A DNA stretch of 62,495 nt, counting the filler, from Jimgerdemannia flammicorona (Eukaryota): NCBI GenBank assembly GCA_003990765.1. It is 3 parts of 3 records of this genome, joined end to end, with 100 filler letters (N's around TTAATTAATTAA, not from the genome) between each part and the next. Parts side by side here need not be neighbours in the genome. Positions count along the whole stretch, not along the records: positions 20,872 to 41,638 come from RBNJ01001593.1; 2 more parts are not named here. One strand, written 5' to 3'. Positions 1-62,495 of the stretch are shown one piece after another; position 1 is the first letter of the stretch, and every line of letters starts with the position of its first letter. Position numbers and translations under genes: made by a program. A model generated the notes under the pieces. The model made no database searches and had not been told where the DNA came from. It saw only the letters and a program-made list of their open reading frames with translations.

Positions 1-112
1 ACAATTTCGTAGCCTAGGTTAATGGAGGGATATTGTTAGGTGGGTGGTGGGGGAGGGTTTTGGCATATATAGTCTAGGTTCCCTTCCAATAAAATCCGCG
101 GGACTTGAGTCC

Positions 113-156
<44 letters not shown>
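1..156 (+). mobile_element. 3' end of a LINE with poly(A) tail
   Basis: G-rich 3' sequence, AATAAA at 88-93, GGAC-ttga-GTCC hairpin at 101-112 and an A-run at 116-156. The layout matches the 3' ends of the other LINEs in this window. Confidence 0.7.
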
Positions 157-158
<2 letters not shown>

Positions 159-530
159 CAAGTAGAAATCTGTAACTAATATAATGAACTAACAAAAAGA
201 GTACCTTGTCAGATATAGTAACTATGTTTATTCAAGAGTTCTTAGATATAGACACTTTGCTGCTCTCTAGAAGACAGTTAACTTCCAGAAGGGTTTGATA
301 GCAAATGTGTTACCTCTAGATCAATGTCACCCATAGATTGGACTTTGGTTTGATCAACTTACCTTTGGAATAATGAAAAAGAGAAATAATATATTAGTCA
401 AATACTATGTATTGAGGGCTATTAATCACTAGTCTTATATAAAATGAACTTATTGTTAACAACTGAGATACTTCATATTAAACAAATAATATATTTATAG
501 GAAGCACAGCATATCTTCTAGTTGTTTTAT
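157..530 (-). pseudogene. Decayed intron-containing gene relic, paralogous to ~13850-14170
   Basis: Shares blocks with 13950-14160 (tagtcaaata, aaaatgaacttat, cacagcata). Minus-strand translations GNTFAIKPFWKL and DNTSAI*LF*KL align. A GTAAGT donor-like motif is present. Product unknown. Confidence 0.35.
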
Positions 531-1714
531 TGTGACATACCTAGCTCAATAGAGATAAATTATAAGATTGGAGGTTGATATAGTTTAACTTGAGCCCCCA
601 GTTACTTTGTTAAAAAGTAATAAAATGTTTTAGGGTTCCTTGTTGATATTTAGTGGTATAATAGTCAATCTGGATATAATGGTTGATTTCTTTATTGAGA
701 TAGTTCTTGGGTATAGTAGTGATTTATATGTATGTAGTACAAATAGGTTTTTTCTGAGATAGTAAATGATTTCTGTATAATATAACAATTTTCCAAAAGT
801 ATATAATTTCTATACAATAATCTCTGTATAGTATAATGATCTTCAAAAATATGTAATTTCTACATGATAATTGTATTTTCAAAAATATGTAAATTTAGTA
901 GAGAACTTGATTTGGTATGGATTTTCCTGAATCAGTAGACTTCTTAAATATAGTAGATAACTTAGATAGTATAGATTCTTCTGAATCAGTAGCTTACTGA
1001 GAAATAACTCAGATGGTATAGATAACTTAGATGACTTAGAGAACTTGGATGGTGGATTCTTAGCAAAGTTACATCAAAGACTGGCTTTGTTTGTACAGGG
1101 TTATATCAGATAGACTAGGTTTACTGTAAAGTTATATCAGAAGACTGGCTTTGTGGTAAGATTTCTATAGTAGGCTCTCTGGGAATAGTAAATAACTTGA
1201 AAATAATGGATGATATAGATTCTTTAGGCTTATTAGCAAGTGAACCAAAAATATAGTAGACTATCTTGAAAATGAACTCATTCTTTATATTAGAAACTAG
1301 ACCAGAGTAGAAATGGCAAAGCTTACAATCTCCTAGCAGTAACTATAGAGTTCCTCTCAAAGTGTGGTAGGTAGACTTATCTTTTGCTTTTGGATTCAAT
1401 TTTGGACTGAGGTTTATTCACTCTTGTCTCTGGAGTATTTTATATAATTATAGTTGCTATCTGGTTACTATGTTACTAATTATAGATTACTATCTATAAC
1501 AGATATACCTGGACAATATAGTGTACTGAACTGGTATAGTATATTGACTCAGTATATATAGTATACTGAATCAGTATAGATAAATATACTATTTCTGATA
1601 TTTCTGGCTAATTATACAGATTGACATAGTAAAGCAGTCTTGATTGCTTAGTATACTAGATATGATATGTGGCTAATTTATGATTTTGGTAGTATAGTTC
1701 TGCTGCTTATAATA
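531..1714 (-). repeat. 3' LTR of Gypsy copy 1
   Basis: Starts TGTGACA at 531 and aligns throughout with 9531-9731 plus 11276-12229. A PPT-like AGTGAGGACTGA lies adjacent (reverse complement of 1715-1726). Confidence 0.88.
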
Positions 1715-1766
1715 TCAGTCCTCACTAAAGGATGGTCTGTTCTCAGACTATCCTTTAGTCATTATT

Positions 1767-1955
1767 ATTTTATTTTTTTTATTATAAAGACTTCCAATTT
1801 ATTACCAAACCATCTATGATATACTAACACAAATGAACTCCTCACTCAATTCTACTCAGAAACTCCCTCTCTCCCTCACTATTTTCCCAAAACACTACTG
1901 ACCCCTCTGCTACTCTAATCCTCTCCTCACTCTTCTTACAGATTATCTCCACTAA
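1767..1955 (-). mobile_element. 5'-truncated LINE 3' fragment inserted in the end of Gypsy ORF3
   Basis: Decayed T-tract and TTTATT, then cctctcctcactcttcttacagat, which matches the reverse complement of the LINE 3' end at ~35335-35360. Absent from Gypsy copy 2. Confidence 0.6.
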
Positions 1956-1959
1956 TTAT

Positions 1960-2469
1960 CTATGATACCCCCTATCAGTACTCTCACCTCTCCACTACTA
2001 TATCTGAACCATTATCTTCATTTAGATCAGAGTTACTCTATTTAACAGATTCTTCTTCTTCTGGAAACAGGATTTTAATATGATTGATAATACTCAGATA
2101 GGTGATAGGATTTGTTTATTATATATTTTTCAGAGAGAACTATGTCTGTATCAGTACTGAGGTATTTCATTTGTAGATTATATATAATCTATCTGCAGTA
2201 GTAGTATTTTTTCAGATCAGGTCAGTGGAGTTTCTTATATAGGTTAGGTCTGAGACTGGAAGGTTCTACAACTGCTCTCTAATTACATAGTAGGCCTGTA
2301 GCTGGTAGACTTGTAGTAAATGTCTGGCCAGGGTGAGATTCTTCTGATGAGTCTGAATTTGTTAGAGAGAGTTTCTATTGGCTTGGCAAAATTATGGTAG
2401 GAGAACTAGAAGTGATTAGAATGAACTCAGGACAAGGGTCTAGAGGTACTGGTCAATTGTCTGATTCAT
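1960..2469 (-). pseudogene. Gypsy extra 3' ORF (ORF3), degenerate
   Basis: Homologous to the intact ORF at 22139-22654. Its ATG (2469-2467) overlaps the integrase TGA (2468-2466). Confidence 0.75.
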
Positions 2470-3531
2470 AATATAGAGAGAAGTATATCTTGAGATAGTT
2501 GATATATACTGGTGTTCTTAGGGTTTGTTTATCCATACTTCTTAAATAGATACTGGTTCCTCTGATATTATGTATAAGATAAGGTTCTTCCCATTTGGGT
2601 TCCAGTTTGGTAGCTAAGTTTATTTTAATCATACTTCTTCAAACTAGTACTTGATCTCTAATATTAATCTTCTGATCCTTCTACTTCTAGTCATAGTACT
2701 TCTTTTATCTCTCTTGGGCCTTGATAATCTGAACTTGTACTTGATTATATAACTGTTCTGTTTTCTTGAGGAGGTCTCTGAGGTTCTTATAGTCAGCAAT
2801 TCTGGTTTTCTTAGCAAACATCATCTTGAAGAGCTTTTGTTTAGTGGAGGTAGCAGGGGTGTTTTGAATTTCCCATAAGATCTCAGATAAGCAGAGGTCC
2901 CAGTTAATAGGATTAACTTGGGCAAGTCCTTTCTTGATGATCTGATTCATTCATTCTGTCATACCATTGATCTGAGAGTAGTATGATATAATCTGTTTGA
3001 GATAGATCTTATAAATTCAGATATAACTTGTAATTATATTATTGATAATTCTGTACCTTAATTAGAGATGAGTTCTTCTGGGAGTTCATATCTGAGTGTG
3101 AGTCCATGGAGGAGACCTATAATGATCAAGACATCTGTGATTTCTATTGGGAAAGCTTTGGACCACTTGGTCAGATATTCTACAAATATAAGAATATACT
3201 TATTTCTTCTCAATATAACTAACAGAGGTCCAATTACATCTACTCCTCATCTCTAAAAGATATTGTCTAGTAGTATGATTGGTTGTAGTAGTGCTTGATA
3301 ATTCTTCCTTCCTTAGTACTTCTGATAGATGTCATATTTCTTGAGTATATTCCAGACTTATGTTCTGAGATTGGGTCAATGTTGATATGTTACTTACAAT
3401 TTTTCTTTTATATTCATCTGTCCTTGGTGGGCTTTCTGGTATTCTTTTTAGATGAGATCTTTTTGTATTTTGATTGTCAGAAAAGTTTCCTTTAGGATGC
3501 AGTTCCTCAGTATACTCTTCTTCTGATTCAT
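2466..3531 (-). pseudogene. Gypsy integrase (HHCC + rve + GPY/F)
   Basis: Decayed motifs GVDVIGPL, VEYLTKW, PEELIS, NGMTE*MNQIIK and PKWEEPY; aligns with 21077-22142. Confidence 0.9.
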
Positions 3532-4950
3532 TGGGATTGGTGGAAAAGTATATTAACATTATTGTGAGCTTTCTCTACTTTGTGGATAATAGTGATTTTA
3601 TAATCCAGAAGGATGAGAATCTAGTAGACTAGAATTCTGATAGATTTCTTATAATTGAATAACTACTTGAGGGCAGTATGGTCAGTTATTAGGGTGAATC
3701 TTTTTCTGATAAGGTAATACTTGAACAGAGTGACTGCCTATATAACTGTGAGATATTCAAGTTTAGTGCTGCTATAGTTAGTTTGCTGCCAATTGGTTGC
3801 TTGGCTTATATAAGCTATTATATAGTATTGTTGGTCAGGTTCTTCTTGAGCTAAAATTACTCCAAGGCCATCTTTGGAGGCATCTGTATATAAGATAAAT
3901 GGCTTCTGTAGATTGGGGCATACAAGAATTAGTGCTGTGGTCATGTAGTGCTTAAGTTTCTTGAAGGCTTTCTCTTATAATTCTGTCTATTTGTAGAGTA
4001 CTTCTTTCTTGAGAAGGATTCAGATTGGAGTAGCAAATTGGGCAAAGTCCTTGATAAATCTTCTGTAGTAGAATATTAATATCAGAAATGATAGTATTTC
4101 CTTTAGGGTCTTGGGTACTGGCCAATTGTTAATCTTCTCAGTTTTCTTTAGATCTGTATAGATTTTTTCTTTCAAAACTATAAATCTAAGAAATTCAAGT
4201 TTCTGTTTTCCAAAGTAGTATTTCTTAGTATTGAGTCTTAGGTGATTCTTATGGATAATCTTGAATAATTCTTCTAGATAGTATAGGTATTCCTTGAAAT
4301 TTACTAAATAGATGTTTGAATTGTCTATATATATAATCAGGCTATAGTGGATCAGTAGACTATAGACTGAGTTCATTATTCTCTAGAAGATGAGAGGTGT
4401 ATTGCAAAGTTCAAAGAGCATTTAGAGGTATTCAAACAGTTTTTCTAAGGTAAGAAAGGCTGTTTTCTGAATATTCTTAAGGTCTATAGTGATTTTGTAG
4501 AATTCTATATACTGCTGAAGTATCTGGTATCTTATAACTAGTATAACAGATTATTGATTCTGGGCAAAAGATAGATATCCTTTTTAGTGACTAAATTGAG
4601 TTTTCTATAGTCTATACAGAATCTCCATCTTCCTTTCTTTAGTACAATAAGTATAGGGCTGGTCCAAGAACTAGTCCAAGAGCTGGTTGAGGATCAAATG
4701 ACTCTATTGTCTAAGAGTTCTTGAATGTATTACTTTTCAAATACTTTTAGATAATGGGGTATTCTATAGAGTTTCTGCTGGATGAGTGTTATATCTTCTG
4801 TATTTATACTATAGTAATATGATGGGTTATATGGTAGGTTGCCATAATTAGTAGTGAAGATATCTTAATATTTGTTGAGGAGTTCTACTAGTTGATGTCA
4901 TTGCTGGAGTGTCAATTCTTCTCTAATGTTGGTAAAAGGCTTTACTGTCT
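3528..4950 (-). pseudogene. Gypsy reverse transcriptase and RNase H
   Basis: ORF fragments with IYIDN (YxDD), LEFLRFIV, YYRRFIKDFAQFATP, LYTDASKDGLGVILAQ and NYSSTKLEYL. Confidence 0.92.
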
Positions 4951-5349
4951 CCTGGATTGCAGAGGGGCCTTTTCTTTCTTCTGAGACCTTTTATCTTTTC
5001 CCAATAAGTTTAGCTCATAGACTTCTCTATAAGTTTGGTTAAGAAAGGGCACTAGATACTCTATGATAGTTCCTTTTAGCAAGATAATGCTTTTCAACTC
5101 TGATTGGTTGCTCAGAAGTGTACTAGATTCATCTTGTTAGAGAATGTATATCCTTCAATATTCAGATTTGGGATATCTTTATTGGGTTTGAAGAAGAGAT
5201 TCCTGGGATCAGGTAGTGCAAAGATTTTGAAGGTAGTTTGCTCTCTAGGCTCCAGAATGAGATTTTTGTGTAGTTTGACTGATTGGTAATACACTTACTA
5301 GAGAGCATTCTTTTTGAGATGATTGATCTGAAGGAGATATACTTTCTTC

Positions 5350-5755
5350 TTATCTGAGCTTCCAAATTCTTTATCTTATCTTATTTCTTTAGTCAGTTGG
5401 GAGACTTCTTGTAATTGAGGTATTTTGATCTTCATGAAGACTGCTTAAATGATCTTCTGTCCTCTAAGAATTCAGTGTCATTCTATACCACTGTTATATA
5501 GAATAATCTTGATTTCACCTCTGTATTCTGGATCTGTAGTTTCTCCTTCTACTATTACTCCTTATCTGGTAAGTCCAGACTTTGATATCAGTTAGATATA
5601 AGTTTCTTTGGGTGGCTATATGGCTAATCCAGTTCTGAACATCAGTATTCTTCCAGTTTTGATGAGTTTATCTTCCAGACTGTAGAGATCATACTCTATA
5701 TCATCATGGTGAGCTTTGGTTGGGAGTTTGGCCTTGAGATGTAGCAGAATATACT
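5350..5755 (-). pseudogene. dut: dUTPase domain inside the Gypsy pol region
   Basis: Manual translation shows all five trimeric dUTPase motifs in decayed form: AKLPTKAHHDDIEYDLYS, SKSGL, GETTDPEYRGEIKIILYN, GQKII* and IR*DKEFGSSD. Confidence 0.88.
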
Positions 5756-7089
5756 AGGCAATATCCTTAATGAGTTTGGGTTATTCTTGAGATAAAGCTC
5801 CACTGGCAGAAAGTCTCCAAGCTCTGAGGTTGAGGTTTGGCCATCTGGCTCCAGTAGAGGGATCTTGGAGATAGTTTATTTCTCTCTTTTCTATAAGGTC
5901 TAGGGCTTCTATGAAATTGGTGGCATCTTCTACCTATTCTCAGCAAGTTACATATCTGATATGTAAGAGCTAGGATATCTTCTTCTAAATCATAAATCTT
6001 AGAGGTCCTTCTTTCTGGTTTCTTGGCTTGACTTTTTCAGATCTAATCTCTGTTATTTCCTCTCTTCAATATGTAGATTATAATATCCTGGCTAAGGTAA
6101 TTCTTCTGATGCCTGCAGTCTCAGTAGTCTGGGTGTCTTCTATGGTTACAATATTCTATTGCTCAGAAATTCTGTTCTCAGTTATTGATCTCTTATTATC
6201 TTAAAAATCAGTATCTATCTTAGTCATAAGTTGGAGGGAGAGTGATCAGGAGATATACTTCTATTTGGATAAAGAGATCTTACTCTCTAAATTAACTTTA
6301 TAATCTTATAGTGACTTCTTGAAAGATAGTTGACTATACAATGATAGTTGGGAGTCTTAATCTTCAGGGTCTCTGTCTTTCTTATAGATCTAGTAGATGG
6401 CACTAATATCAGTAGTCTCAGAGAGAGTGGAAGACTATTTGATATAGACATCTTCCTAGCTAAAAGGCTCTTTCTTGGTATATTTTTTACTTTGGAATAT
6501 AGAAATTGTACTGGATATTTCCTCAATATTCCAGTAATCATTATCTTTAGGTAGTGTCCAGCAAGGATCATCTTAGAGAATAAGTTCAGAGACCTCTTCT
6601 TCTTTAGATACTTCTTGTTCAGGAATCTCTTGTTTAGGGGTTTCTTCTTTCTTTAATAATTCTTGATCCCAGATTGCTTATACTTTTACAGCTTTAGCTG
6701 CAGATATCTCTGGAATATGTCTATATTTCTTCTTCCTTCTTCTGTACTCAGGCTAGGCTATATCAGGTGAATTCCTTGTTTCAATGATCTTAGATGAGTG
6801 TTTAGGACACTTGTATCTTTTAAGACAGGTGGAATATCCTTTGATCTATCCTACAATAGCTCTAATTGTAATAGGAATAGTATTCCTGGCCTACATATTG
6901 TCTTCTGGCCTATTATCTACTAGGTTAATTTTGAGATTGAGTCTAGAATAATTTCTATCTTCAGATTCTTCTTCCTCTTCTGTGGTAGATTTTTTACTAT
7001 TGATATATTCTTCCTGGATAGTGATATTCTTCTTCTTCTTTGATTGCTTATAACTGGTTATCTTAACTCTATACTTCTTGCCTCAGTAG

Positions 7090-7420
7090 TGAAACTTGAG
7101 TACTTGTTGGCTGATATCAATAACTGCATTTATTTCCATTATCCAGTTGGTACCAAGGATCATGTCATAGATAACAGCTTCAGTGATAACAACTTTTGGA
7201 ATAGAAAACTGAATATATTTTAGAGAGATAGTAATATTTCATACTTCTTCAAGAGGTTGAGTTTGGGTTTTATCTGCTACTATGATACTGAGGTTAGATA
7301 GTCCATCAATAGACCATTAGAGGGTATCTAGGAATTATTTAGCAATGATACAGATAGCTGCTCTTATATCTATAAGAATTTTCACCTTTTGTCCTTCAAT
7401 ATCTTTATATAGATAGGTGC
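7090..7420 (-). pseudogene. Retropepsin aspartic protease
   Basis: IEGQKVKILIDIRAAICII (decayed DTGA) and YDMILGTNWI. Confidence 0.85.
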
Positions 7421-7699
7421 TGATATATCTCTCTGCAGCTTGGATAGGAGTGGGAGCTGGCTCTTGCTGTGGGATTGGGACTTGACCAGTGCTAGACCTA
7501 GTGGTCCTCAATAGTTTATTTCAGACTCTAGCTGATATCAGTTGTAGGAACTGTAGGAGAGGAACTTCCATCATGGCTTCTTGAATTTTCTGTTAAGCTT
7601 CATTATAGATATCTCTGGGTATAGTCTTTGGAATATACTTCTTCTTTGAGCTTTGGGACAGTAGGTTTCTATTCTTTTTGCTCCATTTATTTATCTTTG

Positions 7700-9470
7700 G
7701 GAGGTAGCTCATTTGTTTTGAGAATAAAGAGTGAGAGAGACTAGGAAGGTACTTCTACTTACTTCTCTTCATATTCTTTATCTTCTTCTTAAATTCTTCT
7801 GCTGGTATTCCTGGATAGTCTTTCCACAGGTCTCTTTCTTTTCTCTGCTGGGTAGACTGTCTTTCTGATAATAACTTTGGCTGAGTATAAGTCTAGGTCA
7901 CTATAGTCCTCACTATTGCTTACCTCTTTGAAGTCTTCAATAGGATTAGTCTCAGTCTTCTTGTACTGGATTTCATTTCTTTGGTTTAGTGATTCTGAGT
8001 CCCTTTAGTTACTTCTTTTATTATCATATTCAGTGGTATAGTGTCTGAATTATCTATAGTAAAAGTTCTGAACTTAAGCTCTATCCTGAGCAGAGTATCT
8101 TCTTTCTTCTTGCTGATAGCTTTTATTATCTCTGAATGGATAACCTTGGTTCCTTTGTAGTATATACCCTCTGTTGTCTTGTAAGTAGCTCTAATTTTCA
8201 TATGTAGTGAGTTTTTCAATCTGCCCAACCAATCAGTCCAACTTGGAACTGAGGTCTTGAATTTTACTCCTGTTCTTCTTCCATTCTTTAGCTGGTTTCC
8301 TTTCTTCAGATTTCTCTTGTCCTTGAAGGAGTCCTTATAGAGCTTTGATCAAGATATTCTCTTTGTCATTCTTTTTGTCATAATCACTCTAGATAGTTCC
8401 TTATCTGATATTAAAAAATCCTTAGACTATATCTACTTGCTCTTCAGACCTTCTGATGTCTAGAGTATAAACATACTAAGTAATGTTCAGAAGAATTCCA
8501 TTCATGAAGATCATTGAACCTATAATGTCTTGGTTAGTGGCATTGAATCCAGTGGCATATATTTTCTTTTAAATTCTTATAAAGAATACTCTAGGTAATT
8601 CTCCAAGATTCATCTTTATTCCCATAATAGATTTCTATGCCTTGTGGTAGGTTTTGTTTTCTGCATACTTCTCAATGAGCCAGTGAGTTATGGCTTCATA
8701 TTTTACTAGCCAGATTGATACTGTATTGATGGCTGCTCCAAGGTCTGAATTTATATCATTTCTTACTTAGATGAAAATTCCTTTGGCCAGTTCTCTGAGT
8801 TGGATCTTATAGATGATAATTTTTCTTTTGAGAGAAAGGTTCTTCAGAGCTATAATTCCTTTGATTCTATCAAGGAATTCTCTTGGGTCTTCTTTAGGGT
8901 ATCTTGTAAAGGTTGGCAATGGAGTAGTCATTTCATCATTACTGTCTTCTGATTTTAGTTCTGGCTTCAATTCTGGTTCTAATAATGATTCTGATTATAA
9001 TTCTGATTCACTTTCTAAATTATTGCTGGAGTTCAGAATACTTAAGTATTCTGAGAATAGTGTTAGAGATCTTGGACAAGGTGGAATAGGTCTGGGTATC
9101 TTTGAAGGAGATATTCTCTGGTCTTCTTGTTCTGTGACAGCTGGTGGGAGAGATTCAATAGGTGAAATTGATGAGACCTCTACAGGAAATTAGACTTGTT
9201 CAATGAGGTCTTCAAGATATTATATAAGCTTATCAAAAACTCTAGCAGGACTACTTATATAATCTGATTGATCTGGTTGGTCTAATAATAAGTCTATTGG
9301 TACTAACTAGAGATTCTGTACTGTATTGGCTTCCTGTTGGGATCCTTCTGAAGCTAAGTAGTTGGTAAGTCTTAAAGTAATTACTTCTCTTTCTGTCCAA
9401 ATGCTGGTGATGACTAGTTCTTCTGTAGTGGTAGAGATTAGTATTATATCAAATATATTCAGTTTGACTA
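7700..9470 (-). pseudogene. Gypsy gag
   Basis: PLPTFTRYPKEDPREFL (gag-like N-terminal motif) and VYPAEKRKR; lies between the PBS and the protease. Confidence 0.7.
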
Positions 9471-9512
9471 TAGGTTCTTGTAAGCTAAAAAGTCACCTCA
9501 ATTTGAAATCTT

Positions 9513-9528
9513 TCTAGTTGAGCCTCCA
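9513..9528 (-). promoter_or_regulatory. Primer-binding site, probably tRNA-Pro type
   Basis: TGGAGGCTCAACTAGA lies 2 nt inside the 5' LTR. It resembles the tRNA-Pro PBS TGGGGGCTCG.. after G>A/C>T decay. The tRNA assignment is inference. Confidence 0.6.
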
Positions 9529-9731
9529 AATCTAATATATCTGGCTCAATAGAGGCAAATTACAAGATTGGGGATTGGTATAGTTTGGCTTGAGCCCCTA
9601 GTTACTTTATTAAAAAGCAATAAAATATTCTAAGATTTCTTGTTAGTATTTAGTAGTATAATAGTTAATCTGAATATAATGATTGATTTCCTTATTAGAA
9701 TAGTTCTTGGGTATAGTAGCAATTTGTGTAT

Positions 9732-11275
9732 TGTAATAGTGACCCCAGAATGATGACATCAGCACAGGAGATAGTCTTTCCTTACAAGCCACTAGATCAG
9801 AGCATAAGAAGATCATATGGTATATAAGATGAGTAATGATGACCAACTGTGAGTCATTGTGACCACAGTATAAGTATCCTGAAGAATATAAAAGAAGGAT
9901 CAAGGAACTGCAGTAGCAGCAATCAACAAGAACCACTAATCCCAAAATAGCTCAAAGACTTACCATAAATGAAATGTCTACTGCCCACCAAACCTCAAGG
10001 TCAAGAAATCACCAAGACATCTCAGTTGAGAAAAGAATGTTCTAAGACATCAGAAGAGCCATGAGGACTCACTCAAGAAGGACTCCTAGTGTCAACCTGA
10101 ATATTGCAGATCTCTATCACTTTATCCTCTATCACTGTAAAATGGAAACAAGGATCATCATTGCTACCAAATGTCTCCAAATGTGGCAGGAGTATGAAAT
10201 AGAAAATCTTCTCTGCCAGGAGTTCCCATAGGTCAGCCCTCAAGAGCTACAAGATGACACTCTCATGGATATACATATGTGAGGCAAGGATAGCTAAAAA
10301 GATCCATTAGATCTTCAGGCATGTACCATGGTCAATCTCCAACTTAGAGTATGTTAGAGTCTCAGATTTCAGAGACCTATCATCCCACTGTATCAATGCA
10401 CTAGAAGTCAGGGTGGCTACAGAAGCCCAGTCCACTATCACCCTCAATAGTAATGAAGTAGAAGACTTCTGGCATCCCATCCTCCAAGACAACTCAGACC
10501 AATTCCTGCAAGGATTGATCTCAGTATTCCAAGACTCAAGCATTCAGGTTAGATCTCCCCAAGACCTCACATTTGTCCCCTATTTTGTGGAAGAGAACCT
10601 CATAGACTAGAGAGCTCCAGATCTTGTTTCTAATTTCCTCACTGTCGAACATAATGATGTCATTGGTGATGACATCATCTCACATAACATTGAAGTATGT
10701 GAAAATGACAAATTCGCAGACCTTATCTCCTTCAAAGATATCCTGACCTCTGATGATGAGGATGAAGCCCCCATGGTTCTGAACATTCTGCTCTAAATCC
10801 CTTATTACACTGGATAATGCTAGCACTGGTATTTTGAGGTGATGCAGAATTATTCCAGTACTGGTATTTTGATGTAATACTAAATAATGCCAGCATCAGT
10901 ATTCTGATGTAACACTGAATTATACCAGTATCCTGAACCTGTACAATCATCAGTACTGACTCTGAAACTTAGTAGTTTTAGTTATTAGAATTTATATTTA
11001 GCTTTATATCTTAGCAACTATTGAATTATATTTTGTATAAATACCCCTCTTATTTCCTCTGAAATAAAGTCAGTCAATTTAGTGCAATATACACACTTCC
11101 TTGTAAGCAATCTAAGAGATAACAAGACAGTTAAAGATAAGAAGTTTGAGGACTATAAGACCTTGAGAAGGCACTCCAATAAGAACTTGCTTATAACAAA
11201 CTTGAGTTAGTCTAAAGAGATACACCTTGAAGAGAATCTGGTGTATTTGAAGGACTCAGCGATCACTATGTGACA
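9732..11275 (+). mobile_element. Solo LTR of a second family (~1.54 kb)
   Basis: TGTAATAGTGA...TCACTATGTGACA imperfect inverted termini, 4-bp TSD GTAT (9728-9731 and 11276-11279), TATAAATA at 11036 and AATAAA at 11063. Confidence 0.8.
9974..10610 (+). pseudogene. Decayed ~210-codon ORF inside the solo LTR U3
   Basis: MSTAHQTSRSRNHQDISVEKRMF*DIRRAMRTHSRR...ARIAKKIH*IFRHVPWSISNLEYVRVSDFRDLSSHCINALEV...VEENLID*, with few stops and one frameshift. Confidence 0.5.
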
Positions 11276-12233
11276 GTATATATAGTATGTATAAGTAGTT
11301 TTCTTCTGAGATAGCAAGTGATTTCTATATAGTATGATAATCTTCCAAAAGTATATAATTTCTGCATAATGATTTCTGTATAGCATGATAATCTCTAAAT
11401 ATAATTTTTATATGATAATTGTATTTTTAAAAGTATGTGAATTTGGCAGAGAACTCAATTTGGTGTAGATTCTTCTGAATTAGCAGGCTTCTTAAATATA
11501 GCAGATAACTCAGATGACATAGATAACTCAAGTGACTCAGAGAACTTAGATGTTGGATTCTTGGTAAAGTTATATCAAAGACTGGCTTCATTTGTACAGA
11601 GTTATGTCAGATAGACTGGCTCTACTGAGAAGTTGTATTAGAAAACTGACTTTGTGGCAAGATTTCTATAGCAGGCTCTTTAGAAATAGCAGATAACTTG
11701 AAAATAGTAGATGATGCAGATTCTTCAGACTTATCTGGTAAGTGAATCAAAAATGTAGTAAACTTTCTTGAAAATGGACTCATTCTTTGTATTGGAAAGT
11801 AGACTAGAGTGAAAATAGCAAAGCTCACAATCTCCTAACAGTAGCTATAAAGTTTCTCTCAAAGTATAATAAACAAACTTATCTTTTGCTTTTAGATTCA
11901 ATTTTGAACTAAGGTTTATTTACTCTTATCTCTGAGATATTTTATACAGTTGTAATTGCTATCTGATTACTATATTGCTAATTATAAATTGCTATCTATG
12001 ATAAATATACCTAGATAATACAGTGTACTAGACCAGTATAGTATACTGGCATAGTATAGTATACTGGCTTGGTATAGTGTACTGAACCAGTATAAGTAAA
12101 TATACTATTTCTGATATTCTAACTAATTATACAGATTAGTACAATAAAGCAATCTTGATTACTTAGTATACTAGATATGATATATGACTAATTTATGATT
12201 TTGGCAGTACAATTCTGCTACTTGTTACAGTAT

Positions 12234-14170
12234 TGTAATTGTCTATTATTGACAGGAGTTAGTGACAGAAAGGCTGGGAAAAGTGTTGGAAATTATCTTG
12301 GAGAGGATATTGAAATGAACAATCATCTAAGAATGCAAATAGGCCATACCATTTAGCATCTTCCTGAATGCCTCCCAGGGGCCTCTCCAAGGTTGGCAAG
12401 TAACTCTAGCAGGTTGCCATTGTACTTTTCCATCCAAATTAAGACAACATTACTGAGTTTGCCAATATTGATAGTCTTGATGATGTTTGTGTGTTTTGCC
12501 CTTAAAGATATTCAAGTGAGCTGGTTTCAATCACTTTGAAAAGAATTTGACCACTGCTATATGACCTCAGTGTGTCTGGCTTTATAGACTAAACTAAAGA
12601 TCCTACCCCCAGCTTCCTGATAATAGAGATATCTATATTAATACAGGAATCTATAGAAGAGGGTAAGGGTAGGTTCATTAATGAGATCAGATCTAACAAG
12701 GTCAGTCAACTCACTGGGGTTGGCCTTTGATACCATCCAGATATGACTGAAAATCTCCTGAGTGATCTCCTCAAGTTGGGCTTCCCTAAAACCCTCAAAC
12801 ATCTTCATCATACTTCTCTATCATAATGTAGAAAATATTTCCCTCTTTGCCTATTCCAACAGTGGTAACAACATTGCCATATTTGACCTTTGTTGAGATC
12901 TCTATCTCCCAATGGCATTTCTTGAGCTTGCACTAGGATGCTCCTTGCTTGGAGAATCCTTGACTATAGTGATTGAGTATTGGGGGGGTGATGTACTTCT
13001 ACAACTATGCTGAACATTCCAGATCTTAGCTCCAGGTCAGATTCTCATTGATGTGAGAATCCTGGGATTCAGTGAGGTTCTGTAAGGCACTAATATTGGT
13101 AGTGATATATTGGACAGAGTTGGTTTCAGTGAGGTTGTTGACATTGCATGAGGTGAGGTCAGGTCCAAAGTTATTCAATGTGGTTGGATTCATCTTTAGA
13201 GATAATAAAAGAGGAAAAAATTACTCTGCCATAAACTGTCACATTAGACTTACATTTCAAGAATATCAAACATCAGTGAAATAAATATATATATGCAGTA
13301 TGATATACTGCTTGGTTGTTCTGTGAATCATCAGGATGTTGGGATTGTTATTGTGATTTTTATTCATGTTTGCATTAAGCTGATAGATAAAACAATTTTG
13401 GTAATTTATAGTTGTTATGGCCAGTTATATATGCATAAGCTGAATTCTATAACCGATATAATGAATTATATTTTCATGATTACTCTAGAGTTCTTAGACA
13501 TAAATACTTTTGCTATCTTTCTGGGGCTGGAGTCTGGAATTATTATATAAATAACAATAGAGAGAGTTCAAATATCTGAGGAGAATGAACTGTATATCAA
13601 TCATGTTCCAGTAAAATATTCCAATGATATATAGCCTGGAGCACTATCTACTAACTAGAGTTTGTCATTGAAATGAAAATACATGATATATCCAGTATCA
13701 ATCTGAATTCTATATTAGTATCAATGATGTTCACCTGGATTAACCTTTTGGACAGCAAAATAGAAGGAATAAATATATTAACGAAATTCTTTGGGCAAGT
13801 GCTGTTAATAGAGGTCTTTATAAAATAACTCATTGCCAATAATAATGTAACAATATACCTTTTGGTTGTTCAGCATATTGATGTTGCATATCATTGATAT
13901 AAGAGTTGGTGACAGGAAGGATAGGGACATTGTTGAGATACAGGCTTGATTGCCATCAGCTTTCAGAAGAGTTATATAGCAGATGTATTATCTCCTGAAC
14001 ATATCACTCCAGTTCAGCTAACTTTTATTTGAGACAATAAAAGAAGAGAAGTAAATACATTAGTCAAATATTACTATACCTAGTATTGTTAATTGTATGT
14101 TTTAGATAAAATGAACTTATGTCCAAAAACTGGGTGGCCACACAGCATACTTTGTTTTGTGGAGTTATAT
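12234..14170 (-). pseudogene. Decayed coding relic of unknown type (possibly a DNA-transposon gene)
   Basis: Long stop-riddled minus-strand frames starting MNPTTLNNFGPDL at ~13193, CpG-depleted, with partial homology to 157-530. No domain recognised. Confidence 0.35.
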
Positions 14171-14646
14171 ATCATTAATAAGAGTTATTAATAAGAAGTT
14201 TGGAGAAGGTCAGAAAACTGGGAGAGAGTAGGCTGAGGGGGGGGTGGGGATCAGGAAGGCTAAGGTGGAGAAGGTCAGAAAGACTGGAGGGGGGAGAGGG
14301 TGTCTAGAATGATTTTGCACTACCAGCCACTATAGATCTCTACAAAGTACCTAAGGTAGACTAGATGCTTCATTTTGGTTTCTTTAGAATTAAAGGTGAT
14401 TCATTGCAGAAATTACTGACAATTAATAAGAAGGGCAAAGTAGAGAACCTTGTTATGAGTGAGGAACTAAAAGTCTCACACAGACCATAATTTGTCATTA
14501 CAATGGCATATGTCTGAATACCTATTTCAATTCTGTATTAGTAACAATAACAATGGCCTAGGTCAACCTTTGGGAATAAAATCAGAGAAATAAATACAAC
14601 AGTCTATATTATTGCTTTGAGTATTGTTAATCAATAGGTCTATACT

Positions 14647-17600
14647 CAACAACCTTTTACTAGTAACATTCAGGTGACATAAAACTCAGACAATACTTTC
14701 TACAGTGTTTTTGGTACAAGGCAACTAGCAACATAGACAGCAATGAATATACTAGTGAGCATATTAGCCAGGGGGACAGCAGTGCCTTCAACTGGCAGCA
14801 TATAGAGAGAAGGAGGGGAGATGGTTTGGAAATACCAGGGCCTTCTATGGCTGGACACAGCACTGGTGGAGGAGGAAGAGGCAGATTGAGGCAATATGGA
14901 GGAAAGAGGATGATCTTTGCAGATAAAGTCAAGATGGGGAGAATGGCTTCTGGTCTGGATAGTTGGCTGGGCCTAGGGAAGGTATCAGCAGCTACTGTTG
15001 AGGGACAGAGAGGGGCTCCCATGAGAGGATCAGACAGTAGGGGAGGGGGGGGAGTAGGGGCTGAAGATGTGACTGCTGATAGAGCTATAACTGGGGATCT
15101 GGCAAAAAATCCAGATGTGATAGTAGTTGGTAGTTTGAGACAGAGGTGGGCATGAGGCCCAGGAATCTAGCAGATGGTGTAATGGACATGATATTGATAC
15201 CATTACTCAAGAAATCAAGGTTGGAATTTACTATCACATTGTGTTTTCAGAACTTAGCAGTAACTGTAGGATGATCTTAGGACTGGTGGTGTAGGAGGTA
15301 AAGGGAGCAGCTTTGGTGAAGTTCTTGAAGGGAAAAGAAGAGGTTGAGATTGGGTTTGAGAAAGAGGCAGCATTGTTGGTGACTATGAAGAAGGGGGTAA
15401 TAGTGGGCAGGGTGGTGGTCTCTATGGTCAAGTGCATACACTGGGATCCCTGAGTGGTACAGTTGACAGTGTTGGATCTTCCTATGGTATTGAGGAAGAG
15501 GGTCAGAGAGTTGATTTTAGAGGTGGTCAAGGAGTATGAGGAGATTATAGACATCAGGTTCAAAGTCTGGGAGGGTATAGAGCTCTGGACTAGTGATGTT
15601 GACATCTGGGTGAGGCTGGCTGGAAAGGAGAACATGGGGAAGGCAAGGGACTGGCCAGCAACTTTAAAGTGAGAACTGGTGGAGTACAAGGTCTCAAGGG
15701 TAAAAGGGACTCTAGAAGAGGAGGAGAATTTGCTGAAGGCTCTTGAGAATCTAGCAGGAGTGGTTGAGAGGAGGAGATTGGCTTGAAAGGAGTATGAAGC
15801 CAAGACAGTAGTGGAAATGGTAGATGGGAAGAGGGTTAGGATGGACCAAGTAGCCTGAGAGAAGATGCAGGGGAGGCAAATCCAGAAGGAGCTGCTGGAG
15901 ATATTGAGTAGTGGTGGGACTGACAGCAGTATAGTGGAAGGGATAGCAGAATTGTGAGAGAGTACCTGAGTGGGGGAACATAGGACAGCCCAAGGTGGGG
16001 CCCAGGGTGGGGCCCAGGGTGGATTAAGAGAGGAGGGACAGGGCAGCATAGAGGCAGGTGTGGAAATGAGCAAGAAAGTATACCCTCAGTATAGTGTCCC
16101 AGGTGGGGCAGGGGGTGAGGAGGAGTGCTTTGGTGAACCCTGAGGCAGGGGTTGAACAGATTGTCCAGAGTGTGGTAGAGGTAGTGGATAAGGAGAAGGA
16201 GAAGTAGCTGTAGAAGACTCTGGAGGGGGTAGCAGTAGAGGAGCTAGAGGGTGAGGACTTCTAGGTTATGGAAGAGAGATATTAGGAGGAGATTCTTTAT
16301 AGTGAGGAGATACTGAGGAAGGTTAGGAATGAGATTCTGGTAGTACTCTTGGAATCAGTTGAATATTAAGTAGATGATCAGAGAGAGGAGGAACTTTGAG
16401 TAATTGCAAACAAATGGGCAGCATTCTTGTGGAGATTGAGAAAGAAGTTGGAAAATTGAAGAGTAGTCTGCACTAATTATCAGGTAAAGATGGAAGTGGT
16501 GGATAGGGTAGAATGTTAAGAAATCTTAGAGGCATTGGATGCTCAGACTATAGTGGAAGGTAATCTAGAAGCAGAGAGATACTTGGATCTGACTGGGGAT
16601 GAGATGAGCATAAAATACTAGATTGGGTTCTCAAATTCAAACATTATTCAATATGAACAGTATAACTAGAATATTCTCTTTGAACATGAATAGATTGAGG
16701 GGGGCAGCTCAGCAAAGGTATATATTTGGTTAGCTCAGGGGATTGGATGTAGATCTCTTCTTACTACAAGATATATGGTATAAGGTAGATATAGATTTAC
16801 AGAACTAGACTAGGGAATGGGGGGGGGTAGCAGTATAGACTGAGCAGGTGGATATCCTAGTTTGAAAAGAGATGGGAGACATTGGTAATATTGGACATTG
16901 GGGGAGTTAATTGGTGTGGAGAGTGTGAAAGAGGCCTGGATAGAGCCCATTGACTGTGGGGTCATATTATTGTCCAGTAGAGAGGGGGGAGCAGGTAGAT
17001 TAGATTAGAAATTTGAGAGAGGCTGGTATCATAGGTGAGGCAGGGATCAATTGCCTGGAGGGTGACTTTAACATGGTATAAGATAATATAATGGACAAAA
17101 CTGATAGTAGTAGAGGAATGAGGAGCCGAAGTGACAGGTTGGATAATTGGATAGAGATGGAGAGGTTGAGTTCTTTGGTGGATTTGGGAAGATAGTTTTG
17201 AGAGGATCATTGAATTTACACTCACTGGGTAGTGGGGCTGAGCTCTAGGATTGACTGGATATTGATGGCAGAGTATTGGGGAGTAGATGTCTAAACTGTA
17301 CTAGAGGTAGTCTGGTGCCCATGGTCAGATCACTGGGGTCTGTTAGGGGGGGAGAGGTTTGGGGGAAGTAGAGATGGGCCTGGACATTGGTGACTGAATT
17401 CCTCTTTATTAGAGGATGGTACTTTATAGGCTGACTGGGAGGAGGAGATCATGGGAAAATTGATAGGTAGAGGAAAGAGGGCCTAGTAATTGAAGACTGC
17501 TGGTGAAGGCTGAAATCAAGCACTCAGGGATACTGGAGGGAGGCAGGGAAAGAAAGGAGTGTCTAGCAGCAGCAGAGAGTGCTATGGACTTTACAGTGAT

Positions 17601-20365
17601 TGGCAGTACTTCTGGGGAGATGGGCAGAGATATTAGAGAATTGGGAGATAGCCAACTGGCATATTATGTGGATTCAAAAAGAAGTTGAGGAGCTTAAAGA
17701 GGTGATATGAATGGAGAAAAGATTAAGCTAAAGGAGATAGTGGCAAGACTGGGGTGGTAAGGATTGGAGGAGGGCAAGAGACTTACTAGGTTTTTATTGT
17801 GGTTACTATTAGTACAGAGAACTAAACAGCAGTGGAATGGTCTTTTAGATGAGGATGAGGAGATGGTGGTGGAGACTCCAGTAATTCTGGGATTACTAAG
17901 GATCTGCTGAGAGAATCTATAGAGTGAGGAAGAAGGGGGTGAGGATGCCTTGAACATTAAAAGATAGTTGGAGGATTGGCATCCAGACCCAGTAATAGGC
18001 CTGGAGACTCTGGGAGATCCAGTGAGGGGAGAGGAAATTTGTAAGATTTTGGCTTCAACAAGTAAAAAGACAGCACTGAGAGAGGATGGACTTCTCTGAG
18101 ACTTTTGGAAAAAAATGGCAGAAGTGGAGATGGTATTAGAGGAGATGACAGCAATATATAGTGAGGTTCTTCAGTCTAGAAATTGGATTGGGGGCCAGTG
18201 CCTAGGGCTGGTCTCCTTGCTTTATAAGAATAAAAGAAGAAGGGAAAATTGGAAGAACTGGAGACCAATTATACTCCTTGACATGGACTGCAAATTGCAG
18301 GAGATCACTCAACAAGTACTAGGAGTAGAGCAAAGAGGGTTTGTTAGTGGTCAGTTGATCTGGGATGGGACAGCCTGGGTCCATAGAGTAATTGAGAGGG
18401 CTTAGGCTGCCAGGGTTGATGGCAGATTAGTATTTCTGGATCAGGAGAAGGCATATAACAGAGTGAGAAGGATCTGGCTAGAGGGAGTACTGAGATGGAT
18501 AGAGGTTCCCCTAGAGTTTAGAGGGTCACTAATCAGTCTTTTGAAGAATAGTCAGGTGGTATTGGTAGTCAATGAATACAGGAGTATAACTTTTCCTCTT
18601 AGTCATAGGGTGCTGCAAGGAGACCCTTTGTCATCCATCTTATATGCTCTTTCCTTAGAATCCCTATTAGATAGGATCAGGTATTGAATTGGAGATTTGG
18701 ATATTCTAGAGATTAATTGGAAAGTAAGAGCCTTTGCAGATAATATAATAGTTGGAATGAGTTCATTAGAGGATGTGGAGGAATTACAGAGGTCTGTAGA
18801 ATGATATGAGAGGGGCTTGAGTACTAAACTCAACTGGTACAAATGTGAGACTCTGGTACTAGGTAGTGAAATAGTTGGCAGAGACATGATTGAAAAGATA
18901 ATACTAGCAGGAGACTCAATTTATTACCTAAATATCTACTTCTCAGTATATGGGTCTCTCCTGTCTCATATTTAATAAGAACAGCAACTCCTAATATAAG
19001 AAAATATACTCTTATAGTAGGAGGGTTGATATATATCCTTAACAGGAAGGGTAATGGTACTAAATGTATATTAGCTGCCAAAGCTATGGTATGTGAAATA
19101 TCATCTGAACTTTCCAGCATAGGTGGTCTAGTAACTTCTGAAGATGGCAAGATCATGGATCTGGGCTAGACAGCAAAGTCAGATAAGATAAAAGGTTCTG
19201 ATCCTATCTGTGGACAAAGATAGGCTAGGCTTGGTAAACTTTACCAAACATCTTCATTACTTGCAAGTATAGTGGCTGAAGAGAGTGAGTGAGTTGAGGG
19301 GCTGAGAGTGAGTACTATTCATATAGAGAGTTTGAGAGACCAGGTACTCTCTCTAAGAAATATCTAGTGATCTGCTCACTATGATGGCTCTGGATGGAAG
19401 TGAGAAGATGTAATATAAGGACTTTTAGTGAAGAGTAGTAGAGAGCACAAAGAGAATTGGACTCTGATGACAAGGTAGTGAAGGAGAGGAAAATTAGAGA
19501 CTATAGATGTGGCAATGAGACAAACTTCTACTAGATGATACTTTGGTGAAAAATTTCCAACTTGATAATGAAATGGATTATATACAAGACTTAGGAGAGG
19601 ACCTTTGGCCTGAAACATAACAGAAAGTAAGAATTAGCAAGGAGTGGAACTAGAATGATCTTTGGTCTTGAAGCAAATAAGTGATATAGTAACTTTCTCC
19701 CAAGTTCTGAGTGATATGGTGGTAGTTTCTAAAACAGAATGTGATGTTAAACTATCAGTCTGAGTACTTGGTCTGGGTACTTAGTAGTAGATAACACATT
19801 TAAATATGAGAAATATATAAATATTAGGCAAAAAGAGAGAGTGATACAAATACCTGAACATTGACTTAACAAGTACAACATTCTAGAAAAGTTTTGACAT
19901 TATATTGTAAACCAGTTAAAACTACAAGCCTTGATGAAAAGAAAAGAAGAGAAATGAAAAAACCTCTGCCAAAAATTAATGAGAGAGATTGAAGATAAAT
20001 AACTGATCCTAAATTGAGCTCTAGCAATCTGAGTTAGACTGACTGGATATTGATTACATATATATATTAAAAAAAAACCAACAAATTGAAATTAAGTCTA
20101 AGATAACATAATGAGAATAGCTATTACTGAATGTTTTAAATAACTAGTAAAGAGGGTGAAGATTGGGTGGAAAGAGCCAATAAAGTTTGGTAAATTATAT
20201 TTATCAAAAAAGTGAAAAAAAAGATTCAGGTAATAGATGACTGAGTTATCCTCTAATAGAAAGAGAGTAAAAAGTAGGAAAAAAGATCCAAGAAATATTA
20301 GTTGAGAGGATGTAGGTGAAATTGTATTATTATTTATAGATTGAGATGGTAATAAAGTTGCAGTC
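14647..20365 (+). mobile_element. Full-length, heavily mutated L1/Tx1-like LINE (A)
   Basis: Shared 5' motif ttttactagtaacattcaggtgaca, ORF1 and ORF2 (ATG at 16653; APE endonuclease; RT with QGDPLS and FADN) colinear with LINE C. AATAAA at 20351; no poly(A). Confidence 0.92.
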
Positions 20366-20771
20366 TCTTGGACTGCCCTTTATTACCGAAGTCTATAGTG
20401 TTAATAATACAATATCACCCACTCTCTCAACCAATACCCTGGGGGCCCAACCCCCCTGCCCAAGTACCACCTGATCACCCACTACCTGAACCCTCCCATC
20501 ACTCTTCTGGGAGATATATTGCACCAAACCACTGCGGTACCCCCCACCTATCCCCCAACCCCGCCACCAGCTATTCAAAATGTCCAACAGCAACCATTCC
20601 CACCATGCCACCTTTTCACCAACTCTAACCTGATGCCTGTCCTCAAATACATATACCCAATGTCCCACCAATCCAACCCACATAGCTAAGGCCCAGCCAA
20701 GGGTCAGCCACTCATCCCTGACCCCACCCACTAATCGCCAGTAAAGCTCTCCCCATCTCCTCCCTCTTTTT
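20362..20771 (-). mobile_element. LINE 3' end (D), tail-to-tail with LINE A, cut by an assembly gap
   Basis: ORF 20393-20731 (GGVRDEWLTLGWALAMWVGLVGHW) matches the ORF2 C-terminus of LINE B. Confidence 0.88.
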
Positions 20772-20871
20772 NNNNNNNNNNNNNNNNNNNNNNNNNNNNN
20801 NNNNNNNNNNNNNNNTTAATTAATTAANNNNNNNNNNNNNNNNNNNNNNNNNNNNNNNNNNNNNNNNNNNN
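20772..20871. other. Assembly gap spacer
   Basis: 44 N + TTAATTAATTAA + 44 N, an artificial six-frame-stop linker. Confidence 0.97.
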
Positions 20872-21076
20872 AAAAAAATAAAAAAAAGCATTACCTCATC
20901 AGAAAAAGGTTCACCCTGATCACAGACCATGCAGCTCTCAAATAGCTATTCAACTACAAGGAACCCATCAGAATCCTAGCCCACTGGATCCTTATCCTTC
21001 AGGATTACAAAATCACCATCATCCACAAAGCAGAGAAAGCTCACAACAATGTTGATATACTTTCCCACCAGCCCCA

Positions 21077-22142
21077 ATGAATCAGAAGAAGAGTGTCCCA
21101 AGGAACTGCACCCTAAAGAAAGCTCCTCAGACCATTAAGGCACAAGAAAATCTCATCCGAAATGAACATCAGAAAGCCCACCAAGGACAGGTGAATGTAG
21201 AACAGAAGCTGCAAACAATACACCAATATTGACCCAATCATAGAATATAAGTCTGGGACATACTCAAGAAATTGACATCTGCCAGAAGTACCAAGAAAGG
21301 AAGAACTATTAAGTACTACTGAAATCAATTGCACTACCAGACAACATCTTTCAGAGATGGGGAATAGATGTAATTGGACCTCTACCAGTTATGCCAAGAA
21401 GAAACAAATACATCCTTGTATTTGTGGAATATCTGACCAAGTGGCCTGAGGCTTTCCCAATGGAAATCGCAGATGCCTTAATCATTGTAGGCCTTCTCCA
21501 TGGACTCACACTCAGATATGGATCCCCAGAAGAACTCATCTCTGACTGAGGTACAGAATTCATCAACTACATAATCACAAGTTATACCCAAATTTACAAG
21601 ATCCACCTCAAACAGACCACATCATACTACTCTCAGACCAATGGTATGATAGAAAGAATGAACCGGACCATCAAGAAAGAACTTGCCAGAGTCAATCCTA
21701 CCAATTGGGACCTCTGCTTACCTGAGATCCTATGGGAAATTCGGAATACCCCTGCTGTCTCCACCAGATAAAAGTCATTTGAAATGATGTTTGCCAAGAA
21801 GACCAGAACTGCTCACCATGAGAATCTTGGAGACCTCCTCAAGAAGGCAGAACAGTTACATAATCAAGCCTGAGGTCAGATTATCAAAGCCCAAGAAAGA
21901 CAAAAGAAGTATTATAACTAGAAACAGAAGGATCAGGAGATCAAGATTGGAGATCAAGTATTAGTTTGGAGAAGTATGATTGAAACAAATTTTGCCACCA
22001 AATTGGAATCCAAATGGGAAGGACCTTATCTTGTACCAATATCAGAGGAACCAGTATCTATTTAAGAAGCATGGATAGACAAACCCTGAGAATACCAGTA
22101 TACATCAATTGCCTCAAACTATATCTTCTCTCTACACCATGA
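21077..22142 (+). pseudogene. Gypsy integrase in its own reading frame
   Basis: MNQKKSVP...NEHQKAHQG...Y*P...DICQK (HHCC), WGIDVIGPLP, EELISD*GTEF, TNGMIERMNRTIK and KWEGPY, with stops and frameshifts. Confidence 0.92.
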
Positions 22143-22654
22143 GCTTAAGGATTGATCAGCACCTCCAGACATTGGTCCTCAGCTCCTTCCAAGCCCTACC
22201 AGTTCCTCTACCCCAATTCGGTCAAGCTAATGGAAACCTCCTTCAGAAGATCCAAGTTTACCAAAAAAATCTCACCCTGGCCAGGTGTCTACTACAAGTC
22301 CACCAACTGCAGGCCTATTATGTAATCAGTGAACAATTGCAGAACCTTCCAGCCCCAGAGCAGACCTATATCAGGAATACCACAGGTTTGACTAGAAGAG
22401 ATACCACTGCCATAGACAGTCTATATACCATTTATAAACAAAATGTCACAGCTCTGACACCGGCACAGTTCTCCCTGAATGACATTCAAGGAATGAACCC
22501 TATTACCTATTTGAGCATCATCAATTCCATTGAAATTCTATTCTCTGAAGAAGAAGAAGAGCCCATAGAATGGAGTGAACCTAGTACAGACAATGAAGAT
22601 GATGGAACAGATATAGATGCAGAAGCAGCCTATGCTTATTGGGATGATGATTGA
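22139..22654 (+). CDS. Gypsy accessory ORF3, unknown function (171 aa, acidic tail)
   Basis: Open frame MSLRIDQHLQ...AAYAYWDDD between the integrase stop and the PPT, with a homolog in copy 1. Confidence 0.75.
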   Translation: MSLRIDQHLQTLVLSSFQALPVPLPQFGQANGNLLQKIQVYQKNLTLARCLLQVHQLQAYYVISEQLQNLPAPEQTYIRNTTGLTRRDTTAIDSLYTIYKQNVTALTPAQFSLNDIQGMNPITYLSIINSIEILFSEEEEEPIEWSEPSTDNEDDGTDIDAEAAYAYWDDD

Positions 22655-23854
22655 AGAATAGTCTGAGACAGACTATCCTTCAGTTGGGGCTGATATAACA
22701 AACCAAAATGTACTATCTGAATTATAACTTAGCCAGATAATGTGAAGAATTAGCATATGTAACCAGATAATATAGGTTCCAGTATATCATAGTTACTCTT
22801 GCCTGCTATACTTATAATTAGCCAGATATACTAGATAGGATCTGATTACCTGTACAGACTCTGTACACTGTACAGACTCTGTACACTGTACAGGTCCTGT
22901 ATACCATACAGACTCTGTACACCTGCCATAAGTAGCAGATCTATAGTTAGCCACAACTAACCAGATAGTAACCAACTTGTATAAATTACTCCAGAGACAA
23001 GAGTGAATAAACCTCAGTCTGAAATATAAACCAAAGAAGCCTCTAAAGATTGAGCATTGGTCCCCTTTTCACTCCAGTCCACTTTCTAATATAAAGCTTA
23101 AAGATTTTGATGCCAAGTTCAAGTAAAGAACTTTGCTGCCTTTGGAATTATTGGTACTCTTGCTAGACTAAGCCTAAAGAACCCACCACTTAAGGAATAA
23201 GCTGTGCTATTGGTACACTTGCTAGACTAAGCCTGAAGAATTCACATTTGCCACCAAAAGTTCTAGGAAGAACTTTGCTGTCATTTTCAAGAAGTCCACC
23301 AATTTCAGAGGATCCATGTCATCTACTGTTTCCAAATTATTTGCTGCATTCCCAGAAAGCTGCTTTGCTCAAGCTAATTTCTGATGAAACTTCGCAGTGA
23401 TTCATTCACACAAATGAAGCCAGCCTTTGATGCAACTTTGCCAAGAGACCCTTTTCCAAAAAGTCACCAGCACATTTCCCTGTTGAAGCTATCACTTCTA
23501 AGTTATCTGCATTCCCAGAGAACCCTGCCAATTCAGGAAGAATCTGTGCTACCTGAATAGTATTCTCAGTTGAAGCCACTGATTCAGAAGAATCTGCACC
23601 ATCCGAGTTATTTCCCAGAGAGCCACTAATTTAGGAAGAATCCATGATACCTGAGTTACCCAAGTTACCCAAGTTACCCGAGTTCTTGAACTATCCACCT
23701 CCCATGACATCAGAGTTGTCCAAGTTACCCAAGTTATCTGCTGCCAAGTTATTCATTTTTTTTTTTTATTTTTTTTTATTTTTTTTTATAGTCACCTCGA
23801 CTGCCCTTTATTACCAAAGTCTATAGTTCTAACAATACAATATCACCCCCACCC

Positions 23855-26800
23855 TCAAACAATGCCCTGTGGACTCAACTCTCCCCCCTCGACCCCCCTC
23901 TGCCTGAGCACCACCCAATTACCCACTACCCGAATCCTCCCACCACTCTTCTGGGAGATACACTGCACCAAACCCCAGTGGTGTCCCCCACCCAACCCCC
24001 AACCTCGCCACCAGCCATTCGAAATGTCCAATAGCAACCATTCCCAATGCGCCACCTTGTCCCCAACCCCAACCCGACGCCCTTCCTCAAAGACATGAAC
24101 CCAATGCCCTACCAACCCAATCTATATGGCCAAAGCCCAACCAAGGGTCAGCCATTCATCCCTAACCCCACCCACCAGTCGCCGGTGGAGCTCTCCCCAT
24201 CTCCCCCCTCCCTCTCCTTCCAAGGCACTCAGCTCAACCCTGTCCATAATACATCTCCAAAATGCCTCCAAACCCTCACACTCGCCAAGCCAATGTTCAG
24301 GCGTTTGTACCACTCCCCCCTCCTGGCCAACATTGAAACACTCCTTGCACTCGAATACACCACCATCCACCAAGTATCCAGACCGATAGTTCAGCATCAC
24401 ATTCCACCATAGGACCCACCACCACACCCCCCAGAACTTGGGGGGCAGCCACTGCCTCACCCTTTTGCTCCAAAGCCAGAGCCCATGCCAGTCCCACTCC
24501 TCACCAATTCCAACCCTCTGCCAGGCTTCGGGCCACAGGTCTCCTCCTAGGCCTTGCAGACACTCCAGCCCCTCACCAAGCTGAAAGCTCTCCACTGGAA
24601 CACCACCCAGTAGAAGCCTGTCCCACCACCACATCTGCAGTCCCCAATCCTCCTCAGCCTCATCACCTCCCCACCGAAGTCCAATTTTCTTAGTGCCATC
24701 CACCACCCCCCACCAGAAGCCCATAAACCGCATCTTCCTGCTCCCCTCCATGGCCACCATCACGAGCAGGTCACCTGAGGCACCACGTGGGGAGTACCGA
24801 ACCTCCCACAACCTCTGCATGAGTGGCACCCACTCCCGACCCTGAAGCTCACTTGCCCTGCGCAACCACCAAGCTCTCAGGCACAGAAGCCACTTAATAA
24901 AGTCCACTAAGCCCAGCCTACCTCTGTCTAAGGGCAGTGTGAGTACCTCCCAACCAATCTGGCTGTGCTGCCCTCCCCAGATCCATGACCTAGCCATCTT
25001 CAACAACCCCTTGACCACCCAAGATGGGAAATCCAAATGATATCCCACATACCACAGCTTCAGCATCCAATATACATTCAGCACCATCACCCTTCTGGCG
25101 AGGGACATAGGCTGGCCTCCCCAATGCAGCAGAACATTTCCCCACTCCAGAAGCTGATGGTCCCACCAAGTCCAGGGAAGCAGAGACCTGAATACCGAGA
25201 AGTAGATCCCCAGATAACATACTGGTTCACCAGCTGGTACCACTGTCCCCATGACCTCACCACCAATAATGCCAGCACCCAGCACCATGGCCTCGCATTT
25301 GTGCCAGTTAAGTTTAGCACCAGAACCCCTCTCATACCATTCCACAGACCACTGTAACTCCCCCACATCCCCCAAGGAGCCCAGCCCGACTACCATATCA
25401 TCAGCAAAGGCCCCCACCTTCCAATTAATCCCTAAAATGTCCAAACCCCCAATCCACCGCCGAATCCTATCCAGTAGAGGCTCCAGGGACAGGGCATACA
25501 ATATGGGCAACAACAGGTCCCCTTGCAGTACCCAACGTCCCAGGGGAAAGGTCTCCCCCCTGTGGCCATTGATGACTAGTGCTGCCTGACTGTCCTCCAG
25601 GAGGCCAATCAAAGATCCACGAAACCCTGGGGGAATGCTGATTCGTTTCAGCACTCCCTCCAACCATATCCTCCACACCCTATTATAGGCCTTCTCTTGA
25701 TCCAGAAACACCAATCTGCCATCCACCCCTGCCACCCAGGCACCTTCAATCACACCATGAACCCAAGCTGTCCCATCTCGAATCAATTGACCACCGACAA
25801 ACCCACACTGCTCCCCACCAAGTACCTGCTGAGCAATTCCCTGCAGTCTCATCACCAAGATCTTCATCACCAGTTTGTGGTCCATGTTGAGAAGCATAAT
25901 TGGCCGCCAGTTCTTCCAGTCCTCCCGCCTCCCCTTATTCTTGTAGAGCAAGGAGACTAGCCCTAATCTCTGTCCCCCAATCCAAGCACCAGACTGAAGA
26001 ACTCCATTGCACATAGCAGCCATTTCCTTTAGCACCTTGCCCACTCCAGCCATCTTCTGCCAAAAATCCCAGGGAAGGCCATCCTCTCCCAGGGCTGTCC
26101 CCTTACTCATTGAAGCCACAACCCTGCAGATTTCCTCACCATTCACCAGGTCCCCCAATGCCCCAAGTCCCACAGCAGAGCTCGGGTGCCAATCCCCCAG
26201 CTGTCTTGCAATGTCCAGAGCATCTATTCTGCCTTCCTCCTCACTCCATAGATTCTCCCACCGAGTTCTCAATAGGCTCAGAATTGCTGGGGTCCCCACC
26301 ACCAGCTCACCATCCTCATCCAGAACTCCCTCCCACTGCTGTTTCGTGTGTCATGCCTATAACAACCATGACAAAAACCGAGTAGGCCTCTCCCCCTCCT
26401 CAAGCCCCTGCCATCACAGGTGGGCCACCATTCCCTGCATCTCCACCTCCTCCTCTCTTCGCAACACTCCTTTAAGCTCCTTGACCTCCTGCCGGATTCT
26501 CACAATATGCCAATCAGACACATCCCCATTATCCAGCACACCTGCCCATCTCTTCATGAGTGCCACCAGATGCTGCAAGGCCCACAGCACCCTCTGCCTT
26601 CGCTGAGCACACTTTTCTTTCCCTGCCTCCCTCCAATACCCCTGAGCATTCACCTTCAGTCATCTCCAGCGGTCTGCAATCCCAAGGCCACATTCCTGCC
26701 ACCTACCAATATTTCCCACCACCTCCATCTCCCAATTCTCCCACAACACCCTGTCCTCCAATAAGGAAGAATTTAGCCACCAATGTCCAGGCCCATCCAC

Positions 26801-27516
26801 ATTTCCCCCAAACCTCCCCCCTCCCAGCAGCCCCCAGTGATCAGACCACAGACACCATACTACTTCCAGCACCGCCCAGACATCCACTCCCCAACACTCT
26901 GCTGTCAGGACCCAGTCAATCCTAGAGCCCAGCCCTGCCATCCAGTGGGTGTACACCCCCGCTCAGCCCAAAAAGGTCTACCTGAGTCTACCAAAGAACA
27001 CAACCTCTCTGTCTCCAACCAGTCTCCCAACCCACCACTTTCACCCCGCATGCCTCTCCCACCATCTGTTCTGTCCAACACCTTATCCCATACCACGTTG
27101 AAGTCACCCCCCATACAGTCCAGCCCAACTCCTTCCAATACACCAGCCTCCTTCAATCTGCAAATCCAATCCACCCTCTCCCCTCTCTCAGCAGGGCAGT
27201 AACAAGACCCAACCATCAATGAGCCCCATCCAGGCCTCTTCCACCTTCCCCACACCACCCAAGACCCCCAATGTCCAATGTCCTCAATGACCCCCATCCC
27301 TTTCTGAATAAGAATACACACTTTCCCCCTCCATACTGCTGCGCCTCCCCATTCCTTAGTCCACTCCTGGAAGTCCACATCTGCCTCATAATGAACATCC
27401 TGTAACAAGAAGAGGTCTGCATCCAGTCCCTTAAGCCATCCAAATATATACTTCCTTCTGGCTGCCCCCCATAACCCATTAATGTTCAACGAGAATATCT
27501 TAGTTGTACTGTTCAT
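23855..27516 (-). pseudogene. LINE B ORF2: APE endonuclease, RT, zf-RVT
   Basis: FSLNINGL, LLQDVH, GGDFN, RIDWVL, SDH; WRPIMLL, DQEKAY, QGD, AFADD, YLG; CKEC...TPEHWLGEC. A few frameshifts and stops. Confidence 0.95.
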
Positions 27517-27546
27517 ATTGAAAAATGTTGCAATAGTGACCCCAGC

Positions 27547-29462
27547 CTAAAATTCCTTGCTCATCTCATCCCCAGCCAGATCCAAGCACTGTTCAGCTTC
27601 CAAGTCACCCTCTGCATTAGCCTGAGCATCCAGTGCCTCCAAGATTTCCTGACATTCTACCCCATCCACTACCTCCATATCCGATCTGTAGTCCAAGCAG
27701 ACTACACACCACTTCTCCAGTCCCTTCCTCCTGTTCCACAGGAAAAGCGCTCTGTCACTCGCAATCTTCCTAAGTTCCTCTTCCTGCTAATCATCAACCT
27801 GCTATTCAACTGACTCCAGGAGGACAGCCAGGATCTCATTCCTCATCTTCCTTGGCACCTCCTCTCCCCAAAGGATCTCCTCCCAATGCCTCTCTTCCAT
27901 CACCCTGAAATCCTCACCCCCCAGCTCCTCAGCCGCAACCCCTTCCAGGGTCTTCCACATCCACTTCTCCTCATCCACTGCCTCCGCCGCACACTGAGTG
28001 ATTTGTCCCCCATCCACCTCGGGGTCCACCAGCATGCTCCTCCTCATGGACTCATCCCACTCCTCATCTGGTACATCCAGCAGCTCCTCCTCCCCCTCAG
28101 CCCCACCTGCAACACTATACTGAGGGTGCGCACCCTCACCCATTTTGGTATCCACCTCCAAATCGCCTACCCTTTCCTCACCCACTCCAATCAGAGCCTT
28201 GCCCTGGGCCATTTCTCCCCCCTCAGCCCAGGTGCTCTCCTGCAACCCTGCCACTCCCTCTCCTGAGCTACCACCAGCCCAACCCCCACCCAACTTTACC
28301 AGCAGCTCCTTCTGGATTCTCCTCCCCTGCATCTTCTCCCAGGCCCCCTTCTCCATCCGAACCCTCTTTTCATCCATCTCCCCCACCACTGTCCTGGCCT
28401 CAAACTCTTTCCAGGCCAATCTCCTCCTCGCAACAGCCCCTTCCAGATCCTCCAGAGCCTCCAACAGGTCCTCCTCCTCCTCCTGGGTCCCCTTCACCCT
28501 CATGACCTTACACTCCACCAGTCCCCACCTCAGCATCGCCGGCCAGTCCCTTGACTTCCCCATATTCTCCTTCCTGGCCAGCCTCACCCTGACATCGACG
28601 TCACCAGTCTGAAGCTCCGTGCCCTCCCAGACCTTGAACCCAACATCTACAATCTCTCCATACTCCTTGATCACCTCCACAACCAACTCCCTGGTCCTCT
28701 CCTTTGACATGGTAGGGAGATCCAACACCATCAGCTACACCACTCTGGGGTTCCAACACATGCACCAGGCCATAGGGACCACAACCCCGCCCACCATCAC
28801 CCCCTTCTCCATGGCTGCCAACAAGGTGTCTTCCTTCTCAAACCCCACCTCAACCCCTTCCTTTCCCCTCAGAAACTTCACTGACACCGCTCCCTTAGCC
28901 TCTTGTACCACCAGCCCCAAAATAATCCTTGCTGTCACCACTAAGCCCTGGAAGCACATCATGACCACTATTCTGACCTCGATTTCTTGAGTAATGGGGC
29001 TGACACCATGCCTGTCACCCCATCTGCCAGGTCCCTGGGCCTCGTGCCCACTCCTATTCCGGAATTGCCAACTACTGTCATATCTGGATTTTTTGCCAGA
29101 TCCCCAGTCACAGCCCCATCAATAGTCACATCTCCAGCCCCTACTCCCACTCCTTCCCTACCACCAGAAGCTCCCCTGGGCACACCTCCCTGTCCCCCAG
29201 CAGCAGCCATCGAAGCCTTCCCCAGTCCCAGCCAGCCATCCAGCCCAGGAGCCATCCTCCCCATTCTGACCTTGTCAGCGAAGGTCGACCTCTCCCCTCC
29301 TCTCTGCCTCAGACTGCCCCTTCCTCTACTACCAGGGCCTCAGCTAGCCATTGAGGCCCCTGGCATCCCCAAACCATCTTCCCTCCTCCCCACCTGCTGC
29401 CAGCCAAAGGCGCTGTCACCCTGCTGGCCAGTATGCTCACCAGTTCCATTGTTGCCATCCAT
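27547..29462 (-). pseudogene. LINE B ORF1 (RRM-like region plus acidic helical C-terminus)
   Basis: Starts MDGNNGTGEH; contains VEVGFEKED, VLDLP and EYGEIVDV. One frameshift near 28970 and a few stops. Confidence 0.85.
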
Positions 29463-29746
29463 GTTGTTAGTTGTCGGACACCAAAAACGTTGTAAAAAGT
29501 ATTGTCTGAGTCTTGTGTCACCCGAATGGTACTGGTGAAAGCCGTTGGACTGGTGTTGCCAAGTTATCCATTGTTTCCAGTAAGTCTGAGAAGAATCCAC
29601 CACCGGTATTATTTCCAGTAAGAAGAACCCATACCATCCTCTATTCCCAGTAAGCCAAATCGAGTTATGTGCCAGAAATCACATACTTTTGGAGATCATC
29701 ATACTACACAGAGATTGTCATGCTACGCAAGAGATCGCCATGCAGA

Positions 29747-32700
29747 TACGACCTTTCACCAGTAACATTCAGGTGACACAAGATTTGGACAACACTTTCT
29801 GTGAAGTTTTTGGTGAAAAGCTACTATCAACAAAGCAAGCAACGAGCATACTGGTGGGCATGTCGGCCAGGGGGGCAGCCATGCCTTCGACTGGCAGCAG
29901 GTCGGGAGGAAACGAGGAGATGGTTTGGGGATGCCAGGGCCATCAGTGGTTGGCGGTGGCACTGGAGGTGGAGGAAGAGGTGGACTGAGGCAGCGAGGTG
30001 GGGGGAGGACAACCTTTGCTAACAAGGTCAGGATGGGGAAGATGGCAGCAGGGCTGGATGGTTGGTTGGGACTGGGGAAGGTGATGCTGGTTTCAGATAG
30101 AGGACAGTGAGGACCCCACATGGGAGCATCAGTCGGTATAGGGGGAGGGGGAGCAGGGGTTGGAGATATGACTGCTGATGGGGCTGTGACGGGGAATCTG
30201 GAAAAAAATCCAGATGTGACAGGGGTTGGTGGATCAGGACAGAAGGAGGGCATGAGCCCCGGGAACCTGACTGATGGAGTGATGGGTATAGTGTCAGCAC
30301 CATTACTCAAAAAGTCGAGGTCAGAATTTGCTATCATGTTGTGTTTCTGAGGCTTAGTGGTGACTGCAAGGATGATTCTGGGGCTGGTGGTGTAGGAGGT
30401 GAAGGGGGCAGCCACGGTCAAGTTCCTGAAGGGGAAGGAAGAGATTGAGGTTGGGTTTGAAGAAGAGGTGTCGATGCTGGAGGCTGTGGAGAAAGGGGTA
30501 GTAGTGGGCCGAGTGGTAGTCTCTATGGCAAGGTGCATGCGCTGGGACCCACGAGTAGTGCAGTTGATGGTGCTGGATCTTCCTACAATATCATGGGAGA
30601 GGGTCAGGGAGTTGATTGTGGAGGTGGTCAAGGAGTATAGGGATATCATCGATATCGGGTTCAAAGTCTGGGAGGGTACGGAACTTAGGACTGGAGATGT
30701 TGACATAAGGGTATGCTTGTTTGGTCGAGAGAACACAGGGAAGGCGAGGGACTGGCCGATGACACTTAAGTGGGGTCCAGTTGAGTGCAGGGTCTCCCAG
30801 GTGAAAGGGACGCTGGAGAGGAGGATTTGCTAGAGGCTCTTGAGGATCTGACAGGAGCTGTCGAGAGGAGACGATTGGCTTGGAAGGAGTACGAGGCCAA
30901 GACAGTGGTGGAAATTGTGGAAGGGAAGAGGATCAGGATAGACTGAGGAACCTGGGAGAAGATGCAGGGGAGGCGAATTCAGAAGGAGCTGCTGGAGAAA
31001 TTGGGAGGAGGCATGGTGGGAAGTGGAGAGGGAGGAGGTAGAGTAGGATCGAGGGAAAGTGACTGGGCTGGGGAGCCCAGAGCAGTTCAAAGGGTGGCCC
31101 AAGAGGTCCGTGGTGAGGGAAGGCAGGACAGCACGGTGGAGGATGCTGAAATGAGTGTAGAAGTACAGCCACAGTATGGGGTCCCTGGAGGAGCCAGAGG
31201 TGAGGAGGAACTTCTTGATATCCTGGAGGAGGAGTGAGATGAGTCAGGGAGGAGGATCGCATTGGTGGACCCGGTGGTTGAGGTGGAAGGGAGCACCCAG
31301 GGTGTCAAGGTGGAGGTGGAGGAGGAGAAGTGGTTGTGGAAGACTCTGGAGGGGGTGGCAGCTGAGGAGCTGGGAGGTGAGGACTTCCGGGTTATGAGTG
31401 ATAGGCACTGGGAGGAAATTCTGCAAGGTGAGGAGGTGCCAAAGAGGGTCCGGAATGAAATTCTGGCAGTGCTCCTGGAGTTGGTGGAGTATCAAGTCGA
31501 TGATCAGAGGGAGGAGGAACTTCGAGTGATTGCGAATGATCGAGCAGCTTACTTGTGGAACTCGAAGAAAGGGTTGGAGAAGTGGGGAGTAGTGTGCAAG
31601 GAGTATCAGACAGAATTAGAAGTGGTTGATGGGCAGAGTGCCAGGAAATCTTGGAGGCACTGAATGCGCAGGAGGTGATGGAGGATGAGTTGGAGGCTGC
31701 GTGGCACCTGGATCTAGAGGGGGACAGGAGGAGCATGGAATTCTAGATTGCGATATCTCTACCAAACATTATTCAATATGAACAGTACAACTAGAATCTT
31801 TTCTTTGAATGTCAATAGACTAAGGGGGGTGTCACGGCATAGAAATATCTTTAGCTGGTTGAAGGGTCTAGAGGCAGATCTCTTCCTATTGCAGGATGTA
31901 TGGTATGAGTCAGATGTGGACCTACTGGACTGGACTTGAGAATGGTGTGGGGCAGCAATATGGACTGGGCAGGTGGGAATCCTGGTTAGAAAAGGGATGG
32001 GGGACATTGGGGACAATGGACATTGGGGGAGTAGGCTGGTATGGAGAGTGTGGAGGAGGCCTGGTTGGAACGCTTTGACTGTTGGGTTGTGTTATTGCCC
32101 AGCTGAGAGAGGGGAATGCATAGATTGGATCAGAGACTTGTGAGAGGCAGGGATCTTGGGGGAAGCTGGGATAGATTGCCTGGGGGGTGACTTTAACATG
32201 GTGTGTAATAATGAGGTGGATAGGACTGATGGGGGGAGAGGACTACGAGGTAAAAGTGGAGGGCTGGAGGATTGGATAGAGGTGGAGAGGTTGTGTTCAT
32301 TGGTGGACTTGGGGTGACAGTTCTGGGTAGATCGCCAAATCTATACTCACTGGGTGGCAGGACTAGGATCCAGGATCGACTGGGTGCTAACAGTGGCATG
32401 CTGGGGAGTGGATGTCTGGACTATACTGGAGGTGGTTTGGTGCCCATGGTCTGATCACTGGGGACTAATAGGGAGTGGGAGATTTGAGGGAAGTGGGGAT
32501 GGGCCAGGACACTGGTGGCTCAACTTGTCTTTATTGGAGGATGGTTCTCTATGGACCGATTGGGAGATGGAGGCTACCAGGAAGATTATTAGATGGTGGG
32601 AGCAGGGATGGTTATTGGAGATCGATGGCAGAGGCTGAAGTCAAGTGCTCAGCAGTTCTGGAGGGAAGCAGGGAAAGGAAAGAGTGCACAAAGGTGGAGG

Positions 32701-35520
32701 CATGTACAATGGGCTTCACATAGATTGGTGGCACTTTTGGAGAAATGGGCAGGGTGGATAGAGGGTGAAGGAGTAGCAGATTGGCGAATTCTTTGGATAA
32801 AGAAGGAAATTGAAGAGCTGAAGGAGGTGCTGCAGAGGGAGGAAGAGAATCAGATAGATGGAATGGTGGCAAGACTGTGGTGGCAGGGGTTGGAGGAAGG
32901 GGAGCAACCTACTAAATTTCTCTCCCGGCTGCTCCAAGCATGGAGGACCAGGCAGTGGTGGGATAGTATCTTGGATGAGGATGGGGAGATAGTGGTGGGT
33001 TTGCCAGAAATACTGGGATTGCTGCGTAATCACTGGGGATGTTTATGGAGCAAGGAGGATGGAGGTGAGGATGCACTGAACATTGAACGGCAGTTGGAGG
33101 ACTGGCATCCGGACCCAGCTCTGGGACTGGGGACACTGGGAGAACTAGTATGAGGAGAGGAGGTGTGTAAAGTCCTGGCCGTGACAAGTAAAGGGACTGC
33201 ACTGGGAGAGGATGGACTTCCCTGGGATTTTTGGAAGAGGATGGTCAAGGTGGAAGGGGTCTTGGAGGAGGTGACTGCAATGTGTGATGAAGTTATTTGA
33301 TCTGGTGTCTGGATTGGGGGTCAGCGCCTAGGACTGGTCTCCCTGCTCTTTAAGGATAAGGGGAGGAGAGAGGATTGGAAGAATTGGCAACCAATCATGC
33401 TTCTTGACATAGACCGCAAGTTGGTGACAAAGATCTTGGTGAATAGACTATAGGGGATCGCTCAGCATATACTGAGAGTGGAGCAGCAAGGATTTGTTGG
33501 GGGTCGGTCGATCCAAGATAGGACTGCATGGGTCCATGGGGTGATTGAAGGAGCTCAGGCAGCTGGGGTTGATGGCCGGTTGGTTTTTCTGGACAAGGAG
33601 AAGGCATATGACAGAGTGAGGAGGGTCTGGCTGGAAGGTATACTGAGGTATATAGGAATCCTGGTGGATTTTCGGAGGTCATTAATCAGCCTATTGGAGA
33701 ACAGTCAAGCAGCTTTGGTAGTGAATGGACACAGGGGAATGAACTTCCCACTAGGTTGCGGAGTGCCACAAGGGGATCCTCTGTTACCTATCCTATATGC
33801 CCTGTTCTTGGAGCCCCTTCTGGACAGGATCCGGTGCCATATTGGGGGTTTGGACATTTTGGGGATTAACTGGAAGGTTGGAGCCTTCGCAGATGACATA
33901 GTGGTCAGTCTGGGTTCATTTGCTGATGTGGAGGAATTGTGTAGGACTGTGGAGTGGTATGAGAGGGGCTCGGGTGCACGACTCAACTGGCACAAATGTG
34001 AAACTATAGTACTAGGAAGGGAAATAGTTGGTGGGGAAGTAATTGGAACAGTAGTCCCTGCTGGAGAACTGGTCCAGTACTTGGGGATATATTTCTTGGT
34101 ATATGGGTCTGTCCTGCCTCATGCATGGTGGGAACAGCGGCTCCTGGTGTAGGGGAACATTCTCTTGAGGTGGGGTGGCCGGCATATATCCTTGGTGGGA
34201 AGGGTGATAGTGCTGAACATATATTGGCTGCCAAAGCTGTGGTATATGGGGTATTATCTGGATTTCCCTGCCTGGGTGGTCAAGCGGCTTCTGAAAATGG
34301 CAAGTTCATGGATCTGGGCAGGATGGTGGAGCCAAATTGGCTGGGAGGTTCTGTCGCTACCTGTTGACAGGGGTGGGCTGGGCTTGGTGGACTTGGACAA
34401 GCATCTACATTGCCTGAAAGCTTGGTGGCTGAAGAGGGCTAGTGAGTTGCATGGAAGGGAATGGGTGCCACTTATGCAGAGAGTGTGGGAAGTTCAGTAC
34501 TCCCCTCATGGCACGACTGGTGATCTGTTGGCACTGGTGGCTTTGGATGGTAGTTGAAAGATGTGCTATAAGGGGTTTTGGTGGGGAGTGGTGGACAGTG
34601 CAAGGCGAATAGGACTTTGATGGAGGGGCGATGAGGGGGAGGAAGAATGGGGACCACGGATGTGGAGATGGGACCGGTTGCTGCTGGGTGGTACTTTGGT
34701 AGAGGATTATCAGCTTGGCGATGGTATGGAATGTCTGATGGGTCTTGGGGGTGACATATGGCCTGAGTCTTGGCAGCGAGCTGGGATTGGAGAGGAGTGG
34801 GATTGGAATGGGGTCTGGCTTTGGAGCAAGCAGATGTCGCAGTGGCTTCCCCCCAAGTTCTGGGTGATATGGTGGAGGTTCTTGAGGCGGAATGTGATAC
34901 TGAACTATTGGTCAGGGCACTTAGTGCCTGATGGTATGTTTGAGTGTGAGGAATGCTTGAATGTTGGTCAGGAGGGGGGAGTGGTGCAGATGCCTGAACA
35001 TTGGCTTGGGGAGTGTGAAGTAATGGGGGACTTTGGGGACATTATTGCTAGTAGGTTGAGACTATAGCCTCTGTTGGAGGGGGAGGGGGGGAGATGGGGG
35101 AACCTTCGGCAGAGGTTAGTAGGTGGGGTTGGGGATGAATGGTTGACCCTGGGTTGGGCCCTGACAATCTGGGTAGAGATGGCTGGTCATTGGCTACGTG
35201 TCTTTGAGGAGGGCCAGGTGACTACCATTGTGGCGAGGGTGGCGTGCTGGAAATGGTTAACACTAGACACTTTGAATGGTTGGTGGCGAGGGTGGGGAGA
35301 GGGAGGGGGGAGCTGCCAGAAACTGGTGGAATGTATCTGCAAGAAGAGTGAGGAGAGAGTTCAGGTGGTGAGTGGATGGATTGTCCTTTGGTAGGGCGAG
35401 GGAGTGGGTGGGGAGGGGGATCCAAGGGGCATCAGTTAAAATGGATGAAGGCATTTATGTATTATCTATAGAATGTGCATAATAAAGAGAAGTCCGAGTG
35501 ACTGAGAAAAAAAAAAAAAA
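29747..35520 (+). mobile_element. Full-length L1/Tx1-like LINE (C)
   Basis: Perfect TSD gagatcgccatgcaga (29731-29746 and 35521-35536), AATAAA at 35481 and poly(A) at 35507-35520. ORF1 spans ~29832-31746. Confidence 0.96.
31778..35439 (+). pseudogene. LINE C ORF2 (endonuclease-RT-zf)
   Basis: MNSTTRIFSLNVN..., RIDWVL, SDH, GVPQGDPL, AFADD, CEEC...PEHWLGEC; multiple nonsense codons. Confidence 0.93.
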
Positions 35521-35819
35521 GAGATCGCCATGCAGAAATCGCATACTTTTGGAGACCGCCATCACTCAGGAAGGAAACTGCTCATGCTATATATGAAATT
35601 CTACCAATTCCCAGTTGACCCAAGAAGGAAACCCATTCACAAATTGCCACTACACTCAGATTGTGGATATCCAGCTTTGACTATTATACCACTAAACACC
35701 AAGGACCTCAGGAATCTTAGAACATTTTGTTGCTTTTTGACAAAGTAACTATGGGCTCAAGCCAAACTACATCAACCCCCAACCTTGTAATTTGCCTCCA
35801 TTGAGCTGGGCACATTACA

Positions 35820-36550
35820 ATAGATACAAATGATTATCAATAGAACATAGAAACAATTCGAAATTGATAGAGAAATACTAAAGAAAGGAAAGCTACTAGT
35901 TATTCTTGAATATAAGAAGAATCAAGTAATAAAATCAGTATATAAACTTGGCTATCTAAGAGGAACAAACATATATAAAAAGCAAGAAAAATAATATAGT
36001 GGCTAGGAATGGAGGAAGATATCAGATAATTTGTCAAGATCTGTGACAAATATCAGAAATAGAAACAAGACCAATAAAATCAGGCCCCAGAATTAGCACA
36101 CATAGAATCAGTACTCTTTATATATATTATAATAGATGTAATCAGCCCCCTACCCTTGACTTTGAATGGCAACTGATATATCATTGTTATCATAGACTTT
36201 TTCATAAAATGGATAGAGGCAGAACCCCTCAAAGAAACCAATATATTGTCAATTACTGATTTCTTCTACAAAGAAATCATCTGCTGATTCAAGACCTCAG
36301 CACAAGTAACCACAGACAGAGGAATAGAATTCATAAATCAGTTCTTTGACTCTACAAGAAGTATAAGATTCAGCACATTCAGACTATAGCCTATCATCTT
36401 CAGAAAAATAGATAAGTAGAAAGGACCAATAAGAACCTTAAGAATATTATCACTAAGATCTGTGATAACTATAAAAACTAAGACCACTATCTGCCAATAG
36501 TATTATCTGCTCTTCAGGATATTCAATTACAAAGTACCCATTTTATCTCT
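35820..36550 (+). pseudogene. Integrase fragment of an older, different Gypsy element
   Basis: WLGMEEDIR*FVKICDKYQK, IDVISPLP, IDFFIKWIEAEPL, TDRGIEF and VERTNKNLKN. Confidence 0.85.
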
Positions 36551-36553
36551 TGA

Positions 36554-36871
36554 ATATAGTTATGAAGGTAGTTCAAACTTCAGCAAAGTGGTCAGAGCTA
36601 CTTAACATTCATATGGATTAGCTGCTTAACCCTCATGCAGAATAGCTGCTTAATATTCATGTATTCATGTAGAATAAGCTGCTAAAACAATTATGTGGAA
36701 CATTTATACATTCCCCTATGCTAGTTTCAATTGGTTCCTTATGCTAAAAGCAACCTAGTTAGTACTAATTTCAGATAGATGCCATATAGTTCTTTTATAC
36801 AGTGACTGAGTATTTATCACATCTCAGCTCTCGCCACTTTTAGCAACTAAGCATATACTATGCCAGTAATC
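36554..36871 (+). repeat. Direct repeat A1 (A2 at 41156-41473)
   Basis: Near-identical copies that differ mostly by transitions, with internal ~24-bp gctRcttaaYattcatg tandem units. Confidence 0.9.
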
Positions 36872-36921
36872 GTTAGCAATCTCACAGTTCAATTTGTGCA
36901 TTTTTTCTTTTCCAATACACA

Positions 36922-38240
36922 ATGCCCACCATTTGCACCCAGTCTCAAGAGTTATTACCCCAACCAGTTCCCACTCCTATTCATCCGCACATTCCTACCC
37001 TTACTGGACTGTGCACCTTATGCAAAGAGGACTTAGTCACACTCTGTCAAGACTATGACTTATCAGTTGTTGGTCAAAAGATGTACTGGTTGCATGATTG
37101 GACACAAATCATCCTTGGCCAGAACCTGACCTTCCACTAGAGCTTGACATTCATGCTGATGATGCTCTCATTCAATGGCTATTGCCTGCCCTTATCATCC
37201 ATCTTGCTGGTCATCCTCCTCCTCCAGCACTGACCTTGATAGGTCCTGAACAGGCCTTTCTGCCACTATTACCAATATTGCTGATGGGCTTTCCATAGGC
37301 AGTATCTCTTCCAGCAATGGTTCCTCCTCGCCCATTAGTGCCATCCTTTCAGATAGGATCAATAGCACCACTGCCACACACTTTGCCAATTGGTGAGTCA
37401 TTCTCTTCCTTTGTTTCTGATGCCATGCTATGACACAACTGGGTCTCTCCCGATTTGCTGGTATCACTCAAAACAGGTGATTATCAAATTCTAGCCAAGT
37501 GGACTGGCAATGCTCTTATTTTGTACTCAAGCAGGAAAAAGGAATCCATCCTCCCAACTGTGACCTCGATCTCCCACTCTGGCTTGAAGTCAGCTACAAC
37601 ATTCATGGAGCCTTATTAGCACTAAGCACTACTTTGTCAGTAGCTCATACATTATATGTATCTCAAATTCTTACCCATGCCATCTTCATTATCAAAGCCA
37701 TCAATGATAATTATGAATGGACTGCTCTTCAGCACTTCAACTGCCAAGTTCATATGTTAAAAGCAGTATTTTCAGAGCTCGACATAGGCAACCCAGAAGT
37801 GGTTTGGTGCATGTTTGAGACAGTCATTGACCAACTATTATCAGTGCCATTAGCTTATCAACCTGCTTGGTGTGTCTCTCTCCAGCACACAACTTCTCTA
37901 TCTACCAGCGGTTCATCAACATCTCATGCCATTGGTGGCTCTTTCATCCCTTATTCAACGGAAAGCTCAAAACCCTCCCCTGCTCATAATTTTCTATACT
38001 TTCGATGTGGGGTATGAGGGCATGGCACTAGCTCTTGCACCCAAACTCTGCTCCCATGACCTATATTCACTCAAAAACCTGATGACCCTCTCTATTCTGA
38101 TAGTGCTGCTTGTTCAGTCTGCCATCAATTCAACGGCACCTCTGGTTGCTCCAGCAATTGTGGTCGAGTGTATGTTTGTCTTTTCTGCTATAGATCTTAT
38201 ACTGCCTTGGCATGCTCTGCTTACTGCAGCTAATTTGACA
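36922..38240 (+). pseudogene. YR-element ORF1/gag with SAP-like N-terminus and Cys/His fingers
   Basis: LCTLCKEDLVTLCQDYDLSVVGQKDVLVA*L; YFRCGV*GHGTSSC (decayed CCHC); VCHQFNGTSGCSSNCGRVYVCLFC. Confidence 0.7.
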
Positions 38241-38269
38241 ATCCCTCCAACATCTGGTCACCCTACCAT

Positions 38270-39850
38270 TCTATACCAACTCGTAGAATGAAAACAGGCC
38301 CTTTGCTCACATCCCAACCAATCACTCATTCAATATCACTTAACTAGTCTCTATCATGGCTATCTTTATGGCAATCATTCGCATCTTGAGCTTTATATTG
38401 ATTTGATATCTGATAACCTCACATTGGCCTACTGTTATCAAGACGTCCTCTCCACTAACATTTATACTAAATTGATGGCTGGCCACTATCTTGGCCTGTT
38501 CACATCCCTTTCCTCACTGCCTCTTGAATTTCGCCCCTTCTGCAATGCACCCTTGGGTGCTATCCCCAAGAAACATTCCACCAAATTTCAAACAATATAG
38601 CATCTCTCTTTTTCTATTAGTGTATCTATTAATGATGAGATAGATCCTAATGAGTTCTCGATTCAGTACCAGTCGATTTAAGCCATTATCCTTCTGCTGA
38701 TTTCCTTGGGTCCCTCTGCACTTTTCTGGAAAGCTGATGTTGCCAAGGCATTCTGCACTATCCCTGTCCATCATTCTAATTGGGCCATGCAGGACATCTG
38801 TTGGCTTGGTCTTTCTTTCTTGATATGTTCCTTCTATTTGGCCTCTGCTTGGCTCTCTTCATCTTTACCTCTCTTATAGATCTCTTTATGTGGATCTGCA
38901 TTCAGTTGTACCACCTTCCTAATTTGGGACATTTTGTTAATGATTTCATCTTTATGGCATTACTGTCCAGTGCATATTCTGTATATACTCAGTTTAACAC
39001 CATCATGTCTCAATTTGATATTCCACTCCAATCCTCCAAAGATATTCCACCTACTCCCACTATCGAATATATGGGTTTTCTTCTCGATGCTCCTAGGATA
39101 ACAATTAGTCTTCCTGCTGAAAAGTGTACCTGCATACTGGCATTACTGGCTGAGTGACTCTTACCCTTCAGACAGACTCATCCTCATCATCTATGCCTTT
39201 ATTCCCATCATGACACCCAATCTCTCTCAGGCCATCTTATGTATGTTGTCCAGATTCTCTCTGATGGGAAAGTATTCTGTGACTGCATCATTTGCTTTGC
39301 TGCTTCTTGAAAACCACCCTATGCTGGATGGCATTTTCCACCTCCTCAACTTACTACTGATTTATAGTGGTAGCAAGATATCCTTCACTCATAGACAGAT
39401 CATCACCTGCTTTTCCATTCTGACTGGCTCAATTGCAGTCTATTCACAGATGCCTCAGGTACTCTTGGCACTGGTGGCCTATTAGGGCATCACTAGTGGA
39501 GTGTTTGTTAGGCCCCCTCCTTCATAGCTCAGGGTGGTTATGACATATTCTGGAAGGAAATATTTGTCATTTGGGTTCATTGGTGCTTTGGGGCTCTTCA
39601 TTTCATTTACATTGCATCATTCTCTGGTGTGACAGCCAACCCTGTGTTGATTCTTTGGCCAGTGGTCAGACTTGTCATCATTCTCTCATTAATGACCTTC
39701 TTCATCAGATTATTCTCTTATATCTTGACCTGGGTTTCGATATTTAGGCTCAATATATCCCTTCTATATCTAACTCTGCTGACCCATTATCTCATCTCAT
39801 CCTCCTACCCTATTCTCAGGATCCTCTTCCTATATTGGTCATATCACTCT
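38270..39850 (+). pseudogene. DIRS/Ngaro-type RT and RNase H
   Basis: APLGAIPKK, HLSF, SINDEI, WKADVAKAFCTIPV, LLFGL, HFVNDF (YLDDF), IEYMGF, FTDASG, WKE and WCDSQ. Confidence 0.88.
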
Positions 39851-40872
39851 TTGGCTTTGGATTTGACACCTGCCTCTATCAGCATACACACACCCAGATC
39901 AGGAATCTCCGAACTAGCATCAATTCTCTCCTTTACTTCCTCAGCTCCTACAATATTATAGAAGCTGCCACATTCCCTCTTCAAGATGACCTTCTGAGCT
40001 ATTGGGCACTATGGCTTGCTAGTGAAGAAAAACCCTATTCTACCATCAAGAACTATTTTTACAACCTTGTCACCTACTAAGTGGCTCATTGGCATGGCAC
40101 CTCTCTACACCATACATCCCTATCTCTATTTGACGCTATTCTCAAGTTCATCCAGACTCACCCTCTACCATTATCTGGTTCACTTGACCACTGCCCAATT
40201 ACTTGTCAACATCTGTAGTTAATCTATCTCTCTCTTTGCATTGATAACCCCTTTGGCGCTATGATATAGGCTGCAGCATATACTGTATTTTATGGCCTTA
40301 TGCATTTGGGTGAACTAACTACTCAGGATGGCTTTTCTTTTCAACCCTCCTGGCAAGTATGCTGACAACACTTTCAATGATAGTGGGATTCTGCCCTCTT
40401 CTGTCCCTTTTGGTCCTTACATTTACCTCATACAAAAATGGGGGTGGCTGGCGATATTTTTCTCAGCTTCTCTGGTGCCTTTGATTGTCCATGCACCACA
40501 ATCAATTATATGATGCGCATCCTTTCTGCTCAATTGCAGGACCCTGCTTTTTGTCTGGGTCCAGCTCAGCCTCTTCTTTGATCTATATTCATTGGGGTGA
40601 TTCAGTCTCTATTGGCTAGCACTTCATTGGTAGTTGGTATTTATGGCCATTTCTTTCGAATTGGCAGTGCTTCTTTATTGATGATGGTGGGCTATCTCAA
40701 TCATATTATTCAACTTGCCAGCTACTGGAAATTAACTACTTTTCTTCATTATATTTGACAACTCAATCATCTTTTACTGCCAACTGCTGCTACATTGGCT
40801 AGACTTCCTCTACCTGATTATCAGCAGGCTATGGGTTTGGCTAGTGGTGGTCAAATATTACCCACAAAGTGA
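39850..40872 (+). pseudogene. Tyrosine recombinase
   Basis: FYGLMHLGELT (decayed RxGE box), YGHFFRIGSAS (HSFRIG box) and QLASYWKLTTFLHYI (GRW.S...Y box). Confidence 0.88.
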
Positions 40873-40989
40873 GTTATGGCACCCTTAGGAGCCTAACTCA
40901 CTTCCCAGGCCTACAGTATTGACTCCTTTTGCTTTAATGTGAATGGCGGACCCTGGGGAAGGATATGCTTCCATATAAGCCAAACCCAT
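40831..40989 (+). ncRNA. Candidate structured cis-acting RNA at the YR 3' end
   Basis: A 12-bp closing stem, several internal stems and a possible loop-loop pairing, all found by eye (see findings). Confidence 0.5.
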
Positions 40990-41472
40990 CAACTTCAGTT
41001 ACAATTACATTTTTATGTACAATTACTTCTTTTACAGCATACAATTATTCCAGTTTATAGTATATAATTACTTCCAATTTTATGGTCTATGCCTATATTT
41101 TATATACATTTTTATGATTTACATTTGATTAGTCAATTATGCAAAAGATACTTTGATATAGTTATGAATATAGTTCAAACTTCAGCAAAGTGATCGGAGC
41201 TGCTTAACATTCATGCAGATTAGCCACTTAATACTCATGTAGAATAGCTACTTAATATTCATGCATTCATGCAGAATAAGCTGCTAAAACAATTATGTAA
41301 AACATTTATACATTCCCCTGTGCTAGTTTCAATTGGTTCCTTATGCCAAAAGCAACCTAGTTAGTGCCAATTTCAGATAGATGCCATATAGTTCTTTTAT
41401 ACAGTGACTGAGTATTTGTCATATCTCAGCTCTTGCCACTTTTAGCAACTAAGCATATACTATGCCAGTAAT

Positions 41473-41474
<2 letters not shown>

Positions 41475-41512
<38 letters not shown>

Positions 41513-42690
41513 GTCCCTTGGACTCCGTCTTTATTACCAGTCTATGAATAATTATACAATATCACCACCCATTAACCAATCCCCATCTGGGGGCCCCACC
41601 CTACCCCTTCACGTCTAAAGACCTTTCTTTTTTTTACANNNNNNNNNNNNNNNNNNNNNNNNNNNNNNNNNNNNNNNNNNNNTTAATTAATTAANNNNNN
41701 NNNNNNNNNNNNNNNNNNNNNNNNNNNNNNNNNNNNNNAAATAGCCAAAGCCCAACCTAAAGTGAGCCACTCCTTCCCTATCCCCCCTACCAATCTAACC
41801 CTCAGGTCCTCCCATCACCCCTGTACTCCATCACTCCTACCCCATACCTCTAAGTGATCCCCAATTGTCCGCCAAAAATCCCCCAACACCTCACACTCTC
41901 CTAGCCAATGTTCCGGCGTCTGTACATAACCCCCCTCCTGCCCTACATTATGGTACTCCTCACAGTCGAAGCAACCCCCTACAACCAGGTGCCCTGAGTG
42001 AAAATTGAGCATAACATTCCTCCGCAGCATGTGTCACCAGACCACCCAGTACTTTGGTGGCAGCCATGCTCTCACTGCAGCACTCCAGGTCCAAACACTA
42101 TGCCAGTTCTACTCTTCACCAATTCCAACTCCTTGCCAACTGCTAGGCCACAGATCCTGGCCTGGTCCCCTTTGGCATTTCATTCCATCACCAATGTCGA
42201 ACTCAGTTAAAGGAGCACCACCCAGCAGTATACAGTCCCATCTCCACATTGCCAGGTCCCAATTCTCCTCACCTTCATTCCCTTGCCAACGAATACCAAT
42301 GCGGTGCACTCTGTCTGCAATTCCCCACCAAAATCCTTTATATCATAGTTGGGCAGTATTCTGAAGCCCAACCAAGGAGAGGAGATCACCGGTTGAGCCC
42401 CTTGGCGATGTCCGCCTCTCCCATATCTTTTGTAACAGAGGAACCCATCTACCTCCACTCAGCTCCACCGCCCTCTTCAGCCACCATGCTCTCAAGCAGT
42501 GTAACTGTTTTGGGAAGTCAACCAGCCCAAGACTGCCTCTCGCCACTGGTAGGGACAAGGTTTCCCAACTAATCTGACTCCGCCTGCCAGCCCAAATCCA
42601 TCCTTTTGCTGCCTTCATCAATCTCTTCACTACTCAGGCTGGGAAGTCCAGATGATATGCCAGATATCACAACTTTGGCAGCCAGTAGAC
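41475..42690 (-). mobile_element. 5'-truncated LINE (E), spanning a gap
   Basis: Poly(T) at 41475-41509; ORF2 C-terminal fragments GSLGLVDF, RAWWLKRA and TPEHWLGEC. Continuity across the gap is assumed. Confidence 0.85.
41639..41738. other. Assembly gap spacer
   Basis: 44 N + TTAATTAATTAA + 44 N. Confidence 0.97.
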
Positions 42691-42694
42691 ATCA

Positions 42695-43076
42695 ATATAA
42701 TATTTCTCTACAATAAGTACCATTATACTATTCAAAACTTTGAAGAAAGCCATCATTGAATCTCAGCACTCTAAGATCAGACAGCTGCTCAGTTCTACTC
42801 CTTACCAATCTCTACTGTCTGCCAGCCCACTGGCTCTAAATCCTATTCTATCTCTCTTTAATACTCTACTCTAGTATTAATATCAAAGTCTACTAATAAC
42901 AAACTATCTAATAGTAATCTTTCCCATTACTATATTACTGAACTCTAATATATCTCCCCCTTAGTACTATATCAGTACAGTCCAATTCAGTATATACTCT
43001 CTATCACCCTCCACCAGAAGTCTCTATACTATAAGTACCTACTGTCACCCAGTTCAACTAATAACTATAGATCATC
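42695..43076 (-). mobile_element. Highly decayed LINE ORF2 C-terminal fragment
   Basis: Residual similarity to ~24400-24780 (e.g. ccaccagaag, cagtccaatt). Confidence 0.55.
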
Positions 43077-43107
<31 letters not shown>

Positions 43108-45182
43108 TAGTCACTTAGACTTTGCCATTTATTATCCATCTATTATATATAATTACAATATTCTCTCACACTACCCAATATCCCTAGAGAGCTCTCCCCT
43201 TATACTCTCATATTTAAAATCCATTTTATCACTCTCCACACCAACCTTCTCCTCACTCTGCCTATAGATTTTCTCTACCAAATGGTACTACCAATCTCTC
43301 TGCAGACCCCATCCCAGCCACCATCTCATCAAGACATCCTCCAGCAACCCTTTCCACCTCACTAACTGCTCCTCCAAACTCAAATGCTTTCTATTTTTAA
43401 ATACAAATAGCCAGTGATCTGTTAGTCCTACTCATACTGCTAATATTCAACCCAAAGTCAGCCACTCTCTCCCCACCTCCCTTACCAATCTATCTCTCAG
43501 ATCTTTCTATCACCCCCACTCACCATCTTCCCTATGATTATAAATTATCTAAAGAACCTCTAGAAAAAAAACCTTATCTCTTAAACCTATTATATCAGAC
43601 ATCTATATGTTACCAAACAGTTTAACTGTCTGCTTCAACTATTAAGCTCTTAGGCAATATATGTAACTTCTTAGAGAAGTCTACTAGCCTAAGATCCTCT
43701 TAGTTTATTAAAATTGTCAAAATATCTCAACCAATCTGATATCATCATCTAGCTCAAATCTATTTCTTAGCTAACTTCAATAATCTCTTCACTACTTAGA
43801 CTCGAAAGTTCAAATGATATATCAGATACTATAGCTTCAGTAATTAGTAAATATTCAGTATTGATATCCACCTAGTTAGTAAGATATAATACCTCCCTCA
43901 GTCCTAAAGAGATGCTTTCCAATCAGTCATTCTTTACTTCTATCAAACTCTGGGCAAGACAGATCTATATATAGATAAAAAGATGCCCAGATATCTCACC
44001 ACCTCCCCTGCAGAGACAATTGTTCCAATGATGTCCCCACCTATTAGCCCATTCTCCAGCACTATTGTCTCATACTTATGTCAGTTAAGCTTTACCCTAA
44101 AATACTTCTCATACTATTCTACTATCTCTCTCAGTACTCAAACATTAGTTACTGAGCTAAGGCCAATTATCATATTATCAGTGAAGGTCCCAACCTTCCA
44201 TACTATTTCAAAAATAAAAAGTTCAGCCACCTTGTAATGAATCCTATCCATCAATGGTTCTAGTGACAGAGTATATAGAATAGAGACAATTGGTCCCTCT
44301 GAGGAACTTCTCCCCAATGAAAAAGTAATACTATAATGACTATCACATAAAAGTAATACCTAGCTACCCTTTAGTAGACTAATTATTAAAATTCAGAACT
44401 ACTGAGAAATATCAATTCTATCTAGCACCTTCTCTAACTATATCTACTAGATACAATCATAGATCTTCTCCTGATTCAGGAAGACTAACCTCCCATTTAG
44501 CCCACTAGTTCTTACCCCCTCAATTATGCTGTGCACTCAAGCTATTCTATCTTAAATAAGTCAGCCTCCAATAAAGTTCTGCTGATTCTTACCTAGTATC
44601 TGTTGGGCCACCCTCTATAGCTGAACAATAATTACTTTTATAACCAGCTTCCTGTCTATGTCCAGAAATATAATTGATTACCAATTCTTCTAATCCTCTC
44701 ATCTACTCTTTTTTTTATACAGCAGAACTACCAGACCAAGATTCTGCTCTTCAATCTACTTCTCAGATATAAGAACAAAATCACAGAGTACCACTATCTC
44801 TTCAGGTACCTCCAGGATCTCTACTATTTTCTTTCAGAAGTCTCAGGGCAGACCATTCTCATCTAGTATTATATCTAATTTCATAGTAGCCAAGACTCTC
44901 AGAATCTCCTCCTCTTTGATCAGCAGAACTAAATCACTAAGACCATTCATCTATGGGGATTATGTATTAATCTTCTAGAGAGCACTCTATAGCCTCAGCA
45001 TCAGTATCTCCTTTCTTCTCACTCTATAGATCACTCTATCTTCTCTTTAGAGAGTCTAAAATTCACTGAGTACAATATACTAGCATACCCTCTGTATTCA
45101 ATATTCCATCTCACTGCTGTCTCACTCTTCTCATCTAAAGTAATTTTGACAAATACTTAGAAGACTGCTCACCTTTCTCAAG

Positions 45183-45187
<5 letters not shown>

Positions 45188-45233
<46 letters not shown>

Positions 45234-45239
45234 CTTTTT

Positions 45240-45280
<41 letters not shown>

Positions 45281-45363
45281 GTTACTCAGACTCCTTTATT
45301 ATTAAGCAATCTATATAGAAAATATATCATATACTACCCAACTCTGTTCACTATCCAATCTAT
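45188..45363 (-). mobile_element. Extremely 5'-truncated LINE insertion (G): ~85 bp of 3' UTR plus ~90 nt poly(A)
   Basis: TSD cttYctcaagcctct (45173-45187 and 45364-45378). Confidence 0.8.
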
Positions 45364-48326
45364 CTTCCTCAAGCCTCTGTTATTTTAACTGAGCTACTAT
45401 CTCTCTCATATAAATATCCTCTCCCCTCAATACTCTCTATAACTCTACTATGTATCTCCAACTTGACTCACACTAATCTCCAATCTTCTAACATTTCCTG
45501 GCCCAACAGATCAGCCCATTTTACCTATAACTAGACTAACTAGTCAGAAGCCCACCTCACTCTCCTATACTACTCCTTTCCAGTAAACTAATCAGTCTTC
45601 CTCTAATATACTCTAGTAGCTTCCTTCATTCTCACTCAATAGACCTCTATTAGGAGCTCCTCATGGTTCTAATGTACAATCTGCAATCCAATATCCCTAA
45701 CTCAAGTATTCCACAATCTCTTCTCAGTCAGCAAGGAGAAATTGAGATACCAATATTCAGGTCTATCCTCATTTCTCCCAAACTGACTATGTCCTATTAA
45801 TCTCTAATAGTCTGACTATAAGTATCACTCAATCTCCAGATCTTTCCAAACATTCAACCCCCAGCAAACAGCCATTAGCATTTAGTCAATTCTTATTCCA
45901 AGTTCATTTATCCAATAAGTATAGACCTAATAGTCACCCCACAATACTCTGTCAGTATTTACTAAAGAACTGAGCCTTTCTACTTTCTTCCAAAGATCCA
46001 GACCCCCACTGTGATCTCCAGCACTTCTCTTTCAATCTGTTCTATCTAATACTATATCTCTGACTATATTGAAATCTCTCCCAAATACATCAATCTCTAT
46101 CTCAGCCAGTATATTATATTTAAGGAGTCTATCCAACTATATAATTTGATTACCTCATATTACTGGACAGTAATATAAGTTAATAATAATAGTCTCTTAC
46201 TCTGATCTTTACTACTTCCTCCAGACCAATCTGCTACCCCAATCTCCAATATTACAAATTTTATCTTTGCTATACTATATTAGAATTTTAATCTTATTTC
46301 TTCAAATACTATATTACTCTACTCTCTTATTCACTTCTGCTTATCTAAGTCCTCTTCTCACTATATTCTGTAATAAAAAAAGATCTATATCCAGTCTCTT
46401 TAGCAAAGTAAAAATATTCTAATATCTCTCTGAGTTTCTCAGACTATTCATATTCAACAAAAAAATGTTAGTTGTACTATTTATAGAAAAAAATAGTATA
46501 AAAGTCCCAGTTCCTTCAAAGCTCTACACTTATCTCCTTCTAAGCTAAGTTTAGTTTATATTCTGTAATAGTCTCCTCATTCTCAACCCTGTTAGCCTTC
46601 AGTCTAACTAGAAGCTTAGCTAACTTCTTCTCATTCTTCTTCTCTATATTTTCCTTACATACCAGATATACCTCCTATCAAAGCATTAATCTATCTTACT
46701 TCTACTACTAGTAGATAGCCCATTCTCTAGCAGTTATGGTCAATTCTGCCTCTCTTGCAACATCTACTTTATAACCTTTCTCTTCTAGATATACTATCAG
46801 TATCTCAGACTTCAGAGCCTCTATTATACTATCTTCTTATAGAATTCTTTCTCAGTACTTCTTGCTGGTCACTCTCAAGTTTATCTCACCCAACTCCTCT
46901 GCTACTAGATTGTACATCATTGTATATATCTATTGTAAATTACCAATATTCTTCTACTCAGAAGTATTAGGCCACTCCTCACAACATTATAGTATTAGCT
47001 CCAGTACTTGCAGACTTATCCCATATCTCCTCTAGAATATTAACTAACTTATCTATCTTAATACTAATTACTTAACTCTCTTTTATAACATCAGGCACCC
47101 TAAACTGAACTCTGTGATTGCTCTTTATCTCAACATATTTGCCAGTTCTCTGCTTAGAGGTAGCAGTCCTCATTTCATCTATCTTCTCCTCCTCTTATAC
47201 TTTAAGTATACTATTATCATAAAGCTACTGATCTCTCACTTCTTTACTCACTCTCACACTCTCTATTTATCTCTCCATATTACCAGTAGTCCAGGCACTC
47301 TCTAGCACTTCTTTTGAGCTCTCCTCTGATCCAATCACTAGTACTGTCTTTATCTCAACCAATAAGTCTCTCTGTCTCTTTCTCTTCTAAGTCTTCTCTC
47401 ACAGTATCTTATTTATCTGAATATACTTCCCATCTACTATCTCTAAGTAGATTGAAGCTATATCTTTCTCTATATCTCTACTCAATACTTTACTGCTCCA
47501 CTTAAGTTCTTTAGTATCTCTAGCAGATTCTCCTCCTCCTTCTTACTCTCCTTCACTCTTATTATCTTACAAATAAAAGTACCCTACATAATTACTGATA
47601 GCCAGTTCTGAGCCTTCTCAGTAGCCTCCCAGCTAACCTGAGTCTGATATCAACATCTCTAGTCTGGAAAGAGATCTTCTTCCAGATCTGGAATCTAATA
47701 TCTACAATATCACTATACTCTACTATCACCTCTGCTATTCTTTACCTTATCTCTATAGCTATCACTATAGACACTCCTTTTACCAGAAGCTGAACTATTC
47801 TGGAGTCTTATCTCAAACAGTATGTCATTGATACTACTATCTTCTCAATTGATAATCTAGTCTTCAATATCTCCTCTAGTGGCCTTACCTACTCAAAGCC
47901 TACCTCAACTCTCTCCAGCTCCTATAAGAATTTTACTAAAGCTACTCTAGCTACATATCTACTTCAAGATCAGCCCCAGAACTATCTTTATAGTCTCTAG
48001 AAGTACAATGTGACAGTAAACTCTAAGATTAACTTCTTGAGTAATGGTACTACTACCAGTCTCATTATATTATCTATCAGGTTCATTTATTTTTCTTGAC
48101 CCACCTGCTCAGCCCTGCTATCAGCCATTACATCTGGATTTTTTTCTAGATTTTTAGTTATACTACTATTAGTAGTTACTCCTTCATCTCTAGTCATAGT
48201 CTCTTCAGTCTCTATACTCACTCTCTCAGACAGAGGACCTCTCACTCTTCTCTAACCTAGTCTATCCCTACCATTAGCCCTACTAGCTCTAATACTCTCT
48301 GATCAGCCTCTCCTCTTTACCTTATT

Positions 48327-48920
48327 TTTTTTTTATTTTTTTATTTTTTTATTTTTTATTTTTTTATTTTTTATAGTCACTTGGACTCCTTTCTTTATTA
48401 ACACATTGTCTATCCTCTATATAATACACTATGCCCACCCCTATCTGATCCCCCTAGAGAGACTCTCTCCTCTCTCTATCTCCTCTTAATGAAAGACTAC
48501 TTTGTCATTCACCATCACTACCTGCCCACCACTCTGTTCACAGATCCCTTTTACCAGATGGCTATATTGCCTACCTTGGGGACCCCAACCAACCCACTAT
48601 CTGATCAACAGATCTTCCATCAACCCCTCCTATCTCAGCAACTTCTTCTGTATACCCATCTACTGCCTCTCCTCAAAAACAAAGAGCTAATGTCCAGCTA
48701 GCCCTACTTATATAGCTAAAACCCACCCTACAGTGAGCCATCCATTGCCCACCCCACCCACTAACTGAGATTCCAAATTTTTTCAGTGACCTCTCTCTCC
48801 ATCCAGCCTCCTCTCTACACCCAAATGGGCCCCTACTACTATCTAAAAGTCCCTCAGAACCTCATACTCTCTCAGCCAATGTTCTGGCATCTGTATAAAT
48901 CTCCCAACTTACCCTATATT
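48327..48920 (-). mobile_element. 5'-truncated LINE insertion (H)
   Basis: (T7A)n tail, ORF2 C-terminal remnants and TSD tcctctttaYcttatt (48311-48326 and 48921-48936). Confidence 0.82.
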
Positions 48921-49205
48921 TCCTCTTTATCTTATTAGTGAAGCTTATAGACCTCTACTTACCTTCTCTTCCACCAGACACCAGCTATCCTCCAGACTCT
49001 CCCTGACTATTTACTCTACTAAAAGAGCTCATTCTCAGACCATAATCTCTCTCAACATACTGCTACTCAAAGGCCCCAGATCTGTCTAATCCAGTATACC
49101 CATCTGAACTCTTGTTAGTTGACATATTATTATTATCTTATTTCTAAAAACTGTATTAAAAGTATTGTTAGAAGTTTATATAACATAATTAGTACTAGAG
49201 AAAGA

Positions 49206-50750
49206 TAAGAAATCTGTATTATCTACTATTTAAGAAATCTATATTATCTACTATTTAAGAAGTTTATTGAAAATCTGTATCATTTAAGAATTTTGCTAAA
49301 TCTATACTATCAGTGAAAGTTACTTCTATCTGAAAATTGCTATTATATATTTACTATTTGAGATATATATTTATCAAATCTGTCATATTATATAAAATCT
49401 ATATTTAAGAATCTATACTATTTGAGAAGTCTGCCAAATCTATATTATTTAAGAAGTTTACTAAATCTGTACTATTTAAGAAAAAAAGCATATAATAGTT
49501 ATTATATATAAATATACTAAATCTGTCTTATTATACTGAACTATACTTAATTAGAAAATTACCAAAATTATCTATATTATATGAAAAGAACTTATATTTA
49601 TTTTTAAATAAATATTTTAGCTACTGAAAATTCTAATAGAAATTTTAACAGAAATTCTAACTAGCAGTTATAGATACTCTATATAGTATAACTATATATA
49701 AATATACCTAGTATATCTAATTTAGTCATAGTCTCAAATATATATAAATAATGCTCTCTATACTGAGTAAGTTATAACTTTAGTCTGAAAGCTGAAGAAA
49801 AGCTTAAAGCTCTGCTTTCTTTAAGTACAAAAATAAAGCAGTATTCTTATTACAAAACTCTCAGATCCAACTTATTAATAATTCTGAGCCTGGTTAACTT
49901 AGAATATAAATATAGTATCTCTACTATTAGTATAAGAACCTGAAAGTGATATTTAAACTATAGGTAATTAAAACTTAGTACTTTCTTATAAGTACTCAGA
50001 ACTTAGGATTGATAGTCATCTTAATTATCTATAACATATTAATTCTATTAGTATATAGTTTTATTATAAACTTGATCTTATTAAAATATATATATGTATA
50101 TATATATATTATTAACTCTAGAAGTTAAGAAAAAATATAGAAATCTACCATACTTTCTAGATTATATATCTACTATATTATATTATAGATTTATTAGTAT
50201 ATTTTTTATAATTAAAATAAACAATTCTTCTTTTACTAATAATAGCTAGTATAAATTTTTAAATTTTATAATAATTTTCTTTTTAGATATTTTTTTAACT
50301 TCTAAATAGACTATAATTTTAGTAAATCTTTAAATAAGTTTTACTATTAAGTTATTGTTTTTTATTATTATTCAATAGACTATTATTATTTTTATTAAAT
50401 ATTTTTATTAATAATAATTATATAATCTTATTTATCTTATCAGATCTCAACTTATTATTAATATAAATAGTTTTTTTATTTTATTTTTAAATAACATAAA
50501 AATATTTATTTATTTATTTATATTATTATTAAATATAATATTTATATTTAAATTATAATATGTTTATATAATAATAATAATATATATATCATAGATTATA
50601 ATATATATATTGTTATTATTATATAAATATATTATATTTTAATCGATATTAAAATAATCTTATAGTTTTTAGAATATATAGTTTATTTATATTTAGATAA
50701 TTGATTATAATGTTATTATTTAAAGTTAAATTAATCATTAATTTCTTTTT
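49206..50750. repeat. Extremely AT-rich decayed repeat relic
   Basis: aaatct...ctatttaaga tandem units at 49210-49480 grade into almost pure A/T, TpA-rich sequence. Confidence 0.6.
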
Positions 50751-50762
50751 ATCTCTTACTAT

Positions 50763-51274
50763 TAGTGCTCCGAATGGATTGATTCGAAGTGGCTTATAGG
50801 TGGTACAATTTGAAGAGAATTCAACGTGTCAATATCATTGTTTTGATTTCCAAATTAGATAATTAAATGTTTATATCAATAACTTGATGAAAAATCATCC
50901 AATTTTGATGATTATGGTGTCATTCAAAAGCCCTTAAAGAGAGCTTTCTAATGATACCAAGAACATTGAAATCAGATGACACATTGCCAAGTTATCAATA
51001 TTTTCAAAAATCAGTAAGTCAGATATTTTCCTTGATAACTCAGGAATGTGTCATCCAATTTCAATGTTCTTGATATCATTAGAAAGGCCTTATTAAGAGC
51101 TTTCAAATAACACCATGATCATCAAAATTGAATGATTTTTTTTATCAAGTTATTGATGTAAACATTTAATTGTCTAATTTGGAAATCAAAACAATGATAT
51201 TGACATGTTGAATTCTCTTCAAATTGTACCACCTATAAACCACTTCGAATTGATCTGGATCGGCTCATTCGGTG
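50763..51274. mobile_element. Foldback MITE / non-autonomous DNA transposon (MULE-like TSD length)
   Basis: ~230-bp inverted arms (~50769-50998 and ~51032-51272) flanked by the direct repeat tctcttactat (50752-50762 and 51275-51285). Confidence 0.8.
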
Positions 51275-51525
51275 TCTCTTACTATATGTATCTGATTTAT
51301 TGATTTGTAATATCTCTTGTTATTGAGATTATAACTTAATATGTAGACACTATATCATTTATTAGTAATGTGTAAAATATGCAACCTACACAATATCAAT
51401 AAAAGTACCGCTCTCTGTCAAAAAACTAAAGTGATTTTTTTTTTTTTGGATAATCATAAAATTATTTATTAGCAGTATTATATGTTATCATTGTGAAATT
51501 AAAAAACCCCCGATATAAACGGAAT

Positions 51526-51850
51526 AAGCCACATAAGCCGAAAACCGAAAGTCGCACAAGCACTCAAAGCCGCAAGGCGTTTCAAACGGCGATATTAATT
51601 GATAATAATAATAATACCAGTTTACTAACTTCAAGAATCAGGTTTTCTAATGCTACTAATACTGAATAATCATATGAGAAAGAAAAATTGATATGAACCA
51701 ATTACCCGGTCTTCTGAAATCTCTCCTTATTGATCGCACAAGCAAGCCGCACAAGCCGCAGCCACATAAGGCCATATAAGTCGCAAGCCGCGCAAGCCGC
51801 AGTCATATTAGTTGCAAGCCGCGCAAGCCGCGGAAGATTGCAGCCACCAA
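51526..51850. repeat. Cluster of AAGCCGC(A)-type motifs
   Basis: More than ten aagccgc/aagtcgc/aagccac variants in two sub-clusters. Confidence 0.7.
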
Positions 51851-52145
51851 GCACATGTTGACCAATAACAAGGTGACATTTCGAAAAATAGTAAACTGTT
51901 GTTTTTGTTTGGCGACGAGAGCATAGGACAAACCTATTCTGGAAACTCCCAATGTGTTAGTTAGTTCTAAGGATTCTATTGTATATGTGTGTAACTCGGC
52001 TTTCTAGGCTCTGGTCCGACTTTGGATCCAATGAGTTTAGGTGTTCAGTGTGGGAATTGTCGGCTTTAAGACGCCATCGTTTATTATTAGGCCCCATCGG
52101 GTTTCACGTTATTGCCACGGCTCACACTTCCACATTCCCGAAAAC

Positions 52146-53132
52146 ATGCTGATCTCATCCGCCATCGTAAGCAAGCTTCTTAGGAATAATTGTTTCGGCT
52201 TTTCCGAAACCGAACCACACTCGCAACCATGTACCATCTCAAGAAAGAGAACGTCACTTCTCAAACTTCCTGTCGAGCTAGTCGACCAAATCTTCAGCCA
52301 CTTGGACCTTCCATCACGGTTGAGGTTTATGCTTACTTCCAAGGTCCTCAGAAAGCATTTCTGCAACGGCGGTTGGAGCACCATTGACGTATCGCCAGTG
52401 TTATCAAATGCTACTCTAGACGGCATTCACCGTTTCCTTTCGCAAACTTTAACGGAACGTGGTCGCTTGTCGATACACGAGCTGGTCCTTGATGGTGCCA
52501 TCAACCTTCTCGCAGACCCCGAACAGTTGCAGCGAAGCATTGTTATGGCGCTCCAAACTCTTCCGAACCTGGATGCCCTCAGCGTCCGGGGCTATACCAT
52601 CGACTGCGTAGGTGAAGCACTTTTCACCTTCCTCGAAACCCGGCCACATAGTAACCACGCACTCAAATTGTGCCGTATCAACTGCTCTACGTCCTTCACG
52701 TCCTCCGACGCCTGGCCAGCCAGCCGCCTGCACGACATTCTCAAGAAGCTCTTAGGCGGTGATTGCGGCAACATTACCGACATTCGCGACTGTAGCTCGG
52801 GGCCGCATCCTCTCAATATACCGCTTGTAAGGTGCTCCGGCTGCGACGAATTTCCGGAACGGTGCGAACAGTGTAGTCACTGTTTTACGCTATGTGACCA
52901 CTGTGGTCATCGTGGGTTCTGCCAAGACTGTGCAGGCCGGCTCGTTAAGTTTGACAAAGATATTTGCTCCTGTGATACGATTATCAATTGCCCTATACGT
53001 GTCTGCGCTGATTGTAGCGTCACGATCAATCGGATTCGCCACCGGCATCGTTGGTGCCATTGGCGTCGAGGGGCACAACGTACAAGTCGAATGCAAAAAA
53101 GGATTCTTGGATTATTTTTCTTTTTCTTGTAA
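52146..53132 (+). CDS. F-box protein with LRR-like middle and Cys-rich C-terminus
   Basis: LLKLPVELVDQIFSHLDLPSRLRFMLTSK is a canonical F-box; several CxxC pairs follow. First in-frame ATG is at 52146. Confidence 0.82.
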   Translation: MLISSAIVSKLLRNNCFGFSETEPHSQPCTISRKRTSLLKLPVELVDQIFSHLDLPSRLRFMLTSKVLRKHFCNGGWSTIDVSPVLSNATLDGIHRFLSQTLTERGRLSIHELVLDGAINLLADPEQLQRSIVMALQTLPNLDALSVRGYTIDCVGEALFTFLETRPHSNHALKLCRINCSTSFTSSDAWPASRLHDILKKLLGGDCGNITDIRDCSSGPHPLNIPLVRCSGCDEFPERCEQCSHCFTLCDHCGHRGFCQDCAGRLVKFDKDICSCDTIINCPIRVCADCSVTINRIRHRHRWCHWRRGAQRTSRMQKRILGLFFFFL

Positions 53133-54585
53133 AAAAAAAGATTATGTTTACTGCATCACTACTTGTTTTTTCCTTGTAAAAAAAAAAAAATCTCGCAGTT
53201 TAGGATATCTTTACTGCATGAGCAATCTTTACTGCATCAGTAATCTAGATCGAAAGAACACTTTCGGTTAGTCCAACGCACTGACCACGATGAGTTCGCG
53301 TGACGGAATGTTCCATATACAACAAATAAAACTTTATCGGTCTTCTCCCAGCATTGAAACCTACTGATATTTGAGCCAGCATTGATGTCTGAGCCTTGGG
53401 ATGCCATTTTTGCAAATTCAGTGGACATTTGCTACTATAGCGGTTATCTATTGAAGGATAGATATGGAAGCAAAATTTGGGCTCGAGATCATGAGCACGA
53501 TGTGAATTGGTAAAGAGGTGTCAGTATACGATTGGCTAGGTCGTCCGATTCTCGCAGGTTTCATAGGAGTATATACCATGAAGATGTTAAAGGCACATTC
53601 TTGTTGGATACAATGTACACTGGTTCAACCGTGGGTTTGGACCAGTGCACACGCACGGAGGTAAGAGCTTGGATCCGATAATATCAAGGGACCTGTGAAA
53701 GAATGTTCTCCCATACTTCGTCGCATGAGCTTGGAACATCAATACACACCTGTGCAAAGCATCCACCTCGACATTCACATCCATTTAATACATGTGCGGG
53801 ACATGCATCAATGATATTCTCGATAGGCTTACAAACATCGGCATAGCCGACGGACAAATGTCACGCGCGCAGTACGCCGAAGGGGTCGTCGAAGGGGTCG
53901 TCAGCTGATCCAATCTCGATGAGGAAGGAAGGCATAACAGGACAGATAGTATGGAAGTCGTTGAACGACCGCCAAGAAGATATAGCCCGCAGAAAGCGAA
54001 AAGCTCGCGGTTGTCAAGGGTGGTGGAGGGGTGTTGGCGGCGTTCGGGTGGTGTCCCAAGAGGAGGCGAGGACTGATGTGAGGGAAGAGAGGCAGCGGAC
54101 TTGGCAAATCTTTCATAGACTACAAGCCCAATAGCAGGTATTCGAAGTGTGGACAATAACAACAGAAATGGCCACTGTCAATGCAGTATGTGGTAGGGAT
54201 ATTTATAAAAACGCCAACGCATGAAGGTCAATTTTGTAATGGTATATGCTTGCGCAGGGATTACTCGCGGTGGTGACATCCGCAACTCTATACAACGCTC
54301 GTGTTCCTTCCATCCGTATTATTTCTGGATGGATTTAAATTATGTTCGATACCCTCTCTTTGCAAACGCTAATTGCCTTATCATCCACAAATAGGTAACT
54401 CCGATTATATATCCGAAATATTGTATGTTGCAAACATGGGCTAGCTCAACTGTCAATTCGGTGATCGATTAAAATAAGCATTTATCGGATAAATTTCGAC
54501 CGACCGCCCAAGAAATATAATGTGGCCTTCTCGTCTCCGATTTCGCATTTCCCACTACTGCTTTTCTACAATCATATTCAACAAA

Positions 54586-55290
54586 ATGAAGGTTCTTCTT
54601 TTTGGGTCTACGGGCCGCACAGGTCTCGCCATCATCACCTATCTTCTCGAATCCCCAAAGTCACACATTGTGACCGCCGTGGCGCGCAACCCTTCCGCTC
54701 TGGCAGACCACCCTCAGCATGACCACAAGAACCTTCGGATCGTCAAGGGCGATCTCAAGAACGCCTCCTTCGTCGAGGAGCAAGTAGCCGAGCACGATGT
54801 TGTCGTCTTCGCCGCGGGCATGTCAACCGTGATGGGTGGTAGGACACCCGATGGGATCTACGCGGAGTCAGCCAAGACGATCCGGCGCGCCATCTTGCAG
54901 GCCCAGCGGGTCTCGGATTCCCAGCGCAAAATCCGGTTCATCGGTGTGACGAGCGGCGGCATCAGGCCTGGCAACGAGGTTAACTTTCCGTTCATCTACC
55001 AGTTCGTGATCAAGCCGCTCTTTTTGCAGCCGTCATACGACGAAATGGTGTTGATGGAGCGCGAGTTTCGCGATCCGGACCAAAACGCCGAGGAGATCGA
55101 CTGGTCGTTCGTGCAGCCGCCGAGGCTAACGGACGTTGAGCGCACAGGGAATTATCGCGTTGAGGCTGAGAAGATGATTGTTGGCGGGTGCGAGATCGGA
55201 AGGAAGGATTTGGCGGCGTTCATTGTCGAGAGGATGGTGGATGATGAGACTGGGGAGTTCAGGGGAAAGGAGGTTACGCTCGGATATTAA
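54586..55290 (+). CDS. NAD(P)H-binding atypical SDR, biliverdin-IXbeta/flavin-reductase-like (234 aa)
   Basis: MKVLLFGSTGRTG (GxxGxxG), VTAVARNP, VKGD, DWSFVQPPRLTD and IGRKDLAAF; intronless. Confidence 0.9.
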   Translation: MKVLLFGSTGRTGLAIITYLLESPKSHIVTAVARNPSALADHPQHDHKNLRIVKGDLKNASFVEEQVAEHDVVVFAAGMSTVMGGRTPDGIYAESAKTIRRAILQAQRVSDSQRKIRFIGVTSGGIRPGNEVNFPFIYQFVIKPLFLQPSYDEMVLMEREFRDPDQNAEEIDWSFVQPPRLTDVERTGNYRVEAEKMIVGGCEIGRKDLAAFIVERMVDDETGEFRGKEVTLGY

Positions 55291-57676
55291 GAATAACACT
55301 AGCGTTTACCATGCAAGTCCGAATTCCTCGTTTTATTTTGTATCTTTTCATTGATATTGGTGATACTGATGTAACGACTCACTATTGCCAAGGTGCGTGT
55401 TGCGTCTTTAAACTAGTGTATTCATTATTTTTTAAACACACAATTATTTGTAAAGGCTCTCTCAGATAAAACTCATGTTTGAGATGGAAGTGGTTTTGTG
55501 CTGAGTAATGCTAATGTGCATATCCACCGATGGATTTAAAATACAATTTCGATAGACGTTTTTTTTTTTTTTTTTTTTTCTTGTTCTTGTTGAGATATAT
55601 TTCACATCATTCCTCATTTCATTCACAACATACGTCCTTTTATACCCTTCGTCGATTCTGGCCTTGTATGCAATTGCAAACTCTCCCTGGACCGACTGCC
55701 GGACGTTGTCGATCCTCGAAGTGTTATAGAAGGACGTAGTCCGAGTCCGAAAGGAAGCACTTGTGCAGGCCCAACGAGCACTTGAGAAAAACTTGGAGTC
55801 GAAGAGGTGAAAGCAATATTTTCTCGGAAATGATGAGAGAAGGAACAAGTGATGCATGAAAGTATGCGGTTGGTGTGTGTGTCAAGCCTGCGCGCGCATA
55901 AATGCATTGGGTGGTCACACAATCCACGGACGGATAATGAACGGTGTTGACATATTTATGTTCGATGCCTTCATGCTGCTGTGCAGGCCTCTCCCGCGTT
56001 ATCATTTCAAACCATGCTATGTGGACGATTGGAAAATACTATAAACAGAATTTATACGAATATTCACATAGAATGCCCTCATTTTTTTTTTTTTTTTTTT
56101 TTTTTTAGAACGGTGTCCGCCTCCATGAACCCTTTGATATGATGTCCGTCTATCACGGGGGCACTAGCATACTTTCGTTTTGGGTTTAAAAACACAGTTG
56201 TGTTGATATTGATAACTCGTCAACAGATGGCGCCTTCCGTAGGGCCACCACCACCATCACGCGGGGGAGGATCTCACCATGGGTCACGTACGGCACATCA
56301 CGCTCGACCGTCGTGATTAGCCGACGATGCTTTTCTCGCCACGAGCCGTCTCCGGTCATTTCCATGTACGTCGTGTCCCGAGATCGACGCTCTGAGATTT
56401 GTTCTACATTTTTTTGACGCGTCGCTCCGAAATCTCGGATCACGTGACAAATGTTTGCGTCACTCACCCGCGGAACAGGGGGTGAGGAGTTGGAGGAAAT
56501 ATATAAAATTACATGAAAGCTTTTATTACGATAATAATTGGTATATATTGACTAGTGCCTCACAGCAACCTCCCATGGCATTTGCCATTTATCAGCTTTA
56601 GATTACCACCATCTCATCAATTAGTGCCGTCCCACAAAGACGAATCATTGGTAATACATGGTGACAATTGCATTCATAAATGAATTTCAAGTGGTGGCTT
56701 ACGTACTGGCTATCGGACGCGCGGATCAAAACGAAAATTACAGATGGCATCACAAGCTTTACTGGGCCACATATTCCCCACACGTGCGTTCACAAAAATC
56801 ACAGTTCCAAACAATGGGTTTTCGGCCTTGCGAGGCTAGCCAAGGCCGATCATCCGCGTTCCGGTGGTGCTTCGCCATGAATTTCGTTGTGGCTAGGCTG
56901 TTTGCCCAAGTGCATGTTATAGTGTGTGCCTGGGTAATTCATGAAATAGGGCGATCCCTTTGACGCATGTGTGGTGGTGTGGAACGTTGGAGTAGGGAGG
57001 AATGGCGGGATATGACGACAGGGATGAAAAAAAGACCTTGTTGGGGGTTACCTATTTTGGGTGTGGTGGGTTGGTTTTAGAAATGTTGTTTCCTTTATTT
57101 TTAGCTCGCGCGGGTTTGTTTTGATACTTTGGTCAGGGTTGATCCGAAAAAGAAGAGGTGGCGTTCGGTGATTCGAGGGGGCTCGCGAGGCACGATTGGA
57201 AAGAACGATTTGCATCTCAATGATTCCAGATCTAATTGCAATAAGACGGAGATTCGCCTCCCCTTGGGCCATTTACCCGTCTGACGGCTCCTGAAGCCTT
57301 CCACGGGGAATTCTTCCAAAGAGTTTGAGTTTCCGCAACGTGGCCACGTTCCCCAGTCCCCAGGACAGAGTATGACGAGAGGGGGGATGCGAGGCATCGG
57401 GGCGCGGCACGTGGAGACGGGAGGTGACAGACCAATCAAGGCGAGGGGCACAATAAGTTGGTCTACCTTGTCGGGAGAGTGACCTCGTGCACAAACAACG
57501 AAGCGAACCGGTGCCACGCAGCAGCAGGAATCAAATTGCATCAAACCAATTTGCAGCAATTTGAATATTTTTTTTCGTGGATGGTTGCAATATTGACGCC
57601 AGCATTCCAGCCTTAGCACTAGAGAGAAAAGGAACAAAGGCAACCCCTAATTGACAACCGGCCTTAGTCATAAAGA

Positions 57677-60600
57677 ATGCACCAACGCCCGCTGTCCGCT
57701 CCACCGGGCACTTACTCGGCCGCCCCGTCGCGACAATACCAGCAGCAACGCCAGACTCCATCCCCCACCATAACCACTCCTCGCTCGCCTGCTGCTTCTC
57801 AACACACCCCATCCCCCAGCAATAGCCATCTGTGGGATATGGCTTCAACACTACGCCAGAGGCTACACGAGTTCCGCGCAACACATCATAGTTCGAGCCA
57901 TCGCAGCCCAGGTTCCTCAAGGTATATATATAAAACTATCTCTTTGGACTGCCTTCCCCCCCCCCCCCACCTCTCCACCACAACCCTGTCCTCTTCCTCA
58001 TCTCACCTTTCGGGCAACCAACTTCCTCATACAGTAACAAGCTTGACCCAAAACCCACCCCTTCTAACAGTCGCGTCTTGAACCTCAAGAAGCAACCCTC
58101 CTCACAATCTCTAAGCACTCCTATCACCGGCGCCGCCAAGCGCGGCTCAACCTCTAGCGCGACTATATTCCACCATATGGCGTCCGACAGCCGTCCAACC
58201 ACCCCTGTCAACATACCAAATGTTGTTCCGCAGCCTACAAACTCTTCAGCTTCGACGGCCTCTGGCCGCTCAAAGACGTCCTTCCTTGCAAAGTTCACCC
58301 ACCGCGCTTCTACCTCCACCGCCTCCCTTCCTACGCGCACCAACAGCCACAACAACGCCACTGTCCCGCAACCGACCACCAGCATGACCTATAGTCTGCG
58401 CAGCCTCCGAAGCAAGAAATCAACCTCCAGCGTCCGCAGCGGTAAGGCCGTCGCCTTGCGCCCCTCCACCCCTCTCAACTTCTTCAATAACCCCTCGCAC
58501 CATGACGACGACGACGACGCCGGTCCAGCCCACCAGACGTCGTCCTCGCCTGGCAACGACGACCCCAACCACAACTCGGACGCCCCGGAATCCTCGAACC
58601 CGTTCCCACGCGGGCTCGCCTTCCTCGCCACGAGCAGGAGCACGGGTACGGCTGCCTCGACCATCAGCACCTCGGCCAGCAAGCGCCGTTCCATCAAGCA
58701 TATCGCCTCCTTCGGCCTTCTCAAGGACAAGCCTATCCGCCCTCCTCTTCCCGAGGACGCCGAGGACGCCGTTCCGGACGCCGTTCCGGACGCCGTTCCA
58801 GACGCCGTTCCGGACGCCGTTCCGGACGCCGTCCCGGACGCCGTTCCAGACGTCTCACCGCCTTTGGTCATCCCCGTGCCGCCTCCCTTTAACGCCACGC
58901 CGGTCTACGCGACCACGGACGACGAGTCCGACCGCGAGGGTGGCCGTGGCAGCCGGAAGGGGTCGCTGTGTGGTGGGAGGGGTAAGAAACAGCGACATCC
59001 GCAGCCGTCGGCGAGCAAAAGCACCAACGCCATTGCGTCGTCGTCCGTCGGAACGGGCAGGTCGGCGAGGAAGGCGCTGAGGAGAATCGCGTCGTTCGGC
59101 TTGCTCAAGGACAACAAGGACAGGAGACCCTCCGCCGCGGAGACGGGTGACGAGACCGAGGGGAACGACACGGACGCTGGGGAGTCGTCAGGACGCCGCA
59201 ATCGCTGGTCGAGATCCGAATCGTGGTTCTCCAACGTCCGCAGCCGGTCCCAGCAGGCTGGTGACCGCGCCGCGGCGAAGGAAGCACGGAGGGAAGCGCG
59301 GAGGGAAGCACGGGGGGACTCGGCGCCGATACTGTCGATATTCGGGACTGGAGCGACGGCTGGGACGACGGCTGGGACGTCGACCCCCCGGCTTCCGCGC
59401 TCGACGAACATGTTCCAATTGGCCGAGATCACGCATGATACGGACTTTTACCTGCTACCGCCGCCCGTGATATCGTCGTCACCGCTGATGCCCGAGGAAT
59501 ACGGGGAGGATGACGATGCGGATGCGGATGATGAATCGCCGATGCCCACGCCAGGGAATTCGACACCGCAATCAGGGGCGAGGAGGAGAAAAAAGAAGGA
59601 CAAGGAAAAAGCCAGGGCTAAGGTCGATTCTAAGCTTGGGTTTTACGAGGATGGGAGTAGTAGTGGGGACGTGACGCCGCCGCTGCCCTCGACGAAGCCG
59701 CCATCTAGGCCCACGAGCCCAGGAATTGAGAGGTACCTACTTGATGCGATTGATTTCGGGAACGCTGGCTGGGAGAGTGGTGTATTATCGAAGGCGGAGG
59801 AGGAGGGCAAGGAAAGGGGGAGGATGGGGGAAGAAGAGGCTAAGGCTCAGGAGGTTGAGGAGGAGGTGGTGATGATGAGGAGTAGATCTAGGATGTCGTC
59901 CATGTCGTCCGATGCGTCGACCGAAGACGATTTGTTGGCCGTGGCGGCAAGGCAGGCCGCGACCGCCAGGACGCAACAGGGGCAAAGGCAGGGACAAGAG
60001 TGGACGGACGACGACGAGCGCGGGAGGATGATGAACAGGGACCAAGGGTCCGTGACGGCGGGGAAGAAGAAGGCTGAGCAACCGCAGCAACCGCAGCAAC
60101 AACGACATCGAAGTCCTCGGTCCTCGCTCTTTGGAGTTAGACGCAGCGCCTCTGTGGATCCGAATCTCTCGGGTGCCGCGGAAGATGGGGGGGTGGCTGG
60201 CGTGGTCAAGAAGACGCTGAGGCGGCGGGATAAATCTCGAGACCTGAAGGCGAAGGCGAGCGAGAGCGATGGCGAGCCCGTCCGCATACCCGGGACCTCC
60301 AAGCCCCCCAGACCGGCCCAGAACCCCAACCGTCGGTCGGCCCCTGTGATGCCCTCAGCGCGAGTCCGTGGGGTGTCGCCACACACGCCCGTCTCGGCCC
60401 GCGTGATCGCCACGCCCAGGAAGCTCAAGAACTCACCACCCGTCTTGAACCTGACCTCGAAGTCCACCTCCAGCAAGGTCAGACCCTCCGTTACCACTAT
60501 CTTCGGCGACACCCCGGCGCCGGCCTCCGACCCGGCGGCAACGGAGTCGTCGCGAAAGCCGCGTTCGATCTCGGACTCCTTCGCAGGGTTCTCGCCAGAC

Positions 60601-61617
60601 GCCGACGAGGATCAGCAGCAGCAGCAGCAGCGGCAGCAGCAGCAGCAGCAGCAACAGCAACAGGTTGCCGATGACGGCCGCTTCGCCGCCGACGTATCCA
60701 CGTTCGATTTCCAGATCTCACCGCTCGACTCGGAACCGCGCCCGTCCTCCTCCTCCGCGCCGACCACCCCACGACACGCCACGGCTCCCTCGTTTTCTGC
60801 CGGGGCGGGACCGGCTCTCGAGTTTACCAAGACCGTTGAGTTCAATAAATCCCCCCTCCAGGCGAACCCCTCACCCTCCAAGTCTCTCCTCTCGCAACAG
60901 ATTCACGTTGTCGAGACGTCGGCGTCGCGCAAAACGCGCCTCGAGGCCGCTGCAGCGAGGAGACGGGTCCTCAAGTTCGACAAGCGGCGGCACTCATGGG
61001 ACGCCGACGATGTCGCGAACCAGGTGGGCATCTCAGCCATTAAGGCGGACGTAGCCGGCGGCTTTGTGTTTGACCTCGCGAGCGCCACTGCGGGGAGCAA
61101 GTCTGGGTTAGCCGAGGACATGGGCGTCACGAATGGCGATGGTGGTGGGAATGGGTTTTCGTCGACGAGGGCCAAGGCCACGCCCGTGACGACTGCGCCC
61201 GCGATGCCCGTAGGGAATATGGATATGGGCGAGGAAACGCTCGTGGAAGAGGAAACGGTTAAGGCGCATACGACGCCGTCGGGGCAGGAGATGGAGGCGA
61301 GGGAGGAGGAGGAAGAGTGGCAGAACCCGGAGTTCACGAGGAGGGATAGCGATGAGAGCGAGGTGGTGCATCATGTAACAACGGCTCGGAGGGTCGATGT
61401 GTCGGAGGGAGGAAGCGTCGGGAAGGAGAAGCCGAGGCTATTGGTCAAGAAGAGGAGCATGCATGCCATTAGCGGGAAGGAGGTGGGCGAGAAAGAGTTG
61501 GTTGAATGGGAGGGCGAGGATGCTAAAGGAGAGATGCAAATGGCTGTGGCCGTGGCGGCTGAGAAGGCCGCTAAGGAGGTGCCATATGAGGAGCTGTCAG
61601 CTGCGCCGATTTGGTAG
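57677..61617 (+). CDS. Large Ser/Pro/Arg-rich disordered protein, two exons (57677-57921, 58071-61617; ~1,263 aa)
   Basis: Intron 57922-58070 (GTATAT...CTAACAG) joins ORF 57677 in frame (AG|T) to the 1,179-codon ORF. An alternative start is ATG 57839. No recognisable domain. Confidence 0.8.
58765..58848 (+). repeat. Coding 12-bp tandem repeat, (DAVP)x7
   Basis: gacgccgttccg units. Confidence 0.95.
60613..60663 (+). repeat. Coding CAG/poly-Gln tract
   Basis: Q6-R-Q10. Confidence 0.95.
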
Positions 61618-62446
61618 TGTAAGGGTGATTGAGTAAACTTTGTTTTTTTTTTTTCTTTTTTTTTTTCCATTGCTTGTTTGTTTCTCTTTTTTGTTCGACC
61701 TGGTCTTGTCTTGTAAATATACCCGTCTTTTCGCTTTACCCCCTCTCTATCCGTTTCTTCCCTTTTCTCATCATCCTATGTTGTCATTTATACTTGCTTT
61801 CCCTCACTCTCACTTACATCGTTATGCTCCCTAATTCCACCATTCGTTCCCCACATCATCCGTCGCTTTGCATCGAGCGCCGATGCAAAGCAACCTCACG
61901 TTGTACATTATTCCTTTCCGACTACCTTCCGAAAGGAATCAATATTGCACCTTTAATCTCGAAATAGACTGCGTCGGTTTCTCTCCCATGACAGTGCTGT
62001 AGGCACGGGGTGTCAAGTAGTCGGCCACGCATGCCATGGCAGGCATCACGATTGGATGATCGAGCGATCGATCTGGTGCCTCGAGAGTGCCTCAGCGGGT
62101 TTGGTGTAGTCACTCCAAAATTCCCCTAAAGGATTAAAACGTCCTGTGAAGCCGATACCGCACGTGATGGATGTGTCCTTGGTTTCGAGGGTGCATTGGT
62201 TGCGCCCTATTATTTGCACGAGAAACAGCCGGTCTCATCCATGAAACGAATCATATCCTCCACACGGATTGCATGCTTTGCGTGCTTGGTAACGATCTCG
62301 ACGTGTGGCTCGGTGCAAAAGCCTGGGCCGCGCTTTTGCCGCTGGGCGTCGTCGTCGCGCATCGCTTGCGGATTGAGCGGCATGCGTGGTGAAAGAGGAG
62401 TCATCCTTGAAGCGCTAAAGGCGGTGGCATGTCACCTATAAAATAA

Positions 62447-62485
<39 letters not shown>

Positions 62486-62488
62486 ATA
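62447..62488. repeat. (TAAA)n microsatellite
   Basis: About ten TAAA units. Confidence 0.9.
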
Positions 62489-62495
62489 GAAGAAG

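What the first reader, a model, noticed from the sequence alone, without database searches (positions are those of the whole stretch)
40831..40989. Compact multi-stem, possibly pseudoknotted RNA at the 3' end of the tyrosine-recombinase retrotransposon (candidate ribozyme or cis-element)
Seen, within 160 nt: a perfect 12-bp closing stem ATGGGTTTGGCT (40831-42) / AGCCAAACCCAT (40978-89); a hairpin AAGTGAGTTAtGGC...GCCTAACTCACTT (40867-40903); a stem CCCAGG/CCTGGG (40904-09 / 40952-57); a hairpin TTTGCT/GGCGGA (40928-33 / 40945-50) that becomes perfect TCCGCC/GGCGGA if the local C>T decay is reversed; and a hairpin GGAAG/CTTCC (40957-72). A non-nested complementarity GTCAAATATT (40850-59) / AGTATTGAC (40915-23) also exists. 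The structure overlaps the YR stop codon and sits just before the right repeat. Known: DIRS/Ngaro elements use no tRNA primer, and self-cleaving ribozymes define RNA ends in other retroelements (HDV-like in R2, hammerheads in Penelope). Inference: this could be an undescribed catalytic or priming RNA. I do not see a hammerhead CUGAUGA/GAAA core.
Basis: partly seen in the sequence, partly recalled or inferred. Interest (0 to 1): 0.72.

Follow-up and report, generated by a model that had tools for sequence, protein, structure and literature searches.

The report
Conserved folded tail of Ngaro retrotransposons
The folded stretch is real and is a decayed copy of a structured domain that many tyrosine-recombinase (Ngaro-type) retrotransposons carry right after their last gene, half of it lying inside their terminal repeat, which gives a handle on the unsolved question of how these elements copy themselves.

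Summary
Window 40831-40989 folds far better than shuffles (z -4.7, 0 of 200) and is the most stable of 516 windows on its contig. It sits at the 3' end of a dead, transition-riddled element with gag-like, RT and tyrosine-recombinase (YR) remnants and 321-nt direct repeats, which is the Ngaro type.

It is neither chance nor an insertion. Three related elements from metagenome contigs (L003, L008, L004) carry a domain with the same layout at the same place. Each has its own 11-16 bp closing stem, and both strands of that stem changed together.

A sequence-distinct version (GGUUGGG/CCCAACC closing stem) was found by covariance model in 36 of 80 loci. Its pairs covary (92.6% paired; 44 double changes against 17 expected; 0 of 500 shuffles).

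In all 8 elements whose repeats could be mapped, the B repeat begins inside the domain. The 5' strand of the closing stem is therefore unique, and the 3' strand occurs twice (B1 and B2).

My best reading is a cis-acting replication structure that ties the unique region to the B repeat, for priming or strand transfer. This role is inferred, not shown. No Rfam family matches, and neither the ribozyme idea nor the pseudoknot is supported. Which strand folds is undecided.

The parts
36554..36874 (+). Left direct repeat (A1) of the element
   Evidence: 321 nt, 91.9% identical to 41156-41476. 26 differences, 24 of them transitions.
37341..37720 (+). Remnant of the gag-like first ORF
   Evidence: tblastn of the L003 ORF 2933-3880 against the window, E 2.5e-15. 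No Pfam family for that ORF.
38211..39364 (+). Reverse-transcriptase remnant, with frameshifts and stops
   Evidence: tblastn of the L003 ORF 4262-5422 (Pfam RVT_1, 30 bits, E 5.2e-7) against the window: E 6.5e-95, 45-54% identity. Pfam finds nothing on the window's own X-read frames.
39748..40869 (+). Tyrosine-recombinase ORF remnant, one frame with about 10 in-frame stops. It ends at the TGA at 40867-69, inside the structure.
   Evidence: Hit to P0001: E 4.3e-100, 55% identity, 79% coverage. The tail aligns with relatives P0003, P0007 and P0010. P0001 has only a weak Phage_integrase match (16.1 bits, below the 27.1 cut-off).
40831..40842 (+). P1 5' strand (closing stem). It lies in unique sequence and overlaps the last YR codons.
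   Evidence: Register table with relatives.
40844..40865 (+). Small hairpin after the P1 5' strand
   Evidence: RNAfold. A hairpin is present at this position in L004, L008 and L003, but the sequence is not conserved.
40867..40903 (+). Central hairpin (15 bp with one bulge). It is the variable arm of the domain.
   Evidence: The relatives have shorter hairpins of other sequence here.
40921..40951 (+). P5 hairpin carrying the conserved GAAUGG on its 3' strand. In relative L003 the B repeat starts at its first base.
   Evidence: Inner 7 bp in the MFE. Outer pairs read in the L008 register from A6. B1 start in L003.
40957..40972 (+). P6 hairpin GGAAG/CUUCC, abutting the P1 3' strand
   Evidence: The 5 bp are invariant in the window, L004, L008 and both L003 copies. 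Conserved block in A4/A6.
40978..40989 (+). P1 3' strand. In relatives it lies inside the B repeat.
   Evidence: In L003 the P1 5' strand is complementary to both the B1 and the B2 copy.
40990..41155 (+). AT-rich remainder up to the right repeat, presumed to be the rest of B1
   Evidence: Inferred from the A-int-B-A-B layout of relative L003. B2 is not available in the window.
41156..41476 (+). Right direct repeat (A2)
41477..41638 (-). 3' end of a LINE-like element: a poly(T) run on the + strand, then a tail shared with four other sites. It abuts A2 where B2 is expected. The contig ends at the linker at 41639.
   Evidence: Similar tails at 23756, 43077, 45243 and 48338. N...TTAATTAATTAA...N linker.

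Best explanation
The stretch is the decayed copy of a structured 3' domain that Ngaro-type (split-direct-repeat, tyrosine-recombinase) retrotransposons carry directly after the YR stop codon.

The domain is a multi-hairpin fold closed by a long helix, P1. The 5' strand of P1 lies in unique sequence. The 3' strand of P1, together with the last one or two hairpins, lies inside the B repeat. Every full element therefore has one 5' half and two interchangeable 3' halves, in B1 and in B2 at the element's 3' end.

I read it as a cis-acting replication structure of the element's single-stranded genome, most likely the sense RNA. It ties the unique region to the B repeat. It could align the 3'-terminal B2 with the internal site, as a primer/template duplex or a strand-transfer bridge, so that reverse transcriptase can start or switch there. 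In role this resembles the DIRS-1 internal complementary region or the Tf1 self-primer/PBS duplex.

Shown here: the fold, its conservation, its covariation, and its position relative to the stop codon and the B repeat. Inferred: the replication role, the priming or bridging step, and which strand folds.
For: 1. The fold is not chance. z is -4.73 with 0 of 200 shuffles as stable, and it ranks first of 516 windows on its contig.

2. The context is a Ngaro-type element. Its RT, YR and gag-like remnants are collinear with relative L003 (E 6e-95, 6e-45 and 2.5e-15). L003 has RVT_1 and the A1-int-B1-A2-B2 repeats. That layout is the one published for Ngaro (PMC3783388 and PMC8547959, passages).

3. 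Relatives carry the same domain.
- L003, L008 and L004 each fold on their own into P1 plus inner hairpins plus P5 plus P6.
- A transition-tolerant alignment of the window domain to each gives z 4.5-6.4. It beats 0 of 300 shuffles and 0 of 63 other segments of the same element.

4. P1 covaries among these four. Offsets 0-8 pair in 4 of 4, apart from one A.C in L003. Both sides changed at offsets -3, -2, -1, 3, 7, 8 and 9.

5. A sequence-distinct version was found by model R2 in 36 of 80 loci.
- On 30 rows and 24 pairs, 92.6% of cells are paired, against 87.7 +/- 0.6 in shuffles (0 of 500).
- 44 cells have changes on both sides, against 17.4 +/- 4.7 (0 of 500).
- Slid controls pair at 31-43%.

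6. The B repeat starts inside the domain in 7 of 7 such loci with a mapped B1/B2 and in L003. In L003 the P1 5' strand is complementary to both B copies.

7. The domain is non-coding. The YR stop lies before P1 in 29 of 34 elements and inside the domain in 5.

8. Literature.
- The primer of DIRS-type elements is unknown. A 3' hairpin was proposed as a self-primer, and the DIRS-1 ICR is required for transposition (PMC7192593, passages).
- Self-priming exists in fungal LTR elements (PMC4600332, passages).
Against: - No experiment or RNA data are available. No sequencing run was listed, so the RNA ends are unknown.
- The window copy itself is not detected by the model built from L003 and L008 (best 4.8 bits, E 0.63, partial). 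nhmmer from the three relatives misses it too, and so does blastn. Its homology rests on position, layout and the transition-tolerant alignment.
- R2 does not hit the window, L003, L004 or L008. That the two sequence groups share one ancestral structure is therefore an inference.
- Of the 7 closest loci, L001, L002 and L006 show no such domain and L005 shows only a weak one.
- The strand is undecided. G.U outnumbers A.C by 55 to 16, or by 22 to 9 without helix P2a, which favours the sense strand. Single-sequence z-scores are more negative on the minus strand in 22 of 28 (mean -3.98 against -2.90).
- Most of P1 and P2c in the large group never varies, which says nothing either way.
- The raw chimera test failed: the cognate was best in 0 of 31. 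Only after double-centring is the cognate better.
- The perfect P1 in the window is not evidence of selection after insertion. About one hit in 24 bases is expected from the 8% divergence between the repeats (my estimate).
- I could not derive a complete copying scheme that regenerates A-int-B-A-B from this pairing.
Confidence: 0.5

Rival explanations
1. The same conserved fold acts in the minus-strand single-stranded cDNA rather than the RNA. For example, it could bring cDNA ends or repeats together before second-strand synthesis or circle formation, as proposed for the DIRS-1 ICR.
For: The minus strand folds at least as well. In the window z is -4.20. Across 28 domains the mean z is -3.98 against -2.90 for the plus strand, and the minus strand is better in 22 of 28. 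Consensus energies are equal on the two strands, -54.8 and -54.7. DIRS-1 amplifies through linear single-stranded cDNA (PMC7192593, title and passages).
Against: Wobble pairs favour the sense strand: G.U 55 against A.C 16, or 22 against 9 without helix P2a. The helices were chosen on the sense strand and the cells are not independent, so this is weak.
Confidence: 0.2
2. It is a post-transcriptional RNA element unrelated to copying. It could be an export, stability or NMD-shielding signal, or a translation-termination signal, placed just after the last stop codon of a transcript with a long 3' UTR.
For: It starts 2-56 nt after the YR stop in 28 of 34 elements. It is conserved and covaries. Export and stability elements near the 3' end of retroviral RNAs are known (recalled, not checked here).
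Against: This does not explain why the B repeat begins inside the domain in 8 of 8 mapped elements, nor why the 3' half is duplicated at the element's end. The stop lies inside the domain in 5 of 34 and 361 nt before it in one.
Confidence: 0.13
3. It is a DNA-level site: inverted repeats bound by the tyrosine recombinase or another protein, such as a recombination or resolution site.
For: Both strands fold, which means the region is palindromic DNA. P6 and P3 are short palindromes with conserved centres, GCUAGC and GCUAAC. The element encodes a YR.
Against: The P1 arms are 115-135 bp apart, unlike the 6-8 bp spacers of YR core sites (general knowledge). Frequent flips of a pair to another Watson-Crick pair among close relatives fit pairing, not base-specific recognition; an example is C-G 14 against U-A 11 at one P3 position. 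The presumed crossover point, the B|A junction, lies about 60 nt (L003) to 160 nt (window) downstream.
Confidence: 0.07
4. It is an undescribed self-cleaving ribozyme that defines an RNA end of the element.
For: It is a compact multi-helix junction with conserved unpaired bases: UGGGURAG in the P2 loop, GCUAAC in the P3 loop, and GAAUGG in the window's group. Other retroelement classes use ribozymes (recalled).
Against: No Rfam family comes near its threshold, in the window or in relatives. The complete fold exists only at B1, in the middle of the presumed genomic RNA, where cleavage would cut the template. There is no cleavage evidence. Two literature searches found no paper linking Ngaro to a ribozyme, judged by title and listing only.
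Confidence: 0.06
5. It is a chance palindrome, or a small foldback/MITE insertion specific to this copy.
For: 12-bp terminal inverted repeats around 135 nt look like a miniature element. There is only one copy in the window.
Against: The same domain lies at the same position after the YR gene in elements with 48-62% YR identity. No target duplication flanks it. The fold is the extreme of 516 windows.
Confidence: 0.02

Closest known systems
Internal complementary region (ICR) of DIRS-1 (Dictyostelium)
   Same: It is a cis-acting sequence just after the coding region of a YR retrotransposon. It works by base-pairing with terminal-repeat sequence and is required for retrotransposition (PMC7192593, passages).
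   Different: The ICR pairs with the outer ends of inverted terminal repeats. Here the repeats are direct (A-int-B-A-B), the pairing is one helix between unique sequence and the inside of the B repeat, and it closes a multi-hairpin domain. Function is untested.
Self-primer/PBS duplex of Tf1 and Tj1 (fission-yeast LTR retrotransposons)
   Same: It is an intramolecular perfect duplex of about 11 bp in an element without a tRNA primer site, in fungi. It sits inside a larger RNA fold (PMC4600332, passages; details of the Tf1 fold recalled).
   Different: In Tf1 the primer is the mRNA 5' end and the PBS lies next to the 5' LTR. Here both strands lie in the 3' region and the RNA ends are unknown. 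No RNase H cut site is known.
3' hairpin of DIRS-1 mRNA, noted by Poulter and Goodwin as a possible self-primer
   Same: It is a 3'-terminal hairpin of a YR retrotransposon, proposed to prime reverse transcription (cited in PMC7192593, passage).
   Different: That is a single short hairpin in one element, with no comparative support reported in what I read. The original paper was not available.
Structured 3' UTRs and ribozymes of non-LTR elements (R2 3' UTR, HDV-like ribozyme of R2, hammerheads of Penelope-like elements)
   Different: There is no Rfam match here. The element class and the integration enzyme are different.
Structured non-coding tail of Naegleria YR retrotransposons
   Same: It has hairpins in the tail of a split-direct-repeat YR element, kept in related copies and read as replication signals.
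   Different: It comes from another eukaryotic lineage with another layout (two tandem hairpins and a G-run). It is an unchecked AI note and I did not test it.

Membership tests
Ngaro-type retrotransposon (DIRS order) | Reverse transcriptase / RNase H coding region | tested here: met
   Window 38211-39364 matches the RT ORF of L003 (E 6.5e-95). That ORF has Pfam RVT_1 (30 bits against a cut-off of 29.6) and a weak RT_RNaseH match (16.5 bits, below the cut-off). The window's own frames give no Pfam hit.
Ngaro-type retrotransposon (DIRS order) | Tyrosine recombinase instead of a DDE integrase | tested here: met
   Window 39748-40866 matches P0001 (E 4.3e-100). P0001 has only a sub-threshold Phage_integrase match. 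The H-x-x-R and Y motifs were read by eye. No integrase was searched for specifically.
Ngaro-type retrotransposon (DIRS order) | Split direct repeats A1-[ORFs]-B1-A2-B2 | tested here: inconclusive
   A1 and A2 are present. B2 cannot be seen, because a LINE tail and the contig end follow A2. The relative L003 has the full A1/B1/A2/B2 set.
Ngaro-type retrotransposon (DIRS order) | No methyltransferase domain (which distinguishes Ngaro from DIRS/PAT) | tested here: inconclusive
   No Pfam family at all on the window frames, and none beyond RVT_1 and RT_RNaseH on L003. Absence in a decayed copy is weak evidence.
Known self-cleaving ribozymes and other Rfam families | Match to the family covariance model at or near its gathering score | tested here: not met
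   Window 38000-43000: 8 matches with E up to 10, none overlapping 40831-40989. In the relatives the best overlapping matches are htlv_FSE at 17.7 bits against 45, and MAT2A_D at 14 against 32.
Known self-cleaving ribozymes | Site-specific self-cleavage | not testable with these tools
   This needs in-vitro transcription.
DIRS-1-type ICR | Complementarity to the ends of both terminal repeats | tested here: not met
   The complementarity found is to the inside of the B repeat only. Complementarity between the unique/B1 boundary and the end of A2 is no better than shuffles in most loci.
Tf1-type self-priming | The mRNA 5' end is complementary to a PBS next to the 5' repeat | not tested
   RNA ends are unknown. 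The duplex here lies in the 3' region.
The conserved 3' domain described here (model R2 group) | Match to model R2 | tested here: not met
   The window, L003, L004 and L008 give no R2 match at E up to 1. They share the layout but not the sequence, so I treat them as a sister group.

The most novel reading that the evidence does not exclude
The domain is the missing priming and strand-transfer device of split-direct-repeat YR retrotransposons. The P1 3' strand carried by the terminal B2 repeat folds back onto the unique P1 5' strand, which acts as a built-in primer-binding site next to the YR stop codon. Reverse transcription would then start or switch there. This would explain why these elements need no tRNA primer site and why they keep the odd A-int-B-A-B layout.
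Probability: 0.22. Interest if true: 0.8.

Novelty: new variant of a known kind. Interest (0 to 1): 0.6.

Why it matters
How DIRS, PAT and Ngaro elements prime reverse transcription and rebuild their repeats has been open since DIRS-1 was described. The 2020 DIRS-1 study still states that no primer is known (PMC7192593, passage).

The domain described here is covarying and lies directly after the stop codon. Its closing helix joins unique sequence to the B repeat. That gives a concrete object to test by mutation, compensatory mutation and mapping of cDNA ends.

It also offers a nucleotide-level marker for annotating Ngaro 3' ends in fungal genomes. In my searches of the held literature I found no description of it. 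The founding Ngaro papers (Goodwin and Poulter 2004; Poulter and Goodwin 2005) were not available, and they may mention terminal hairpins.

Tried and rejected
- Whole genome: none is held for this window.
- Sequencing runs: none was listed and no RNA holder was listed. I could therefore get no expression data, RNA ends or other copies from the same species.
- Other copies in the window: none.
- blastn of 40760-41150 against the 80 loci: nothing significant.
- nhmmer from L003, L008 and L004 against the window: no hit at the region.
- Model R1 (L003 + L008) on the window with filters off: only a 4.8-bit partial match.
- Pattern scans of genome contigs (8 hits) and viral contigs (1 hit) for the P5-P6 core. 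R1 matched these loci at no more than 12 bits: five over the P6 hairpin only, one (L085) a 9.7-bit whole-model match, and three not at all. I took them as chance.
- Cognate versus chimeric halves, raw energies: the cognate was best in 0 of 31. After removing row and column effects the cognate residual is -2.23 against +0.15 kcal/mol (Mann-Whitney p 2e-5, 31 against 840). This is modest.
- Longest perfect helix across the B1 start against random positions: low counts in only 4 of 11 loci (L003 2 of 289, L034 5 of 281, L041 9 of 278, L010 10 of 284). It is uninformative in the rest.
- RNAduplex of 200 nt upstream against B1: no shuffle did as well only in L003; 4 and 8 of 200 in L049 and L041; 19 or more of 200 in the other eight.
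- Pairing between the unique/B1 boundary (GGGUGAGCGG) and the C-rich end of A2: not better than shuffles except in L034 (13 of 300). It is absent in the window's group, so I rejected it.
- A purine-tract (PPT-like) reading of the bases before B1: not general across groups by eye, so I dropped it.
- An ungapped register table for P5: it failed because of bulges.
- MITE reading: rejected (see rival explanations).
- Closest loci: no domain seen in L001, L002 or L006, and only a weak one in L005.
Full report
**Observation.**
- RNAfold gives a 12-bp closing stem (40831-42/40978-89), a small hairpin (40844-65) and a 15-bp central hairpin (40867-903).
- It also gives CCAGG/CCUGG (40905-09/40952-56), an inner hairpin (40925-32/40939-46) and GGAAG/CUUCC (40957-72).
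- The + strand folds at -61.7 kcal/mol (z -4.73, 0 of 200 shuffles as stable). The - strand folds at -61.4 (z -4.20, 1 of 200).
- Of 516 sliding 159-nt windows on the same contig (+ strand), this one is the most stable. The next is -55.7.

**Context.** The window is made of joined contigs, with N...TTAATTAATTAA...N linkers at 20772-20871 and 41639-41738.
- The structure lies near the end of the contig 20872-41638, inside an element bounded by 321-nt direct repeats at 36554-36874 and 41156-41476. These are 91.9% identical, with 26 differences of which 24 are transitions.
- Pfam sees nothing in the element's frames read with X at stops.
- The frame 39748-40866 matches a 306-aa protein, P0001, at E 4.3e-100.
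- ORFs of an intact-looking relative, L003, match the window collinearly: gag-like 37341-37720, RT 38211-39364 (E 6.5e-95) and YR 40327-40815.
- The L003 RT ORF has Pfam RVT_1. L003 also has the full A1 (2595-2868), B1 (6978-7105), A2 (7103-7376) and B2 (7419-7546) layout. That is the published Ngaro arrangement (PMC3783388 and PMC8547959, passages).
- In the window, A2 is followed at once by the poly(T) tail of a LINE-like element and then by the contig end. B2 therefore cannot be seen.
- The YR frame runs past a TGA at 40756 to the TGA at 40867-69, so its last codons overlap the 5' part of the structure.

**Relatives of the window's own lineage.** A scan of metagenome contigs with an alignment of the closest YR proteins gave 80 loci. 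Of 534 stretches, 337 were confirmed and the best 80 kept.
- Three of the seven closest loci (L003, L008, L004; 48-62% YR identity) have, just after the YR gene, a stretch that folds on its own into the same layout.
- That layout is a long closing stem P1 (11-16 bp), variable inner hairpins, a hairpin P5 with GAAUGG on its 3' strand, and a hairpin P6 (GGAAG...CUUCC) that abuts the P1 3' strand.
- Plain sequence searches do not link the decayed window copy to them (blastn, nhmmer, model R1).
- An alignment that tolerates transitions scores z 4.5, 6.4 and 5.6 against L004, L008 and L003. It exceeds all 300 shuffles and all 63 other segments of the same element.
- I put the four P1 helices in register on their GGU(U/G)UGG core. 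Offsets 0-8 then pair in all four, apart from one A.C in L003. Both sides have changed at offsets -3, -2, -1, 3, 7, 8 and 9. One example is C-G, G-C and U-A at offset 7.
- Between L003 and L008, three further pairs of the consensus fold changed on both sides. One is in the central hairpin, one in P5 (G-C to A-U) and one in an outer pair.
- Model R1, built from L003 and L008, finds L004 full-length (20.5 bits, E 0.0017) and the half-copy in L003's B2 (40 bits).
- L001, L002 and L006 show no such domain, and L005 shows only a weak analogue.

**A larger group with the same principle.** Among the more distant loci (26-36% YR identity to P0001) I found a domain of about 105-115 nt, first in 28 loci by motif and fold.
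- It consists of P1 (GGUUGGG.../...CCCAACC; GGUUUGGG/CCCAAACC in L074 and L076) and a long hairpin P2 (5' arm ...GCCGC, loop ending UGGGURAG, 3' arm GCGGC...).
- These are followed by hairpin P3 (YGAGCUAACGCUCRG) and then the P1 3' strand.
- Model R2, built from these, finds the domain in 36 of the 80 loci at E of 0.011 or less, plus weaker matches to B2 half-copies. It finds nothing in the window, L001-L006, L008 or the nine pattern-scan loci used as controls.
- On 30 rows and 24 pairs, 92.6% of cells are standard pairs (shuffles 87.7 +/- 0.6, 0 of 500 as high). 44 cells have changes on both sides (17.4 +/- 4.7, 0 of 500). With the partner slid by 1-3 columns only 31-43% pair.
- The P1 core and most of P2c never vary, which is uninformative. 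The variation sits in the P1 extension, P2a and the outer P3 pairs.
- A third sequence group (L041, L049, L061) has UUUGUGGGA/UCCCACAAA as its longest complementary pair across the same boundary.

**Position rules.**
- The YR stop codon lies before the P1 5' core in 29 of 34 elements. In 28 of these the gap is 2-56 nt, and in one it is 361 nt. In the other 5 the stop lies inside the domain. The domain is therefore essentially non-coding, and its conservation is at the nucleotide level.
- In the 7 loci of the large group where B1 and B2 could be mapped, B1 starts at the P2 3' arm ((G)AGCGGC). In L003 it starts at the first base of P5.
- The P1 5' strand is therefore always unique. The P1 3' strand and the last hairpin(s) are part of B and so occur twice. 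In L003 the 5' strand is equally complementary to the B1 and B2 copies.

**What it is not.**
- No Rfam family approaches its gathering score, in the window or in L003, L004, L005 or L008.
- It is not a copy-specific insertion, since it recurs at the same place in divergent elements.
- A DNA recombination site is unlikely. The arms are 115-135 bp apart and the pairs flip between Watson-Crick types.

**Strand.** The evidence conflicts.
- In the consensus helices G.U outnumbers A.C by 55 to 16, or by 22 to 9 without helix P2a. This favours the sense strand.
- Single-sequence z-scores are more negative on the minus strand in 22 of 28 domains.
- Consensus energies are equal on the two strands.
- I leave the strand open, with a preference for the sense RNA.

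**Mechanism (inferred).**
- The literature I could read says that the primer of DIRS-type elements is unknown and that a 3' hairpin was once proposed as a self-primer. It also says that DIRS-1 needs its internal complementary region and copies through single-stranded cDNA (PMC7192593, passages). Fungal LTR elements of the Tf1 type prime themselves with an intramolecular duplex (PMC4600332, passages).
- The domain here is a long, perfectly paired helix that joins a unique site next to the last stop codon to a sequence present in both B copies. The repeat boundary lies inside the fold.
- The most economical reading is a cis-acting replication structure that lets the 3'-terminal B2 be aligned with the internal site, for priming or for a template switch.
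- I could not write a full scheme that regenerates A-int-B-A-B. One further idea, pairing of the B1 boundary with the end of A2, failed its control.

**Novelty and limits.**
- Searches of the held literature for Ngaro with stem-loop (1 paper), Ngaro with ribozyme (4 papers) and DrNgaro1 (1 paper) gave nothing relevant, judged by title and listing only. The founding Ngaro papers were not available.
- No RNA data, no genome of the host and no experiment were available.
- The window copy itself is dead. The value of the finding lies in the family-wide domain it led to.

Noticed in passing
window 20772-20871 and 41639-41738: Two N(44)-TTAATTAATTAA-N(44) blocks. They look like six-frame-stop linkers between joined contigs, so sequence on either side need not be contiguous in the genome.
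   Followed up: partly
window 24122-29000 (-) and 30000-35400 (+): Two LINE-like elements in opposite orientation, with RVT_1 and an Exo_endo_phos endonuclease match below the Pfam cut-off. They show very strong strand composition skew (GC skew about -0.5 and +0.5).
   Followed up: partly
window 41475-41580, 43072-43180, 45176-45340, 48321-48403, 23756-23867: Long poly(T) runs followed by a shared ATAGTCMCTYRGACTC tail. These are 3' ends of a poly(A)-tailed element on the minus strand, inserted repeatedly. One of them abuts the A2 repeat where B2 is expected.
   Followed up: partly
window 57934-61617 (+): A 1227-codon open frame in GC-rich DNA (about 62-65% GC) with no Pfam family.
   Followed up: no
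window 49001-51000: A very AT-rich stretch (GC 0.16-0.24) between the repeat-rich part and the gene-like part, which holds F-box and NAD(P)H-binding ORFs at 52-55 kb.
   Followed up: no
L010, L013, L017, L021, L034, L053, L058: the last 11 nt before B2: The 3' end of the A repeat is a conserved C-rich motif (CCCGCCCWCCC; CCCACCCGCCC in L053) directly before B2. The bases before B1 are UGGGURAG. The apparent complementarity is not better than composition-matched shuffles.
   Followed up: yes
B repeat ends in L003, L010, L013, L021, L034, L053, L058, L041: The B repeat ends in a conserved ...GYTGGA (GGTGGAC in L003) at both the B1|A2 junction and the element's right end. This may be part of the recombinase crossover site.
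   Followed up: no
L009, L022, L029, L037 (contig ends): Identical 74-135 nt repeats at both ends of contigs of about 4.9-5.3 kb. This suggests assembly wrap-around on the A repeat, or circular or tandem forms of the element.
   Followed up: no
window 40577-40592 and 41164-41179: A 16-nt, 94% complementary pair between the YR coding region and the start of the A2 repeat. L003 has a 23-24-nt, 74-75% pair between its A start and a different internal site, so the position is not conserved.
   Followed up: partly
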